Part shown: piece by piece, positions 1 through 61,817 of the stretch
How the letters are laid out: every line of letters starts with the position of its first letter
Position numbering within the stretch: the first letter of the stretch is position 1
Virus record (IMG/VR): IMGVR_UViG_3300046007_013304
Coordinates: 1-61,817 of that record
From: a virus
Taxonomy: Duplodnaviria; Caudoviricetes
DNA: 61,817 nucleotides
Strand: one strand, 5' to 3'
Notes under the pieces: generated by a model
What the model was told of the DNA's origin: nothing
Seen by the model: the letters and a program-made list of their open reading frames with translations, nothing else
Database searches by the model: none
Program-made: the position numbers and the translations under genes

Positions 1-354
1 GAAGTCAACAAAGAACCCGGTCTTTACCACTACGATACTGGATTCGTGATTCGTTTCCCGAATGGTTATGCTGCAAGCATCCGCTGGGGTGAGCATAACT
101 ACTGCGTTTCGATGAACCCGGACCATACGGATTCCCACATGGCTGCTCTCGACGCTGAGGCTGCTGCGTGGATCTGGCGGACTCCGAAGGAGAGTGGGAC
201 CAATTCCGTGGATGGATTTGACCTGCACGCTATTGGGTTCTACCATGTGGATGGGTTTGATTATGGTGGGGACGATGTTCTCCCCTGCCTGTCACCCGAT
301 AATGTGGCAGAGTTCATCTACAAGGTTGCTAATCTTCCCCCAGTGAACCAGTAG
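1..354 (+). CDS. hypothetical early protein, 5' truncated by the window edge
   Basis: Frame is open from base 1 (EVNKEPGLYHYDTGFVIRFPNGYAAS...) to TAG at 352-354. Confidence 0.7.
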   Translation, partial: EVNKEPGLYHYDTGFVIRFPNGYAASIRWGEHNYCVSMNPDHTDSHMAALDAEAAAWIWRTPKESGTNSVDGFDLHAIGFYHVDGFDYGGDDVLPCLSPDNVAEFIYKVANLPPVNQ

Positions 355-430
355 GCTTTGGGTGTGCGAGATCTGCTTCAATCAGAATGAAACGCAGGTC
401 TGCATCCCAATCGTATTCTTCCCACCACAT
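329..430 (-). CDS. putative 33-aa leaderless late peptide (MWWEEYDWDADLRFILIEADLAHPKPTGSLGED)
   Basis: CCTAAATA on - strand at 443-436, then cttac and ATG; same 5-nt spacer as before gp3; below the ORF-track cutoff. Confidence 0.4.
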   Translation of the reverse strand: MWWEEYDWDADLRFILIEADLAHPKPTGSLGED

Positions 431-452
431 GTAAGTATTTAGGACTACCCAA

Positions 453-1031
453 ATGAATTACATCGCCCTCGATCTGGAAATGAACCAACCCTCGAATAAG
501 ATTATTCAGGTTGGGGTCGCTGTCGGAAATCCTGATCTGGGTGTCTTGATTCGTAAGGGATGGTATGTCGATCCCGAAGAGCCGATTGATGAATACATTA
601 CCCACCTGACCGGGATTGATGATAAGATTATTGATCTGGATGCCACCCCTCTGTCTGTGGTAGCCGAAGAGATCGGTAAACTTGTCATGGACAATAGTTG
701 TTTCACAAACCCGGTTCAGTGGGGTGGTGGGGATGTGAAGGTTCTGCTGAATGAGTTCAGGCTGAAGGAAATCAATTTCCCGTTCTTCGGCAGGCGAGAG
801 ATTGATGTCAAGACGATCTTCACCTACCTTTCGTTCGCACAGGACAGAAAGACCACGGGTGGGCTTGCCTCTGCAATGGGGCGGTACGGGCTCCAGTTCC
901 AAGGGACGGCACACAGGGCAGACATCGACGCTGAGAATACCCTACGCTTCTTCTTTGTTCTTCTGAATCGTCAGAAGCAATTCGAGAAAACCTTTAACGA
1001 AATGCGACAGATGGGCAAGTTGAACGGATGA
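453..1031 (+). CDS. DEDDh 3'-5' exonuclease (DnaQ/ERI-1-like)
   Basis: ExoI IALDLEM, LTGI, and ExoIII HRADIDA motifs. Confidence 0.85.
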   Translation: MNYIALDLEMNQPSNKIIQVGVAVGNPDLGVLIRKGWYVDPEEPIDEYITHLTGIDDKIIDLDATPLSVVAEEIGKLVMDNSCFTNPVQWGGGDVKVLLNEFRLKEINFPFFGRREIDVKTIFTYLSFAQDRKTTGGLASAMGRYGLQFQGTAHRADIDAENTLRFFFVLLNRQKQFEKTFNEMRQMGKLNG

Positions 1032-1048
1032 CCGATCTGTGGTATACT
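1020..1048 (+). promoter_or_regulatory. sigma70-type early promoter
   Basis: TTGAAC-17 nt-TATACT with extended TG; SD GGAGG and ATG 1069 downstream. Confidence 0.7.
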
Positions 1049-1068
1049 GTGGTACAGGAGGACGAGTA

Positions 1069-1461
1069 ATGGACAAGAACCTCAAGCGATATTACGACAT
1101 CAAGAACGGGATCGGCAGACCTGAGATCCTGAACCAGATGTATGAGTTTGCACGCCACATAATGGGTAATGATCCCGTCAAGTTGGAAGTGTATGAGTGT
1201 GCCAACCGGATCAGTCGTGTGTGGAAGGAAGAGAAAACCCGTGACATGATCTTCGCCCTGTCGCTTGACCTGATGTCCCTACAGGAGAGGCTTGAGAGGA
1301 ACGGGCTGGAAGCCCATGTGGATCTGTCCGGCTGCTTCTGCAAGGCTTGCACGAAGGCAGATGAGGAAACCAAGCAGAGGTTGCAGGAGGAAGTGAAGCA
1401 GAAGAGTCAAGAGGCTATGGATAAATTGTCCGAACTGGACGAAGAACTTGAGATTCAATAA
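1069..1461 (+). CDS. hypothetical protein with CxCxxC motif and coiled-coil tail
   Basis: ORF; start moved to ATG 1069 based on SD and promoter. Confidence 0.7.
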   Translation: MDKNLKRYYDIKNGIGRPEILNQMYEFARHIMGNDPVKLEVYECANRISRVWKEEKTRDMIFALSLDLMSLQERLERNGLEAHVDLSGCFCKACTKADEETKQRLQEEVKQKSQEAMDKLSELDEELEIQ

Positions 1462-1471
1462 AGGAAAACAA

Positions 1472-2356
1472 ATGAGCGACCGAACCGAAATCATCAACAA
1501 GCAATACAATCATTACTCCAGTCTACGCAAGATGATCTTTGATCATGTCCCCGTGGATTTCGTTGACGGGATGTTCACCATGCTGGATGCCGTGGTCAAC
1601 ACTTCACGGCAGGTGGGATATCAGCACGCCCTGAATCTCCTTGAGAATAACAATCCCCACTGGGGTGGTGTCATGCCTGTGAAGTATCCTGAGTTCACGG
1701 TTGACGAGGATCTTCAGGTCGATTACAATCTGTCCAAGATGGTAAACGAGGAGAACAAGAAGTTCTACAATGATGTGGCGGACAAGGTGAGTAATCACTA
1801 TGCCAATTCTCCGAAGCCCATCGTTGTCCCACAAACCGTCTTTGATAAGATGGTTGCCACTTATAGTGACGACAAGAACTTTCAGGATTACAAGGAATCT
1901 TTTGTCAAGAATCTGGACAACGATTATGCTACTCAGGTTGCCAATGATCGCAAGCGATTCATTCGCAATCTTGAAGTCGGCTCAGAGGTTTTCTACACCG
2001 GAGATGTCGATCGGGGTGAGGCTGCTCGCGTGATCAGTATTGATACGCGACTGCCGATTGACGAGGCGACTGAGGTTATCATCTGGTTGCCCACGAATGT
2101 TGAGGTCAAGACAAATGTTTCTTACCTTGATCCTCTGACTCAGGTGTTTCTCGACACTCGTAATGAATTCATGCAGCGTATGCGTTCGGGTGATCGTGTG
2201 TACTACTGCCCTGACATCGGTGAAGAGTTCTACGCTACTGTGGTGTCCGTGATGGATGTCGCAGGGCAGCGTACCGAATCCACCCCTGTCACCGTTGAGA
2301 ATCACGGTACACTCACTCATGGAACTATGGAGGATATTAGCAGTGCAGGTTTCTGA
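1472..2356 (+). CDS. hypothetical protein with two tandem SH3/KOW-like C-terminal repeats
   Basis: SD AAGGA before ATG 1472; repeats RKRFIRNLEVGSEVFY and RNEFMQRMRSGDRVYY. Confidence 0.7.
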   Translation: MSDRTEIINKQYNHYSSLRKMIFDHVPVDFVDGMFTMLDAVVNTSRQVGYQHALNLLENNNPHWGGVMPVKYPEFTVDEDLQVDYNLSKMVNEENKKFYNDVADKVSNHYANSPKPIVVPQTVFDKMVATYSDDKNFQDYKESFVKNLDNDYATQVANDRKRFIRNLEVGSEVFYTGDVDRGEAARVISIDTRLPIDEATEVIIWLPTNVEVKTNVSYLDPLTQVFLDTRNEFMQRMRSGDRVYYCPDIGEEFYATVVSVMDVAGQRTESTPVTVENHGTLTHGTMEDISSAGF

Positions 2357-2666
2357 ATTTGATTATAGCATCGAGGAGTTCGAGGAATATATGTTTAATG
2401 TCCCGACCGCAAACTTCTGGACGATGACCAACACCGATGTCCAGTGCATGATGGGTGAGATTATGAAAGCGGATCGGTATGCTTATTCGCCCGCTGTACC
2501 TCGACTGTACCAGAAGTTCTTTGTAGATGTTTCCAATGGCAAGATCATCAACATGACTTGTCATCACGACCAAGGAGATATTCTCTGGTGCGAGCGACCG
2601 TCACACGAACACAAGGTCATCATCTCTAAGTTCCGATTGACTAATGTCCCTATCGAAATCCCTTGA
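2343..2666 (+). CDS. hypothetical protein (start GTG 2343 or ATG 2391)
   Basis: ORF filling the operon; both candidate starts have SD-like sequences. Confidence 0.55.
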   Translation: MQVSEFDYSIEEFEEYMFNVPTANFWTMTNTDVQCMMGEIMKADRYAYSPAVPRLYQKFFVDVSNGKIINMTCHHDQGDILWCERPSHEHKVIISKFRLTNVPIEIP

Positions 2667-2690
2667 CAACGCCAACAGACCTGCTACAAT
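2663..2690 (+). promoter_or_regulatory. sigma70-type early promoter, leaderless transcript
   Basis: TTGACA-16 nt-TACAAT with extended TG; ATG 7 nt downstream. Confidence 0.75.
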
Positions 2691-2697
2691 GAGCAAC

Positions 2698-2943
2698 ATG
2701 AACAACAACGACATCATCTACCGCCTTCGTACGCACACGCCCGCCATCTGCTCGACGCTGATCGAGGATGCCATCAAGCGTATCTGGGAACTTGAGGACG
2801 AGCGTGACAAGGCTCGCATCGAGTACTGCATCGCTGAGGCGGAGAACGACATGCACAACCATGTCTCAACCAGCCCTGCCCAGATCGCTGAGGAGTGTGG
2901 GTGGGACTACCTTGCGGAGAGGTTTGACGAACAAGAAGCCTGA
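2698..2943 (+). CDS. hypothetical early protein
   Basis: ORF directly behind promoter; early-type codon usage. Confidence 0.7.
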   Translation: MNNNDIIYRLRTHTPAICSTLIEDAIKRIWELEDERDKARIEYCIAEAENDMHNHVSTSPAQIAEECGWDYLAERFDEQEA

Positions 2944-2964
2944 ATTTACTTTAAAAGGATTACA

Positions 2965-3252
2965 ATGACTACGAAGAAGAAGAAGAGCAGCAATTGTCTT
3001 GAGTACCACATCTCGCTCCACTGGAACAATTTGGGGGATGACCATGAATACTTCATCCACTCCCGTGCGATCGAGAGGTTGTATCCTCGTTCGTTCTCGG
3101 GTTCCGGCATGGGTATGGGTGGTTGTGATGTGAGCCTGTACTGCAAGAGGACTGATACCGTGGGCAAGATTGTCACTGGGCTCGTTCAGTATGTCAACAA
3201 GCACAACTTGATTGATCCTGACATTCTCATCTCGTTTCAGGAGAACGAATGA
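2965..3252 (+). CDS. hypothetical protein (SGSGMGMGGCD motif)
   Basis: ORF with SD AAGGA. Confidence 0.65.
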   Translation: MTTKKKKSSNCLEYHISLHWNNLGDDHEYFIHSRAIERLYPRSFSGSGMGMGGCDVSLYCKRTDTVGKIVTGLVQYVNKHNLIDPDILISFQENE

Positions 3253-3479
3253 CGAACACGATTGACTACCGCAAGGTCTGGTTGCAGAGTCTTGACGAGG
3301 GCAAGACTGTGTGGTGGGAAGATCCTCTTGGTCTTGACTCGGGTTGGTGGGAGATCAACAGCATTGAGTGTGATGATGTGATCAACAACATCGAGATGGC
3401 AGAGATCTCCCTCATCCGTGAAGACAGCACCGACATCCCCGAAGTAACCACAGACGAAATCTTTCCAAGGAAGCCATGA
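3249..3479 (+). CDS. hypothetical SH3-like small protein
   Basis: ATGA overlap with upstream gene; resembles repeats of the 1472 ORF. Confidence 0.65.
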   Translation: MTNTIDYRKVWLQSLDEGKTVWWEDPLGLDSGWWEINSIECDDVINNIEMAEISLIREDSTDIPEVTTDEIFPRKP

Positions 3480-3655
3480 GATACAATCACGCAATTACCG
3501 TTTCATTCAGTATTGATTCAGACAGCGATGCAGAGGACATCACCAGCGAAGAGATCGGTGATCGCCTCGTTCGCATTCTGAACCACTCCGATCTCCTCGC
3601 GGAACTTATCGAGACTGCGGAGATCTATGACACCGTGGAGAACGACGAGGAATAA
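3476..3655 (+). CDS. 59-aa acidic hypothetical protein (MRYNHAITVSFSIDSDSDAED...ENDEE)
   Basis: Translated by hand; ATGA overlap; fills the gap; missed by the ORF cutoff. Confidence 0.65.
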   Translation: MRYNHAITVSFSIDSDSDAEDITSEEIGDRLVRILNHSDLLAELIETAEIYDTVENDEE

Positions 3656-3659
3656 TACA

Positions 3660-3887
3660 ATGAAGCATGCTTACACCGTTTACATTCACGACTATGCACA
3701 CGGTCCCATCACGGACGATAACATGATCATCTGTGACGAAACGAATCTTGTGTTTGCAATCAACAAGATGCTTGAGAGAGGGAATGGTAGCAAGTCTGTC
3801 TGTGTCAAGCGATGCCAACTGATGACCGATCCCACCAACACTGACGAATATCGTATGGGCGCATGGGGCAAGGGCAAGGACGAGTAA
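3660..3887 (+). CDS. hypothetical protein
   Basis: SD GAGGA before ATG 3660. Confidence 0.6.
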   Translation: MKHAYTVYIHDYAHGPITDDNMIICDETNLVFAINKMLERGNGSKSVCVKRCQLMTDPTNTDEYRMGAWGKGKDE

Positions 3888-3893
3888 TAACAA

Positions 3894-4229
3894 ATGTCTA
3901 ACGAAGATCTTTTTTTCTGGTTCACTAGGATTGTCGGCATGTCTATTCTCATCACCATCGCGGCTCCCATCATCGGAATCGCATTCTCTGCGGCATCGTA
4001 TGGTGCATCTTTTTTCGGCGGTCTAAGGTCAGACGACGATGATTATGATGAGTCTCTGGTTGCAGATCTTGACTGGGAAGAAGAGGAAGTCGAGGAGCCT
4101 CCGGTCAAGAAGCGTGTGTCTCGCAGTCTAAATACAGGTTCCTCAGTCAAGGAGTACCGTCTGCCGGATGGCAGCAAGGTGGCTTTCAATACCACTGAGG
4201 TTGAAGTATCAGAACGATCAGCAATCTAA
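3894..4229 (+). CDS. membrane protein with N-terminal TM helix and acidic linker
   Basis: Hydrophobic IVGMSILITIAAPIIGIAF followed by a D/E-rich stretch. Confidence 0.65.
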   Translation: MSNEDLFFWFTRIVGMSILITIAAPIIGIAFSAASYGASFFGGLRSDDDDYDESLVADLDWEEEEVEEPPVKKRVSRSLNTGSSVKEYRLPDGSKVAFNTTEVEVSERSAI

Positions 4230-4239
4230 AGGAGAACAC

Positions 4240-4365
4240 ATGCTAGAGGATACTGTGGAAACTTTGCCGGGATGGATAAAATTTATTATCGCAGTGGGAG
4301 CAGGAACCATTATGGGTTTGGCGACCGCACAATTTTTAATGATGATGGGTATGGGACATGGGTAA
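4240..4365 (+). CDS. 41-aa single-TM membrane peptide
   Basis: SD AAGGAG; WIKFIIAVGAGTIMGLATAQFL. Confidence 0.6.
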   Translation: MLEDTVETLPGWIKFIIAVGAGTIMGLATAQFLMMMGMGHG

Positions 4366-4469
4366 ATCTTTTAATGATCGAAACCGCAAGAAGGGCGCAG
4401 AGCGTGCCTATCGCAAGACGCGACGAGATGACCGAAGGACTGGTCCTAACCGAAGCAGAGAGGACTGGT

Positions 4470-4748
4470 ATGGGTCAGAACGACGAGACATTTCAGACAA
4501 GCAGACCGATCGTAGTAGTCAACCTTGACTGTGGATTTGAATTGTATGTCTGGACCCCAGAGATGAACGGGGAGGAACTTCGCGGATGGTTCTCAGGGCT
4601 CTCTGAAGAGGCTATGACAAACATCTGGGACGATCCCAAGTCTCTCCCCGGTAAGGTGGAGAGACTTGCCTTAGCCCGTCCACAGAGTCCTACCCATGTC
4701 CTGAGCGTGGAAGGAAAGAAAGAAATAACGCTGGTGGAAATGAAGTAG
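4470..4748 (+). CDS. hypothetical protein (alternative start 4374)
   Basis: SD GAGAGGA before ATG 4470. Confidence 0.55.
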   Translation: MGQNDETFQTSRPIVVVNLDCGFELYVWTPEMNGEELRGWFSGLSEEAMTNIWDDPKSLPGKVERLALARPQSPTHVLSVEGKKEITLVEMK

Positions 4749-4933
4749 GGAGTCCCTGTTCGGAACTCCCTCCTCACTCACAATTTGTACGACGCGAATT
4801 GATTATCTATTGTTGATAGTAGATTATTTTTGTCTTAATCTGTAAAGATCTGCTGGTGTTATCTCCAGTTTTTATTTATCAAATAAAAAGTGTGTGAAAA
4901 TGTTCACAATCTTTATTTCTCTGTTACCACCTG

Positions 4934-4941
4934 TATAAATA
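4934..4941 (+). promoter_or_regulatory. T4-type late promoter with no downstream CDS
   Basis: Exact TATAAATA. Confidence 0.65.
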
Positions 4942-4946
4942 CTCTT

Positions 4947-5040
4947 GTCCTGATTCAAGGGAAAATGGGTTCTAAGTAACCTTAGAGTACCTTTAAGATT
5001 AATTGGGCGGCAAATCCCGGTGAAAACATCGGGATTTATT
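4947..5040 (+). ncRNA. candidate small RNA, copy A
   Basis: Late promoter, 5' motif shared with the 52729 element, internal hairpin TCTAAG/CTTAGA, 3' hairpin AAATCCCGGTG-AAAA-CATCGGGATTT. Confidence 0.45.
5011..5040 (+). terminator. hairpin terminator between converging transcripts
   Basis: 11-bp stem with one G-U pair on the + strand, followed by a T-rich run. Confidence 0.55.
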
Positions 5041-5428
5041 ATTTAAACACAGGTGATATTATTTTTCTGATGGTATCATATAAAGAACCGCCCACCGAAT
5101 TTCTTACACTGCTGAACGATTCCGACATTCTGTCTTTCCTGACACCAAGATTTCTAACAAGTTCTTTCTTACCCCCATCATCATGGACTGAAGAAACATA
5201 TGTCGAGGATGCCATTCCGCCCGCTGATGGAGTTGTTTCAGGATCAAATTCTTCATCATCGGATTCCTCATCTGACGATTCTTCATCTGGTTTCAGCCAA
5301 GAAGGTGGACCAACAAAATCTGGAGACAATTCTGGATCTTTATCATCCTCATACCATTTGTCACCCTTTTCAAGTTCGTTAAGAATTTGAAAAACATGTT
5401 CCCTGATGATTTCTGATCGGGCATTCAT
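5039..5428 (-). CDS. acidic hypothetical protein, putative head-internal protein
   Basis: Last gene of a three-gene minus-strand operon; N-terminal IIREHVFQILNE. Confidence 0.6.
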   Translation of the reverse strand: MNARSEIIREHVFQILNELEKGDKWYEDDKDPELSPDFVGPPSWLKPDEESSDEESDDEEFDPETTPSAGGMASSTYVSSVHDDGGKKELVRNLGVRKDRMSESFSSVRNSVGGSLYDTIRKIISPVFK

Positions 5429-5429
5429 T

Positions 5430-6536
5430 TTAATCTATGTAAACATTCCTGTTGGAACCGTCAACATAATATCTTTTGCCCTTATTGTCGGTCCAAACCT
5501 TTTGGGCTCCCGGGGCATCTGATTTGACCACCGATTTCGTGGTCTTGTCATACATGTAACTTCCTTGAGGCATTTGCCTGCTTTGTGTTTGTCCCGGTTG
5601 TCCTTTGTATGTTGTGCTGGGAGTTGCAGATCCGGTGGGATTTGGTGCAGTGCGTGGATTTCCATCCGTATCTATTTCACCCTTGTTGTATGCCACTGCC
5701 TTGTCATATTCGCCTTGGCTTGCATCACTGTATCCTGATGGATTCGTTGCTCTTATTTCCTTTTCGAGAGCATCACGCTCGGCTTTTGTTTCTGCCCTTA
5801 TTTGTGCCTCACTCTTTTGATTTGCCATTACATCTGCGAGATTTTTTTCTGCTGCTCTTGCTTGACCTTCAGCCGCAACATATTCTGCTCCGGTCTGACT
5901 TCTTGCGCCGATTCTGCCAAGCATTTTCGCTTTTTGACTGGCTTCCCAGTCGGCTATTTTCTTTGCTTTTTCTGTTTCTCGATATGCTGCTTTTGCGGCA
6001 GGGTCTCTGTCTCTGGCTCTCGCCTGATTCATTTCATCTTTTTGTTGCTTGTTGTATGCATCCACTTGTTCTTGTGAAGCGGGTCCATCCAATTTCAATT
6101 CTCTTCCGACTATTTTTTCTCTTTCTGCTCTTGCTTTTCCACCAAGACCATAACCGCCCGCGTATTCAGCATCAAATTGTTTTTTGCCTGCTTCAATTTT
6201 GGTCCCCAATTGCTTACGCCAAATTCTTAACATTTCCTGTGATCTTTTGTATTCATCAGTCGGAAGGGATGATGGATCAACACCAAATCCTTTCAGTTCA
6301 TCATCACTGTAACGATCCTTCCAATTTCCTATGAATTCGGTTTTTCTTTCATCTCTTTTGGCATTACGGTTCTTTAAATTTTCTTGTCTGAGTGCTTCTC
6401 TTGCTTGCATAGCCTCAAATGAGGCTTTATCTGCTTCTGCTCTTTTTCTTGCTCTCTCCGCTCGTCTTTCTTCAAAACTAGACTCAAGTAAATGAGAAAT
6501 GGTATCATTCATCGCATTTAAACGGTTCATCTTCAT
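5430..6536 (-). CDS. charged helical protein, putative head-internal protein
   Basis: 368-aa ORF, SD AGAGGA, N-terminal ISHLLES. Confidence 0.7.
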   Translation of the reverse strand: MKMNRLNAMNDTISHLLESSFEERRAERARKRAEADKASFEAMQAREALRQENLKNRNAKRDERKTEFIGNWKDRYSDDELKGFGVDPSSLPTDEYKRSQEMLRIWRKQLGTKIEAGKKQFDAEYAGGYGLGGKARAEREKIVGRELKLDGPASQEQVDAYNKQQKDEMNQARARDRDPAAKAAYRETEKAKKIADWEASQKAKMLGRIGARSQTGAEYVAAEGQARAAEKNLADVMANQKSEAQIRAETKAERDALEKEIRATNPSGYSDASQGEYDKAVAYNKGEIDTDGNPRTAPNPTGSATPSTTYKGQPGQTQSRQMPQGSYMYDKTTKSVVKSDAPGAQKVWTDNKGKRYYVDGSNRNVYID

Positions 6537-6595
6537 TGTAAGTCCTCTGGTGTTTTAAATGCATGAATCCCAATTAAGGGATTTCTGCATGAGAT

Positions 6596-7606
6596 TTATC
6601 TAATTTTATCGCCTTTTGATTTCATTGTTTTACCAGTTTTCGCAATTTGTTTCAAATATGATTCCATAGCGTATACTGGTTCCAATAATCCAAATTTACC
6701 TCTTTTTATTTCTGTTGGCTTCGGTCCAGATCTTGGCGGGACATTTCCGGGTCCAACGCTTCCGAATGTATCTCCGAAATTATCGCTACCCCTAACAAAA
6801 CGATTATATGATTCTGGATTGCTTGTTCCAAGCAAATTTCTGACAAAATCACCAACACCAAACAAATTGTATCCTGCTTCTGGAGTGGTCATCGGTTCTC
6901 CTCTTGTGGTAGCCGGAGGAGGAGGAACTGCTGTTCCGTCTGCCCTGCGTCCGGGTGCCGGTGACTCACCGGACGGAGTAAATGATGGTGGTTGACCTGC
7001 TGGTCTTGCTGCGTCCAATGCTTGTTTGTTTGCTGCATTTAGTGCTCTCTGTGCTTCCACTTGTGCAGGAGTTTGACCTGTTTTTGGTGCTAACTGGTCT
7101 GCGGGGAGCATCGAAGGATGTTCCATAGCCTTTGCTTCTGGAGATCCTACTGCAACATCTGGAAGAGGTTCCACTCTAACATCGGCTCTTCCCGGAGCCG
7201 GTCTTATTCTCGGTGCATTTATGTTACTTGGAGGAGCCGGGGGTGCTGGAGGAGCCGGTATGTTTGGATTTTGTAATCCAAATGGATTGACTCCGGGAAT
7301 ATTGTCTGGACGACCAGCCGCTGCTTGTGCGGGTTGTCCGATTTGATTCACATTTGTGAATTTGACTAAGGGTTTATTGTAACTTGGTCTATTTAAATAT
7401 TCGCCACCGGCAGTTTTTGCTCTGGATAGGTCTCCATCATCACCTATTCCGAAAACCCTATCACCGCCCGGAGAATCTGTCTTATACAGTTCACCTGTTT
7501 GTTTATTGAATGCCCAATATTTACCACCAGATGTATTCGGTTGTTCGAATAAATGACGAATTGCTTCATTTATTTTTTGAATTCTTACAGCTTTATCGTA
7601 TCCCAT
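6596..7606 (-). CDS. Pro/Ala-rich low-complexity protein, putative head-internal protein
   Basis: 336-aa ORF, SD GGAG, AATAAATA late-type motif at 7663-7656. Confidence 0.7.
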   Translation of the reverse strand: MGYDKAVRIQKINEAIRHLFEQPNTSGGKYWAFNKQTGELYKTDSPGGDRVFGIGDDGDLSRAKTAGGEYLNRPSYNKPLVKFTNVNQIGQPAQAAAGRPDNIPGVNPFGLQNPNIPAPPAPPAPPSNINAPRIRPAPGRADVRVEPLPDVAVGSPEAKAMEHPSMLPADQLAPKTGQTPAQVEAQRALNAANKQALDAARPAGQPPSFTPSGESPAPGRRADGTAVPPPPATTRGEPMTTPEAGYNLFGVGDFVRNLLGTSNPESYNRFVRGSDNFGDTFGSVGPGNVPPRSGPKPTEIKRGKFGLLEPVYAMESYLKQIAKTGKTMKSKGDKIR

Positions 7607-7712
7607 TTTTTCTCCAGTTTTATTAGGGTATAGTTTGTCCTAAATAGTCATGGTATATTTATTACTTTTTAATTTCTCGGTAATGGTTTTCCGCCTAAAG
7701 CAAGGAGCATGC

Positions 7713-8117
7713 ATGCGACGAAAAGCCAAGAACATTATTCAGAGAGTGAAAAAAGAAGTAAAAAAACATAATATTGATCTGAAAGTCACCAATGGCTACA
7801 AAGTCTGGTGTGAATCAGAAAAATGCTACGGTTATTTCATACCCCCCGGAAAAAGAAAAAAGGGACAATTGGCTGTTGCCAAGGGGGACAAGAGGCATGT
7901 CGATTATCTCTGGGATCTTGCCCACGAACTTGCACACTTTCGTCAATGGAAAAGAGAAGATCCAATTCTTGAAAAATATGACAATGATGAGTCTCTGTAT
8001 GGAATATTGGAAAAGATGACTGAAAAGGAAGCCCAGAAGATTTTTTCTGGATGGGGATTGAATCCATCCAAAAGATTGAAGAAAAGGTCAAAAGAGTATT
8101 TACAACAAATTTCCTAA
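7713..8117 (+). CDS. HEXXH zinc metallopeptidase-like protein
   Basis: LAHELAHFRQW with downstream E-x3-E; SD AAGGAG; CCTAAATA at 7639. Confidence 0.7.
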   Translation: MRRKAKNIIQRVKKEVKKHNIDLKVTNGYKVWCESEKCYGYFIPPGKRKKGQLAVAKGDKRHVDYLWDLAHELAHFRQWKREDPILEKYDNDESLYGILEKMTEKEAQKIFSGWGLNPSKRLKKRSKEYLQQIS

Positions 8118-8137
8118 ATAAGAAAAAAGGACTTGCA

Positions 8138-8428
8138 ATGCCAGATTTTTACATAAAAGGTGTCAAACTCAAAGCCGGATTCACATACGCTGTTAGTGGG
8201 GGAAATACTGGATATACCACAAGCCTATTCCCCAATGGTGCATCATATCTTGATGCATTCAACGGATTCATGGTTTATGGTGCGACGGCGACCACAGTAG
8301 GGGTTGTTTTTTCTGGTTCGACCGGGTACATATCGAATGTCAGATTGAATCCGGGTGAAGTATATCCGTTCCGTTTGCGTGTATTGAGTATACCCACAGG
8401 CGGCGGTGACATGTTAGGTCTTGCATGA
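8138..8428 (+). CDS. small beta-rich virion structural protein (putative)
   Basis: CCTAAATA at 8113; G-x-T motifs; LNPGEVYPFRLR. Confidence 0.6.
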   Translation: MPDFYIKGVKLKAGFTYAVSGGNTGYTTSLFPNGASYLDAFNGFMVYGATATTVGVVFSGSTGYISNVRLNPGEVYPFRLRVLSIPTGGGDMLGLA

Positions 8429-8670
8429 GAAAACCAAATTTCGAACAAGAGTTGAGAAACTGGTTGTCTGGTGAAAGAGATTTCAAGCAGGCTCCTCCTG
8501 AAATCCTAGCAGCCGTTTATGGTATGCACAAGATGATGCAAGGCATGCCAAAAAAGAAAGCCGGGGTTCCCTTGAAAGAGAACACCCGGCGTAATCAGGG
8601 GAGTAATATAAAATCCCAGCCTAGATCAGGCATGGGTCGAGAGGGTAGTAATCCTCTCGATCAACTCTGA
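8425..8670 (+). CDS. hypothetical protein
   Basis: ATGA overlap; 3' part overlaps the opposite-strand terminator and ORF. Confidence 0.5.
   Translation: MRKPNFEQELRNWLSGERDFKQAPPEILAAVYGMHKMMQGMPKKKAGVPLKENTRRNQGSNIKSQPRSGMGREGSNPLDQL
8550..8590 (-). terminator. intrinsic terminator of the cobS-like operon
   Basis: - strand GCCGGGTGTTCTCT-TTCA-AGGGAACCCCGGC-TTTCTTTTTT. Confidence 0.75.
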
Positions 8671-8880
8671 AACCCTGTATGAGCCACGACCAACTCTTCT
8701 AGCGGGATCTGTGGTGATCCAAGCAGGAGCAACACGCATACCGTTAGACTTTGCAATAGCATTCAGCATATTTCTGCTGAACACACCATCATTCGGTTCC
8801 AATCTTCCAGCAATGACTTCGTTTGCCATGAATGTAACGAAGTCCTGCTGATTTGACTTAAGATCATTGAAAGCCATCAT
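8626..8880 (-). CDS. stand-alone homologue of the phage CobS N-terminal domain
   Basis: PAWIT...RVGRGSYRV resembles the K/R-VGRG-x-W/Y motif recalled from T4-like phage CobS N-termini. Confidence 0.6.
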   Translation of the reverse strand: MMAFNDLKSNQQDFVTFMANEVIAGRLEPNDGVFSRNMLNAIAKSNGMRVAPAWITTDPARRVGRGSYRVSELIERITTLSTHA

Positions 8881-9127
8881 AACCCCCATATTGTGTAATA
8901 TACCAGTTCAACTTGTTCATGAAATCAGAAAGAAAATCACTTTCCTCTGGCAAGAAGTATTCTCTTGGATAGGACATCATCAAGACTAGTCCCATCCTGC
9001 TTACTTTCTCAATCATCTGCTTACCTTCCTCTGGCGAATAGTAATTCGCTTCGAGTCTGTCGGCGATGATGCTGATCGATTGTAAAATGTCTGAAATCGC
9101 GAATGTTTGACGAATCTTACGATTCAA
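8864..9127 (-). CDS. hypothetical protein
   Basis: TTG start overlapping the upstream TGA; SD AAGGTG. Confidence 0.55.
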   Translation of the reverse strand: MNRKIRQTFAISDILQSISIIADRLEANYYSPEEGKQMIEKVSRMGLVLMMSYPREYFLPEESDFLSDFMNKLNWYITQYGGYDGFQ

Positions 9128-9246
9128 TCCGCACCTTCGGGATCTCCATTTGAGTCCCAATCAATATGTTCATCATCATCATAGGGCATGTCTTCGCCAG
9201 GGTAATCACCTTCATCAGTCTGCTCGTCTTCATCCCACTTGTTCAT
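9124..9246 (-). CDS. 40-aa highly acidic peptide
   Basis: SD AAGGAG; 18 of 40 residues are D/E. Confidence 0.6.
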   Translation of the reverse strand: MNKWDEDEQTDEGDYPGEDMPYDDDEHIDWDSNGDPEGAD

Positions 9247-10165
9247 TGTTGTTCTCCTTGTTTTCGGTATTCGTCTCCTTCTTACTGAAGGAGTCATCAA
9301 ACTTCGTATATAGATTGAAAAGAGCCTCACCCGTATCCGTATCAAACCGGCTGAGACTCAACTTGATCGCAGTCTCCTTGCAACCGAAGATCGCGTACGC
9401 CTTGCAGATGTCCACCAGACGGCGGGTACTGATCACCTCATCATTGGCTCCCTTCTCGAAGCCCTCTCGCGTAGCAGCACCCCAAGTGACGAGGTTGTCC
9501 ATGAACTTCTCGTCACAAACACGCTGTCCTGCCTTACCGACGAACTCAAGGTTGTTGCACATGGTCATGAGAATCTTCTTCTCAGTAGCCTTCGGTGCAT
9601 ACTCTTGCTCGAAGCAGAAGGCGATACGGTCAAGGAAAGCCTCGCTCTGCACATTCGTGCCGATGAACCGACCGTCATCAGAGCCCTTGCCCTTGGTGTT
9701 GGCGGTCAGGAAGATGCAGAATCCCGGGGCGGGACGGACCATGCGATTTGCCTTCTTGAGGAATACTCCCTTACCCTCAAGTACAGGCTGCAAGCACATG
9801 ATCTTGGGGGAGCCCAGATCAAACTCATCGAGAAGAAGCACGGAGCCTCTTTCCATGGCTTGAATCACAGGTCCGTCCTGCCACACGGTTTCCCCATTGA
9901 CGAGTCGGAACCCACCGAAGAGATCATCCTCATCGGTATCGGTGGTGATGTTCACGCGATAAAGCTCGCGTCCCATCTTTGCACACACCTGTTCAATCAT
10001 GGTAGTCTTGCCGTTGCCAGAGAGTCCGGTGACGAGAGTGGGAGTGAATAGTCCACTCTGGAGTACCGACTGGATGGCACGGAAATGGCCCCACGGAACA
10101 TAGTTGGGATCGACATCAGGAATGGACTTGTTAATACGATGGATGTTGTCGTTGTTGTTGCTCAT
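9230..10165 (-). CDS. cobS: MoxR/CbbQ-family AAA+ ATPase (phage CobS-like)
   Basis: Walker A GLSGNGKT, Walker B LLLDEFD, TANTKGKGSDDGRFIGTN, AFLDR, ISTRRL. Confidence 0.9.
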   Translation of the reverse strand: MSNNNDNIHRINKSIPDVDPNYVPWGHFRAIQSVLQSGLFTPTLVTGLSGNGKTTMIEQVCAKMGRELYRVNITTDTDEDDLFGGFRLVNGETVWQDGPVIQAMERGSVLLLDEFDLGSPKIMCLQPVLEGKGVFLKKANRMVRPAPGFCIFLTANTKGKGSDDGRFIGTNVQSEAFLDRIAFCFEQEYAPKATEKKILMTMCNNLEFVGKAGQRVCDEKFMDNLVTWGAATREGFEKGANDEVISTRRLVDICKAYAIFGCKETAIKLSLSRFDTDTGEALFNLYTKFDDSFSKKETNTENKENNNEQVG

Positions 10166-10171
10166 GCCCAC

Positions 10172-10200
10172 ATCTTACCACACCATGCCATGCGTTGCAA
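10172..10200 (-). promoter_or_regulatory. sigma70 promoter for cobS, leaderless
   Basis: TTGCAA-17 nt-TAAGAT with extended TG; ATG 6 nt downstream. Confidence 0.7.
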
Positions 10201-10244
10201 GGGTGTTGGCAAGAATCTAAAAAGATTGTTTTGAAGTCATGGGA

Positions 10245-10272
10245 TTGACAAGATTTAACGCCATGGTACAAT
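10245..10272 (+). promoter_or_regulatory. sigma70 promoter for the vWA/peptidase gene, leaderless
   Basis: TTGACA-16 nt-TACAAT with extended TG; ATG 6 nt downstream. Confidence 0.75.
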
Positions 10273-10278
10273 GGATGC

Positions 10279-12516
10279 ATGAGCAACATCAACCAGAACT
10301 CCAAGAGTATCTTCGCTCGCCTTCTTGCGACCGAAGACATTACCGTCATTCACACCCCCAATGTCCAGACCGCTTCCTTTGATCTTGCATCTCGCACGAT
10401 GCAACTTCCTATGTGGAAGGACATGGATCATCATCTGTATGACATGCTGATCGCCCATGAGGTGGGTCATGCCATCTACACTCCCAATGACAGAGATGGT
10501 TGGGAAGACAGCTCCAAGAAGATCTGTCCAGAGAATCCGGCTATCGGTCAGATGTACCTCAACATCGTGGAGGATGCTCGCATCGAGCGATTGATTCAGA
10601 AAAAGTATCCGGGTTCCAAGAAGGATTTCTGGTTCGGTTACGAGGATCTGTTTGACCGTGACATCTTTGATCTCAAGGACAAGAATCCGAAGGAACTGAA
10701 TCTTCTCGATCGTTTGAATCTCAAGTTCAAGGTCGGTCCCTTTGTCGATGTCGGTGAATTTGCTCCTGAAGAGCAAGTGTTTGTGAATCGCATGGAAACG
10801 GCTGAAACTTGGGAAGATGTTGTGGGTGTCGCCACTGATCTCTATTCTTTCATGGCTCAACAGGTTGAGAAGGAGCAAGAGTCTGATATGTCTATTGAAT
10901 TCGGAGAAGATGGAGACAAGACGGAAGATTCTCAGGAATCTGAGTCTTCTGCTCCTGCTCCGAAGAATGAAGGCGAAGGCGACAACTCTTCTTCTCAGCA
11001 GCCTGTTCCTTCTCAGGAAACCAATCCCGGAACGACCGAGAAGGCTGTCGAGGGCTCTGGCACGATCTCTGCATCTCCTGTTGCCACGAACATTCCGATT
11101 CCGAACACTCAGAAGAGCCTTGAGGAAAATCTTCAGAAGGTTTTTATTGATGAAAAGGCAAAGAGTGTCAAGTCTTGCCTGATTCCTGAGCCCAAGATTG
11201 ATAACATCATTCTTCCTCAGACTGCGATCTTGAACATGATCAACGATCATATTCGTGTGAATTATTTGCATAGCGAGTATGGCAAGAATTATTACAACAC
11301 CAAGAGGACTCTTGTTGAGAATGTTGTCCGTGAATTCCAGAAGGCTTCCAAGCCATCCGTTGATCTTCTCTGCAAGCAATTTGAGATGAAGAAAGCTGCG
11401 GATGTTCACAAGCGTACTTCCGTTCGCCGTACCGGTCTCCTGAATATGGATCGTCTGCATCAATACAAGATGACCGATAACATCTTCCTTTCCCGTAACA
11501 CCACCAAGGAAGGGAAGAATCACGGTCTTATCATGTTCATCGACTGGTCTGGTTCAATGGGCAATGTTCTTGCTGATACGATTCGTCAGATGATGGTGAT
11601 GATGGCTTTCTGCCGTCGTTGCAACATTCCTTACGAAATCTACGCATTCAACAATCGTCACCCCATTTTGAATTGGGACAATGGTTTTACTGATACGGAT
11701 TCGTGCATGGATTATCTCTGGGACATGCCCCGTAAGGATATTCCCTATCTGCATCTTCGCAAGTTGTGCCTTTTCAATCTTTTCAGTTCAACGAATGACA
11801 AGCACAAGGAATTCGAGATGCTTGTTCATTGCATGGGTTATGCTCTTGGCTATGAACGGGATGGGACTGGCTTCAATAAGCCCCATTACATGGACATGAT
11901 TCCCGGTTGGTTCACCCTGAATTCAACTCCACTTGAGGAAACTCTTGTTTGCATTCCCGCTATTCATGAGCAATTCGTCAAGAAGTATGGTCGCCAGATC
12001 AACCACACCGTCATTCTCACTGATGGCGAAGGTGATGGTTCCGGCAGTGAGTATTGTCATGAGATGATCGATCCAAAAACCCGTGCTCGTTATGATACCA
12101 GCAGCATCAACAAAATCGGTCTTCGTGCAGTGTGTTCTAGGACTCAGGCTCTGATTGATTGGGTAAAGGATCGTACCGATTCCCGCATCGTGTGCATGCA
12201 GTTGTATCCGCGTCACGGGTCCACTCATTATGTCTTTGAATACGGAACCGGAATTGAACGCAGGGCTGAAATGGAGAAAAAGAACAACAGCCAGTGGAAT
12301 AAGGAGAACTATATCGAGATTCCGAATGATCTTCATGCATACGATTCATATTTTATCGTGAAGGCAAAGAACGCGGTTGTGACCGACGATTTTGAGGAAA
12401 TTGACACCACAAACATGACCCCGACCAAGATCAAGACCAGTTTCATCAAGCACCAAAAGAAGAAGTTCATGAGCCGGTACATGATCAATCGGTTTGTGGA
12501 AATGATTGCGGCTTGA
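10279..12516 (+). CDS. CobT-like protein: HEXXH metallopeptidase-like domain, acidic linker and vWA domain
   Basis: HEVGHAIYT, NIVEDARIE, MIDAS DWSGSM, STPL, LTDGEG. Confidence 0.88.
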   Translation: MSNINQNSKSIFARLLATEDITVIHTPNVQTASFDLASRTMQLPMWKDMDHHLYDMLIAHEVGHAIYTPNDRDGWEDSSKKICPENPAIGQMYLNIVEDARIERLIQKKYPGSKKDFWFGYEDLFDRDIFDLKDKNPKELNLLDRLNLKFKVGPFVDVGEFAPEEQVFVNRMETAETWEDVVGVATDLYSFMAQQVEKEQESDMSIEFGEDGDKTEDSQESESSAPAPKNEGEGDNSSSQQPVPSQETNPGTTEKAVEGSGTISASPVATNIPIPNTQKSLEENLQKVFIDEKAKSVKSCLIPEPKIDNIILPQTAILNMINDHIRVNYLHSEYGKNYYNTKRTLVENVVREFQKASKPSVDLLCKQFEMKKAADVHKRTSVRRTGLLNMDRLHQYKMTDNIFLSRNTTKEGKNHGLIMFIDWSGSMGNVLADTIRQMMVMMAFCRRCNIPYEIYAFNNRHPILNWDNGFTDTDSCMDYLWDMPRKDIPYLHLRKLCLFNLFSSTNDKHKEFEMLVHCMGYALGYERDGTGFNKPHYMDMIPGWFTLNSTPLEETLVCIPAIHEQFVKKYGRQINHTVILTDGEGDGSGSEYCHEMIDPKTRARYDTSSINKIGLRAVCSRTQALIDWVKDRTDSRIVCMQLYPRHGSTHYVFEYGTGIERRAEMEKKNNSQWNKENYIEIPNDLHAYDSYFIVKAKNAVVTDDFEEIDTTNMTPTKIKTSFIKHQKKKFMSRYMINRFVEMIAA

Positions 12517-12521
12517 AAAAC

Positions 12522-12542
12522 AAACCCCCTTTCGGGGGTTTT
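12522..12542 (+). terminator. intrinsic terminator
   Basis: AAACCCCC-TTTC-GGGGGTTTT. Confidence 0.8.
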
Positions 12543-12549
12543 ATAAATA
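12542..12549 (+). promoter_or_regulatory. T4 late promoter
   Basis: TATAAATA immediately after the terminator. Confidence 0.75.
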
Positions 12550-12565
12550 GAACAGAGGTCTGTCC

Positions 12566-13705
12566 ATGGAAAGATTCGAAACATTCATTTCTAGAAATTT
12601 TCAAATAAAATACCAAAATCGCAACCTTAGACTGAAAGAAGCGGTTAGTGAAGCTACTCCCCCAAAAGCTGCTTCTGGTCTTTGGGATTATGTACCGGGG
12701 CCACGATATTATACACTTTATGGTGAATTGAATAAAGCAATACAGGCAAAAGATCATGCAAAAGTGGATGAAATTCAAGGAAAATTAGATTCAATGGTCA
12801 CTGGTGCGTATGTCATTGGTGCTGGTCTAGAATTAGGAGGGGCTATATCCACTGCAACTGGTGTGGGGGCTCCCGTTGGAATAGCATCTTATGCTGCAGG
12901 AACTGCTTTAAATATAGCTGCCGGTGCACATGATATAGCAACAGGTGTAGCGGATTTCAGGCAAGCATATGATCAATTTGCCAGTGGTAATTATTCAGAT
13001 GCTGCTAGCAATTTGGGTGCTGGGGCATGGAGAGCTGGGTTGGGTGCTCTTGGAATAGCGACCGCTCCTGCTGGTTCTGTGGGAACATTGGCTCTTAGAG
13101 GGGGAAATGCGGGTTCCAAAGCTGCGGGTGCAGCCATAAAAGCGGAAAGAGCAGCTGCAAGGACAAAAACAATATCGAGAGAATTGGGTAAGCGTTCAGC
13201 AGATGCTACAAATGCAGCACAAAAAGCGGTAGATGATTTAAATTCCGCAAGAAGAGCGATACCTTTAAGAAGTACAGCTGAAATTTTGGAAAAAGAAAGA
13301 AAAGCGAGAGAAACAGCAAAAGTAGCACGCAAAACCAACCGCCATGCCGCTACCGCTGCAGCCGATGCTGCATCTTTACCCTCACGCGGAGAAAGAATCA
13401 AAGCTGCTATGAAAACAGGCGGCAGAAGTTTAGTCCGTGACAGAGAATATAAAGCAACGAAACAAGGCTTATTAAAAGCATCTACTCTTGGTAGAGTTAA
13501 AACTGGTGCTAAAATAGCTGCAGGAGTTGGCACAGGTGCCGCAATTGCTGCTTCTGCCCTTGCACCAATAATAGGTAATGCTCTTGGTAATTTAATCGGT
13601 AATCGTGGTGGAGGCGGTGGAGGCGGTGGAGGCGGTGGCGGGGCATCCCAAATGTATGTTAGCGGTCTCGCTCAAGGCGGATCAAATGTTGGTCGATTAG
13701 TATAA
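12566..13705 (+). CDS. Gly/Ala-rich protein with hydrophobic hairpins, putative ejected virion protein
   Basis: Late promoter; CTS-like MERFETFIS; glycine-zipper segments; poly-Gly encoded by GGTGGAGGC repeats at 13607-13642. Confidence 0.7.
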   Translation: MERFETFISRNFQIKYQNRNLRLKEAVSEATPPKAASGLWDYVPGPRYYTLYGELNKAIQAKDHAKVDEIQGKLDSMVTGAYVIGAGLELGGAISTATGVGAPVGIASYAAGTALNIAAGAHDIATGVADFRQAYDQFASGNYSDAASNLGAGAWRAGLGALGIATAPAGSVGTLALRGGNAGSKAAGAAIKAERAAARTKTISRELGKRSADATNAAQKAVDDLNSARRAIPLRSTAEILEKERKARETAKVARKTNRHAATAAADAASLPSRGERIKAAMKTGGRSLVRDREYKATKQGLLKASTLGRVKTGAKIAAGVGTGAAIAASALAPIIGNALGNLIGNRGGGGGGGGGGGGASQMYVSGLAQGGSNVGRLV

Positions 13706-13715
13706 GGGTAATATT

Positions 13716-14018
13716 ATGCCAATGTATGAATTTATTTGTAATAAATGTCAAAAAAACTGGGAAGATTTTCTGACGATAGAAAAAAGAGAAGAACCTTTAA
13801 CTAAGCCATGTCCGCACTGCAAGGCTAAAAAATGTGTCGAAAAACAATGGATGGGTATGTCTCCATCCATCAACGCGGACATGACATTGACACCAAATAA
13901 AGCTACTGGTGGACGATGGAACGAACTTATGGCTAAGATGAAATCCGGTCTTCCTCAGAGATATGCAAGAAAATTAGATGCCCCGAATAACGCCACAGGA
14001 AGAAGATGGAAAGGTTAA
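13716..14018 (+). CDS. FmdB-family zinc-ribbon protein
   Basis: MPMYEFICNKC...PCPHC. Confidence 0.85.
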   Translation: MPMYEFICNKCQKNWEDFLTIEKREEPLTKPCPHCKAKKCVEKQWMGMSPSINADMTLTPNKATGGRWNELMAKMKSGLPQRYARKLDAPNNATGRRWKG

Positions 14019-14056
14019 ATATTTTTTTGCATAAATAAAAACACAGGAGTTTATAA

Positions 14057-14395
14057 ATGCGTACAAATCAATTCAAAAGCCTACAACAAGCAGCACTTTC
14101 AGTCAGTGCTCCTCATCTCATGCCAATCAATGAAAATGTTCAGCATGTCGAATATATCGAAGAACAAGTTGCAGACATTCCAACAGAACTCGTTGAGTTT
14201 GTCGCAAATGTAATCGAAAGTGCAGAAGAAAGACTCAAAACAACTTTCACCGCACAAGAAATAAATGAAACCACAAAGTACATCGTTCAAAAGCTTCAAG
14301 TTGAAAATTTGATCGAAAGCATTGAAAACCAAGTCGGCTTCGAGCTCAATGAAGCTGAAGTTGATTATGTTTTTAATACTCTCCAAAATCTTTGA
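14057..14395 (+). CDS. acidic putative prohead-core/internal protein
   Basis: CATAAATA at 14030, SD AGGAG; shares a module with the 44994 ORF. Confidence 0.7.
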   Translation: MRTNQFKSLQQAALSVSAPHLMPINENVQHVEYIEEQVADIPTELVEFVANVIESAEERLKTTFTAQEINETTKYIVQKLQVENLIESIENQVGFELNEAEVDYVFNTLQNL

Positions 14396-14904
14396 TGACA
14401 ACAAGACACGAAATAATCAGATCAACCGTTAACGGCATTCTTCAGGAGGCATTTGATAACCGACCTGGATTTTGGTCCGGGACATCTGATGCGTATAATG
14501 TAACCAGACAGGGTGGAAAATTTCCAAAAATTGAAAAACCAGACATGATGGAATTGGTCAAACAAGAAAATGAATTAATTAGTCTGTTGGGACAGAGATA
14601 TCCAAAAAATCATCCAAATCCTCGCTTACAAAAACAACCAATTTATCCTAAAGGATCAGATGGCCACAAACAAATAAAAAAGAAAATAGCAAAAATTAGA
14701 CTGGCTAGAAAAAATTTCTCTAAAATTAAAGCAGATTACGAAAGATATAAAACAGGGGTTGTTGCAGGCAAAGTTGTCGGAAGTTTAGTGAATTTTGGTT
14801 CTGCACTCGGTACTCCAATTGTAAGTAGGGCTGGACAAAGAGCTTTCGATTTAGCAGGTAGTGGAGATGCAGGAACAATGACAGGAAAGGGCTATCAGGT
14901 GTGA
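14392..14904 (+). CDS. basic hypothetical protein, putative head-internal protein
   Basis: N-terminal HEIIRSTVNGILQE. Confidence 0.6.
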   Translation: MMTTRHEIIRSTVNGILQEAFDNRPGFWSGTSDAYNVTRQGGKFPKIEKPDMMELVKQENELISLLGQRYPKNHPNPRLQKQPIYPKGSDGHKQIKKKIAKIRLARKNFSKIKADYERYKTGVVAGKVVGSLVNFGSALGTPIVSRAGQRAFDLAGSGDAGTMTGKGYQV

Positions 14905-15521
14905 TTGGTCCTTCATCGGAATTCATATCCGCTGCTTCAGATTTCATAGAAAAAAATAAAACTCCGCTGAATGTGGTGTTCTACTCCGACAGAGCATCAC
15001 ATTCTTTTTATGATGTGACTTCTTTTGATGTCGAGAATAATTATGAAACATTCATGAACTTTTGGCGGGTTCGATCAAAGGGCGGATTGAATCACTTTTT
15101 TTCTTTTTTTTCTGAACCCACACCAGAATCTTTGATGACTGTGAATTTAAGAGAAATGGTAAGAAAAGCAAGAAGCCGAAAATTGATCGAAGTGAATCAA
15201 ACTACAAGCAGGGTTTTGGAATCTGAATATTTTCATTGTAAGATACCCAATTCCCATATTTCATCTATATTTTTCGGAATCAATCCCACAAGACCTGGAT
15301 ACATAATAGAGCCCGGTGAAGATGAAAGTGATTTTTATGATCTTGATGAAAAAAGAAATATTATGCATGTCAAGACAAATGACATAAGCAGGGAATCAAA
15401 TCTGTATTATTTTTTTTCACCAGATTCATCAGCAAATGTTCGATCAATCGGGTATCGTGGAATAGATGTCTCTGTAATAAAGCAGGAACAAATTCCTAAA
15501 GGTTCATATGATATATCATGA
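14901..15521 (+). CDS. hypothetical protein
   Basis: 206-aa ORF with GTGA/ATGA overlaps at both ends. Confidence 0.65.
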   Translation: MIGPSSEFISAASDFIEKNKTPLNVVFYSDRASHSFYDVTSFDVENNYETFMNFWRVRSKGGLNHFFSFFSEPTPESLMTVNLREMVRKARSRKLIEVNQTTSRVLESEYFHCKIPNSHISSIFFGINPTRPGYIIEPGEDESDFYDLDEKRNIMHVKTNDISRESNLYYFFSPDSSANVRSIGYRGIDVSVIKQEQIPKGSYDIS

Positions 15522-16180
15522 AACAAAAAAAATTCAACCACATAAGTGAAAATCTTAAAATTGAGCTGCTTTCCGAAGAAAATGATTCTGGCAGGCATTA
15601 TACCACTCCCGATGGAAAATATCCAAGTGTGACCACCGTCACTGGTTGGGAAAAGAGAAAATTCTTTGCCGAATGGAGAAAAAACAATCCAGAAGAGGCG
15701 AAAAGAACGACTTCGAGGGGAAACAGGCTTCACTCACTGATCGAAAAATACATGAATAATGAAAAATTGGTAGAGAAAGAGATAGATCCATTCACATTGG
15801 ATTTGTTTCTTCAATTGAAAAAAGATGTAGACAGAATAGACAATGTTCATGCTCTCGAAACACCACTGTATTCAAACCTGTTGAAACTTGCGGGAAGAGT
15901 GGACTGTGTTGCCGAATTTGACGGGGAATTGTCTATAATAGATTTTAAGGGGAGCACAAAGACAAAAAGAAGAGAAGATATAGACAACTATTTCATGCAA
16001 GCTACCGCATATTCCATAATGTGGAAAGAAAGAACTGGCGTTCCGATAAAAAAACTTGTCATAATGATCTCCGCAGAAAATGGCGGTGTGCAAATTTTTG
16101 AGGCAAATCCAGTCGATTATGTTCCAGCATTGAAATCTGCCATAGAAAACTATGAAAGGGAAGTGAATGCGACCGTTTGA
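15518..16180 (+). CDS. PD-(D/E)XK exonuclease (T4-like phage family)
   Basis: YPSVTTV, RGNRLH, AGRVDCVAE...IIDFK, YFMQATAY. Confidence 0.88.
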   Translation: MKQKKFNHISENLKIELLSEENDSGRHYTTPDGKYPSVTTVTGWEKRKFFAEWRKNNPEEAKRTTSRGNRLHSLIEKYMNNEKLVEKEIDPFTLDLFLQLKKDVDRIDNVHALETPLYSNLLKLAGRVDCVAEFDGELSIIDFKGSTKTKRREDIDNYFMQATAYSIMWKERTGVPIKKLVIMISAENGGVQIFEANPVDYVPALKSAIENYEREVNATV

Positions 16181-16574
16181 CATAAGAAATGTGAATAGGG
16201 TCAATTCCTACGAGTGGTCCAGATGCAATAATGATTCCCGTGCCATAAACTGGAGAAGTTGGGTATGTAAAACTTATGGTGGGGAATTCAAGGAGGATAG
16301 GTTGGGTAAAATGGTAATGTGGACTTGGATTGTGTCATCAGAGGAAGAATTGGTAAAATGGGTATTCACTGATCCAGAAGGAAAAGAACATCGAGTCTCA
16401 AACTTCATTGGATTTTGCAAAGAACATAAACTAGATGATGCTCGTATGTACAATACATACACAGGGTCAAGAAAACACCATAAAGGATGGAAAGCCACTC
16501 GACTTTATGGTGTTGAAGGAAGATTGAACCCAAGGGATTTTGGAAGAAATCTTCCTCCACCAGCCCGTTCATAA
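16167..16574 (+). CDS. protein with a homing-endonuclease-type (NUMOD1/IENR1-like) DNA-binding C-terminus
   Basis: FTDPEGK...FCKEHKL...RKHHKGWK; no catalytic motif seen. Confidence 0.6.
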   Translation: MRPFDIRNVNRVNSYEWSRCNNDSRAINWRSWVCKTYGGEFKEDRLGKMVMWTWIVSSEEELVKWVFTDPEGKEHRVSNFIGFCKEHKLDDARMYNTYTGSRKHHKGWKATRLYGVEGRLNPRDFGRNLPPPARS

Positions 16575-16608
16575 AACCAAGAACCGCTTAAAAAACATAT
16601 CGGTTCAA

Positions 16609-16633
16609 GCCAGACTCCCAGCGGAAGTCTGGC
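16609..16633 (+). terminator. GC-rich intergenic hairpin
   Basis: GCCAGACT...AGTCTGGC; weak U-tail. Confidence 0.4.
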
Positions 16634-16657
16634 AATTATCTTTAAATACATACAAAT

Positions 16658-19600
16658 ATGGAAAAATATCTACCAGAATGGTTCAATGAAGATGAATTTG
16701 AGACTTTTCTTTCTGAAGGTCCCCTGACCAGACAAGCATGGATCAAGGGAATAAAAAGATGGAGAAGGACCCGTTTCATGCTCAAGCAGATGCTCGGGAA
16801 GACACCGATGAAGTACATCTCAAGGGCGATGAGATCAAAACACGCGATAATGGCTCGTACAGCCGTTCAGAACGCAAGGGACATACAAGCAGCACAAGAC
16901 AGAGAGGAAAAAATGGACGCAGCGAGAAACTTTATAAGACAAGAGGATGTTACTGTTGATTTTGGCAAACTACTCGCTGAAAAACTATTCGGCGGTTCAC
17001 AGACCGCATTCAGTCTAGGAACAAAATCATCGGCAGGTGAAAGGGCTTCCATGAGGAATCCCACCGGCGACCCCAAAAAACAGGCTAGATTGAAAAAAAG
17101 ATTTCAAAGGGAAGATGACAGAAAGAACAGTCACCAAACAAATGAATCTTTCATATTTGAAGAGAATAAAAAATCATCTTCTAATCAACCCAGTGCTTCC
17201 GGTCCAAAAGGTTCACCAAAAACAGGCGGTAAAAAATTAACCAATGAAGAAAAAATCAAAAAAGGTGATCTCAGTCCTGTTGTCGTGATAAAAACAAAGG
17301 ATGGCAAAGTAAAAATTGCAAGTAGAGATTCCTTGGCAAGTTTCAAGACTGGATATAAAATTTTGAAGAACAAGAAACCCGGAGAGATAAAATCTCCTGG
17401 CGATCTGATGCATTATATTGCCGGTAAAGAAGGAAAATTCGAGAGAACCGAAACATATAATGTGATATTCAACAACAAACCAGTCGAGGAAGTATTAGGC
17501 ATAAAGAAAGATGAAGAGGAACCCAGAAAGAGGGAACAAAGATCAAGAGGCTCACAAAGAAAACAACAAAAGAAAGACGATCAGCAACAAAAGTCAAAGG
17601 TTCCACCTGTTTTGCCACCAGAAAGACAAACAGGACCAACAGTATTGCCATATGATCAAAATGAAAATGCACCTCAACTTGCGCAATATGTCGATGATCC
17701 GGAAACAACCGAAAGATTGCAAGAACTGGGTTGGTTTGGCAAGGATGGTCGTGAACTTGAAGCAATTCAAAGAGAAGTCGATTCAAATCCATGGATGACT
17801 GAAGCTGGAAGAAGATCAAGAGCAGCCATGCTCTCGTTAGCTAAGGGATCAAATCCTGTTTTATCCAGTTATAAAGATGAAGATCTAGTCACTCTCCGCA
17901 TTGGAATGATGCGAGGAATGATGAAGATGAGTAAATTATACGAAAAAATGGGTGCTAGAGATACCACATCGAAAGCAGATTATGTGGTATTCCCCAAAGA
18001 ATATCTTGACATATTTGCCAAGTATATCTCGGGTCAAAAAATAAGATCAGATCTGAGCAAGTTGAATTTTGCCGGTAAAGAAAAACTAAAAAGTGAAGAA
18101 GATATAAAAAACAGCGAAAAATTGGGCGATGAATTAATAAAGTTCTTGAGTTCCCAGAAAACAGATATGGGGCTCCCAAAGGAAGAATTAAAAAACTTCG
18201 TGGCGTTCTTGAAATCAAAGAGCTTTGAAGATTTTTCCCCTGAGAATGCTCAAGCTTTACTTGAATATCTAAAAGCAAAACGACAAGATGGTGTTCTCTC
18301 AAAAGAAGATTATCAAAAGTTTTCAAAATATCTGAAAGAGGAAGTCATTGAAGAAGAGCTTCCTGAAGAACTTTTGGCTATGACATTCGGTATATCTCAT
18401 AAAGCAGGAAAATCCCAACTTGCATCGTCTGCATTGACAGAAACAATTGCTGTCATTGAGGATGTCAAAGAAATGTTGGGTGGGGTATTAAATGAAATAC
18501 CGCCAGAACTCATGGAGCTTATTCAAGATTTCAATAGGCTAAAAAATTCCATGAATGGCCAAAATGCATTCAAAATTTTGAATACTAATTTTGGTAAAAG
18601 TAAAATTCAAAAAATGTCGAGGGGAAGAGCAACAAGTTATGATGCACGAAATCAGTCAAATCTTGTTGCAGCACAGGAATTTTTCAACAGTAGTAACCCA
18701 ATAGTAAAAGAAATTAAGGAAAAAATTGCGGAATTGATGAAAAATAGGTTTGTGCAGGCGGCGTTTGTTTATGCATTTGGAACTGGTAAAGGAAAATTTG
18801 ACAAAAACTCTCTAGGTGTTGCTCAGGGTATTTTCTTTGCGGACGAAAGAGGCGAAGCAGTGGGATCGATGATGTTCCCGACAAATTTTGCTGACGCAAT
18901 AAGAGACCCCAAATTCATGAAATTTGCTGCAAGCCACAAGATGAACAGCAGAGCAAAATCGTGGGGAAGCGACGGATCTAGAACGATCTCCCCATTCAGT
19001 TCAAGAGTCGAGATGGGCAGGAATGGTCCACAAGGTTTTTTTTCTCCACAGAACCTGATAGCATCATATGATCCTTTAGCCGACAGGGAACTCGATAATC
19101 TATTTGAATACACATTTTTACCCCCTGATCAAACAGTAAGTGTTGAGTCCCCACCATCATCAGAATTCATGCCTCCGCTTGGATCCGATACTCAATTTGC
19201 GGGGTTTTCTCAAAATGACGGTGGAGAATTCGAGTTTACGCTAGAAAATATTCTTCCTGTATTAGCTCAACTGGGTCTCATTCAAGATATAGATTTTGAT
19301 GTTTTGGATTATACCGAATTAGGCATGAAGTTATCATCCATGCAAAATCCAATAAAAAATGTCGTTACCGTAAACGGCAGGGAATATGCAATTCCGGTTT
19401 TTGATGTTGAATTGGCAGAGGAATTATTCAACAGTTATGATAACATAAATGAAACGGTTATTGAGATGTTAAACGATGGTTTGGAATATGAAGATGCTGT
19501 TGAGATCTTTAAAAACGAAATCAGTTCCTTGTTGGAAGGTAAAAGAAACTACAAGAGAGAGTATCGTCTTTTCCATGGAAAACCGGAACAGAGGGCAAAA

Positions 19601-19915
19601 AGAAGCAAAAGAGTATTAGCCAGAAGAAAAATGGCAAAGAAATTAGGTAAGAATGCAATCAAAGGAAAAGATATAGACCACAAGGACGGAAATGCTCTCA
19701 ATAACGGCGATTCTAATTTGAGAGTCAGATCCATAAATAAAAACCGGGCAGACAATGGTCATTCAAAGAAAAAAATATCTGAGATGTGGGGTGCCGGACT
19801 TGAAGGTTCGGGGGAATTGACCGCAAAGTGGTTGAAACAAACACCCGGACAATGGCAGATGATTGATCCAAAACTATTAAAACTTCTATTAAAGAATAAA
19901 GGAAAAAGCAGATGA
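16658..19915 (+). CDS. 1085-aa late protein with C-terminal HNH domain and a possible PD-(D/E)XK-like domain
   Basis: KDIDHKDGNALNN...NLRVRSINKNR; TTSKAD...ISHK...QL; TACATA + 5 nt + ATG. Confidence 0.75.
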   Translation: MEKYLPEWFNEDEFETFLSEGPLTRQAWIKGIKRWRRTRFMLKQMLGKTPMKYISRAMRSKHAIMARTAVQNARDIQAAQDREEKMDAARNFIRQEDVTVDFGKLLAEKLFGGSQTAFSLGTKSSAGERASMRNPTGDPKKQARLKKRFQREDDRKNSHQTNESFIFEENKKSSSNQPSASGPKGSPKTGGKKLTNEEKIKKGDLSPVVVIKTKDGKVKIASRDSLASFKTGYKILKNKKPGEIKSPGDLMHYIAGKEGKFERTETYNVIFNNKPVEEVLGIKKDEEEPRKREQRSRGSQRKQQKKDDQQQKSKVPPVLPPERQTGPTVLPYDQNENAPQLAQYVDDPETTERLQELGWFGKDGRELEAIQREVDSNPWMTEAGRRSRAAMLSLAKGSNPVLSSYKDEDLVTLRIGMMRGMMKMSKLYEKMGARDTTSKADYVVFPKEYLDIFAKYISGQKIRSDLSKLNFAGKEKLKSEEDIKNSEKLGDELIKFLSSQKTDMGLPKEELKNFVAFLKSKSFEDFSPENAQALLEYLKAKRQDGVLSKEDYQKFSKYLKEEVIEEELPEELLAMTFGISHKAGKSQLASSALTETIAVIEDVKEMLGGVLNEIPPELMELIQDFNRLKNSMNGQNAFKILNTNFGKSKIQKMSRGRATSYDARNQSNLVAAQEFFNSSNPIVKEIKEKIAELMKNRFVQAAFVYAFGTGKGKFDKNSLGVAQGIFFADERGEAVGSMMFPTNFADAIRDPKFMKFAASHKMNSRAKSWGSDGSRTISPFSSRVEMGRNGPQGFFSPQNLIASYDPLADRELDNLFEYTFLPPDQTVSVESPPSSEFMPPLGSDTQFAGFSQNDGGEFEFTLENILPVLAQLGLIQDIDFDVLDYTELGMKLSSMQNPIKNVVTVNGREYAIPVFDVELAEELFNSYDNINETVIEMLNDGLEYEDAVEIFKNEISSLLEGKRNYKREYRLFHGKPEQRAKRSKRVLARRKMAKKLGKNAIKGKDIDHKDGNALNNGDSNLRVRSINKNRADNGHSKKKISEMWGAGLEGSGELTAKWLKQTPGQWQMIDPKLLKLLLKNKGKSR

Positions 19916-20265
19916 AAAAGAAAAAAGACTGTGGTTGCGGTAAAACCAAAAAATACAGAAAAATGATGGGTGTGTCGGAATGCTTTGGTAGCAAAACAGA
20001 CGCATTGAGCATCGTTGAGCTTTTGGATTTTCAAAAAAATAAACCATTTAAGGTTAGTTTCAATGAAGGCATAACAGTCTCATGGGAAAATGAGAATCTT
20101 CAGGAAAAAACTCTGACTCCAAAAGACAAGATGCAAAAGGAAAAATTTATGAAAGACATGAAAAAGAAGGATGTCTTGAATAAATTAAAGAAAAAATATG
20201 GCGAAAAAAAAGGTAAGGCTGTAGCATACGCCATGGCAACAAATAAAGCAAAGAAAACCCCTTAA
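19912..20265 (+). CDS. basic hypothetical protein with CGCGK motif
   Basis: ATGA overlap; KKKYG...AVAYAMATNKAK. Confidence 0.65.
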   Translation: MKKKKDCGCGKTKKYRKMMGVSECFGSKTDALSIVELLDFQKNKPFKVSFNEGITVSWENENLQEKTLTPKDKMQKEKFMKDMKKKDVLNKLKKKYGEKKGKAVAYAMATNKAKKTP

Positions 20266-20279
20266 CATAAAGGAATTGC

Positions 20280-20582
20280 ATGGAACCTATCATAGCACAA
20301 GCATCAGATATAAGTTTTTTAGATAATATTGCTGGCTTGTTGGGCATTATGGCTGTGATTTTGGGTGGAACAGTTACACTTTTAACCATGCTAGGAAAAA
20401 TAAGGACAGAAATAGCTGAAATTCGCGTAGAGCTTCAAAAGGATAGAGCTCACATGGAATCCAGAATTTCTTCCCTTGAAAATTCTGTAAAAAACATAAA
20501 AAGTCAACTGAATACCATATTGTTTTCATTGGCTAGAAATCGAATATCTTTGGAAGATACACATATAGATGATCATAAATAA
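20280..20582 (+). CDS. single-TM plus coiled-coil protein, holin-like candidate
   Basis: IAGLLGIMAVILGGTVTLLTML followed by heptads. Confidence 0.6.
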   Translation: MEPIIAQASDISFLDNIAGLLGIMAVILGGTVTLLTMLGKIRTEIAEIRVELQKDRAHMESRISSLENSVKNIKSQLNTILFSLARNRISLEDTHIDDHK

Positions 20583-20597
20583 TCAAAAGAGGACAAA

Positions 20598-21119
20598 ATG
20601 AAAAAATTTAACCAATTAAAACAGCGTTTGATGGAATCAGAATACACTGAAGGCGGTGGTTTCAATGCGGCATATGATGGAACCACAAGTAGAAGCGTGG
20701 CTAGCGATTTTGGTGCTCACAGAATTGAAGATGCAACCCAAAGAAGCAGAATAAATGCCTTCCTGCAAGCTTTTTCACAGAAAGATTATCTTGACCCCAG
20801 AAGTGCAATCGCTCTGTTAAGAGCAAAATTGAATTTGATTGGTTTAGATTTTCAATTCAATAATAATGTGAACTTAATTCCAAATACCGTTATACGACTG
20901 CCGTTGACTCGTTTCGGTGGAACATTTGGCTTCAAGACCAGAAATGGTGTCGTAAATCATGGGATAGAAGATTCTTTTGAAAGAACTGATGGAATTTCAG
21001 AATTTAACAATGGGAAAGGACTTCAATTAATCGTAAATATCGGTCAAAATGGTGCAAATGGTCTCTTCAAATTTAACATTATGTTAGAAGAGACTACTGG
21101 AGATTCTACAGCGGAGTAA
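20598..21119 (+). CDS. late hypothetical protein with CTS-like N-terminus
   Basis: CATAAATA at 20574, SD GAGGA; MKKFNQLKQRLME. Confidence 0.7.
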   Translation: MKKFNQLKQRLMESEYTEGGGFNAAYDGTTSRSVASDFGAHRIEDATQRSRINAFLQAFSQKDYLDPRSAIALLRAKLNLIGLDFQFNNNVNLIPNTVIRLPLTRFGGTFGFKTRNGVVNHGIEDSFERTDGISEFNNGKGLQLIVNIGQNGANGLFKFNIMLEETTGDSTAE

Positions 21120-21121
21120 TT

Positions 21122-21505
21122 GTGAGGTTCAGAGATCCATTGACACAAGATAATTTCCTGCTCTTCGCCATGAAATTTTATGAAAATCCTGCATGTAAAA
21201 ACATGGAGGAATTCATGGAAGATTTAGAGAGAATAAAATACATAAAAAGACTCCTAAATAAATTTGAAAAAAAGGATTCTCTGAAAGAAAGACTGATTCT
21301 AAATCATATAATCATATTGAACAATGTTTTTGGTCCAGAAGCCTGCAGTAGAATTCTTTTTTTCAAGTTAGAACCGGAATATCATTCATGTCTGAAATCC
21401 TTCCTTCATTATCTTCAAATACTTCCCAGACAGATTCCGGAAATAGATTTGAGTTTAATTCCAAGGGATCACAGGATAGACCAAATTTTGAAGGAAATTC
21501 GTTAA
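21122..21505 (+). CDS. conserved T4-like phage hypothetical protein
   Basis: NFLLFAMKFYENP...EDLERIKYIKRLL...LKERLILNHII..NVFG. Confidence 0.8.
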   Translation: MRFRDPLTQDNFLLFAMKFYENPACKNMEEFMEDLERIKYIKRLLNKFEKKDSLKERLILNHIIILNNVFGPEACSRILFFKLEPEYHSCLKSFLHYLQILPRQIPEIDLSLIPRDHRIDQILKEIR

Positions 21506-22014
21506 ACGAAAGCTGGTCTGCCATCGTAACCTCGTTTACGGTGTATAAATTAATGTCCGAAATCATCAAGCCTTTCACATCGATGAAAGCTTATAAAGCC
21601 AAACTTATTGATGAAAACGGAAATTTGCTCAAAAAAGAAGAAGAACTAACTAACAGCGAAGCATCAATTCTCAGCCCATTCACCAGATTGGTCATTGGAA
21701 TAAAGAGATTAGTCAATGCATTGCCTGCAAACCGATATAAATCAGAATTTGGTTATATTCAGACTGCGGCAAGAGCAATGGCGTTTGAATGTGTTGAACT
21801 TGGTGGAGATGAAAGATTATTTTTAGAAGAACTTGAAAAATCATTGGATATTCTTCTGGAAGACGGCGAGGGATCTGCAGGGATCGGAAATGTAGCGGGT
21901 GGTGGTTTTTCAAATCCACAAGTGGGAGAACCAAATACCGCCCTTGCAGGATACAGTCCACCCATGAATATCACACAAAGAAAGAAAAAAATAATAAAGA
22001 GAGAAATAAAATGA
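21388..22014 (+). CDS. conserved T4-like hypothetical protein, start uncertain
   Basis: KPF..MKAYKAKLIDENG, PFTRLVIGIKRL; 118-nt overlap with the upstream gene. Confidence 0.65.
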   Translation: MSEILPSLSSNTSQTDSGNRFEFNSKGSQDRPNFEGNSLNESWSAIVTSFTVYKLMSEIIKPFTSMKAYKAKLIDENGNLLKKEEELTNSEASILSPFTRLVIGIKRLVNALPANRYKSEFGYIQTAARAMAFECVELGGDERLFLEELEKSLDILLEDGEGSAGIGNVAGGGFSNPQVGEPNTALAGYSPPMNITQRKKKIIKREIK

Positions 22015-22841
22015 AAAAAATTGCATTTCTGTGTGTCATCTTTGGGATATTAGTGTTTGGGTGCAAGTCTAAAACTATTCCTGTTGCCATAACTCCAGTT
22101 GCATCCACCACACCTCCACACCTTGAAGATGTCTTGGAAGACATAAGAACCAGTTCTGACATGATAACATATGATGCGACTGTGATAAAAGATGAAACAA
22201 AGGGAATAGCAGATCTAAAAGTTTCAAACGCGATTCAAAATAAAGCTGAAAATATCATAGAATCTTCAAATACCATTAAAAAAGAAAATGATAAACTTGC
22301 AAAAGTAATAGATGAAGTAAAGAAAAATGAAGATGAACTTGCTAAATTAAAAGATCTCATCAATTCCAAGCGTCTGGAAGCCCTTGAGAAGCTTTATGGC
22401 TACATCACCATGTTCTGGGTCCTCGGGTTTGCCGCAATCGTTGGAGGGGCTGTGGTGGCTTTCCTGCTGGGTAATAGGCTGTTCGGATCTTCCATCATGA
22501 TGATCGGAACAATGATGGTCGGATTTGCCGCCGCAAGTCAATATTATATGGAACAAATCGCCCAAGTTGGAGGAATTATTCTGGTTATTTCGTTTGTTGG
22601 TGGAATTGTTTATCTAATATGGGGAATATATCGCGCAAATACCGTAACCCTTGCCGTCAAAGAAATTGTAGAGATGATTGAAATTCTAAAAGAAACAATA
22701 ACCGATCATGAAAGAGAAAAATTGTTCGGAAAAGATGGCATAGCAGATCGTGTTCAATCTGACATAACAAAACAAGTAGTAGCCAAAATAAAAGAAAAAA
22801 ACGGTTTGAGAAAACTGAGTGAGATCAAGCCTCAGTCTTGA
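22011..22841 (+). CDS. lipoprotein with coiled coil and three TM helices, u-spanin-like
   Basis: MKK + hydrophobic stretch + VFGC lipobox; three hydrophobic segments near aa 127-203. Confidence 0.7.
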   Translation: MKKIAFLCVIFGILVFGCKSKTIPVAITPVASTTPPHLEDVLEDIRTSSDMITYDATVIKDETKGIADLKVSNAIQNKAENIIESSNTIKKENDKLAKVIDEVKKNEDELAKLKDLINSKRLEALEKLYGYITMFWVLGFAAIVGGAVVAFLLGNRLFGSSIMMIGTMMVGFAAASQYYMEQIAQVGGIILVISFVGGIVYLIWGIYRANTVTLAVKEIVEMIEILKETITDHEREKLFGKDGIADRVQSDITKQVVAKIKEKNGLRKLSEIKPQS

Positions 22842-23385
22842 TTTTTTCAAACAAGTATTTACAGACATAATAAGAATCAACTATGTCTGAAACTGGGCTT
22901 ACACAGTCATTTTTTCCGGGTGTCATAAAATAAATCAGATCTATCCCTGTTTCCCTGAAAAATGAAGCATGCATGTCCTCTTTGGTTGCATTTCCTTTTC
23001 CGGTAGCCATTTTTTTGACTGCGGATGGCTGTGCAATCTCCAAAGGTATCTGTGCCTGAAATATTTTATACTTTAGGATTCCTGTATTTTCTGCTATATG
23101 AAATACCTTTCCTTTGGCTCCAAAAGCATATCCTTCAATACAGGTCTGGTCAATTCCCCTGAGATACTTCATAGCCCAGTCAGAGATCGTATCAAATCTC
23201 ATATAATCACCACTGTAAAAAGCAAATTCCTCTCCTTTTATGTTCTTGAGGAAGTTTGTCGCAAATTTTTTCTTGTCTGTCAAGAAGTAAAATTTACAAT
23301 GATTAAATGAAAAACTACCCGTCGATCCGTTGTACACGCAAATTGACGGGGATGTCATACTATAATCTATACCAGCGATCACCAT
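22825..23385 (-). CDS. RuvC-like Holliday junction resolvase
   Basis: IAGIDYS, IEGYAF, PSAVKK..TGKGNATKEDM, DIVDS. Confidence 0.85.
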   Translation of the reverse strand: MVIAGIDYSMTSPSICVYNGSTGSFSFNHCKFYFLTDKKKFATNFLKNIKGEEFAFYSGDYMRFDTISDWAMKYLRGIDQTCIEGYAFGAKGKVFHIAENTGILKYKIFQAQIPLEIAQPSAVKKMATGKGNATKEDMHASFFRETGIDLIYFMTPGKNDCVSPVSDIVDSYYVCKYLFEKIKTEA

Positions 23386-23435
23386 ATAATTATGTATTTG
23401 GTGCATAAATAAAGACCGAAGGCATCAATAATCAT

Positions 23436-24839
23436 ATGGCAAGCAGCGACTTAAACAAAGAATATCTCAATTACACGAAACAAGAAGCTAGAAAGTGGCA
23501 TTTTTATCTCGGTGGAGATCCACAGATAAGACCCGACGATAATCCCAATTCTTTTGATTGGGCTAATGATGTCAATATTTTGTATAGAGTCAGGGAAAAC
23601 GATGTGAATTTTGTTACCGACAGACTTGACTGGTCCACCAGAATAGTTCTTTCACCCTGGAACTCCAATACAAACAATAATAATAGAACTCTGGTTTTTA
23701 ATCCTGTCAATAGTATTGCCTACCTTTGTGTTAGTGATAATACAAACAACAGATCAGACAGTTCAATACGAGGAAAACAACCTTCAATATATGCGCCATC
23801 ACATGTTAATGGGCTAAGGACTTATGATGATGGATATAGCTGGTACGCATTGTTTGTTGTCGATCCGACAAAAATGGACATAATCACGACATCAAAAATA
23901 CCTGTGATGTCATTGGATGACTATACCACAGAGGCAACCTCAACATCATTGACACAAAAATATTCACAAGCATGTGGTGCCGATTATGCTGTGGATGGAA
24001 CTTGCTGCCTTTACACCAAAGCAGAAGCAAAAGATACTCTTGGAACCGTTTTTGATAAGGGAGATTTATATTATGTGAAAACGGTTGCAACCTGTTATAG
24101 ATGCAACGAATTGGCGAAAAAATTAAATTGCGAATATATTTTCAAAGCCGGTGTCACCGTTTTTGATTCTTATCCGACATGTTCTCCGTGTGATTGCTCC
24201 ATTGACATAACGGATAAAATAACTCAAATAGAGAAAAATTTGGGCAATTTAAATACATCTGGATTTTTTAGACACATTTATGCGAATTATCAAGATTGGT
24301 CAGATCCGTCAGAAATTCTGTCTGTATTCATAAATTTGGGCGGATTGAGTGAAAATGACAAAATTATATCAATATCAAATCCAGAAATTACCTTTGATTC
24401 AATAACCGGAAGTGGTGCAAAAGCACAACTGATAACCGAATATATTGATGAACAAAGACATAGAGTGACAGGAATAAGATTGATTTCCAGAGGAAAGAAT
24501 TATGTCAATGGAGATGCAATTCCTGTCATTTCTGGTCTTGAAAACAGCATCCTGAACAATTTAATTGAAGTAAATGTTGCACCGGAAGATTTCCCAGAAA
24601 ATCCAGTTTCAATGTTAAACAATCTTGAAACTTGCGTCAAAGTTTCAATCACAAATACAATGTTACAACAGAATGGTTCTTATCTTCGCAATTTTACGAG
24701 GTATGGATTATTGAAAGATGTGAAAATAGAAGCCGATAATACTTTGGCAACTGATGGTCTAAATGATAATGAATATCAATTACTAAAAGCAACTTCGGTT
24801 TTGACTTTAGGATTAACGACAGTCCCAGTTCCAGTATAA
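23436..24839 (+). CDS. gp8: baseplate wedge subunit, gp8-like, with Cys-rich insertion
   Basis: RLDW, YLCVSDN, DDGYSWYALF, RYGLLKD; CATAAATA at 23404. Confidence 0.65.
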   Translation: MASSDLNKEYLNYTKQEARKWHFYLGGDPQIRPDDNPNSFDWANDVNILYRVRENDVNFVTDRLDWSTRIVLSPWNSNTNNNNRTLVFNPVNSIAYLCVSDNTNNRSDSSIRGKQPSIYAPSHVNGLRTYDDGYSWYALFVVDPTKMDIITTSKIPVMSLDDYTTEATSTSLTQKYSQACGADYAVDGTCCLYTKAEAKDTLGTVFDKGDLYYVKTVATCYRCNELAKKLNCEYIFKAGVTVFDSYPTCSPCDCSIDITDKITQIEKNLGNLNTSGFFRHIYANYQDWSDPSEILSVFINLGGLSENDKIISISNPEITFDSITGSGAKAQLITEYIDEQRHRVTGIRLISRGKNYVNGDAIPVISGLENSILNNLIEVNVAPEDFPENPVSMLNNLETCVKVSITNTMLQQNGSYLRNFTRYGLLKDVKIEADNTLATDGLNDNEYQLLKATSVLTLGLTTVPVPV

Positions 24840-24849
24840 GGATAATAAA

Positions 24850-25236
24850 ATGGCAGCACCAAGCCCAAGTTTAACTACAAGCGAATCATACAATATTCCA
24901 CCGGGTAAAAACATACCAGCAATTGCGGATGAAAACAGTCCGGGAGATTCATTCATAATAAAACCCGTATATTTTAAATTGGGAACCGGAGCGGCTGGAT
25001 CAACACAGTCTATTGCAGAAGTCATAACAAAAAATCCAGAAAAATTACAATTGAACAATGAACTGCTACTCGATGACGGGAATTTTTATTTTGTTCAACA
25101 ACTTGACAGGACTCCAGTAAAATTTGCTTCAGGTTCTCCTTTAGTTACCCAAAAAACAAGCATAAACTTTCCTTCTCCGGATATTGAAGGATTTATTCCA
25201 GAAAAAGTAGCAACATTCTTGATTTTCAAGAAATGA
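24850..25236 (+). CDS. hypothetical structural protein
   Basis: ORF between gp8-like and DUF4815-like genes. Confidence 0.6.
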   Translation: MAAPSPSLTTSESYNIPPGKNIPAIADENSPGDSFIIKPVYFKLGTGAAGSTQSIAEVITKNPEKLQLNNELLLDDGNFYFVQQLDRTPVKFASGSPLVTQKTSINFPSPDIEGFIPEKVATFLIFKK

Positions 25237-25243
25237 GGTATAA

Positions 25244-25975
25244 ATGTCGGCATTTCCTTTTACATTAGGTCCTTTAGGCAACTCCTTTCCACTAAACACT
25301 ACTCCATATTGGAGCAGAATAACATTATCACAGATTCAAGGAACTACAGCCAGTAATTATTGTCTCCTTGGATTCAAACCGGGATTGCCTCTTCAGGCAT
25401 CAGAATTGAATGAGATTCAGGAAATTGCAGTGATGAATCAAACATTGACTGCAACCATGATTTCTTCTTGGCCTGTTTTTAATATGTCATGGAAGAATGA
25501 AGTGTATGGTCCGGGATGGGATGGAACAACTCCAATTTATCCAAAATTCGATGGAAAAAATACCATTGAAAACTTAGTCGCTTCCGACGATAAACAAGTT
25601 TTCGTGAGAAAAGGGTGGTATCTAGTCACTGTTAATGAAAGTAACCTCAAACATTGGGTTTATTTGAATCAAGGATACACATCCGATATCTCGGTTTCTA
25701 CAATTCCAAACGGTAGTCAAAACGAATTTGGATTTATTGCAACATATGAAACCATCAAACCCACAGATGATCCATCGTTATATGACAATTCCAGTGGTTC
25801 AGTTATCCCGAATCTAGGTGCTCCGGCTGGAGCCGACAGAATACGGGTAAAACTTTCAGATCCTGTTTGGGCAATGAACGGCAATACTGCAAATTTCAGC
25901 CCCATTTTAAAGAAAATAGATACAGATGACAATTTATTATTGTATATGAATAATGTGGAAGTTCCACAGGAATAA
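25244..25975 (+). CDS. DUF4815/VrlC-like baseplate-fibre adaptor, stand-alone
   Basis: FKPGLPLQASELNEIQ and LYDN...APAGADR. Confidence 0.75.
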   Translation: MSAFPFTLGPLGNSFPLNTTPYWSRITLSQIQGTTASNYCLLGFKPGLPLQASELNEIQEIAVMNQTLTATMISSWPVFNMSWKNEVYGPGWDGTTPIYPKFDGKNTIENLVASDDKQVFVRKGWYLVTVNESNLKHWVYLNQGYTSDISVSTIPNGSQNEFGFIATYETIKPTDDPSLYDNSSGSVIPNLGAPAGADRIRVKLSDPVWAMNGNTANFSPILKKIDTDDNLLLYMNNVEVPQE

Positions 25976-25980
25976 AATAA

Positions 25981-28209
25981 ATGCCCATATTTCAAAACGG
26001 TATAACTTCTCTTGGTGTAACGGCTTCTTTCAGGGATTGGTTCAATCAATATAATGATTCTGTATTGGGAAAGCTGAATAACGCTCTTATATCCAGACCT
26101 CTTGCTGGTGATGGAATAACCTTCTCATACCAGTCTGACGGTGGATATACATTTGAAATTTCAAATAAAATTACAAAAGCTATAACATTCTCTGGAAATG
26201 TTGCTTTTGAAGGATCGGTTTCTCTGGGTAGTAGTAGATTATCTGGATTGGCTGTAGAAATTACCGGAAACTACATTTCAAGGGGAGTCACCGCAGGAAA
26301 AGTAGTTAGGCTCACCAGCACAGGAGGATTGACTCTTGCAAAAGCAGACACCCCTTCAAACGCGGAAGTCCTTGGAATAGCAATAGATGTAAATGCCACA
26401 AGAACGATAGTTGCGGTCGCTGGTAAAGTCTCTGGATCAACTCTTGCTTCAAACTTGATAACAGGTGGATTGACTTCTGGCTGTGTCTATTTCGTTGATC
26501 CGGTCATTGCTGGTGGAATTACCAGAACGGAACCCACTACAGTTGGACTGGTTTCAAAACCAATCCTTGTTGGCATGGGAACGATTGAGGGAAATATACT
26601 CCCATATAGAGGCCAGTACATTCAGGGTTCGTGTGGAGCTTCTGGATCTTATTTGTTTAATTCTAGCGTGCTCATAGAAGTAGAATCAAAAGGTGAAGCA
26701 GAGACATCTTTCGAAATGAGACCTGGGGCATTGATTGCTGTTGATATTGAAAAACCATCATATTCAACAGCATATACCTCTATTTCTGGAACTCCTTTAT
26801 ATTTCAAAGCAACTAGTTTGACACCTGTCGAAAAAATTATTGGAATAGTGAGTGAATATGTTGGGGCATACGACAGTACAGTTGGAGCAAAAATTACATT
26901 AAAGGTAAACACAAGCGGATCTGTGATAAACAACATTTCAAGCTTGGATGGATGGGGATCACTGGATTCTGGTGTTGTTTATCTGGAGCCGACTGGAACA
27001 TTCACTCAGAAAAAACCAACAACTGATGTCATTGTTGTTGGAAATGTTTCCGGGAATAATCTCGTATTGAACATCGATTCTCCCTCACAAATTTTTACCA
27101 CAATATCTGGCGCAGGTGGAACTAGATTCCAAAATTACTTAATCAATGGTAGCTTGAATTTATGGCAAAGAGGATTGGGTGTCTCTGCTGCATACGGAAT
27201 CACGGCAAGCACAACCCCCAACAAAAAATACATTGCGGACAGATGGATAATGTGGGGTGCAAGCGGTGAAAGAGGATTCACCGGAGAAAGAAAATCTTTC
27301 TCTCCCAAAACACAAACAGATGTTTTGGGATATCCAAATTATTACATTTCATTGATAAAAAACACTACAGATTCAAGTCTGGTATCAAACTTCTACAATG
27401 TAATAGAAGATCCAAGAACAATTGCAAACAAACAATTAACATTCTCTTTCTATGCAAGAACCATAGGTGGAACTGGATCGTTCACCATAAATTCAACACA
27501 ATACACCAGCACTTCAGGATATATCAATGGTATCACACATGCAACACATACTTCTGCCATAGCTAGCAATTGGAGTAGATACAGTGCAACCTTTGTGGGT
27601 CCAACTGCAAGTTCAGCTGCTGTTTCATATTTCTTGATGGGTATTGGATTGAGGAATAATGGAAGAACATATGAATTTGCTCAATTCATATTGGAAGATG
27701 GTTCGACAGCATCAACACCGACAATGGTAAGTTTTGCTGAAGATTATTCCAGAGCAGCAGAATTTTATCAGAGAAGTTATGGACCAGATGAAAAAACCGG
27801 TACTGATACGATAGAAACAAACAGGGGTAATTTGGGAATATTATCCCCAAACAGTGTTATTCTCTCTCATACGATGAAGTATAGAATGACTAGAACTCCA
27901 GAAGTGACAATTTATTCACTGAAGGGGAATACTGGCGAAATATCATTCAAAGACACTGCTAGCCCAACGGACACCTTGTGGTATGACAGCAAAGATAACA
28001 CACTGTTCGCTACAAGAATTAAAAATTGCGCAATTGCTTTTGGTGCAGCTCCAGTCCAAAGATGGAATGGAAATAATTTCTCAGTGAATCCAATATCAAA
28101 TGTGAGAAAAACACAAGCAGACTTTAATTTTGTCCCATACACAAGTTATTGTTGGTTTGATTTTGTAGGTTTCCATTATGTGGCTGATGCCGATACGACA
28201 ATCTATTAA
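25981..28209 (+). CDS. tail fibre protein with C-terminal carbohydrate-binding-like domain
   Basis: ASFRDW, LAKADT..NAEVLGI, NYLINGSLNLWQRG, ADRW, FYQRSY. Confidence 0.75.
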   Translation: MPIFQNGITSLGVTASFRDWFNQYNDSVLGKLNNALISRPLAGDGITFSYQSDGGYTFEISNKITKAITFSGNVAFEGSVSLGSSRLSGLAVEITGNYISRGVTAGKVVRLTSTGGLTLAKADTPSNAEVLGIAIDVNATRTIVAVAGKVSGSTLASNLITGGLTSGCVYFVDPVIAGGITRTEPTTVGLVSKPILVGMGTIEGNILPYRGQYIQGSCGASGSYLFNSSVLIEVESKGEAETSFEMRPGALIAVDIEKPSYSTAYTSISGTPLYFKATSLTPVEKIIGIVSEYVGAYDSTVGAKITLKVNTSGSVINNISSLDGWGSLDSGVVYLEPTGTFTQKKPTTDVIVVGNVSGNNLVLNIDSPSQIFTTISGAGGTRFQNYLINGSLNLWQRGLGVSAAYGITASTTPNKKYIADRWIMWGASGERGFTGERKSFSPKTQTDVLGYPNYYISLIKNTTDSSLVSNFYNVIEDPRTIANKQLTFSFYARTIGGTGSFTINSTQYTSTSGYINGITHATHTSAIASNWSRYSATFVGPTASSAAVSYFLMGIGLRNNGRTYEFAQFILEDGSTASTPTMVSFAEDYSRAAEFYQRSYGPDEKTGTDTIETNRGNLGILSPNSVILSHTMKYRMTRTPEVTIYSLKGNTGEISFKDTASPTDTLWYDSKDNTLFATRIKNCAIAFGAAPVQRWNGNNFSVNPISNVRKTQADFNFVPYTSYCWFDFVGFHYVADADTTIY

Positions 28210-28220
28210 TAGGAAAAACC

Positions 28221-29390
28221 ATGTCATCCTGCTCCACAAGTTCAAATATTCAATCAACCATACTCACCCAGATCATAAGAGAAGAAAGTGACACAAAAAG
28301 AGTCGCTTTCAAGATATCAAGTGCAGATGCCGGAATTTCTTCGGGTGTAACCCTGGGTTCTGTCATACGATATGATGTAGGCACGGATCTTTACATGCCA
28401 TCAGACGCAAGAGATCCTTCGACAGCCGAAGTTGTAGGCATAGTCGAAAAAATAGAAAATGGCGTGTATACCGTAGTTGCAAATGGATTGATAACATATC
28501 CAAATATCAATTCCGTAATTAACGGTTACACTGGAAATTGTGCGGAGCTAGATCCAGCTACTGGTGGTGGAAGCGGTGGATCTGACATATTTTTCTTGAG
28601 CGACGGTTGTCCCGGAAAACTACAATTGATTGAGCCAACCACTCCGGGAAGAATAATAAAACCGGTCATGCAAAGAGTGAAGGTCGGTGCTTCTGGCTCT
28701 GTTCAATATAATGGCATCGTTTTGAATTATATTGGTTATGAAGTTTCCAGACTTGCATCATTGACATATGAGATAATAGGAAATCCCGGGGATGTCACAT
28801 TCACAAAAGAAAAGAATCCACCGGATGGATTTATAAATGTCACCAATCCACAAGTTTTAGATGTTGAAGATTATCCTGATCTTTATGATACATTTAAAAC
28901 TGATCATGGTGATTATGTTGAAAATGTGGTTTTGGATTCCCCCGGAAACATTACTTCATTAATTGATTCAGATATTGTTCAAAAGAATGGATCTGTCGTA
29001 GTATCAACCGGAAAGATAACCGGAACAGATCCTACCACAAATTCAATATTAATAATCAAAAAAACAGGACAACCAGAAACCGACACGACTAAAAATCTGT
29101 TTATCGGAAATATAAGATATGTCTCTACATCGGCATCTGTAAAATCATTTACTCTTCCTTCTGTCCCTGAAGAAACTATAAAATATGTTACTCCAACCGA
29201 AACAAAACAAGAAACTCTCACCCCATACATGAGAACCAAACCAAATGTGACTTCAGTTGCAATACCGGACACTCTGGAAATTGAGCAAATAAAATCAGAT
29301 AAGTTAATAACAAATGGTGTTGAAGTCGCCCCTAAATTACTGGATCTTGAATCAAGAATAGCATCAATTGAAAGGAAATTCGGGATCTAA
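28221..29390 (+). CDS. tail fibre-associated protein
   Basis: AEVVGIV, FFLSD..PG, EPTTPG..KP as in the 25981 ORF; collar-like YPDLY. Confidence 0.7.
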   Translation: MSSCSTSSNIQSTILTQIIREESDTKRVAFKISSADAGISSGVTLGSVIRYDVGTDLYMPSDARDPSTAEVVGIVEKIENGVYTVVANGLITYPNINSVINGYTGNCAELDPATGGGSGGSDIFFLSDGCPGKLQLIEPTTPGRIIKPVMQRVKVGASGSVQYNGIVLNYIGYEVSRLASLTYEIIGNPGDVTFTKEKNPPDGFINVTNPQVLDVEDYPDLYDTFKTDHGDYVENVVLDSPGNITSLIDSDIVQKNGSVVVSTGKITGTDPTTNSILIIKKTGQPETDTTKNLFIGNIRYVSTSASVKSFTLPSVPEETIKYVTPTETKQETLTPYMRTKPNVTSVAIPDTLEIEQIKSDKLITNGVEVAPKLLDLESRIASIERKFGI

Positions 29391-30793
29391 TGGGTTCCAG
29401 TTTCTATCCATCATCGAAATATTCTTTTTCTTATGGCATACCCGGTCCCGTTGGATCAACAGGAGAAAGAGGACCAACAGGACCTACAGGATATGGTTCA
29501 ACTGGTCCTACAGGTTCATCAATAAGTTCAATGGGTTTATGTGGTGGAAAACTATTAACTACATTTGATACTGGTGCGACATACATCACTTCTGCAAATT
29601 TCAAGGGAAGTACAGGAAACACTGTTCTCATTGCAGGCATAACCGTAGGAAACGGTCTCTCAATATATGCAGGTGAGACCCGGACATTAAATTTCAGAAA
29701 AATAAGAGGAATTACATCTCTTTCGGGAAGAGCCGATTTTCAGGTTGGTTTATGTGGTGATAGCCTAGAGTTTTCTTACATTAATTTGAGCAGTGGATTT
29801 ACTTTGGGAATTACTGGATCCGAAACAGTTAACACTTTTATTGGTTATAGTGGATCGGCTGTAACTTCTATACAAAAATCAAGATATGGCGAATCATCAT
29901 CCATATCCACCAGAAATATATTTGAAAAAGCAAGAGGTCTTGGTTATTCAGGAGCAACTTCATCAACCGGAGTTTTGTGCAACTACATCACCGGTGGAAC
30001 ATTCAATTATATCGATTCAAAAGGAAGTTCTGCTTCCGCAGAATGTAAGATTGTTTATATAAATCCTGATTGTGTGTCGAAAAATTCAATCGATGTCGAA
30101 GTGAGAAACAAAGTTTTTGTTGCCGATATGAAAAACAATACAACATTGGTAGTGCTTGGTGAAACAGAAGATAAAAATTCTGCATCAGCAATCACAGTTG
30201 TTTTGATGAATCCCAGCAACGGTCCAACAGCATCGGCTCTCGGTCAAAAAAGATTCTCACTAACTTCCGCTACAGGTGATATAATGTGGCCATTTGGCGT
30301 TGAACCCTGTTTTTGTGGTCCTACTGGAACAAATGTCTATCATTTCTTCAATGTGGGTGGATATACTTGGTATGGCAGTGTCGCATGGATGAGTGACACA
30401 TCAGTATTCTTTGATTGTCAAAAATCCGTAATACAGGGAATCTCCGTTCCATTTGGTGCATGCTGCATTGCAGATGGAACTCCAGGAGGAACTTGTATTT
30501 ACGAGAGCATCACCGATTGCCTTAATAGGGGTGCAAGTGCCTTCTGGCATGCAGGTCTGACTTGTGGCTCTAATCCTTGCCAGAAGACAGGAGGATGCTG
30601 TATGAGCTTCACCGATGTCAAGGCAGAAAACAGCAGCCTCTGCCTAAATGGTATTACTTGTATAAATTGCATCTCTGGAATGGTGTACAATCCAAGAGGT
30701 AAAACATATAATGCTACAAGTTTTACATATCTTGGAAATGGAATAACCTGTTCATCCTCAAATTGTCCTGTAGGAGCCGAAAATGTCATCTAA
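29390..30793 (+). CDS. collagen-like, Cys-rich repeat fibre protein 1
   Basis: GPTGPTG triplets; GACC and GGCC repeats. Confidence 0.75.
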   Translation: MGSSFYPSSKYSFSYGIPGPVGSTGERGPTGPTGYGSTGPTGSSISSMGLCGGKLLTTFDTGATYITSANFKGSTGNTVLIAGITVGNGLSIYAGETRTLNFRKIRGITSLSGRADFQVGLCGDSLEFSYINLSSGFTLGITGSETVNTFIGYSGSAVTSIQKSRYGESSSISTRNIFEKARGLGYSGATSSTGVLCNYITGGTFNYIDSKGSSASAECKIVYINPDCVSKNSIDVEVRNKVFVADMKNNTTLVVLGETEDKNSASAITVVLMNPSNGPTASALGQKRFSLTSATGDIMWPFGVEPCFCGPTGTNVYHFFNVGGYTWYGSVAWMSDTSVFFDCQKSVIQGISVPFGACCIADGTPGGTCIYESITDCLNRGASAFWHAGLTCGSNPCQKTGGCCMSFTDVKAENSSLCLNGITCINCISGMVYNPRGKTYNATSFTYLGNGITCSSSNCPVGAENVI

Positions 30794-32162
30794 AGGACTG
30801 AGTAGAGTAATATCAGTGATTATCGCCGTTACCGGAGGAGTCGGTCCAACTGGTCCCACTGGAGCAACGGGATTTACCGGAAACTTTGCGACTGGACCTC
30901 TTGGTCCTAGAGGCATAGGCATAATAGGAGCAACATACAATTCAATAATAGACGGCGTAACCTTTACTCTTTTTGATAAAACAACAATTGGAATAACAGG
31001 AATAAAAGGAAACACCGGCAATGCTTCAAGTGCGTCTCCTCCTGGTATAAGTTATGTTGGATCCGGTATAACTCCACTGGTTAATTCTACAGGCGTATCG
31101 GGGTATACTTTATTTTTTAGAGGAGTAACTTTCGCAGTTGGTCTTTCTGGATCTATATCCGCAAATACCATATTCATTCAAGAAAATACAGGATATACCG
31201 GGTCTTTTGATGAAAATAAACTTCTGTATGTAAAATACAGTCAGACCCAAAGCTTGTATTACCTCGATTCCGCAGACAAAACTGCGTACAAGAATATTTC
31301 GTATTCTGGAACAACTTATTCAGAATTGACAATAATTTCAAATGTCGGCAGGGATATTCTGGATTCAAACAATTTCAATTATTCAATTGGAACTAGTGCA
31401 AACGCATATCATACCGGATTGACGATGACTATAGATTCTGCTGTCTATGGAATAACTGGATTGTCATTTGAAGGCAATTCAAATGTATTGTATCCATATC
31501 TCAAGTACAGAGCATCTTATTTTGATTCCGCCGGATCTTCGGGTGCTACTTTTTCCACGATATCTTTTTTGGAGATAGGTCCCTACAACAAGACGATCAA
31601 ATTGACAGAGAAAATAGGCTCTTGTTGTTTTGAATGTGATTCTTGCAACGGTTATTCCGATGGAAGAAATTGCATAGATTATGTTTCAAAAACTTACTGT
31701 GATTCTGTTTCTGGAAGATGGAGCCTTGAAAATTGTTATACTAGACAAAGCACATATGATTGTTACTTACGCAGAGCATGCTGCGTCAACGGAAGATGCG
31801 TAAATGCGACAAGACTCAAGTGTCTTCAAATGAAGGGTTCTTTCTGTGAGTATAAAGTTTGTGGGGTGTCTTATAATTGTGATATACCCTGCATCGAACC
31901 GCAACCAGTTCTTGGACCCACAGTTTATTGTTGCTGCAAGGATGGAATAGGAACTGAATTGACCGATCCGGCATTGTGTGTAGGAAAAGCAATAATCGGA
32001 AATTGCGAAAGCGTGAATTGTCGATCGGTAGAAAATACCGGAGCATGTTGTTTGCAAAATGGATCTTGCGTTTATCTGACGAAAAACGAATGTGCATTCC
32101 TTGGTGGAGTTTATAAGGGTACTGGGGTAACATGTTCATCTACCACTTGTTGTACCCCCTAA
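30783..32162 (+). CDS. collagen-like, Cys-rich repeat fibre protein 2
   Basis: GPTGPTGATG; four CC repeats. Confidence 0.75.
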   Translation: MSSKGLSRVISVIIAVTGGVGPTGPTGATGFTGNFATGPLGPRGIGIIGATYNSIIDGVTFTLFDKTTIGITGIKGNTGNASSASPPGISYVGSGITPLVNSTGVSGYTLFFRGVTFAVGLSGSISANTIFIQENTGYTGSFDENKLLYVKYSQTQSLYYLDSADKTAYKNISYSGTTYSELTIISNVGRDILDSNNFNYSIGTSANAYHTGLTMTIDSAVYGITGLSFEGNSNVLYPYLKYRASYFDSAGSSGATFSTISFLEIGPYNKTIKLTEKIGSCCFECDSCNGYSDGRNCIDYVSKTYCDSVSGRWSLENCYTRQSTYDCYLRRACCVNGRCVNATRLKCLQMKGSFCEYKVCGVSYNCDIPCIEPQPVLGPTVYCCCKDGIGTELTDPALCVGKAIIGNCESVNCRSVENTGACCLQNGSCVYLTKNECAFLGGVYKGTGVTCSSTTCCTP

Positions 32163-32182
32163 CTACATAATTTGAGGCATAA

Positions 32183-33892
32183 ATGGGATCCAGTGCAATA
32201 AGAACAATCATAATAGGAACAACTGGTCCCACGGGTCCAATAGGGCCTGTGGGTCCAATCGGACCAACAGGAACCGGAACAGGATTTACCGGTCCTAAAG
32301 GAAAGACAGCAAATTATGTTTCAACAATCATTGCTGACCAGAATTTGATAAAACTTGTGTCAGGTGACAAGACATTCATACTATATGGAACTCAAGGTGC
32401 AACTGGATATACAGGCACAATTTTTGGAAACAATTACTCAGCAGGATTGTCATTTTTCTCGTCTGCATCTGGCTATACTTTGACTTTGAGGGGAATTTCT
32501 TTCATAGGAAATCTAAGAGCAGAAATCACCGGAGATTCCATACTGGTAACTCCGATTGATGTATCGTATGGTGTAACACTATCCGGCAATCAAACAGACT
32601 CGACGGTATTGTTCTCAAAAACAGATTCAGTGATAGATTCAACCAGAATCAAATATGGAAAAACATATGGAGAGTTTTCTTTCAGCAATGTCTCAGGAAT
32701 AACTCAAACATCATCACAAGTCTATGCAAATATACGAGGCAATGTAATAGATGTTCCATCTGGATCAAATGATCTTATTTTGGGATTGACTACAGGAGCG
32801 ATCTATAAGATCAATACACCACTTGGTCTTTCCGGATTTACTCTGGATTCTTCTCTTTACAATGATAATGAATTGTTATCTGTAACTTTCTTTGTAGAAG
32901 GAAATGGATTCTCACAATTCCCGACAAATGTTTATTTTGAAGATACACCGTATTCCTCAAATTTTGGTTGTGGCACAAACATCATGAACTTGATGACACC
33001 CAATAAAGGAAAATCGTGGTATGCCACCATAATAGAGCGTGGTTATGGTGCGACATTGTGTTCTGGATTTGACGGAGTTGGATCTTGTTGCTACTCTCAG
33101 GGAAAAACTCTAGTTTGTTCTGAGTATGTGACCGAAGACTGGTGTAAAAAAAACAATGGATCTTTTAATTTGTTCACTGCTTGCAGTTCTACATGCGGAG
33201 CCACTGCGATATGTTGTTCTAATGGACAGTGTGTCTCTGGTGTTTCTGAAAGTGAATGCGAATATTTTGGTGGCAAATATTATCTTGGTATTGCATGTGA
33301 TGGAATTGAATATACCTCCGATGATGACAACACAGTAAGACAATGTTACGATTCAACAAAACCAGTGACATCTTGCTGTACGGGAGTTACTTGCATTTCG
33401 GATGTTACCTTTAAAGTGTGTGAGGAATATTATGGCGGCATAGGATTTGTTGGAAATTGTTGCGACTGTGAATGCAAGGATGGCGTAAGAGTGGAAATTT
33501 CTGGTGCCTGCTGTGTGTCTGAAACAAAAACATGTCAGAATGTTACGCCAACAGAATGCTCTAAACTTGGTGGAATATTCTTCGGAAAGAATACAACATG
33601 TAATACCATTGACTGTGGATTTGATGTTCCCGTAACTCTTGGATCTTGCTGCTATCCAGATAAACCCTGTGTTGATAATATTGATGAAAAAAATTGTTTT
33701 GGAATTTTTTATCCAAATTCCACATGCGATGTATCCTGTGGAAAAATAAAGGAAAAAGAAATTCAAGAAACAGATCTTTCAAAAGATCAAATTGTTAATG
33801 TTGCTATAAATGATCAAAGATACGATATAATCTGTGGGGGAAATCCAGACCCATGTATAGAATTTAAAGATGATAATATAGAAGCCCTATAA
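32183..33892 (+). CDS. collagen-like, Cys-rich repeat fibre protein 3
   Basis: GPTGPIGPVG; five CC repeats. Confidence 0.75.
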   Translation: MGSSAIRTIIIGTTGPTGPIGPVGPIGPTGTGTGFTGPKGKTANYVSTIIADQNLIKLVSGDKTFILYGTQGATGYTGTIFGNNYSAGLSFFSSASGYTLTLRGISFIGNLRAEITGDSILVTPIDVSYGVTLSGNQTDSTVLFSKTDSVIDSTRIKYGKTYGEFSFSNVSGITQTSSQVYANIRGNVIDVPSGSNDLILGLTTGAIYKINTPLGLSGFTLDSSLYNDNELLSVTFFVEGNGFSQFPTNVYFEDTPYSSNFGCGTNIMNLMTPNKGKSWYATIIERGYGATLCSGFDGVGSCCYSQGKTLVCSEYVTEDWCKKNNGSFNLFTACSSTCGATAICCSNGQCVSGVSESECEYFGGKYYLGIACDGIEYTSDDDNTVRQCYDSTKPVTSCCTGVTCISDVTFKVCEEYYGGIGFVGNCCDCECKDGVRVEISGACCVSETKTCQNVTPTECSKLGGIFFGKNTTCNTIDCGFDVPVTLGSCCYPDKPCVDNIDEKNCFGIFYPNSTCDVSCGKIKEKEIQETDLSKDQIVNVAINDQRYDIICGGNPDPCIEFKDDNIEAL

Positions 33893-33895
33893 ATA
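33888..33895 (+). promoter_or_regulatory. T4 late promoter
   Basis: TATAAATA. Confidence 0.7.
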
Positions 33896-33910
33896 TTTTA
33901 AGTTATTACC

Positions 33911-34648
33911 ATGTCAATTCACTTCAGATCAAGAATTCAATCTCCGATAAATTACTCCACTTACCTTTTTCCTGGGGTGAGTGGTTGTTGCTGTACTGGG
34001 TCAAGTGAAGATGGTGCTGTTCCTTTTGAATCTACATTTGGTGCCTGTAATGCATTGAATGGGTATTTTTCAATGAGTCCTGACTGTAAAAATTCATGTT
34101 TTCCAAAAGGAAAAACAGGATGTTGCTGTGCATCTTTCTATTCAGGAATGTCAGATGGGATAGAAAAAACACAATGCGAGGATCTGAATGGAATATGGTC
34201 CAGCTCTCCTTGCAAGGATCTAGACTCTGAAAAATTTTGCATAACTGGCGACAAAGATATAAGATTGAAGAAAAAATGCTGCGGATATACTTTAATCGAT
34301 GGATCTGTCGAATCCAGGTGTTACTCTGTCGATACCGAAGAAGAATGTTCAAAATTGACCGTCAAAGGATATACTCCTATTTTCTATGAGACCGGTGAAA
34401 CTTGTCAAACAAATCCTGAATGTCCGTCAATAATTGAGAATAAAAAACCAAACAACACAACATTCCTTACAGGTGTAATTGAAAAAGACACATACGGAAA
34501 TTGCTGCATTCAGGGAATTCCTTGCAGATGCATAGAAACAATAAGCTTCTACGATTGTGATAAATTGAATGGGTCTTTTTATCTTCTCGGTGACAAAGAA
34601 TTTTCTTGCTCCGAATGTGAAAGAAATTGCACGAACGGAGAACCGTAA
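33911..34648 (+). CDS. protein composed of Cys-rich repeats
   Basis: GCCC twice, KKCC, GNCC repeats. Confidence 0.75.
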   Translation: MSIHFRSRIQSPINYSTYLFPGVSGCCCTGSSEDGAVPFESTFGACNALNGYFSMSPDCKNSCFPKGKTGCCCASFYSGMSDGIEKTQCEDLNGIWSSSPCKDLDSEKFCITGDKDIRLKKKCCGYTLIDGSVESRCYSVDTEEECSKLTVKGYTPIFYETGETCQTNPECPSIIENKKPNNTTFLTGVIEKDTYGNCCIQGIPCRCIETISFYDCDKLNGSFYLLGDKEFSCSECERNCTNGEP

Positions 34649-35277
34649 TGGAGAGTCCAATATATCCAAATTCTGTTCCAGTTCCTTTGACATTTTATAG
34701 AGGTGGTGTAAATATTGGGGTTTTCAATCCCGGTCCTCCTGTAACACCATCGGGTTCTATAGTTTTTGGAAATCCTTCCACAGGAAAAGCAGAAGACTAC
34801 AGAACAGATGGAGAAGGAACAGGCGAATCAAAATACGCTTGGGTCTTAATTTTAGCACCAAAAGACATAAACTTTATAACAAATCCTTTACAAGAACCAG
34901 TATCAGTCAATACTTCATCTTATGATGGTTATTTCAATAAAAGCCAATATGATCAAAATCAAATGAAACAATTAAATCTGTATGCTCCTGGAGGATATAG
35001 AGATTGGTATGTTCCCAGTACCGACGAGTTGGCTTTCATAGCAAAAAATTTGCCACAAAATTTTGATTTAGGTTTTAGGTTTTATGGAATGAAAGAAAAA
35101 GAGTATGTTTCTTCCACATATATTGTGCAAAATTCAAGCAAAAATATAGAAAAAAAGGTATCATTGATATTGGCACAATCATTTGATGAGCCTACATATG
35201 GTGATACTTTCTTGGTTTCAGACACCAAGCAAATGCCAGTAAGACTTGTAAGAAAAGTTCCAGTATACATTATTTGA
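34648..35277 (+). CDS. DUF1566/Lcl-like (C-type lectin fold) protein
   Basis: GGYRDWYVPSTDEL, YVSST, VRLVR. Confidence 0.7.
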   Translation: MESPIYPNSVPVPLTFYRGGVNIGVFNPGPPVTPSGSIVFGNPSTGKAEDYRTDGEGTGESKYAWVLILAPKDINFITNPLQEPVSVNTSSYDGYFNKSQYDQNQMKQLNLYAPGGYRDWYVPSTDELAFIAKNLPQNFDLGFRFYGMKEKEYVSSTYIVQNSSKNIEKKVSLILAQSFDEPTYGDTFLVSDTKQMPVRLVRKVPVYII

Positions 35278-35286
35278 GGTATAATC

Positions 35287-35877
35287 ATGTCAGAAAACAA
35301 AGGTTGTGGTTGTGGTAAGAAAAACGCTCCTCCGACACCAGCTTCCCCTGTTACGGAACAGAGCGATCAGTCGCAGCAACAAGAATTTAGAAATGCTGAA
35401 CCAGTTGATGGCGGACTAAAAAAAAAATTAACAATGATTCAAAGTTTCGCAACATCAATAGCATCCCGGGGAATCAGCGACAACAAAGTCAACAAAGCAG
35501 AAAAACAACTCCGGGTATTGGGATGTTTCGGCAACAAACACTCAGGCGGAATCCTCCCTCCATGTGAACATTTGAAGAAAAGTGAAGTCCAAGAAGGACA
35601 ATACTATTGTGGTGCTTGCGGGTGTGGCGACAAAAAGATGACTTGGTTGTTAGCCAATGGGGAAGAATATTCCAAGTTGGATTATCCAAAATTGCATTGT
35701 CCTCTCGGAATGCCTGGTTTCAGTAATTACACTGAAGCTGAGGAACATGAATCTGTTCCGCCAATAACCAGAAAACATTTTATCGAGAACATGTCATTGG
35801 CTGATGTGGCATCTGTTCAAGTAACTCTTCCTGAAATGCCCATACAGACCGAAGAGCTTCCAAAAAACCAAGAATAA
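35287..35877 (+). CDS. Cys-rich metal-binding-like protein
   Basis: GCGCGK, CEHL, CGACGC, CPLG. Confidence 0.7.
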   Translation: MSENKGCGCGKKNAPPTPASPVTEQSDQSQQQEFRNAEPVDGGLKKKLTMIQSFATSIASRGISDNKVNKAEKQLRVLGCFGNKHSGGILPPCEHLKKSEVQEGQYYCGACGCGDKKMTWLLANGEEYSKLDYPKLHCPLGMPGFSNYTEAEEHESVPPITRKHFIENMSLADVASVQVTLPEMPIQTEELPKNQE

Positions 35878-35904
35878 ATTCTACCTAAATAATTCCGGTG
35901 CAAT

Positions 35905-36720
35905 ATGCCGGATAATAGAATACAAACAAGAGATCAACTAATCGAATATGCATTCAGGGCTCTGGGAAAACCAGTAATAGATGTCAATGTTGATTGGCAA
36001 CAGGCATCTGATCGTCTGGATGATGCTCTGCAATTGTTTGCAGAGCGTCATTTTGACGGTGTTGTGATCGGATATTTGCCATACAAAGTTACTGAGGAAG
36101 ATCAGGCAAGAAAGTATATTTTTTCAGACAATATAGGACCACCCAGTGGAGTCACAGGAGATCGTCCTACCGGACAGGATATAGTATCGATTGTAAGAAT
36201 ATTCCAATATGACCCGATAAGCTCATCGAATAATATGTTTAATATCAAGTATCAATGGGCTTTGTCTGATTATTTTCAGATAAACAGAGGTCTGTATGGA
36301 ACACAAGATCTTCCCATTGCGAATTACGACAATGCAATGAGATACATCACATTGATGAATCAATACTTCTCACCCGAGAAGTCATTTCAGTTCACCAAAT
36401 CATCAAACAGAATTTCAATCAATACCGATTGGTCAACTGATCTGAAGCCCGGACAAGCATTGATGTTTGAAGCATATTTAGCACTCGATCCGGATACTTA
36501 CACTGAAATATACAATGATCGTATACTCAAGAAATATCTTGTTCAATTAATAAAGAGACAATGGGGCATAAATTTGTCAAAATATGAAAACACCCCATTG
36601 CCCGGTGGCGGTACTCTTCGTGGAGCAGCCATGTATCAAGAAGCACAAAACGAAATAGACAAGATAGAAGCTGAAATTTATACCGCGTTCGAAGGTCCAC
36701 CGACCTTCCAGATGGGCTGA
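35905..36720 (+). CDS. gp13: neck protein gp13
   Basis: RALGKPVIDVNV, ERHFDG, KRQWGINLSKY; CCTAAATA at 35884. Confidence 0.92.
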   Translation: MPDNRIQTRDQLIEYAFRALGKPVIDVNVDWQQASDRLDDALQLFAERHFDGVVIGYLPYKVTEEDQARKYIFSDNIGPPSGVTGDRPTGQDIVSIVRIFQYDPISSSNNMFNIKYQWALSDYFQINRGLYGTQDLPIANYDNAMRYITLMNQYFSPEKSFQFTKSSNRISINTDWSTDLKPGQALMFEAYLALDPDTYTEIYNDRILKKYLVQLIKRQWGINLSKYENTPLPGGGTLRGAAMYQEAQNEIDKIEAEIYTAFEGPPTFQMG

Positions 36721-36723
36721 TGA

Positions 36724-37674
36724 ATGGCAACAAATCCATTTTTCAATCAAAAACATCCGGGAGAACAGCAACTCCTAGAAAAAATGACGATCGAACAGAT
36801 AAAAATGTTTGGTCAAGACATGACATATGTTCCCCGTGAAATGATAAAAGAAGATAAACTTTTTGGTGAGGGAAAATGGTATAAATTTCAAGATGCATTT
36901 CCGATTGAGATGTACATAGAATCCGTGAATGGATTCGAGGGTGCGGGTGATCTCATATCAAAATTTGGATTGCAGGTCAAGGACAGAATAACACTGATAA
37001 TGTCACAAAAAAGATTTGCTCAGGAAGTGACCTCGATCAGGACAGACATAAAAAGACCCAGAGAAGGTGATTTAATATTCATGCCTCTCTCGAATTCTCT
37101 TTTTGAGATAAACTTCGTGGAACACGAAGTTCCATTTTACTTTCATGGAAAAAATTACACATACAAGATAACCTGTGAACTTTTCACTTACGATCATTCC
37201 AAGATGGATACCGGAGTCACCGAGATCGATATCATCGAAGAAGAAAGACACTCAATTCCAAAATTACTTTATGTCAAAAGAATTTCTGGGATTACATATT
37301 ATGGTTTCTATGAAGGAGAAACAGTCAAACAATATCTCGAAAATTCGGAATCGCTTGGTGATATAACCGGATCTGCGATATCGACTGGAGTATTGGTTCA
37401 ATATAACGGCATTTCTGGAACCACGGCTATCTCTGCGGCTTATGTGACGACAAAGGATGCTTTTGGTGTCACCGGAGCAACATATATTCTATATGGCGAA
37501 TCATCCGGTGCCAAACAATACATTAGCGGAATCACAGCATCAAATACCCTTATACCATATAACTCTCTTATGGGCGAGAATTTCGGAGATAATGACATTA
37601 CTGCTCTTGAGGCTAAAAAAGATAACATCATAAATTATTGTGAAACAGATCCATTCTCAGAAGGAACACCATAA
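36724..37674 (+). CDS. gp14: neck protein gp14
   Basis: EQIKMFGQD.YVPR, SKFGLQ, RPREGDLI, FEINFVEHE. Confidence 0.92.
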   Translation: MATNPFFNQKHPGEQQLLEKMTIEQIKMFGQDMTYVPREMIKEDKLFGEGKWYKFQDAFPIEMYIESVNGFEGAGDLISKFGLQVKDRITLIMSQKRFAQEVTSIRTDIKRPREGDLIFMPLSNSLFEINFVEHEVPFYFHGKNYTYKITCELFTYDHSKMDTGVTEIDIIEEERHSIPKLLYVKRISGITYYGFYEGETVKQYLENSESLGDITGSAISTGVLVQYNGISGTTAISAAYVTTKDAFGVTGATYILYGESSGAKQYISGITASNTLIPYNSLMGENFGDNDITALEAKKDNIINYCETDPFSEGTP

Positions 37675-38360
37675 TGTTCGGACAATATTATAATGAGTCG
37701 GTAAGAAAATTGGTAGTGGCATTTGGAAATCTTTTCAATGAGGTTTACATAGCAAAGACCAAAGATGATAATTCTACGACACGCCTGAGAATTCCTTTGA
37801 CATACAGTCCAAAAGAAAAGTTCTATAGAAGAATTCGAGAACCCGGGACCATAACCGAAAATACAAGAGTTCAAATAGACTTGCCTAGACTTTGTTTCTC
37901 GATCAAAACCGTCGAATACGACACCGCAAGAAAACTGAATAAAATAAATGAACGCAGGGTAAGAGATCCGTCTGATAATAAAATTTACACGGTAAATAAA
38001 ATAGTTCCTTATAATTTTGTTTTCGAGTTGACTTCTTTTTGCAGAAGCATAGATGAAAATCTTCAAATAATGGAACAAATACTTCCAAATTTTGCACCGG
38101 AATTGGTCCAAACCATAAATTTCAATAAATCATACGAATCTGTGAATGTTCCGTTTATTTTAGATGCAATGACTCAATTTGAGGATACTGAAGGCTCATT
38201 CGAAGAAAGAAGATTGTTGCTCAACACATATACTATTACAGCAAAATCATATGTTTTTGGTCCTGTAGAAGAAACACCAAATGTAATTCAATCGTTTGCA
38301 TTTACCATAGACAATCTTACTGTTACCGGCGGAAATATCAATATAACAATTCAGGAGTAA
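37674..38360 (+). CDS. gp15: tail sheath stabiliser/completion protein gp15
   Basis: VVAFGNLFN, PLTYSPKEKF, LPR, QIMEQILPNF. Confidence 0.92.
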   Translation: MFGQYYNESVRKLVVAFGNLFNEVYIAKTKDDNSTTRLRIPLTYSPKEKFYRRIREPGTITENTRVQIDLPRLCFSIKTVEYDTARKLNKINERRVRDPSDNKIYTVNKIVPYNFVFELTSFCRSIDENLQIMEQILPNFAPELVQTINFNKSYESVNVPFILDAMTQFEDTEGSFEERRLLLNTYTITAKSYVFGPVEETPNVIQSFAFTIDNLTVTGGNINITIQE

Positions 38361-38362
38361 TT

Positions 38363-38812
38363 ATGAGTTTAGAAAAAATAGGTGATGCTCTTGGCATTCC
38401 TTTTGTCACCAGTGAAGAAAAATCGTTGTCAGAACCGGTAAAAGTTTCTCAACCGAAAGACGATAAAACGGATTCGGATTTCCAAGAAGTCAGAAAAAAT
38501 CTCAGAAATCTAATAGCCACGGGCGAAGAGGCTATTGAGGGGATACTCAAGGTTGCTCAAGAAGGAGATTCCCCTAGAGCATATGAAGTTGCAGCAACTC
38601 TCATAAAAACAGTCTCGGAAATAAACAAAGATATCATTGACATACATCAAAGAATGAAAAGCATGGAACAAACGAAAGTTGTACAAAACAATACGACAAA
38701 CAATTCAATATTCGTGGGTTCCACATCAGATCTTCAGGATCTGATAAACAGTGCAAGAAGCAGAAAAAAAGCATTGACTGAAATCAAACTGGAAGAAAAA
38801 GATGGCGAATAA
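38363..38812 (+). CDS. gp16: terminase small subunit gp16
   Basis: SPRAYEVAATLIK, NNSIFVGSTSDLQ. Confidence 0.92.
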   Translation: MSLEKIGDALGIPFVTSEEKSLSEPVKVSQPKDDKTDSDFQEVRKNLRNLIATGEEAIEGILKVAQEGDSPRAYEVAATLIKTVSEINKDIIDIHQRMKSMEQTKVVQNNTTNNSIFVGSTSDLQDLINSARSRKKALTEIKLEEKDGE

Positions 38813-40469
38813 AAGATCTCTTGAGGGTTATAGGGACAATGTAAACCTGAAACCATATGGTGTAAAGGTAAATTTTACCCCGGAGCAAGTTGAAGAATAT
38901 GTCAAATGTGCTTCTGACCCGATTTATTTTGCCACTCGCTACATGAAAGCGGTCTCTCTTGATGAAGGACTAATTCCATATCATCCGTATCCTTATCAAA
39001 AAAATATGATTGAAACTTGTGCAAACAACAGGTTCGTCATATGCAAGCTCCCCCGTCAAAGTGGTAAAACATTGACTATGTGTGCTTATCTTCTCTGGAA
39101 TGTGATGTTCAATCAGGATATCAATGTTGCAGTTCTTGCAAACAAGAAAACAATCGCCTATGAAATTTTGGAAAGAATCAAGAACGCATACCAATACATT
39201 CCAAAATGGCTCCAGCAAGGAGTGAAGGAATGGAATAAGGGATCCATAGTGTTGGAAAACGGTTCTCGCGTCATAGCATCCGCAACAAGCTCATCCGCCG
39301 TCCGTGGTCTGTCTTTGAACATCATTTATCTGGACGAATTTGCCCACATTCCAAACAACATAGCCGAAGATTTCTTCTCCAGCGTTTACCCTACGATCTC
39401 TGCAGGTAAGGACACTAAAGTCATCATTACCAGCACACCTAGGGGACTGAACAAGTTTTATCAGTTGTGGAAGGGTGCCACAAAGAAAAAGGGAGAAGAA
39501 GGAAAAAACGAATTTATACCAATTGAGGTTTCTTGGAGAGATGTTCCAAAATATCCCGGTGGACCGCTTCGCGACGATAAATGGATGATGGAAACGATAG
39601 CAAATACCAGTCTTGAGCAGTTCAATCAGGAATATAATACTGAATTTTTGGGATCTACAAATACCCTAATAGCATCGTGGAAACTGAGTTCCATGAATTG
39701 GTCAAAGCCAATAAAAACACATAAAGACGGATTGATGATATACGAGGAACCAAAACCGGATCATATTTACATTTTGACGGTCGATGTGGCTAGAGGCATA
39801 GGAAAAGATTATAGTGCATTCACGGTTGTAGACGCAAGCGTATCTCCATATAAACTTGTCGCAAAATACAGGAATAATTTAATTCCTCCTCTTGTGTTCC
39901 CAAATATCATAGAATCTGTGGCAAGATTGTATAATAATTCGTGGGTTCTGGTCGAAGTAAACGACATAGGTGGTCAGGTTGTTGATATTCTTCATTCTGA
40001 ATTGGAATATGAAAATATAGTTTCTACCATCGCAAAGGGAAGAAAAGGTCAAGTCGTAAGTGGTGGGTTCGGAAAAGGCAACAAACTTCAGGGAGTCAGA
40101 ACAACCGTGGCGTTGAAAAAAACCGGCTGTTCAATTCTCAAAAATTTGGTCGAACAGGATCGATTAATTATTGAGGATCAGGACATTGTTGACGAATTAA
40201 TGACATTTGTGTCTCATGGAGAGATGGGGTGGAAAGCTGAAGATGGTCACTCGGACGATTTGGTAATGTGTCTAATATTATTTTCTTGGCTTTGCAGACA
40301 ACAATATTTCAAAGACATGACCTCGATCGACATCCGAAAAGGAATGATGGAGGATGAAATAGAGGATATTGAGAATGAATTGACTCCTTTTGGGTTCATG
40401 GCTACAGGATCTGAGATAGAAACTGAAATTTTGGACGGAAATGACTATTGGAAGGCTAGTTCAGGCTAA
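38802..40469 (+). CDS. gp17: terminase large subunit gp17
   Basis: PRQSGKT, IYLDEFAH, DVARG, DDLVM; no intein seen. Confidence 0.96.
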   Translation: MANKRSLEGYRDNVNLKPYGVKVNFTPEQVEEYVKCASDPIYFATRYMKAVSLDEGLIPYHPYPYQKNMIETCANNRFVICKLPRQSGKTLTMCAYLLWNVMFNQDINVAVLANKKTIAYEILERIKNAYQYIPKWLQQGVKEWNKGSIVLENGSRVIASATSSSAVRGLSLNIIYLDEFAHIPNNIAEDFFSSVYPTISAGKDTKVIITSTPRGLNKFYQLWKGATKKKGEEGKNEFIPIEVSWRDVPKYPGGPLRDDKWMMETIANTSLEQFNQEYNTEFLGSTNTLIASWKLSSMNWSKPIKTHKDGLMIYEEPKPDHIYILTVDVARGIGKDYSAFTVVDASVSPYKLVAKYRNNLIPPLVFPNIIESVARLYNNSWVLVEVNDIGGQVVDILHSELEYENIVSTIAKGRKGQVVSGGFGKGNKLQGVRTTVALKKTGCSILKNLVEQDRLIIEDQDIVDELMTFVSHGEMGWKAEDGHSDDLVMCLILFSWLCRQQYFKDMTSIDIRKGMMEDEIEDIENELTPFGFMATGSEIETEILDGNDYWKASSG

Positions 40470-40511
40470 TTCAAAAGAATAATAAATAAATCAGTAGAAA
40501 AAGGAGAAAAA

Positions 40512-41789
40512 ATGTCTTCCAAAATTATAGTTGAATTATTGGGCAACAATCTTGTTCCTTCCTTTAGTGAAGATCTCTCAAATTCAATAGCAGCGGTTTA
40601 TGGTCACACTTATTCTGGTGAATCAGGTTCAACTCTTACTATTTTTAGCGAATTTGCAATAGGAAGCGAGTTATCTGATGGCTATTTTAGAGTCTCTGAT
40701 GCAAGCGACTGGGTAAAAAGATATGTTAGTAAATTTGCCGGAGTTTCGGGTGAAGATCAAGTTTTAAGCCCCAATCCGTCAAATACCCTTCCAATTTGTA
40801 GAGCCAAAGGTGATTCTGGTTGCTTCCTGGGTGCAAATGGCAACCTAGCGACACATTGGTGGTCAATTCATAATTATTTGACATATGGTGGAAGTTGTTT
40901 GGTTGCAGGTGGATATACAGGTTTCAATAGTACAAACACCCCCCTTCTGGACAAATCAGTCCTGAACGACATTGATGTTATTTTTGCTCTTGACCATGGC
41001 ATCACTCAAGCCACAATTGTCCGCGAATTGGTTGCGGGTAGAGGAAATGATTGCTTTGGTATCGTCGGGGTGAGTGGAAGCCTAAGTGGTTTCGGTGAAC
41101 CTGTTCCTGGAAACACTTTTCTTGGTCAGACAGCAGGATTGATGGAACCAAGAGGTGCAAGCCTTGGCAAGTATGGAATGGCAATTTATGGAAGTAAACA
41201 ACACTCGGGAATAGACCCGAACGACACTACTACCTTGGTATCGACTCCTTTGATGGCAGATGCAGCCGGTTGTCTTGCTCGCGTAGACAATGATCGCTAT
41301 CCCTGGGTTTCTCCTGCTGGGATGAGAAGAGGACAGATATTGAACACTGTTCGATTAAAGGAACAACCAAGCGATGCAGTTCAAACACATTTACTGTCCA
41401 AGAAGATCAACTTTGCAACGACAATACCGACACAAGGAACATATCTGTTCTCGGATAGAACTCTTGATGAAGATACCAGTCCATACAGAAATATAAACAT
41501 TTCAAGGTTGCTGATTTATCTGATCAAGAACATCACACCGATTGCAAATCAATATCTCTTTGAAATCAACAACGAACGAACTAGAACTTCATTCGTGAAT
41601 GCCATAACACCAATTTTTACTACAATACAGAGTACAAATGGTATTGAAACCTACAAAATTGTTTGTGATAGGTCAAACAATCCGGATTCTGTAGTAAGAG
41701 ATAACAAGTTCGTAGTCGATGTAACCATTAGACCGGTCAACTATATCGATACAATCACAATCAGATTCACTAACCTTGATGAGGTATAA
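40512..41789 (+). CDS. gp18: tail sheath protein gp18, short form
   Basis: PWVSPAG..RG, RNINISRL, LFEINNERTR, IVCDRSNN. Confidence 0.88.
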   Translation: MSSKIIVELLGNNLVPSFSEDLSNSIAAVYGHTYSGESGSTLTIFSEFAIGSELSDGYFRVSDASDWVKRYVSKFAGVSGEDQVLSPNPSNTLPICRAKGDSGCFLGANGNLATHWWSIHNYLTYGGSCLVAGGYTGFNSTNTPLLDKSVLNDIDVIFALDHGITQATIVRELVAGRGNDCFGIVGVSGSLSGFGEPVPGNTFLGQTAGLMEPRGASLGKYGMAIYGSKQHSGIDPNDTTTLVSTPLMADAAGCLARVDNDRYPWVSPAGMRRGQILNTVRLKEQPSDAVQTHLLSKKINFATTIPTQGTYLFSDRTLDEDTSPYRNINISRLLIYLIKNITPIANQYLFEINNERTRTSFVNAITPIFTTIQSTNGIETYKIVCDRSNNPDSVVRDNKFVVDVTIRPVNYIDTITIRFTNLDEV

Positions 41790-41791
41790 GC

Positions 41792-42349
41792 ATGGCTGGA
41801 GCAACAGGACAATCGATAGATGATTTTATTGACGGTTTTGGTGGTGGGTTAAGACCAAATAGATTTTTGGTTATTCCCACATTCCCCAGTGGCGTGACAC
41901 TTACGAATGCCAATGCTTATAGTTTTTTTATAAGAGCAGCGGCTCTTCCTAGTTCAGATTTAGCTGTAATTCCTATTGCTTATAGAGGAAGAACATTTAA
42001 AATGCCAGGAGCTAGAACATATACCCCCTGGCAAATGGTTGTATTAGATGATGTTGGTGGCGAATTATGGGATGTTTATCATTTGTGGTCAAGTAAAATA
42101 TTAAAACACAAATCAAATAAAATAGCCAGTTCCGGAACTAATATGGATGATTTTTCTAGTTTAATGGCAAGTCATACAATCAAACAACTTGATATAAATG
42201 GAACTACCGAAAAAACAGTTGTTCTTAATAAGTGTTGGCCATCTGAAGTAGGACCTGTTGAATTTTCTATGGCTGACAATGAAAATTATGTAACATTTAC
42301 AGTTACTTTAGAATATCAATACTTTACTACTGCTATAGGAGCAGGGTGA
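41792..42349 (+). CDS. gp19: tail tube protein gp19, copy 1
   Basis: GGGLRPNRF, YRGR.FKMPGARTY, CWPSEVG. Confidence 0.88.
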   Translation: MAGATGQSIDDFIDGFGGGLRPNRFLVIPTFPSGVTLTNANAYSFFIRAAALPSSDLAVIPIAYRGRTFKMPGARTYTPWQMVVLDDVGGELWDVYHLWSSKILKHKSNKIASSGTNMDDFSSLMASHTIKQLDINGTTEKTVVLNKCWPSEVGPVEFSMADNENYVTFTVTLEYQYFTTAIGAG

Positions 42350-42367
42350 TAACAAGGGAAAAAAACA

Positions 42368-42925
42368 ATGGCAAATAGTATACAAGACTTTATTTCAAAT
42401 TTTCAAGGTGGTTTAAGACCAAATAGATTTAGAGTTATCGGTGCCATAGGAGAAGATGGAGATACAACAGATTTTCATATAATATCAGCATCTCTTCCCG
42501 CTTCAAAAATTAGTACAATCGAAGTGCCATATAGGGGTAGAATTTATAAAATTCCAGGAAATAGAGAATATAGTGAATGGGAAATAACTATATTGGATGA
42601 TACTGCTTCAGGAACGGTCTTGTGGAAAGATTTTCATGATTGGAGTGAAAATTTTAATTCTCATGTGGCTAATACTTTAGCCGGTGGGATTGCTCCTGGT
42701 TTTGGTGCTGGCAGTAATGCTTCCGCTGATGGAGCAGGCATGAATGATTGGACTGTTGAACAATTAGATCTTAACGGTGTTGCGGTAAAAAAAGTAACAT
42801 TAATAAATTGTTGGCCATCAAAAGTCGGAGCCGTTTCCCTTTCTATGGATAAAAATGAAGAACTTGTAAGTTTCCCTGTAACAATACAATATCAATATAT
42901 TGAAATTGATGGTTTAACTGAATAA
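42368..42925 (+). CDS. gp19: tail tube protein gp19, copy 2
   Basis: GGLRPNRF, VPYRGRIYKIPGNREY, CWPSKVG. Confidence 0.88.
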   Translation: MANSIQDFISNFQGGLRPNRFRVIGAIGEDGDTTDFHIISASLPASKISTIEVPYRGRIYKIPGNREYSEWEITILDDTASGTVLWKDFHDWSENFNSHVANTLAGGIAPGFGAGSNASADGAGMNDWTVEQLDLNGVAVKKVTLINCWPSKVGAVSLSMDKNEELVSFPVTIQYQYIEIDGLTE

Positions 42926-42950
42926 TAATAAAAAGTAAAGGATATACATC

Positions 42951-44555
42951 ATGGCATTAGAAATTTGGGGCTTTACGATAGGCAGAAAACGCGCTGACGG
43001 CACTCAGGAAACTTCTCCGCCACAACCACAAGTAGTTCCTCCTGACAAGTATGACGGTGCTCATGTCATCGAAACAGGCGGTGTTCAAGGAACACTGGTT
43101 GACTTTTCCGGTGCTGTAAGAGACGAAAATGCACTCATACAGCAATACAGATCAATGTCAATTTATTCTGAAGTGGACAAGGCACTTGATGATATCGTAA
43201 ATGATGCCATCGTGCCCGGAAGCCAAAAGAGACCTGTAAGAATAAATTTGGACAATGTTCCATTGTCGGAACAAATAAAAACCAAGATTCAAAACGAATT
43301 TAACACTATTTTGACTCTGTTGGATTTCAACAACAGAGGATATGATATTTTTAGAAAATGGTATGTGGACAGCAAAATATATTATTATATTCAAATAGAC
43401 AATGACAATCCTCAAGCAGGGATTCAAGATCTAATTCCCATAGATCCTATAAAGATCAAAAAAGTCCGTAGAATAGAAAAAGAAAGAAAACGCCCAGATC
43501 CGAATGTAAATGTCGTTCTTCCGATCATCAAGAAAATGGAAGAATTTTATATCTATACTGATACTGAGAGAGAAGCACTCATACCAACCTCGACGGCTGG
43601 AATTAAGTTTTCTACCGATAGTGTTTGTTATGTTCACTCTGGAATAGTCGATTCATCGACAAGAAGAGTGGTTGGTTATCTTCAGAAGGCTATTCGCCCG
43701 CTCAACATGCTTCGCCAGATTGAAGATTCTGTTGTCATTTATCGTATTGCAAGAGCCCCAGAACGAAGAGTTTTTTATGTGGATGTCGGTAATTTGCCAA
43801 AGCAAAAAGCAGAGCAATATGTTCGTGACATCATGAACAGATATCGCAATAAGATCACATATGATTCATCCACTGGTCAAATCAGGGATGACAGAAATTT
43901 CCAATCCATGTTGGAAGACTTCTGGATGCCTCGCCGTGAGGGTGGTAGGGGAACTGAGATCAGTACACTGGATTCAGGTGCAAATCTTGGAGAAATGACG
44001 GATGTCGAATACTTCCAGAGAAAACTCTGGCAAGCATTGAATGTGCCCCTTTCCCGCATGTTGCCGGAAACCGGTTTCAATATGGGACGAGCAGCCGAGA
44101 TCACAAGAGATGAAGTAAAATTCTATAAGTTCATAGATAGACTTAGGAACAGATTTTCTGTTCTGTTTTCATCTCTCTTAAGAACACAACTCATTCTCAA
44201 GGGCGTGATCAGTGAGCAGGATTGGGAAGATATCAATCAAAATATCGCTTTCTTGTACAACAGGGACTCTTACTTCGATGAGTTGAAAGAAGCAGAGATT
44301 CTGAAAGAAAGAATGGATTTGTTGGCTACGGTCGCTCCGTTTGCAGGAAAATACTTCTCTGAAGAGTACATCAGAAAGAACTTCCTCAAGCAAGACGATC
44401 AGGACATCATAAGAATGAATGCCGAAATGGAGCAGGAGTTTGCGATTGAACAGGAAAGAATGATGCAACAGCAAATGATGCAACAACAATTGGCACCGGA
44501 AGGACAACCGCAGGGGCAGCAAGGACAAAACAAAAATGAACAAAAGGCTGGCTAA
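42951..44555 (+). CDS. gp20: portal protein gp20
   Basis: YRIARAPERRVFYVDVGNLPKQKAEQY, EDFWMPRREGGRGTEI. Confidence 0.97.
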   Translation: MALEIWGFTIGRKRADGTQETSPPQPQVVPPDKYDGAHVIETGGVQGTLVDFSGAVRDENALIQQYRSMSIYSEVDKALDDIVNDAIVPGSQKRPVRINLDNVPLSEQIKTKIQNEFNTILTLLDFNNRGYDIFRKWYVDSKIYYYIQIDNDNPQAGIQDLIPIDPIKIKKVRRIEKERKRPDPNVNVVLPIIKKMEEFYIYTDTEREALIPTSTAGIKFSTDSVCYVHSGIVDSSTRRVVGYLQKAIRPLNMLRQIEDSVVIYRIARAPERRVFYVDVGNLPKQKAEQYVRDIMNRYRNKITYDSSTGQIRDDRNFQSMLEDFWMPRREGGRGTEISTLDSGANLGEMTDVEYFQRKLWQALNVPLSRMLPETGFNMGRAAEITRDEVKFYKFIDRLRNRFSVLFSSLLRTQLILKGVISEQDWEDINQNIAFLYNRDSYFDELKEAEILKERMDLLATVAPFAGKYFSEEYIRKNFLKQDDQDIIRMNAEMEQEFAIEQERMMQQQMMQQQLAPEGQPQGQQGQNKNEQKAG

Positions 44556-44997
44556 AACAATTCGATTGATCTCTTCCAAGGGGAAGTCGGATTTTGTTTC
44601 ATCCCTGAAAGAAGAAATCGACAACCGTCTAAATGACAAGGTTGTCGATTTCTATGCCAGAATATGTGAAAGTTTGTATGAAACAAACACCGCTCTAGCT
44701 GAAGAAAATTCATCGACCTCTGTAGCCATTATAAATGAAAGCGTAGAAAAACCAATAGTGACCATCATTTCTTCATTACAGGAATCGATCAGGGACGAAA
44801 AAACAATCATACACAATTTCATGAATGGAGATACCATCGCCATAACACATGAAGATTCAAGATGTTTAGTCAACTTGCATGATTCTCTGAATAGAATAAA
44901 TCAAGAAAAGATGAGAAAACTGATGTCTGAAAATTATTCGGAATACAACAAAATCTTACAATTTTCCAAAAAATATACCGAAAGGACTCAAAAATGA
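44536..44997 (+). CDS. prohead core-associated protein with gp67-like N-terminal helix
   Basis: Position between gp20 and gp21; amphipathic N-terminus. Confidence 0.6.
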   Translation: MNKRLAKTIRLISSKGKSDFVSSLKEEIDNRLNDKVVDFYARICESLYETNTALAEENSSTSVAIINESVEKPIVTIISSLQESIRDEKTIIHNFMNGDTIAITHEDSRCLVNLHDSLNRINQEKMRKLMSENYSEYNKILQFSKKYTERTQK

Positions 44998-45515
44998 GTA
45001 GTTTAGATCTAATCAAATTCGCAGCAAACGAAAACCATGTTAAATTTCGTTCAGCATTGAACGAAATGCTTTATGCAAAACTTTCTTATGTGATTAAGGA
45101 ATCCACAATCGACATGATTTCTGAAGTCTTCAATGTTGAAAGATTGCAGGAATCTTCCGACCTTGTTGATTACATCAATAATGTCATTTCAGAAGCCGAA
45201 GAACGACTGGGAACTGAATTCACCGAACAAGAAATCAGCGAAAGCGTTTCTTATATCATCTCTCTTCTAGAAAAGAAAAAGGAAGAAGATGAAGACGAGG
45301 AAGATGAAGATAAGAAAAAGAGCAAGAAGAAAAAATCCCACAAGAAAAAATCAAAGAAAAAAGATGATGAGGATGAGGACGAAGACGAGGAAGATGAAGA
45401 CGAAAAGGACGAGGAAGAGGAAGAAGAGGAAGAAGAGGAAGATAAAGTCAAGAAGAAAAATGGTAAAATTTTTCACTTTGACATAAATTCTCACAACAAG
45501 GAAAAAGATAAATGA
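44994..45515 (+). CDS. gp67: prohead core protein, gp67-like
   Basis: N-terminal helix and D/E- and K-rich tail; synteny. Confidence 0.65.
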   Translation: MSSLDLIKFAANENHVKFRSALNEMLYAKLSYVIKESTIDMISEVFNVERLQESSDLVDYINNVISEAEERLGTEFTEQEISESVSYIISLLEKKKEEDEDEEDEDKKKSKKKKSHKKKSKKKDDEDEDEDEEDEDEKDEEEEEEEEEEDKVKKKNGKIFHFDINSHNKEKDK

Positions 45516-46171
45516 AACTAATCACAGAAATGAACGAGGACATTTCTTTCGTAGTCGAAGGAAATGAAAATGGAAAAAAGAAGTTTGCCATCGAAGGCGT
45601 TTTCATGCAATCCGATACCGTGAACAGAAACGGTAGAGTTTATCCTCGTACCATACTGGAAAACGAGGTAAATCGTTACAGCAAAAAATATGTCAATGAA
45701 AACAGAGCTCTTGGTGAATTAAACCATCCATCAGGACCCACTGTGAATCTTGACAAAGTTTCACATCTTATAACCAACCTGAGAATGGAAGGAAAAGATG
45801 TCATCGGTAAGGCTAAACTTCTGGAAACTCCATGTGGTCTAATTGCCCAAAATCTATTAGAGGCAGGGGTAAAATTAGGAGTTTCTTCCCGTGGCATGGG
45901 AAGTCTCAAGGAAAGCAGGGGTTATAAGGAAGTTCAAAAAGATTTTATGCTTTCAGCCGTGGATTTAGTGGCTGATCCATCCGCTCCAAATGCCTTTGTC
46001 AACGGCATAATGGAAGGAGTAGAATGGATTTGGGACAATGGAGTTCTAAAACAAGAAGTTGTCGAGAATTACAGACAAATTGTAAAAAGAGCCCCATCCA
46101 AAAAACTACAAGAAACTGCAGTAAATGTGTTTGAAGACTTTATGAGAAAACTCTCAAAAGGTAAAAAATAA
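45512..46171 (+). CDS. gp21: prohead protease gp21
   Basis: MKLITE, NRNGRVYP, ALGELNHP, GVSSRGMGS, DLVADPSAP. Confidence 0.96.
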   Translation: MKLITEMNEDISFVVEGNENGKKKFAIEGVFMQSDTVNRNGRVYPRTILENEVNRYSKKYVNENRALGELNHPSGPTVNLDKVSHLITNLRMEGKDVIGKAKLLETPCGLIAQNLLEAGVKLGVSSRGMGSLKESRGYKEVQKDFMLSAVDLVADPSAPNAFVNGIMEGVEWIWDNGVLKQEVVENYRQIVKRAPSKKLQETAVNVFEDFMRKLSKGKK

Positions 46172-46210
46172 AATTACATAAATAAAAAAGACCATCAAAG
46201 AGGAACAAAA

Positions 46211-47194
46211 ATGGATAAAATTGCACAACAAGATGTTATGGATGCCTCCGGTAGAGGAGACTCAGATTACTCAGGAAGAGGTTCAATGTTCATCAAACCA
46301 GTCGCTCAACCCGGGGTTGCTGGAATGAACATGGCTTCACTTGCACCAATGTCTCGCATGGGTCAACCAGCCGCCGCTGTTGGCCAAAATGCTCCACCTC
46401 CACAAGAGGGGGAAGAAGAAGGCGAAGAAGAATTCAAGAAGAAGAGAGCTGCTGCAGCTTATGCAACAGAAACTTTTGATTTTGATTCACTCTTCGATGG
46501 TGAAAGCCTCACCGAAGAATTCAAAGAAAAAGTAAGAGTTGTTTTTGAAGCAGCTGTCAATGAAAGAGTCAACAATATCGCTAACACTCTTGCTGAACAG
46601 GCAAGTGAAGCAGTTGAACAACAAGTTCAACAGATATCAGAAGGTCTTTCACAAAAACTAGATGATTATCTCAACTATGTCATTGAAGAATGGATGACCG
46701 AAAACAAACTCGCACTTGAAGAGGGCATTCGCATGGATATTGCTGAATCCTTCCTCAGTGGACTCAAGGAACTCTTTGAATCTCACTATGTCAGCGTCCC
46801 TGAAGGAAAGATTGACATTCTTGAAAGCGTCAATGACAATAATGAAACACTCGAAAAAGAACTGAACGAAAGAGTCAATGAAAATATTGCTCTTCGCAAA
46901 GCTCTTCTCGATCATCAATGCGGCATTGTTTTCCTTGAGGCAGCAAACGGTCTGACCGATGTTCAGATTGAAAAACTCGCTTCACTTTCACAAGGTCTGC
47001 AATATGAGAATGTTGCACAATATGCAGAAAAACTAAACATTCTCAAGGAAAGTTATTTCCGTCCAGCAGCACCGATGATGAGAGAAGCAGCTGAACTATT
47101 AGAAGAAACCACAGATAAACGAATCGTTAACACAAATGACACAATGGGGATCTATGCATCCGCCATCGCTCGTCAAGCTAAGAAACAAGTCTAA
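46211..47194 (+). CDS. gp22: prohead scaffold protein gp22
   Basis: EEFKEK..VFEAAV, DYLNYVIEEW..EN, LKESYF; CATAAATA at 46177. Confidence 0.92.
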   Translation: MDKIAQQDVMDASGRGDSDYSGRGSMFIKPVAQPGVAGMNMASLAPMSRMGQPAAAVGQNAPPPQEGEEEGEEEFKKKRAAAAYATETFDFDSLFDGESLTEEFKEKVRVVFEAAVNERVNNIANTLAEQASEAVEQQVQQISEGLSQKLDDYLNYVIEEWMTENKLALEEGIRMDIAESFLSGLKELFESHYVSVPEGKIDILESVNDNNETLEKELNERVNENIALRKALLDHQCGIVFLEAANGLTDVQIEKLASLSQGLQYENVAQYAEKLNILKESYFRPAAPMMREAAELLEETTDKRIVNTNDTMGIYASAIARQAKKQV

Positions 47195-47215
47195 TTAAAT
47201 AACAAAGGAGAAAAA

Positions 47216-48712
47216 ATGGACTTTTCATCAGAAACTACAGCTTATGATAATCTAGTTGAAAAGTGGGAGCCAGTGCTCAGTCACGATGCTCTTCCACGCA
47301 TCAACGATTACGATAGAAAGAGAACCACCGCAGTCCTTCTTGAAAATCAAGAAAAGGCAATGCGTGAACAGTACCTCGCAGAATACGGCAACGAAATGGG
47401 TGGAGCATTCATGAACCCCCAAGTCGGCACCCCGAACACCGCTCTCGCTGGTTACAGCCCCGTGCTCATCAGCCTCGTTCGTCGTGCAATGCCTAACCTA
47501 CTTGCTTACGATATCGCTGGCGTGCAGCCAATGACTGCTCCCACCGGTCTTATCTTTGCAATGCGTTCACGCTACGGCACCCAAGACCAATTCAAGGCAA
47601 CCAACGAAGGTGGTTCACCAAACGATATCCAAAATCGTCAAAAGAACGAAGCACTCTTCCAGTCTGCATATTCACCGTTCTCAGGTCGTGGTGGTACATT
47701 TGGCGACACTACCAAGGGTGGAACCTTTGGTGCAGCAGTGTTTGAGAAAGATAACCTCAGCATCAACGCTGTTCGTGATCTACCTTGGGATGAAGGTGGA
47801 TTCGGTATCGGTAAATCAGGAACCAACAACTGGGAAGCTTTCCGTGGTATGTTGACTTCTGAAGCCGAACAACTCGGCGGATCAGGAAAGCCAGCTTTCC
47901 AAGAAATGTCAATCACCATCGAAAGACTTGCAGTCGAAGCTCGTAGCCGTGCTTTGAAGGCAGAATACACAACTGAGCTCGCTCAGGACCTCAAGGCTGT
48001 TCACGGTCTCGATGCCGAAACCGAACTTGCTAACATTCTTTCACAAGAAATTCTCCACGAAATCAATCGTGAAGTTCTCTACACCATCTACCGTGTAGCA
48101 AAGCAAGGTGGCAACCAAGGCGACCTCAAGACCTCCGGTACTTACGATCTCGTCTTCGACTCAGACGGTCGTTGGTCAGCCGAACGCTTCCGTGGCCTCA
48201 TGTTCCAACTCGAAAGAGAAGCAAATGTGATCGCCAAGGAAACTCGTCGCGGTAAGGGTAACTTCGTTGTTTGCTCAAGCGATGTTGCTTCAGCCCTCGC
48301 AATGGGTGGCTACCTCAACATCAGCCCGGCACTCAATGTGAACCTCGAAGTCGATGACACCGGCAATATCTTTGCTGGCGTTCTCAACAACAAGTTCCGC
48401 GTCTTCATCGATCCCTATGCACCAACCGGCGTTAACTTCGCTCTCGTTGGCTACAAGGGTCAAGTGGCTTACGATGCAGGTATCTTCTACTGCCCGTATG
48501 TTCCTCTACAGATGTTCCGCTCAGTCGGTCAAGACACCTTCCAACCGAAGATTGGCTTCAAGACCCGCTACGGCATGGTCTCCAATCCGTTTGCTGAAGA
48601 TACCGCAACCACCAGTGTTGGTACTACTGCCAAGGGCAACCAATACTACCGTCTCTTGAAGATTGATAATCTTCACGGTATGGGTATCACTGGTGGTCTC
48701 CAGATCTCATGA
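47216..48712 (+). CDS. gp23: major capsid protein gp23
   Basis: LVRRAMPNL.AYD..GVQPM..PTGLIFAMR, ELAQDLKAVHGLDAE, FYCPYVPL. Confidence 0.98.
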   Translation: MDFSSETTAYDNLVEKWEPVLSHDALPRINDYDRKRTTAVLLENQEKAMREQYLAEYGNEMGGAFMNPQVGTPNTALAGYSPVLISLVRRAMPNLLAYDIAGVQPMTAPTGLIFAMRSRYGTQDQFKATNEGGSPNDIQNRQKNEALFQSAYSPFSGRGGTFGDTTKGGTFGAAVFEKDNLSINAVRDLPWDEGGFGIGKSGTNNWEAFRGMLTSEAEQLGGSGKPAFQEMSITIERLAVEARSRALKAEYTTELAQDLKAVHGLDAETELANILSQEILHEINREVLYTIYRVAKQGGNQGDLKTSGTYDLVFDSDGRWSAERFRGLMFQLEREANVIAKETRRGKGNFVVCSSDVASALAMGGYLNISPALNVNLEVDDTGNIFAGVLNNKFRVFIDPYAPTGVNFALVGYKGQVAYDAGIFYCPYVPLQMFRSVGQDTFQPKIGFKTRYGMVSNPFAEDTATTSVGTTAKGNQYYRLLKIDNLHGMGITGGLQIS

Positions 48713-48735
48713 TAAGTGAGTAATCGATGACTAAG

Positions 48736-48762
48736 AAGGGGGGCAGAAATGCCCCCCTTTTT
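48736..48762 (+). terminator. intrinsic terminator after gp23
   Basis: AAGGGGGGCA-GAAA-TGCCCCCCTT-TTT. Confidence 0.9.
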
Positions 48763-48782
48763 CATTGGTCATACATACTTAC

Positions 48783-49334
48783 ATGTCTAGTTGTAACTCG
48801 AATACAATTCTAACTGGTCCAGAAAATACCAATTATCTGGCTACCAATTACTTCAAATTTTTATTGAAAAGAATTCCAAATTTTGAGTTTTTTGTGCAAT
48901 CTGCAAATTTGCCGATGATGAGCACAAGAGCAATAAATCAACCGACAACTCTCGGAACATTTCCCAAGATACCAGCTACAAACTTTTACTTTGATGATTT
49001 GATGGTGAATTTCATGGTCAACAACGACATGAAAAACTGGATAGAAATTTATGACTGGATGAAAGGTATAGGAAATTTAAAGACAGATTATAATAATTTA
49101 CCTTATGATCCAGCAGATCCTAATGGCGTATTTTCCACCGCTACCCTTATTGTGACAAATAGCCAATACGCCCCACTCATGCAAGCGGTATTTTACTATG
49201 TTTTTCCTCGTTCTTTGGGTGGTATCAATTTTACATCTCAAAACACCAGCACTGATCCCGTGTCCTGTACAGTGAATTTTTCTTATTCTTATTATGAAGT
49301 GTTCCCCATAGGAGGGGAAGGCTACACCAACTGA
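48783..49334 (+). CDS. gp3: tail completion protein gp3
   Basis: NYLATNYFKF, FFVQSANLP, NWIEIYDWM, FPRSLGGINF. Confidence 0.88.
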   Translation: MSSCNSNTILTGPENTNYLATNYFKFLLKRIPNFEFFVQSANLPMMSTRAINQPTTLGTFPKIPATNFYFDDLMVNFMVNNDMKNWIEIYDWMKGIGNLKTDYNNLPYDPADPNGVFSTATLIVTNSQYAPLMQAVFYYVFPRSLGGINFTSQNTSTDPVSCTVNFSYSYYEVFPIGGEGYTN

Positions 49335-49346
49335 TTGGAGTATATC

Positions 49347-49775
49347 ATGGAATTGGATTTCAAGACGATCGAGGCTGACCTTAAGCTCGATGAGACTCGC
49401 TTGGATGAGGAGTCGCTTCGTACACCGCAGTTACACAACAAGTACCTGATGCTACTGCTTCGTCTGAAGAACCGCAAGGACAGGCTTGAGCGTGATCTAA
49501 AGGCATTGCAAAAGGACAAATGGCTCTACTATACCGGTAAGATGTCTGAAGAGGAACACAAACGACTCGGATGGGAGCCATTTGAATTGAATGTGTTAAG
49601 AACTGATGTGGATCGCATTATGGATGCCGACAGAGACATTCTGGAGATAGAGGGTAAATATAGAGAACTTTGCCATGTCGTAAACTATATTGAGGATGTT
49701 GTGAAAGTCATATCTAACCGTCAATGGTCCATTCGTGCAGCAATAGACTGGCAAAAGTTCACAAACGGTCAATAA
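49347..49775 (+). CDS. uvsY: recombination mediator UvsY
   Basis: ESLRTPQLHNKY, WLYYTGK, NRQWSIRAAIDWQKF. Confidence 0.9.
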   Translation: MELDFKTIEADLKLDETRLDEESLRTPQLHNKYLMLLLRLKNRKDRLERDLKALQKDKWLYYTGKMSEEEHKRLGWEPFELNVLRTDVDRIMDADRDILEIEGKYRELCHVVNYIEDVVKVISNRQWSIRAAIDWQKFTNGQ

Positions 49776-49783
49776 ATACTAAT

Positions 49784-51313
49784 ATGGAACATGTGAGTAT
49801 AGAGGCGGTAGATTCCGTCTTCATTCGTATCAATGCCGAAAAATCGGTCATCAAGGAGATGAGCCAATTTTTTAGTTTTGAAGTGCCTAACCATAAATAT
49901 ATGCCCGCCTACAAAAATAGGGTGTGGAATGGTAGGATAAATCTTCTCAATACTCATAAAAATGTAATTTATCGTGGTCTTCTTGATTATGTAATAAAAT
50001 TTTGCAAAGATCGAAACTATTCATGCTCCCTGTTCGAAGAGTCGGAAACAATCCCACAAAGAGACCACATATGCAAGTTTTTAGAAGAATTCGTGCAGCC
50101 ACATATAAGAGACGAAAAAGCAAACATCCACGACTACCAAATGGATGCTATTTTTCACGGCATAAAAAGAAAAAGATGTCTGTTGCTCTCTCCGACTGGC
50201 TCGGGGAAAAGCATGATAATATATTGTTTAATGAGATATTATTTGGAGACATTGCCAAAAGACAAGAAAATCTTGATCATTGTTCCGACGACTGGATTGG
50301 TCCAGCAAATGATTTCAGACTTCGCAGAATACTCGAAGAATACCAAATGGAAAGCAGACAGGAATTGTCACGGCATTCATGCAGGCAAGAGCAAACAAAC
50401 CGCAAAAAGAGTGGTGATATCTACTTGGCAAAGCATCTTTCGAGAACACAAAGACTGGTTCGATCAGTTCTCCGCCGTCTTTGGAGACGAATGTCATCAA
50501 TATCGAAGCCAGTCATTGGTCGCATTGATGACGAAATTAAAAGATTGTCCCTATAGGATAGGAACCACCGGAACGCTAGATAGCGTTTATGTTCATAAAT
50601 TAATTATCGAAGGGCTCTTCGGTCCAGTCTATAAGGTAACTAGCACCAAAGATCTCATCGATAAAAACATCTTGTCTGAACTTAAGGTCGAGTGTCTTTC
50701 GATCAACCATTCCGACACAGATCGTGCTGCCCTCAAGAGGCGAACCTACCAGGAAGAAATTGAATGGATTGTCACGGACGAGAGAAGAAACAAGTTCATC
50801 GTGCAACTTGCCGAGAAACTGAAGGGGAATACACTCATTCTGTTCAATTATGTCGAAAAACAAGGCAAACCCCTTTTCAAGATGCTCGAAGGATCAAGTA
50901 AGAATATTTATTTCATTTACGGAAAGACAGAAACGGAGATGCGCGAGCAAATTCGAAAAATTGTTGACAAAGATGATAATTCCATAATGGTTGCGAGTTA
51001 TGGCACGACAAGCACAGGCATTAATATTCGAAACATTCACAACATTATCTTTGCCTCCCCATCCAAATCTGTTATTCGAGTTCTTCAATCTATAGGTAGA
51101 GGACTTCGAAAAAGCGAAACAAAACAAAATGTTGTGATTTATGATATTTCAGATGATCTTCGTTACAAAAAATATGACAACCATACTTATCGTCATCTGC
51201 AGGAAAGGCTTCGGATATATAATAAAGAACGATTCGTGCATAATTTAATATCAATAAATCTCCGGAAGGATGAGAATGGAAAAGAAAATAAATTACAAAA
51301 TAATGAAACTTAG
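49784..51313 (+). CDS. uvsW: SF2 DNA helicase UvsW
   Basis: SPTGSGKS, DECH, QSIGRGLRK. Confidence 0.95.
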   Translation: MEHVSIEAVDSVFIRINAEKSVIKEMSQFFSFEVPNHKYMPAYKNRVWNGRINLLNTHKNVIYRGLLDYVIKFCKDRNYSCSLFEESETIPQRDHICKFLEEFVQPHIRDEKANIHDYQMDAIFHGIKRKRCLLLSPTGSGKSMIIYCLMRYYLETLPKDKKILIIVPTTGLVQQMISDFAEYSKNTKWKADRNCHGIHAGKSKQTAKRVVISTWQSIFREHKDWFDQFSAVFGDECHQYRSQSLVALMTKLKDCPYRIGTTGTLDSVYVHKLIIEGLFGPVYKVTSTKDLIDKNILSELKVECLSINHSDTDRAALKRRTYQEEIEWIVTDERRNKFIVQLAEKLKGNTLILFNYVEKQGKPLFKMLEGSSKNIYFIYGKTETEMREQIRKIVDKDDNSIMVASYGTTSTGINIRNIHNIIFASPSKSVIRVLQSIGRGLRKSETKQNVVIYDISDDLRYKKYDNHTYRHLQERLRIYNKERFVHNLISINLRKDENGKENKLQNNET

Positions 51314-52010
51314 AAGTGGTGAAGAAATAATAGCACGAATCACCAATTCGACAAAGGAAAAATTGACTGTTGAGAGGCCAATGTGCTTCAGGTCAATACT
51401 CACACAGGATTTATATGGAACTCCAAAAGAAATTTTAATCATGAAAAATTGGATACCATTAAGTGTCGAAAACAAGATTGATATTCCCCAAGATCACATT
51501 GTCTCTTTTTTAAATCCTAATTTGGATGCAATATCATTATATGAACTTGAAAAAGAAAAAGAAGACACAAAACAAAAAACATCACAATTAAAAAAAGAAA
51601 TAACCGAAGATGAAGAATTCAAGCAAATGATGAAATATCTTTCAAATAATACTCAAAAACTTGATGATATGATGAAAGAAATTGAATCTCAGGATAAAGA
51701 AGAAAAAAAGAATAAAAAACCAGATAACGATGACATGATATTTATGAACATGATGTTCCCCCCAGAAATGTTGGTTGATCTCATAGAATCTGAAATAATA
51801 GATCCAGAAATTTTTGGCGAGATGTACAAGGACATAAAAAAACACAGCAGAAGAAAAAAACCACTTCCTCCTAATGCAAAAAAACAACCAAAAAAAGGCC
51901 AGTCTGAAGGAAATTCTGCAAAATTTACAGGCGATCAAAAAGACCACAAAGATTATGGAAATCGCTGGACAGATTGGAATCCTGATTTATCTTCCGAGGA
52001 GTATCAGTGA
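51276..52010 (+). CDS. conserved T4-like protein with Sm-like N-terminus
   Basis: KLRSGEEIIA...P...W.P; usual position between uvsW and gp55. Confidence 0.7.
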   Translation: MEKKINYKIMKLRSGEEIIARITNSTKEKLTVERPMCFRSILTQDLYGTPKEILIMKNWIPLSVENKIDIPQDHIVSFLNPNLDAISLYELEKEKEDTKQKTSQLKKEITEDEEFKQMMKYLSNNTQKLDDMMKEIESQDKEEKKNKKPDNDDMIFMNMMFPPEMLVDLIESEIIDPEIFGEMYKDIKKHSRRKKPLPPNAKKQPKKGQSEGNSAKFTGDQKDHKDYGNRWTDWNPDLSSEEYQ

Positions 52011-52013
52011 GCC

Positions 52014-52688
52014 ATGAAATCTTTTCGTGACTACATTTCGGAGGATATATTTTTAAGATCAGCCAAAAAAAGAACTGATGTAAGTCCCGGTCAAAATTTT
52101 TCTCCTTTTTATGCCAAATATCACACAATTTTAGATTCAGACAGATTACAAAAACATTATGATCAAATAAAATCTTTTCGTCACAGGGGAATGCAATTTA
52201 AATTGCTTTCTACTAGAGATGAGGATCTAAAGGAAAGAATGTTTATTATTGCTCATGTCGGAGAAGATAATAAATTAAGAGACATTGGCAGGGTTGGCGT
52301 TTTGGTGGGAAATAAAAAAGAACTCATAAATGATAGAGTTCAGACTCAGCTTGGAAGAAAACCAGAAGCTATAAGCCTGGAACCAGAGCTTCATGAAGAT
52401 TTTACAGGTAAGGGATTGATGTCCAGAGTCTATAAAATGATTGCAAAACACCACAAAGTTGATATTATATCAGACTTAGACCAGACCAAAGGGTCCAAAA
52501 AAATTTGGGATGAATTGGCTAAGACAGGCAGAGTAAGAGGTGTTCACACCAGAGGTGAAAGAGAACCTTTCTCTTATGATCCAAAAAATGAAGATCATGT
52601 CAACACAATCTATACTGATTTCAACCCAAGAGACAAGGAAATGCCGACCAGCAGAGGAAACAGTTATCTACTTCATTATACTCACTGA
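52014..52688 (+). CDS. GNAT-fold acetyltransferase-like protein with capsid-targeting sequence
   Basis: MKSFRDYISE; LHEDFTGKGLMSRVY; SDLDQTKGSKKIWDEL. Confidence 0.7.
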   Translation: MKSFRDYISEDIFLRSAKKRTDVSPGQNFSPFYAKYHTILDSDRLQKHYDQIKSFRHRGMQFKLLSTRDEDLKERMFIIAHVGEDNKLRDIGRVGVLVGNKKELINDRVQTQLGRKPEAISLEPELHEDFTGKGLMSRVYKMIAKHHKVDIISDLDQTKGSKKIWDELAKTGRVRGVHTRGEREPFSYDPKNEDHVNTIYTDFNPRDKEMPTSRGNSYLLHYTH

Positions 52689-52689
52689 T

Positions 52690-52729
52690 CTCAAAAGAAC
52701 ACTTAACCCAATGGTGCTTGAATCAGGAC
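52690..52729 (-). ncRNA. candidate small RNA, copy B
   Basis: Begins GTCCTGATTCAAG 6 nt after the -10 box; weak hairpin followed by CTTTT. Confidence 0.45.
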
Positions 52730-52735
52730 AAGGTA

Positions 52736-52764
52736 ATTATAAAAGACCTCAAAAAACTTGTCAA
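52736..52764 (-). promoter_or_regulatory. consensus sigma70 promoter with no CDS behind it
   Basis: TTGACA-17 nt-TATAAT on the - strand. Confidence 0.8.
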
Positions 52765-52797
52765 GAACAAAGTTGAAGAAAAAACAAGATAGTCCTC

Positions 52798-52826
52798 TTG
52801 CTTTTATTCATTGTTTGTGATATAAT
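52798..52826 (+). promoter_or_regulatory. sigma70 promoter for gp55, leaderless
   Basis: TTGCTT-17 nt-TATAAT with extended TG; ATG 6 nt downstream. Confidence 0.8.
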
Positions 52827-52832
52827 GGTGAC

Positions 52833-53363
52833 ATGCCAAAGAAAACAAACCATTACATAGACAACAAAGAATTCTTCAAACAAATGGTGGCGTGGAAGAA
52901 GACAGTTGATGCCGCAGAAGATAGCGGCGATCCACGACCACCTGTGACTAATTATATTGGAACTTGTATACTCAATATAGCAGAGCATCTTTCTCAAAAA
53001 CCCAACTTTGCAAATTATCCCTACAGGGAAGAGATGGTGGGAGATGGAATAGAAAACTGCTTGATGTATGCTCACAACTTCAATCCAAGAAAATCAAAGA
53101 ATCCATTTTCTTATTTCACGCAAATCATATACTTTGCCTTTTTAAGACGAATAGAAAAAGAAAAGAAGCAGGCATATGTGAAATTGAAAGCCACAGAGAT
53201 GATGGATGATGGAACAATGCATCGTTGGTTTCGGGAAAATTATCTTGAAAATGACAGAAAAGATTCCGAAAATCCTCTTCTGGATGTGTTCCAATTGAAC
53301 GAATTGGACATGAAGAGATTGTCGGGTGAAAAGAAAAAGAAGAAAAAGAAGAAAAAAAAATGA
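52833..53363 (+). CDS. gp55: late transcription sigma factor gp55
   Basis: HYIDNKEF, PNFANY.YREEM.GDGIENC, NPFSYFTQIIYFAFLRRI. Confidence 0.96.
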   Translation: MPKKTNHYIDNKEFFKQMVAWKKTVDAAEDSGDPRPPVTNYIGTCILNIAEHLSQKPNFANYPYREEMVGDGIENCLMYAHNFNPRKSKNPFSYFTQIIYFAFLRRIEKEKKQAYVKLKATEMMDDGTMHRWFRENYLENDRKDSENPLLDVFQLNELDMKRLSGEKKKKKKKKKK

Positions 53364-54412
53364 AACTTGGGATCATAACCGACACCCACATAGGAATAAG
53401 AAACGACTCCCCGATATTTTTTGAGAATTCAATCTCTTTTTTCAGGGATGTGTTTTTTCCATATTGCAAACAACATGACATCACCAAGGTTCTGCATCTT
53501 GGTGATTTTTTTGATCGCCGTAAGTACATAAACATCAACATACTTTCTGAAACTCGTAAAAAGATCCTTGCTCCAATGAAAGAGCAGGGGATTTACATGG
53601 ATCTCATTCTTGGGAACCATGATTGTTATTTTAAGAACACAAATGCGGTGAATGCTCCCCGGGAAATGTTCGCATGTTTTGATAACATCAATGTCATCGA
53701 AAAACCGGTGATCAATGATTACGATGGGTATTGTATCGGAATGATGCCTTGGATCACCAAGGAAAATGTGGAAGAATCCAAGAAGTTCATCAAGGAAGCA
53801 GCATGCAGAACCCTTGCCGGTCACTTTGAAATAGATGGAAGAGAAGTCCTTCGAGGCATTCGCCATGAGGGAGGTATGCCTTCTACCTTGTTCAAGAAAT
53901 ACGACATGGTAATGTCTGGGCATTTCCACATTCGAAGTTACGAAGATAACATCTCTTATTTTGGGACCCCATACCAATTGTACATGAGTGATCTAAACGA
54001 ACAAAAGGGATTTCATGTGTTGGATACAGCAAGCGGCGAAATAGAATTCGTGGAAAATCCCAGACAAATGTTCAGGCAATATGTGTACGATGACAGCGGA
54101 AAAAATAAAGACACGATTCTCTCCGCCGATTATTCTGAGGCAAAGAATTGTTATGTAAAGATATTCGTAAAACAGAAAAAACATTCATCCGTTCTTGAAC
54201 AGATGATGGAAAAATTGTATAATAGCGGTGCGTACAACATAACCATTGCTGAAGATGCATATGAAGACGAACAAGTTGCAACAGAGGTTGACTTGTCACA
54301 AGATACATTCAGTCTCATTAGCACTGAAATTGATGGAATGGAATTGACTCAGGACAAGATAAAATTGAAGTCTTTGATAAAAGACATATTCATCGAAAGC
54401 CAGCACAGATGA
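53360..54412 (+). CDS. gp47: recombination nuclease gp47 (Mre11/SbcD-like)
   Basis: DTH, GDFFDRR, GNHD, GHF, SGHFH. Confidence 0.95.
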   Translation: MKLGIITDTHIGIRNDSPIFFENSISFFRDVFFPYCKQHDITKVLHLGDFFDRRKYININILSETRKKILAPMKEQGIYMDLILGNHDCYFKNTNAVNAPREMFACFDNINVIEKPVINDYDGYCIGMMPWITKENVEESKKFIKEAACRTLAGHFEIDGREVLRGIRHEGGMPSTLFKKYDMVMSGHFHIRSYEDNISYFGTPYQLYMSDLNEQKGFHVLDTASGEIEFVENPRQMFRQYVYDDSGKNKDTILSADYSEAKNCYVKIFVKQKKHSSVLEQMMEKLYNSGAYNITIAEDAYEDEQVATEVDLSQDTFSLISTEIDGMELTQDKIKLKSLIKDIFIESQHR

Positions 54413-56124
54413 TATTATTCAAAAAAGTCCGTTTTAAAAACTTTGGATCTTTTGGTAACACATTTACAGAAATTCAACTAGACAATAAAAACACAACTTT
54501 AGTTTGTGGGACAAACGGAAACGGCAAGTCTTTTGCCCTACTGGACAGCATTACTTTTGCCTTGTTCGGAAAACCATTCCGCAATATTAACATTCCACAG
54601 TTGACAAATACTGTGAATAAAAAAGACTGTCTTGTTGAACTTGAACTTGAAGTGAACAAGATTCCTTATCTTATTCGCAGGGGATTAGTTCCAAAAATAT
54701 TTGAAATATACGAAAATGGAACACTGATCAATCAATCATCCAAGACCAAGGATTATCAGGAACATCTGGAGAATAATATTCTTCACATGACTTATAAATC
54801 ATTCACCCAAGTGGTGATTCTGGGTAAAGCGTCTTTTATTCCATTTATGCAATTGACCGCTGCCGACAGGCGTGCTGTCATTGAGAATATTCTGGATATC
54901 GGTGTGTTCTCCGAGATGAATGTGGTACTGAAGGAAAAGATCTCTCAGATGAAGACTCGTCATCAGACTCTGGAGAGCAAGATTGAAGTCCTCAAGGAAA
55001 AGGAAAGACTGCTTGTCAATTATATAAACAACATCAAAAAGAAGAATGAAGAGGATATGCAGGGAGTCGAAGACAGGATCAAGGAGGTTCATGTCCTTCT
55101 CAGAGGTGTATATGACGACAGGGAAAAACTTAAGAAAGAACTGGACGATCTGAAAACCCAATCCAAAGACACTGGGATAATACAAAAATCACTGAATAAA
55201 TTGCATGGGATTGAAGGACAAATTTCCGAGAATGTCACGCGATTGTCAGACCAGATCAGATTTTTTAACGACACGCAAGTGTGCAATGTTTGTTCTCAGG
55301 ACATCTCTGACAAAACAAAACATACTTGCATTTCAAATAACACCAAAAAAATCGAAGAACTCAAGGAAGGTATGGAAAAGCTGAAAGAGAACATTCAGAA
55401 CCATACCAATGATCTTGAGGCAGCAAAAGAAATTGAAAACAAAATTCGATCCATTGAATTGAAGATTGCGACTCTGGATTCTAGATATGATGGAATTCGA
55501 AAGGAACAAGATGAGCTGTACAAAAAAGTCAATGACCCACTGAAGGATGACTCTGAGGAAGAGAGGCAGAATTTGGAGAAGGTTATTGCTGAAAAGACGA
55601 AACTTACAAACGAAATTAAACGAATTATCGATGACGGACAATATTATGAAGTTATCGGAGGGTTGCTCAAGGATTCAGGAATAAAGGCAAAGATAATCAA
55701 ACATTACTTGCCGATCATCAACAAACTGATCAATAAGTACCTGTCGGCGATGGATTTCTTTGTTAAATTCAATCTGGACGAGGAATTCAAGGAATCAATC
55801 AAAAGCCGACATCGAGATGATTTTTCATATGAAAGTTTCAGTGAGGGAGAAAAGATGAGAATAGATCTCAGTCTACTTCTTTGCTGGAGGGAAATTGCCC
55901 GTATGAAGAATAGCGTTTCTTGTAATCTTTTGATTTTGGATGAGGTATTTGATTCTTCTCTCGATGCAGGGGGAACTGAAGAATTCATGAAACTCCTGAA
56001 AGCAATGGGGACAAATTCCAATATATTTGTCATCAGTCACAAAACAGACCAATTAATCGATAAATTTACTAACATTTTAACATTTGAAAAGAAAAATAAT
56101 TTCAGTAAAATGGTTGTAAACTGA
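54409..56124 (+). CDS. gp46: recombination ATPase gp46 (Rad50/SbcC-like)
   Basis: GTNGNGKS, zinc hook CNVC, FSEGEK, LILDEVFD, ISH. Confidence 0.95.
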   Translation: MILFKKVRFKNFGSFGNTFTEIQLDNKNTTLVCGTNGNGKSFALLDSITFALFGKPFRNINIPQLTNTVNKKDCLVELELEVNKIPYLIRRGLVPKIFEIYENGTLINQSSKTKDYQEHLENNILHMTYKSFTQVVILGKASFIPFMQLTAADRRAVIENILDIGVFSEMNVVLKEKISQMKTRHQTLESKIEVLKEKERLLVNYINNIKKKNEEDMQGVEDRIKEVHVLLRGVYDDREKLKKELDDLKTQSKDTGIIQKSLNKLHGIEGQISENVTRLSDQIRFFNDTQVCNVCSQDISDKTKHTCISNNTKKIEELKEGMEKLKENIQNHTNDLEAAKEIENKIRSIELKIATLDSRYDGIRKEQDELYKKVNDPLKDDSEEERQNLEKVIAEKTKLTNEIKRIIDDGQYYEVIGGLLKDSGIKAKIIKHYLPIINKLINKYLSAMDFFVKFNLDEEFKESIKSRHRDDFSYESFSEGEKMRIDLSLLLCWREIARMKNSVSCNLLILDEVFDSSLDAGGTEEFMKLLKAMGTNSNIFVISHKTDQLIDKFTNILTFEKKNNFSKMVVN

Positions 56125-56141
56125 TCAAATAAATACTGAAT

Positions 56142-58295
56142 ATGGCTATTTCGGATATAAACTTTCTAGGCAAATGGAGAGCCTACGATGTCAATGGTGT
56201 ACAGATCACCTATAATCCAGGTGATCTTGTAATCTATACATCTTCGCCCGGAACAGAATCAACATATCTTGCAGTTCAAAGAACGGATAGAACCCCATTG
56301 TCAGGTGTGAATGGTGGTTGGGTTGGGTTTGGCTCAGCAGGAACAACAACAATAATTGGAGCGTCGGGTGGTACTGGTGGAAGAATCAAATTAACATATT
56401 CTCCCTCATCATCACCTCCAGTTTCCCCGGAAGTTGCAGATCAATGGTTCAATAGCACAACCGGAAGATTTTACATTTATGTTGCAGATGAAAATTCATC
56501 ACAATGGATTGAAATTGCATCTATAGGACCAAGGGGAGAAACTGGAGATATAGGACCAACAGGTCCTGCGGGACCAACAGGCAATACCGGTGATCGCGGA
56601 ATCACTGGAAATCCAAACACAATATTTTATCAAAGTAGTCCTCCTAGTGGGATGACCGCCGGAGACCAATGGTTTCATAGCGGAACTGGTAGGTATTATT
56701 TCTATTTGATTGACGAGAATTCTGGTCAATGGGTGGAAATGGGTTCGATAAATTATGACACTAGAGGAATTTGTGGTTCTGGTGGAAGCGGAGGTGTTGG
56801 ACCCACGGGACCTACAGGACCTACTGGAGATCCGGGCATACAGGGAAATACAGGATCAACAGGTAGTGGTGTAACAGGATTTACCGTATCGGGAGATAAC
56901 CTTTATTTCTGGTACATGGATGCTCTTGGTCAAACATTCGGTGAACTTCAAAATGCTGGATTAGTCAAAGGACCACAAGGAAATCCTGGCATACAAGGAA
57001 ACACAGGTCCAACTGGACCTACAGGAAATACAGGGGCAACTGGAACCGGCTATCAAAATGCAACAATAAGAGACAATAAACTTTATATTGAAGTTGTATA
57101 CTCGAATGGAACAACAGCGGAAACAGAAGTAGGGTATATCGGACCAACAGGTCCTTTGTTTATATTTGATACGGATTTGACCGCTGCATTCGGTGAGGGT
57201 AAATTTTTTGGTAAATATGAAAATGGAGATACAATTCCTGCCGCCGGTAAGAGTGCCGTAGAAGTAATAAAGATGGCATTATTCGATGTATTACCAGTTA
57301 CGGTGGATGTATCCTCATCCACCACAATTGCATTCAATCAAACTGCAATTGCAAATGTATTGGGATTAACATATACAATTAATACTTTTGGTGCCACTGT
57401 AGCCGGAGTTACATTGGAATGGAAACGAACAAGTGAATCCTTGTGGACGGGATTGACAAATAATGCATCAATAAGAGGATTCACCCATAATACAATTGAT
57501 GGTTTATATTCAACAGATGGGTTTCAATATCGTTATTATGTGGTTGATTCATTAGGAGGAACAGGTTCAGACACAGTTACAATAACTCCGGCTGCTTATA
57601 TTGCACCTACAGCAATAATAACACAAACAGCAACTATTACATCTCCACAATCAGTTACAAGAAGAGAAAAAGGCAATACTCTAACAAATATATCAGCAAC
57701 GATCACAAGAAATAGTCCAAATGTAAATCTTACTGGATTTACATTTGAATTCAGTACAAACAACTCGACTTATATTTCGACCGGAATCACGGGAATTACG
57801 AGTGGAACTACAGGATCATGGAGTACCGGTGTTACTGCACATGCAGCTAGTGGAGCGACAGCAAGTATCAGATATAGAATAAGAGTAAGAGATGATTATC
57901 AAGATTCTCTGGGTAGTTCAGTAATCGGCGGAACAGCCTCTTTGATCAATCTCTATAATATAATATTCTATGGTGCTACCGGAACAGTTCCGTCTACAGG
58001 ATCAAGTATAAGAGGGCTTGAAGGAAAAACATTCACAGACAGTTCTTTAACTTTTAATTTGAATACCGGTATAACACATATACACTTTGTGTTTGCTACA
58101 CCAGACCCATCTACAATATCTCAAGTATTGGATCTAGAAACTGCTAGCTCGAATATAACAGCACAATATATTTTATCGACAGGAGTAACTTTAATTCCAA
58201 ATTATATCGGAACAGATACAGAATATAATGTATATGTAATGTCAAACTCTGTACCATACGGCGAAAATCACAGACATCAAATAACCAGAACATAA
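56142..58295 (+). CDS. collagen-like fibre protein with beta-sandwich C-terminus
   Basis: AATAAATA at 56128; G-x-T triplets; two DQWF.S.TGR.Y.Y..DENS.QW.E repeats. Confidence 0.8.
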
Positions 58296-59280
58296 TATGC
58301 CATTAGAAAACGGATTTCAATTACCTTTCGGTATACAGCCAGTCAACCCAAAACCAGTTGATACTTGGTCGGGTCCTTTCACCGGCGCATCTGAAAGTGA
58401 AGCAAAATCATTAGCAAATGCTTCAATTCCACTCGGTGTAAGATTTAATTCAATGGAAGTTCGTCTTATCATTAACGGGCTTCCTAAAAAATTCTGGTAT
58501 TATGGTGGAACAGGTGATTCTGATCTTAGCGAGATTGTAACATCTGCATCAGGTGTAACAGGATTTACAGGTCCAACAGGACCGACCGGAGATCCTGGAA
58601 TTCAAGGAAACACTGGAAATACTGGCAACACAGGAGCAACAGGACCGACAGGAAATTACCTAAGTCCTAATGTAAATGCATCAGGCAATTTAATATTTAC
58701 CACTTTATATTGGGACGGGGTTGAAGTTCCTGGAGCAACAAAAATAAACGCCGGTTATGTTATAGGTCGTACCGGGTCTACAGGAAACACAGGAACAACA
58801 GGAAACACCGGAGCAACAGGAACTGGTGTAACAGGATTTGCCGTGTCAGGAGACAATCTTTATTTCTGGTATACTAATTCTACCGGACAGACATTCGGGG
58901 CTCTTCAGAATGCTGGATATATTAGAGGTGCTACAGGAAACACCGGAAATACAGGAAATACCGGATCTACGGGAAACGGTGTAACTGGATTTTTTGTAAA
59001 TAGGGACACTTTAGTTTATTGGTACATGAATGCTTTTGGACAAACCATAGGTTCTCTTCAAACAGCAGGCTTTGTTTTAGGAAATACCGGAGCAACAGGA
59101 GATCCGGGTTCAAAGGGAGATCAGGGTGAACCAGGTATACAAGGCAATACTGGACCGACTGGACCTACGGGGAGCGGTGTAACAGGATTTACAGTTTCTG
59201 GTGATAACCTTTACTTTTGGTACATGAATTCCTCTGGATTGACTTTTGGCGCATTTCAAAATGCAGGATATGTGAGAGGT
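56868..59280 (+). repeat. four copies of the GVTGF.V..D.L..WY....G.T.G..Q.AG module
   Basis: Copies start at 56868, 58825, 58978 and 59176 and are similar at the DNA level. Confidence 0.85.
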
Positions 59281-59442
59281 CCAAAAGGAGATACAGGAAC
59301 AAGTATTGGATCAGGATTTACATTTACGGGAATAACACCACCAAATGCAAATATAGGTGACAGGTGGTTTGATTCTGTTAGTGGCAGAGAGTTTACTTAT
59401 ATCTTTGATGGAGATTTTTATTTCTGGGTTGAGATGTCTTGA
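58297..59442 (+). CDS. collagen-like fibre protein
   Basis: GNTG/GATG triplets, three internal modules, C-terminal GDRWFDS..G...WVE. Confidence 0.8.
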   Translation: MPLENGFQLPFGIQPVNPKPVDTWSGPFTGASESEAKSLANASIPLGVRFNSMEVRLIINGLPKKFWYYGGTGDSDLSEIVTSASGVTGFTGPTGPTGDPGIQGNTGNTGNTGATGPTGNYLSPNVNASGNLIFTTLYWDGVEVPGATKINAGYVIGRTGSTGNTGTTGNTGATGTGVTGFAVSGDNLYFWYTNSTGQTFGALQNAGYIRGATGNTGNTGNTGSTGNGVTGFFVNRDTLVYWYMNAFGQTIGSLQTAGFVLGNTGATGDPGSKGDQGEPGIQGNTGPTGPTGSGVTGFTVSGDNLYFWYMNSSGLTFGAFQNAGYVRGPKGDTGTSIGSGFTFTGITPPNANIGDRWFDSVSGREFTYIFDGDFYFWVEMS

Positions 59443-59466
59443 CTTATTAATTGTTTCTGATACAAT
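59439..59466 (+). promoter_or_regulatory. sigma70 promoter for the clamp operon
   Basis: TTGACT-16 nt-TACAAT with extended TG. Confidence 0.7.
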
Positions 59467-59481
59467 GTGACTAGGTGATAT

Positions 59482-59664
59482 ATGACAAAAAATATTAAAG
59501 ATGATTGGAATGATGATCGAGATCGTAAGCGAAGTCAAAAGTCCGTAAATAGAAAGAAAAACAAGGGACAAAGACATCACATTCGTGATATAATGAATGA
59601 TCTCAAAAATGAAAATGATCCGGAAGCGTATCTGGATTATGCAGATGAAATGGAGAATTATTAA
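59482..59664 (+). CDS. 60-aa charged hypothetical protein
   Basis: SD AGGTG; lies directly before gp45. Confidence 0.6.
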   Translation: MTKNIKDDWNDDRDRKRSQKSVNRKKNKGQRHHIRDIMNDLKNENDPEAYLDYADEMENY

Positions 59665-59666
59665 TT

Positions 59667-60326
59667 ATGACTAAAACCGGCATCACAATCAGCAAAACTA
59701 CTCTTGGAATTCTCAAGAATTTTTCAAGTATTAATTCAAACCTTCTTGTGCGTCCCGGCAACAAGATCTCGACTATTACTCCGGGAAAGAACATGATGGC
59801 AGAAGCCATCGTAGAAGAAACTTTTGATGTCGAATTTGGTATCTGGGATCTGAACAAGTTACTTGGAGTTCTTTCACTTTTCAGCGATCCTGTTCTGGAA
59901 TTCTATGAGAAGTATGTTGAGATTCAAGGACCAGAATCAAAGGTTAAGTTCTTCTACTCTGAACCGAAGCTCCTGACTGTCCCTACCAAGACTGTGAAGA
60001 TGCCGGAAACTGTTTCTGTGTTCACGGTGTATCAAGATACCTTCACCCAAATGATGAAGGCTTCTTCAGTCCTTCAACTTCCACAGATCACTTTTATCAG
60101 TGCAGAAAACGGTCTTTCTGCCAAGTTGCACGACGAGGAAGATGCAACCTCAAACAACTACACGGTGAATCTGGCTGATGCTGATGCTGAATTTGAAGTG
60201 ACCTTTGATATGGAACATCTTCGTCTTCTCCCGGGAGATTATGAAGTTACCGTTTCTCAAGGACCTGTCGTGCAGTTCAAGAACCTTTCTGTTGATCTTA
60301 CTTACTGGATCGCAGTCAAGAGCTAA
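59667..60326 (+). CDS. gp45: sliding clamp gp45
   Basis: ILKNFSSIN, FGIWDLN, LLPGDY.V, YWIA. Confidence 0.93.
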   Translation: MTKTGITISKTTLGILKNFSSINSNLLVRPGNKISTITPGKNMMAEAIVEETFDVEFGIWDLNKLLGVLSLFSDPVLEFYEKYVEIQGPESKVKFFYSEPKLLTVPTKTVKMPETVSVFTVYQDTFTQMMKASSVLQLPQITFISAENGLSAKLHDEEDATSNNYTVNLADADAEFEVTFDMEHLRLLPGDYEVTVSQGPVVQFKNLSVDLTYWIAVKS

Positions 60327-60328
60327 TC

Positions 60329-61267
60329 ATGAATCAAATCAATCTCTTCGTAGAAAAATATCGTCCCAAGACGGTTGAGGAGTGCATTCTCCCGGAAAGC
60401 ATCAAAAAGACTTTCCGGGAGATTGTCAAATCCGGTGAACCACAAAATCTTCTGCTTGCTGGTAAAGCGGGAACAGGAAAGACCAGTGTTGCCAAGGCTC
60501 TGTGCTCAGACCTTGATTGTGATTACATCATGATCAATTGTTCTGAAGATGGTAACATTGACACCCTTCGAAACAAGATTCGTACCTTCGCAAGTACAGT
60601 GTCTCTAAATGAGCGACCGAAGGTTGTCATTCTGGACGAGTTTGATTATAGTAATGCATCAAGCATCCAGCCCGCTCTTCGCGGGGCAATTGAGGAATTC
60701 GCAAAGAACTGTCGTTTCATCCTAACCTGCAACTACAAGAACCGAATCATCGAACCGATTCATTCTCGCTGCACTGTCATCGAATTTTGCATTCCTGCCA
60801 AGGACAAGCCTAAAATGGCTAAGGAGTTCATGGCTAGGTGTGAAAATATTCTGAAGACAGAAAAGGTCGAATATGACCCAAAGGTGCTTTCGGAATTGAT
60901 CATCAAGTTCTTCCCGGATTTCCGCCGGGTACTGAATGAACTTCAGAGGTATTCAGTTTCCGGAAAGATCGATGTCGGGATCTTGGCAGATACCAAGAAT
61001 CAAAAAATCACCGATCTCATGGGGTTCATGAAGTCCAAGGATTTCTCTTCTGCTCGCAAGTGGGTGGCTGGCAACATGGATAATTCTCAGATTGACCTGT
61101 TCAGGGCGATCTATGACGGACTTTATGAAAACCTGAGTCCTTCATCCATCCCACAGGCAATTCTTATTCTTGCTGAGTATCAATACAAGGCTGCATTTGT
61201 TGCCGATCAAGAAATCAATACTGCGGCATGTGTGGTGGAACTTATGATGTCCTGTGAGTTTAAGTAA
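60329..61267 (+). CDS. gp44: clamp loader ATPase subunit gp44
   Basis: EKYRP, GKAGTGKT, ILDE.D, SRC, FPDFRR. Confidence 0.96.
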   Translation: MNQINLFVEKYRPKTVEECILPESIKKTFREIVKSGEPQNLLLAGKAGTGKTSVAKALCSDLDCDYIMINCSEDGNIDTLRNKIRTFASTVSLNERPKVVILDEFDYSNASSIQPALRGAIEEFAKNCRFILTCNYKNRIIEPIHSRCTVIEFCIPAKDKPKMAKEFMARCENILKTEKVEYDPKVLSELIIKFFPDFRRVLNELQRYSVSGKIDVGILADTKNQKITDLMGFMKSKDFSSARKWVAGNMDNSQIDLFRAIYDGLYENLSPSSIPQAILILAEYQYKAAFVADQEINTAACVVELMMSCEFK

Positions 61268-61638
61268 TGGAACTAAAAGATTACCTTGACAGCCTGAATT
61301 TTCAGAAAAACCATGTCATGTCCGATAGCCGAGATGAGAAGGATTATTACCCTTTCATGGTGAATCGCTGCATGTCATATTTCCCGGATAGCATTCTGCA
61401 AGCCAACCAGATGAATGCGGTTTGGCATACTCCCAAGAGAATGCAATATGATTACTTTTTCCATGGTCTCCGACCCCGCAAGAGGTTTAGCAAATGGCAA
61501 AAGATTCAGCATCCAAGGGAACTTGAGGTCATAAAGCAATATTTTGGGTATTCGACCCAAAAAGCTTTGGATATTTTACCTCTCTTAACAGAAGAAGACA
61601 TGAAAATCATTTATAAAGCCTTAAATAAAGGCGGTTAA
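61267..61638 (+). CDS. gp62: clamp loader subunit gp62
   Basis: YYPFMVNRCMSY, ANQMN, QYDY, RKRFSKW, YFGYS. Confidence 0.92.
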   Translation: MELKDYLDSLNFQKNHVMSDSRDEKDYYPFMVNRCMSYFPDSILQANQMNAVWHTPKRMQYDYFFHGLRPRKRFSKWQKIQHPRELEVIKQYFGYSTQKALDILPLLTEEDMKIIYKALNKGG

Positions 61639-61688
61639 AGCAGAATTTTAATACATAATCCATGTATAATGAATAAAGGTTGTTTTAC

Positions 61689-61817
61689 ATGGAAGAGAAT
61701 ATATTTCAAGATTATGGAGTGGAAATACGGCTAAAAGATGCTGAAGATTTCCTTAAGATAAAAGAAACTCTCACAAGAATGGGAGTTTCCTCAAAAACCC
61801 AAAATAAACTATATTCT
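61689..61817 (+). CDS. regA: translational repressor RegA, 3' truncated by the window edge
   Basis: Hand translation gives VEIRLKDAEDFLKIKETLTRMGVSS; follows gp62 as in T4. Confidence 0.9.
   Translation, partial: MEENIFQDYGVEIRLKDAEDFLKIKETLTRMGVSSKTQNKLYS

Follow-up and report, generated by a model that had tools for sequence, protein, structure and literature searches.

The window, which is the whole 61,817-nt stretch of DNA analysed in this study, carries two exact copies of the 16-mer CTTGTCCTGATTCAAG, copy A at 4944-4959 on the plus strand and copy B at 52717-52732 on the minus strand. Copy B lies beside gp55, the gene of the late sigma factor (52833-53363(+), or 52798-53363 with its promoter; phrog_234, E 1.3e-57). 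It follows a sigma70 promoter, TTGACA-N17-TATAAT at 52736-52764(-), that diverges from gp55, matches the consensus at 12 of 12 positions and is the only sigma70 site in the window without a mismatch. The TTGACA box (52764-52759(-)) is spaced by 17 nt from TATAAT (52741-52736(-)), and the 16-mer begins after a further 3 nt. Back-to-back with this promoter stands gp55's own, TTGCTT-17-TGaTATAAT with 6 nt to the ATG, and the gp55 mRNA is probably leaderless; in many lineages gp55 is preceded by TATAAT and 5-9 nt to the ATG, with no Shine-Dalgarno sequence. The B cassette adjoins uvsW, uvsY and gp46/47, and an ATAAATA precedes an in-frame uvsW start at 49784.

From promoter B, a transcript is predicted to begin at G 52729, which places the 16-mer at its positions -3 to +13. 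Its predicted path (52014-52729(-)) comprises 41 nt of intergenic sequence and then runs antisense to a gene at 52014-52688(+), with an undefined end. This gene encodes a protein of 224 amino acids that is real and conserved at the protein level, and the promoter aims into it, an anatomy that fits a cis-antisense RNA, the transcript being a predicted one. No terminator-like site was found on the minus strand downstream of B until 50565-50547, and minus-strand sites of this kind are at chance level (9 found versus 7.5 expected). Around 52611-52583(-) a weak hairpin carries a U run; it is not kept in L047 and was set aside as chance. We infer that B yields an early non-coding antisense transcript of undefined length.

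Copy A stands behind a promoter of another type. The T4-type late promoter motif TATAAATA is matched at 8 of 8 positions at 4934-4941(+), with no -35 box upstream, and only the two bases 'ct' separate it from the 16-mer. There are only three TATAAATA in the window, the other two sitting 15-16 nt ahead of gene starts, and 9 of the 16 ATAAATA in the window lie at most 60 nt upstream of an ORF on the same strand. The hallmarks of a T4-type late promoter, namely TATAAATA (NATAAATA in this phage group) and a phage-encoded gp55, are both present, and we regard the late promoter of copy A as putative on the strength of this sequence match. Starting at G 4947, a non-coding late RNA of about 95 nt is predicted (4947-5045(+)), with a predicted fold of -28.3 kcal/mol (z -2.39 versus shuffles). 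It contains a predicted hairpin at 4971-4986(+) and one ORF of four codons, ATGGGTTCTAAGTAA (MGSK*), at 4965-4979(+); the sole plus-strand ORF of at least 20 amino acids there is a 29-aa GTG frame (4890-4979) that starts upstream of the promoter. At 5012-5047(+) follows an intrinsic-terminator-like hairpin of 11 pairs (5012-5037) with the T-rich tail ATTATTTAAA, abutting the stop of a convergent gene at 5039-5428(-). The exact repeat behind a late and a perfect sigma70 promoter, and the hairpins without a real ORF at A, are as the original prediction had described them. Its proposal of a small RNA at both loci fits the anatomy of A, a putative discrete unit with its own promoter, about 95 nt free of a real ORF and an intrinsic terminator, and is not supported for B, where there is no terminator and the predicted transcript runs antisense. 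A would yield a late RNA of about 95 nt whose first 13 nt are the same as those of B, and we lean slightly towards A being transcribed as a discrete RNA.

The two RNAs are predicted to start at the same G, 4947(+) and 52729(-), on the basis of the usual promoter spacing rules and of the leaderless genes of the window, which show TATAAT+6 nt+ATG (gp55), TACAAT+6 nt+ATG (10279) and ATAAATA+6 nt+ATG (56142). Downstream of the 16-mer, TGGGTT-AAGT follows at equal distance in A and B. The window contains 20 dispersed pairs of exact 16-mers versus a mean of 2.5 in dinucleotide shuffles, and at least one such pair occurs in 25 of 30 shuffles; the bare 16-mer pair by itself is at chance level. What is above chance is the context, that is, the promoter plus motif of B kept in relatives and a 21-nt match between A and the relative L048. 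Viral contigs hold 39 exact matches to the 16-mer, with promoter context or family flanks in none of the 39. Two further motif matches in the window were set aside as chance, one at 54343-54358(-) with 2 mismatches, which lies within the gp47 coding sequence and has no promoter, and one at 29346-29361 with 3 mismatches.

The 21-nt exact match, TGTCCTGATTCAAGGGAAAAT at 4946-4966, is to the gp55-side cassette of L048 and has an E value of 1.4e-5 in 421 kb of related loci. To judge by sequence, copy A is homologous to the gp55 cassette across the -10 region plus some 35 transcribed nucleotides, and the exact late promoter occupies the former -10 position. A 15-nt match of L048:476-490 to the junction of A falls within uvsW coding sequence and was rejected as chance. 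Copy A sits between convergent genes in a variable ORFan region, and no relatives of the flanking proteins (5039-5428(-), 5430-6536(-) and 4272-4748(+)) were found in viral contigs. The gene at 6596-7606(-), in the operon that faces A, has an ATAAATA 49 nt upstream, and around A the GC content steps from 0.47-0.49 on the left to 0.42 on the right. For window positions 3000-8000, the matching sequencing data are 23 runs of DNA with a lake-water label and a single run of RNA, X24 (share 0.06). DNA contigs from runs X5, X6 and X7 over A equal the window sequence exactly; RNA contigs from X24 lie at 3616-3835, 4391-4555 and 7237-7417, none over A, and are uninformative on transcription either way.

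Conservation of the gp55-divergent promoter

We compared 80 related loci with a gp55 that is 54-90% identical. A promoter with at most one mismatch, on the opposite strand and at most 350 nt upstream of gp55, is present at 53 of the 80 and is perfect at 35, versus 12 of 800 control windows taken within these loci; on the gp55 strand the count is 13 of 80. The same arrangement is found in HTVC008M, S-RSM4 and S-RIM32. In one set of gp55 loci, every promoter outside the gp55 frame lies 13-148 nt from the gp55 match and never with an intervening gene, and six loci where gp55 overlaps or abuts its upstream gene (gap -8 to 25 nt) have no promoter. The cassette adjoins gp55 with or without the 224-aa gene upstream, and the antisense target of the promoter differs among lineages, the promoter being aimed at the 3' end of the upstream gene, whichever that is. 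By these comparisons, many aquatic T4-like phages keep the predicted promoter next to gp55 and in the same orientation. The promoter is not annotated in the two RefSeq cyanophage records examined, and we found no description of it in the literature searched.

The original prediction had staked itself on promoter-linked conservation of the motif in related phages, and at locus B this is what we found: the motif stands directly after TTGACA-N17-TATAAT, on the strand opposite gp55, in 12 of 12 related contigs. Within the window's own clade (11 distinct sequences) all six bases of the -35 and all six of the -10 are invariant (mean pairwise identity 1.0 for each), as are 12 of the 16 bases of the 16-mer (0.90), 2 of the 17 of the spacer (0.50) and none of the next 30 nt (0.43). 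Across the family the spacer length is 16-18. RNAalifold on 50 distinct homologous transcript starts gave 0 consensus base pairs, and the first 40 nt, folded one sequence at a time, give weak structures that do not agree with one another (-2.5 to -7.8 kcal/mol). Hairpins picked out by eye, GAUUCA/UGRRYY and the 5'-terminal GUCSU/ARKRC, were discarded as weak, mutually exclusive and inconsistent across homologues, and inverted repeats straddling the start site are no better than in shuffles (mean shuffle frequency 0.40). Because consensus pairs are absent and the antisense target differs between lineages, the family appears to conserve a promoter and not an RNA. Rfam at the gathering threshold returned nothing at either locus, and relaxing the cut-off to E 5 brought four matches at chance level, none over A or B. 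The idea of a single small-RNA family finds no backing in these results.

A second copy of the own start sequence occurs in 0 of 5 long related records and in 0 of 1 complete genome (HTVC008M); each of the related records G001-G005 has the gp55-side copy alone, plus one 1-mismatch match in G004. The viral scan with TATAAN{3,6}CTTGTCNNGATTCA returned 53 stretches, of which 10 are family members, all on the gp55 side, and the three matches to TGTCNNGATTCAAGGGAAAAT are likewise all gp55-side. None of the 16 matches to the late-promoter-plus-motif pattern in a metagenome scan is a family member. Copy A, as recognised by these patterns, is unique to this record across every search made, the relatives being mostly short fragments of which none covers the region homologous to locus A (for G001-G005 by estimate). 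The early/late twin that had been envisaged does not recur in the long records, the complete genome or the metagenome scan. Host matches did not turn up either: the 21-mer is matched by 0 contigs of bacterial and archaeal genomes, and for TATAATNNNCYTGTCNNGATTCAA there are 6 matches, none with a -35 box or family flanks. Taken as a whole, the earlier interpretation is partly supported.

Possible roles of the cassette

We hold with high confidence that the anatomy as a whole is a conserved divergent B promoter with its 16-mer and, at A, a homologous late-promoter copy with a terminator. Our best reading, to which we give an even chance, is that the former is a gp55-linked divergent early promoter module and the latter a phage-specific copy of it under a late promoter, with a putative function. 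As to the mechanism, we tentatively propose, at rather less than even chance, that the cassette acts mainly at the level of transcription. It would make up one half, the non-coding one, of an early promoter module that serves gp55 and fires in both directions, in which the firing of B and its antisense RNA would counter read-through from the uvsW-side operon. With read-through opposed, the gp55 promoter, whose mRNA is apparently leaderless, would be kept free. The conserved 16-mer might be a promoter-proximal (initial transcribed) module required for high output, and copy A might be the same module re-used behind a late promoter, facing the 3' end of the convergent late operon in equal geometry. 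The timing of a direct collision is uncertain, because B is early but the opposed operon looks late, with ATAAATA before uvsW.

Two observations concern these roles. A role at the transcription level does not on its own account for 12 of 16 bases being fixed at -3 to +13 while the spacer drifts, a pattern that suits a 5' tag on the RNA or a site bound by a protein no less well. RNA A would end at its terminator before entering the facing gene, which also counts against this reading.

It is unlikely, in our view, that both loci encode small regulatory RNAs with the common 13-nt 5' end GUCCUGAUUCAAG, expressed early at B and late at A and acting by pairing in trans or as a decoy. Such RNAs would account for an identical 5' stretch behind two promoter types that is selectively conserved among relatives, and for the presence of a terminator and no ORF at A, where the exact TATAAATA in the -10 position suggests selection for late expression. 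The group is thought to obtain continuous expression by joining early and late promoters (PMC2984593, available part). In a concrete form of this proposal, both RNAs would match sense read-through RNA just upstream of gp55 by perfect complementarity over 16 nt, and RNA A, whose synthesis would depend on gp55, would in turn act on the late-sigma locus; RNA A is predicted to pair with the plus-strand RNA across B at -36.2 kcal/mol, though by construction. However, B has no terminator, the 50 sequences share 0 pairs with weak, inconsistent 40-nt folds, there is no Rfam match, and the twin arrangement is missing in all five long related records and the complete HTVC008M genome. The seed itself is variable at 3 of 13 positions. 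UCCU, which had been suggested to act as an anti-Shine-Dalgarno element, is kept in only 3 of 11 folded starts (winA, winB and L048), the others having UCGU or UCGG, a pattern that argues against this suggestion. Among 74 translation-start regions (about 34% of the genome searched) the best match of the seed is -11.9 kcal/mol, a value that 58% of shuffled seeds also reach. Still less probable is a full RNA circuit that guards the late sigma gene, in which the early cis-antisense B and the gp55-dependent late A would pair with read-through RNA. If it were true, RNA A would let the late sigma factor act back on the locus that encodes it, and the gp55-divergent promoter would be part of an early-to-late timing device in phages that lack MotA/AsiA.

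Copy A may be without any function, and one account, as doubtful to us as that of the small RNAs, holds that it is a functionless recombination scar, the cassette being a homology patch for module exchange with only B mattering. The flanking proteins of A that have no relatives in viral contigs, the GC step at A, the loss of its -35 box and its absence from the other records searched are all consistent with a scar, as is the position of B at a boundary of gene presence and absence. PeSL-type cassettes are reported to cluster at indels in variable regions (PMC4122927), and a title in the reference list of PMC3016281 places recombination hot spots of T4 at its origins and promoters. A scar would hardly be expected, however, to carry an 8/8 late motif exactly where the -10 used to be, at the usual distance from the same G, and a good terminator in the correct orientation, and the 21-nt stretch common to A and L048 is undecayed.

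A replication origin of the T4 oriF/oriG type, in which the hybridised non-coding transcript of an R-loop primes DNA synthesis and A is a late-firing copy, is more improbable again. It would suit a promoter that is strong and conserved with a transcript that is non-coding and poorly conserved across the family, the G cluster and purine run in the first 25 nt of many family members, and the place of the cassette beside uvsW, uvsY and gp46/47; R-loop formation at T4 origins is also described as not sequence-specific (PMC3016281, available part). The duplex downstream of each copy looks ordinary in stability, however (the least stable 60-bp stretch is at the 82nd percentile for A and at the 85th for B, and neither is among the 25 least stable), no skew change is seen at A or B, the strict adjacency to gp55 is unexpected for an origin, and the window's own B start is not purine-rich.

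We give equally little credit to three last explanations taken jointly. The 16-mer could be a DNA operator through which a regulator of the phage or the host switches both promoters, as its conservation begins at -3, upstream of the RNA, and the same site lies behind two promoters, but the CTTG/CAAG dyad is not maintained, with uncompensated variation at positions 2 and 16, and we know of no protein that binds the 16-mer. A chance pair, expected for exact 16-mers in a window of this size, is ruled out by the clade conservation and the 21-nt L048 match. A small protein on the reverse strand, suggested by TTG-started MNQDK... frames opposite both copies that are open in relatives, was rejected on the substitution pattern, since every motif substitution (CAG/CAC/CCC, AAG/AGG) alters the amino acid and none falls on a silent third position, the hexamers do not vary at any position of a codon, and spacer lengths of 16-18 break any common frame.

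Returning to the gp55-linked promoter module, its interest lies in the fact that gp55 is the master switch for late genes. A strong, conserved outward promoter adjacent to this gene would be a concrete and testable piece of the late-switch control region, and it can be tested in the cultured phages S-RSM4, S-RIM32 and HTVC008M. The late-driven duplicate in a lake phage would indicate that a promoter-proximal module can be duplicated and put to use in another temporal class. RNA A, if real, would be one of the few small RNAs that a T4-like phage makes late; should the cassette amount to no more than a promoter and a scar of recombination, the finding would be ordinary. How early-to-late timing is achieved in aquatic T4-like phages without MotA/AsiA is described as unresolved in the available part of PMC2984593.

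Comparison with known systems

The PeSL (promoter-early stem-loop) cassettes of T4-type phages (Arbiol et al. 2010; Comeau et al. 2014, PMC4122927) resemble the present cassette in that a near-consensus sigma70 promoter is repeated in a T4-like genome, with copies at gene presence/absence boundaries and in variable regions that are plausible substrates for module shuffling. Promoter B has this near-consensus feature (12/12), and A, with no -35 box, does not. A PeSL is laid out as a stem-loop terminator upstream of the promoter and, on the promoter's other side, a Shine-Dalgarno site with the beginning of an ORF (PMC4122927). In contrast, the common part here lies downstream of the -10 with no ORF after it, and there are two copies only, one of them under a late promoter. 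No terminator abuts the -35 of B, the nearest minus-strand site being at 52942-52926, inside gp55 and about 160 nt upstream, and no ORF of at least 20 amino acids starts downstream of either promoter on its own strand.

As at T4 oriF and oriG, it would be the promoter's non-coding or incidental transcript that matters and not a protein, the transcribed sequence is poorly constrained, and the location is near recombination and replication genes. A promoter active before the late period, which is a feature of these origins, is predicted for B, while A has a late motif instead. The T4 origins differ in having MotA-dependent middle promoters and a marked A+T-rich unwinding element (PMC3016281, available part), whereas no exceptional unwinding element was found at A or B.

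CfrI of cyanophage S-PM2, an RNA about 225 nt long, has been detected by experiment and lies at the psbA/homing endonuclease junction (PMC2984593, available part). Like transcript B, it is a cis-antisense non-coding transcript of an aquatic T4-like phage and overlaps the end of a protein gene; unlike CfrI, transcript B is a predicted one, located at gp55, and has no defined end. Finally, in RB49, S-PM2 and Syn9, which lack MotA/AsiA, early and late promoters are described in tandem before one gene (PMC2984593, available part). The two loci of the window differ from these in lying 48 kb apart and encoding nothing, and share with them the placing of the same transcribed sequence under an early sigma70 promoter and a late NATAAATA promoter.

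The promoter divergent from gp55

The solid new fact from this analysis is a conserved promoter divergent from gp55, the late sigma factor gene, together with a late-driven duplicate of its start in the window's phage. Of 80 related loci fetched with gp55 as the query, 53 have a sigma70 consensus with at most one mismatch on the strand opposite gp55, no more than 350 nt upstream of it, and in 35 the match is perfect. The corresponding controls gave 12 of 800 windows and, for the gp55 strand itself, 13 of 80. Two-mismatch versions are recognisable in several of the other 27 loci, and all six loci in which the upstream gene adjoins or overlaps gp55 lack the promoter. The gp55-divergent position is occupied by TTGACA-17-TATAAT in HTVC008M and by TTGACA-17-TAGAAT in cyanophages S-RSM4 and S-RIM32, whose records annotate coding genes only over the stretches examined; in Melnitz the promoter is less clear. 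In S-RSM4 (locus L236) the divergent -35 box lies, as read by eye, 3 bp from that of the gp55-sense promoter. The two promoters overlap in loci L121, L122 and L081-L083, where the TTGACA of each falls at the start region of the other (TGTCAA at +1 to +6). Only three features 3' of the -10 box are common family-wide: the predicted start reads Y-TGT-G/C, a G cluster is frequent, and so is a purine run. No description of a gp55-divergent promoter or RNA was found in the literature searched, the coverage of which is incomplete; novelty is not proven.

The original prediction had joined the 16-mer at 4944-4959(+) (copy A) and its exact repeat at 52717-52732(-) (copy B), the latter behind a sigma70 promoter at 52736-52764(-), into one small-RNA family transcribed early from B and late from A. 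All its sequence statements on the two loci proved correct on re-check. The observation stands, and the interpretation is supported in part, any function being putative. The repeat alone, taken without its context, is insignificant: there are 20 dispersed pairs of exact 16-mers in the window, and at least one such pair occurs in 25 of 30 dinucleotide shuffles. Similarly, none of 39 exact matches in 2.9 million viral contigs has the promoter or family flanks, and their contexts are unrelated. The expected promoter-linked conservation in related phages was found at locus B: all 12 of 12 related contigs carry the motif in the interval that separates gp55 from its upstream neighbour. In the six closest loci (gp55 75-90% identical), the opposite strand immediately upstream of gp55 reads TTGACA-N17-TATAAT-N3-C[T/C]TGTC[C/G][T/G]GATTCAA[G/T]; a pattern scan for further copies returned 53 matching stretches, 10 of them family members and 43 unrelated. 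Across 11 distinct cassette sequences, all columns of the -35 and -10 boxes are invariant (6/6 each, mean pairwise identity 1.0), as are 2/17 spacer columns (0.50), 12/16 columns of the 16-mer (0.90) and 0/30 of the next 30 nt (0.43). This is the sequence pattern characteristic of a working promoter with a selected promoter-proximal element behind it. The predicted divergent promoter is far more widespread than the 16-mer motif. Between a 246-aa gene and the cassette at gp55, the window has a 224-aa gene (52014-52688) that recurs in L047, L048, L173 and L240 (45-54% identity) and is missing from the other close relatives; the cassette adjoins gp55 with or without it, and the presence/absence boundary falls exactly at the cassette.

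Across the family, the predicted transcript runs into the upstream gene in antisense after about 20-60 nt, with no ORF downstream. The minus strand of the window holds no terminator for more than 2 kb downstream of B, and by its anatomy B is therefore not a small-RNA gene as had been proposed. No consensus structure emerged among 50 distinct transcript starts; base composition accounts for the apparent inverted repeats that span the start. B is best described as a strong divergent promoter giving predicted non-coding antisense transcription.

Copy A and its genomic setting

Copy A matches the gp55-side cassette of L048 exactly over 21 nt (E 1.4e-5) and is, by this alignment, a homologue of that cassette. 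Beyond the 16-mer (GGGAAAAU-R-GG-UUCU) it is closer to L047 and L048 than to the window's own B. It lacks a -35 box and carries TATAAATA-CT where relatives have TATAAT-TCT or TATAAT-TAC. ATAAATA, which in 9 of its 16 occurrences in the window is followed within 60 nt by an ORF on the same strand, behaves as a putative late motif of this phage, in agreement with NATAAATA, reported for this phage group (PMC2984593). With a terminator-like hairpin at 5012-5037, the predicted unit is about 95 nt long. A second orphan late-type motif, ATAAATA at 4873-4879(-), 56 bp from the late promoter of A (4934-4941) and pointing the opposite way, is followed by a hairpin (4852-4869) and then by a terminator-like site (4771-4747, minus strand), so that two divergent small late units may lie between the convergent genes at A. 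For the proteins flanking A, viral contigs yielded no relatives, none of 16 matches in the metagenome scan is a family member, none of three matches to the extended motif lies away from gp55, and five long related records (35-75% complete) and the complete HTVC008M genome yielded no further copy of their local start sequence.

The window, an entire viral record of 61.8 kb, has no end repeats and an estimated completeness of about 34%. It encodes T4-type core genes, including gp55 (52833-53363; phrog_234, E 1.3e-57), a gp47-like nuclease (53360-54412), a UvsW-like helicase (49724-51313) and CobS- and CobT-like genes (9.2-12.5 kb). Its nearest named DNA-level relatives are the gp55 genes of Pelagibacter phage HTVC008M, Methylophilales phage Melnitz and many cyanophages (67-72% identity), and its stretch 3000-8000 is present in DNA runs labelled lake water. 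Gene orientation is mixed at 2.3-10.2 kb and nearly all plus from 10.3 kb on. The first 12.5 kb have a GC content of 0.42-0.49, versus 0.34-0.40 across most of the remainder, which may reflect a foreign origin of the left block or a mosaic junction; A lies between convergent genes at a GC step (about 4.7-5 kb). In DNA runs X5 and X6, contigs over 3240-3885 have diverged from the window by many substitutions and by one 145-nt segment swapped for another of equal length, and no differences are listed over 3999-8000 where read contigs cover the window; the former looks like a strain-level variable patch in a small-ORF region. Two adjacent 185-aa genes (41792-42349 and 42368-42925), with a common 18-nt exact repeat, are probably paralogues. 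A 17-19-nt repeat (GGTGTAACAGGATTTAC...) occurs at 56867, 58552 and 59176, inside genes 56142-58295 and 58297-59442.

Possible roles and known systems

In the window and many relatives, only 5-9 nt separate the -10 box of gp55's own promoter from the ATG, and gp55 has no Shine-Dalgarno site. Useful gp55 mRNA therefore probably must begin at this promoter, and RNA reading through from the operon upstream would be translated poorly. The window's gp55 (TGaTATAAT, 6 nt, ATG; 52798-52835) shares this leaderless look with the CobT-like gene starting at 10279 (TTGACA-16-TACAAT, 6 nt, ATG; 10238-10281), gene 56142 (ATAAATA, 6 nt, ATG; 56129-56144) and an in-frame ATG of the UvsW-like gene at 49784 (ATAAATA, 5 nt; 49772-49786). 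Kept across the family are the promoter, its orientation and its adjacency to gp55, with no conserved RNA sequence, structure or antisense target. This suggests that what matters is transcription itself or a sequence-unspecific product. Because of the probable dependence of gp55 on its own promoter, we tentatively favour a bidirectional early promoter module at gp55. Its non-coding arm would oppose or insulate read-through from the uvsW side and possibly assist the gp55 promoter, the 16-mer serving as an initial-transcribed module tuned for output. Copy A has the same geometry, in that its promoter points toward the 3' end of a convergent operon that is apparently late, and it may be this module placed under late control.

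What most weakens this transcription-level model is that the 12 of 16 fixed bases at -3 to +13 are just as well explained by a 5' tag on the RNA or by a protein site. The trans-acting RNA originally predicted seems unlikely, and copy A as a functionless recombination scar about equally so. An R-loop origin in the T4 oriF/oriG sense (PMC3016281) matches the pattern of a conserved promoter with a free transcript but draws no support from duplex stability or skew.

No known RNA family matched the cassette, and such an identity was not borne out. PeSL was rejected as well: it has a stem-loop upstream of the promoter and a downstream ORF start (PMC4122927), and the cassette has neither. The early-plus-late promoter pairing of MotA-less T4-like phages is similar, although here it is split over two loci. 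Judged by its sequence, the cassette would work most like a divergent or antisense promoter.
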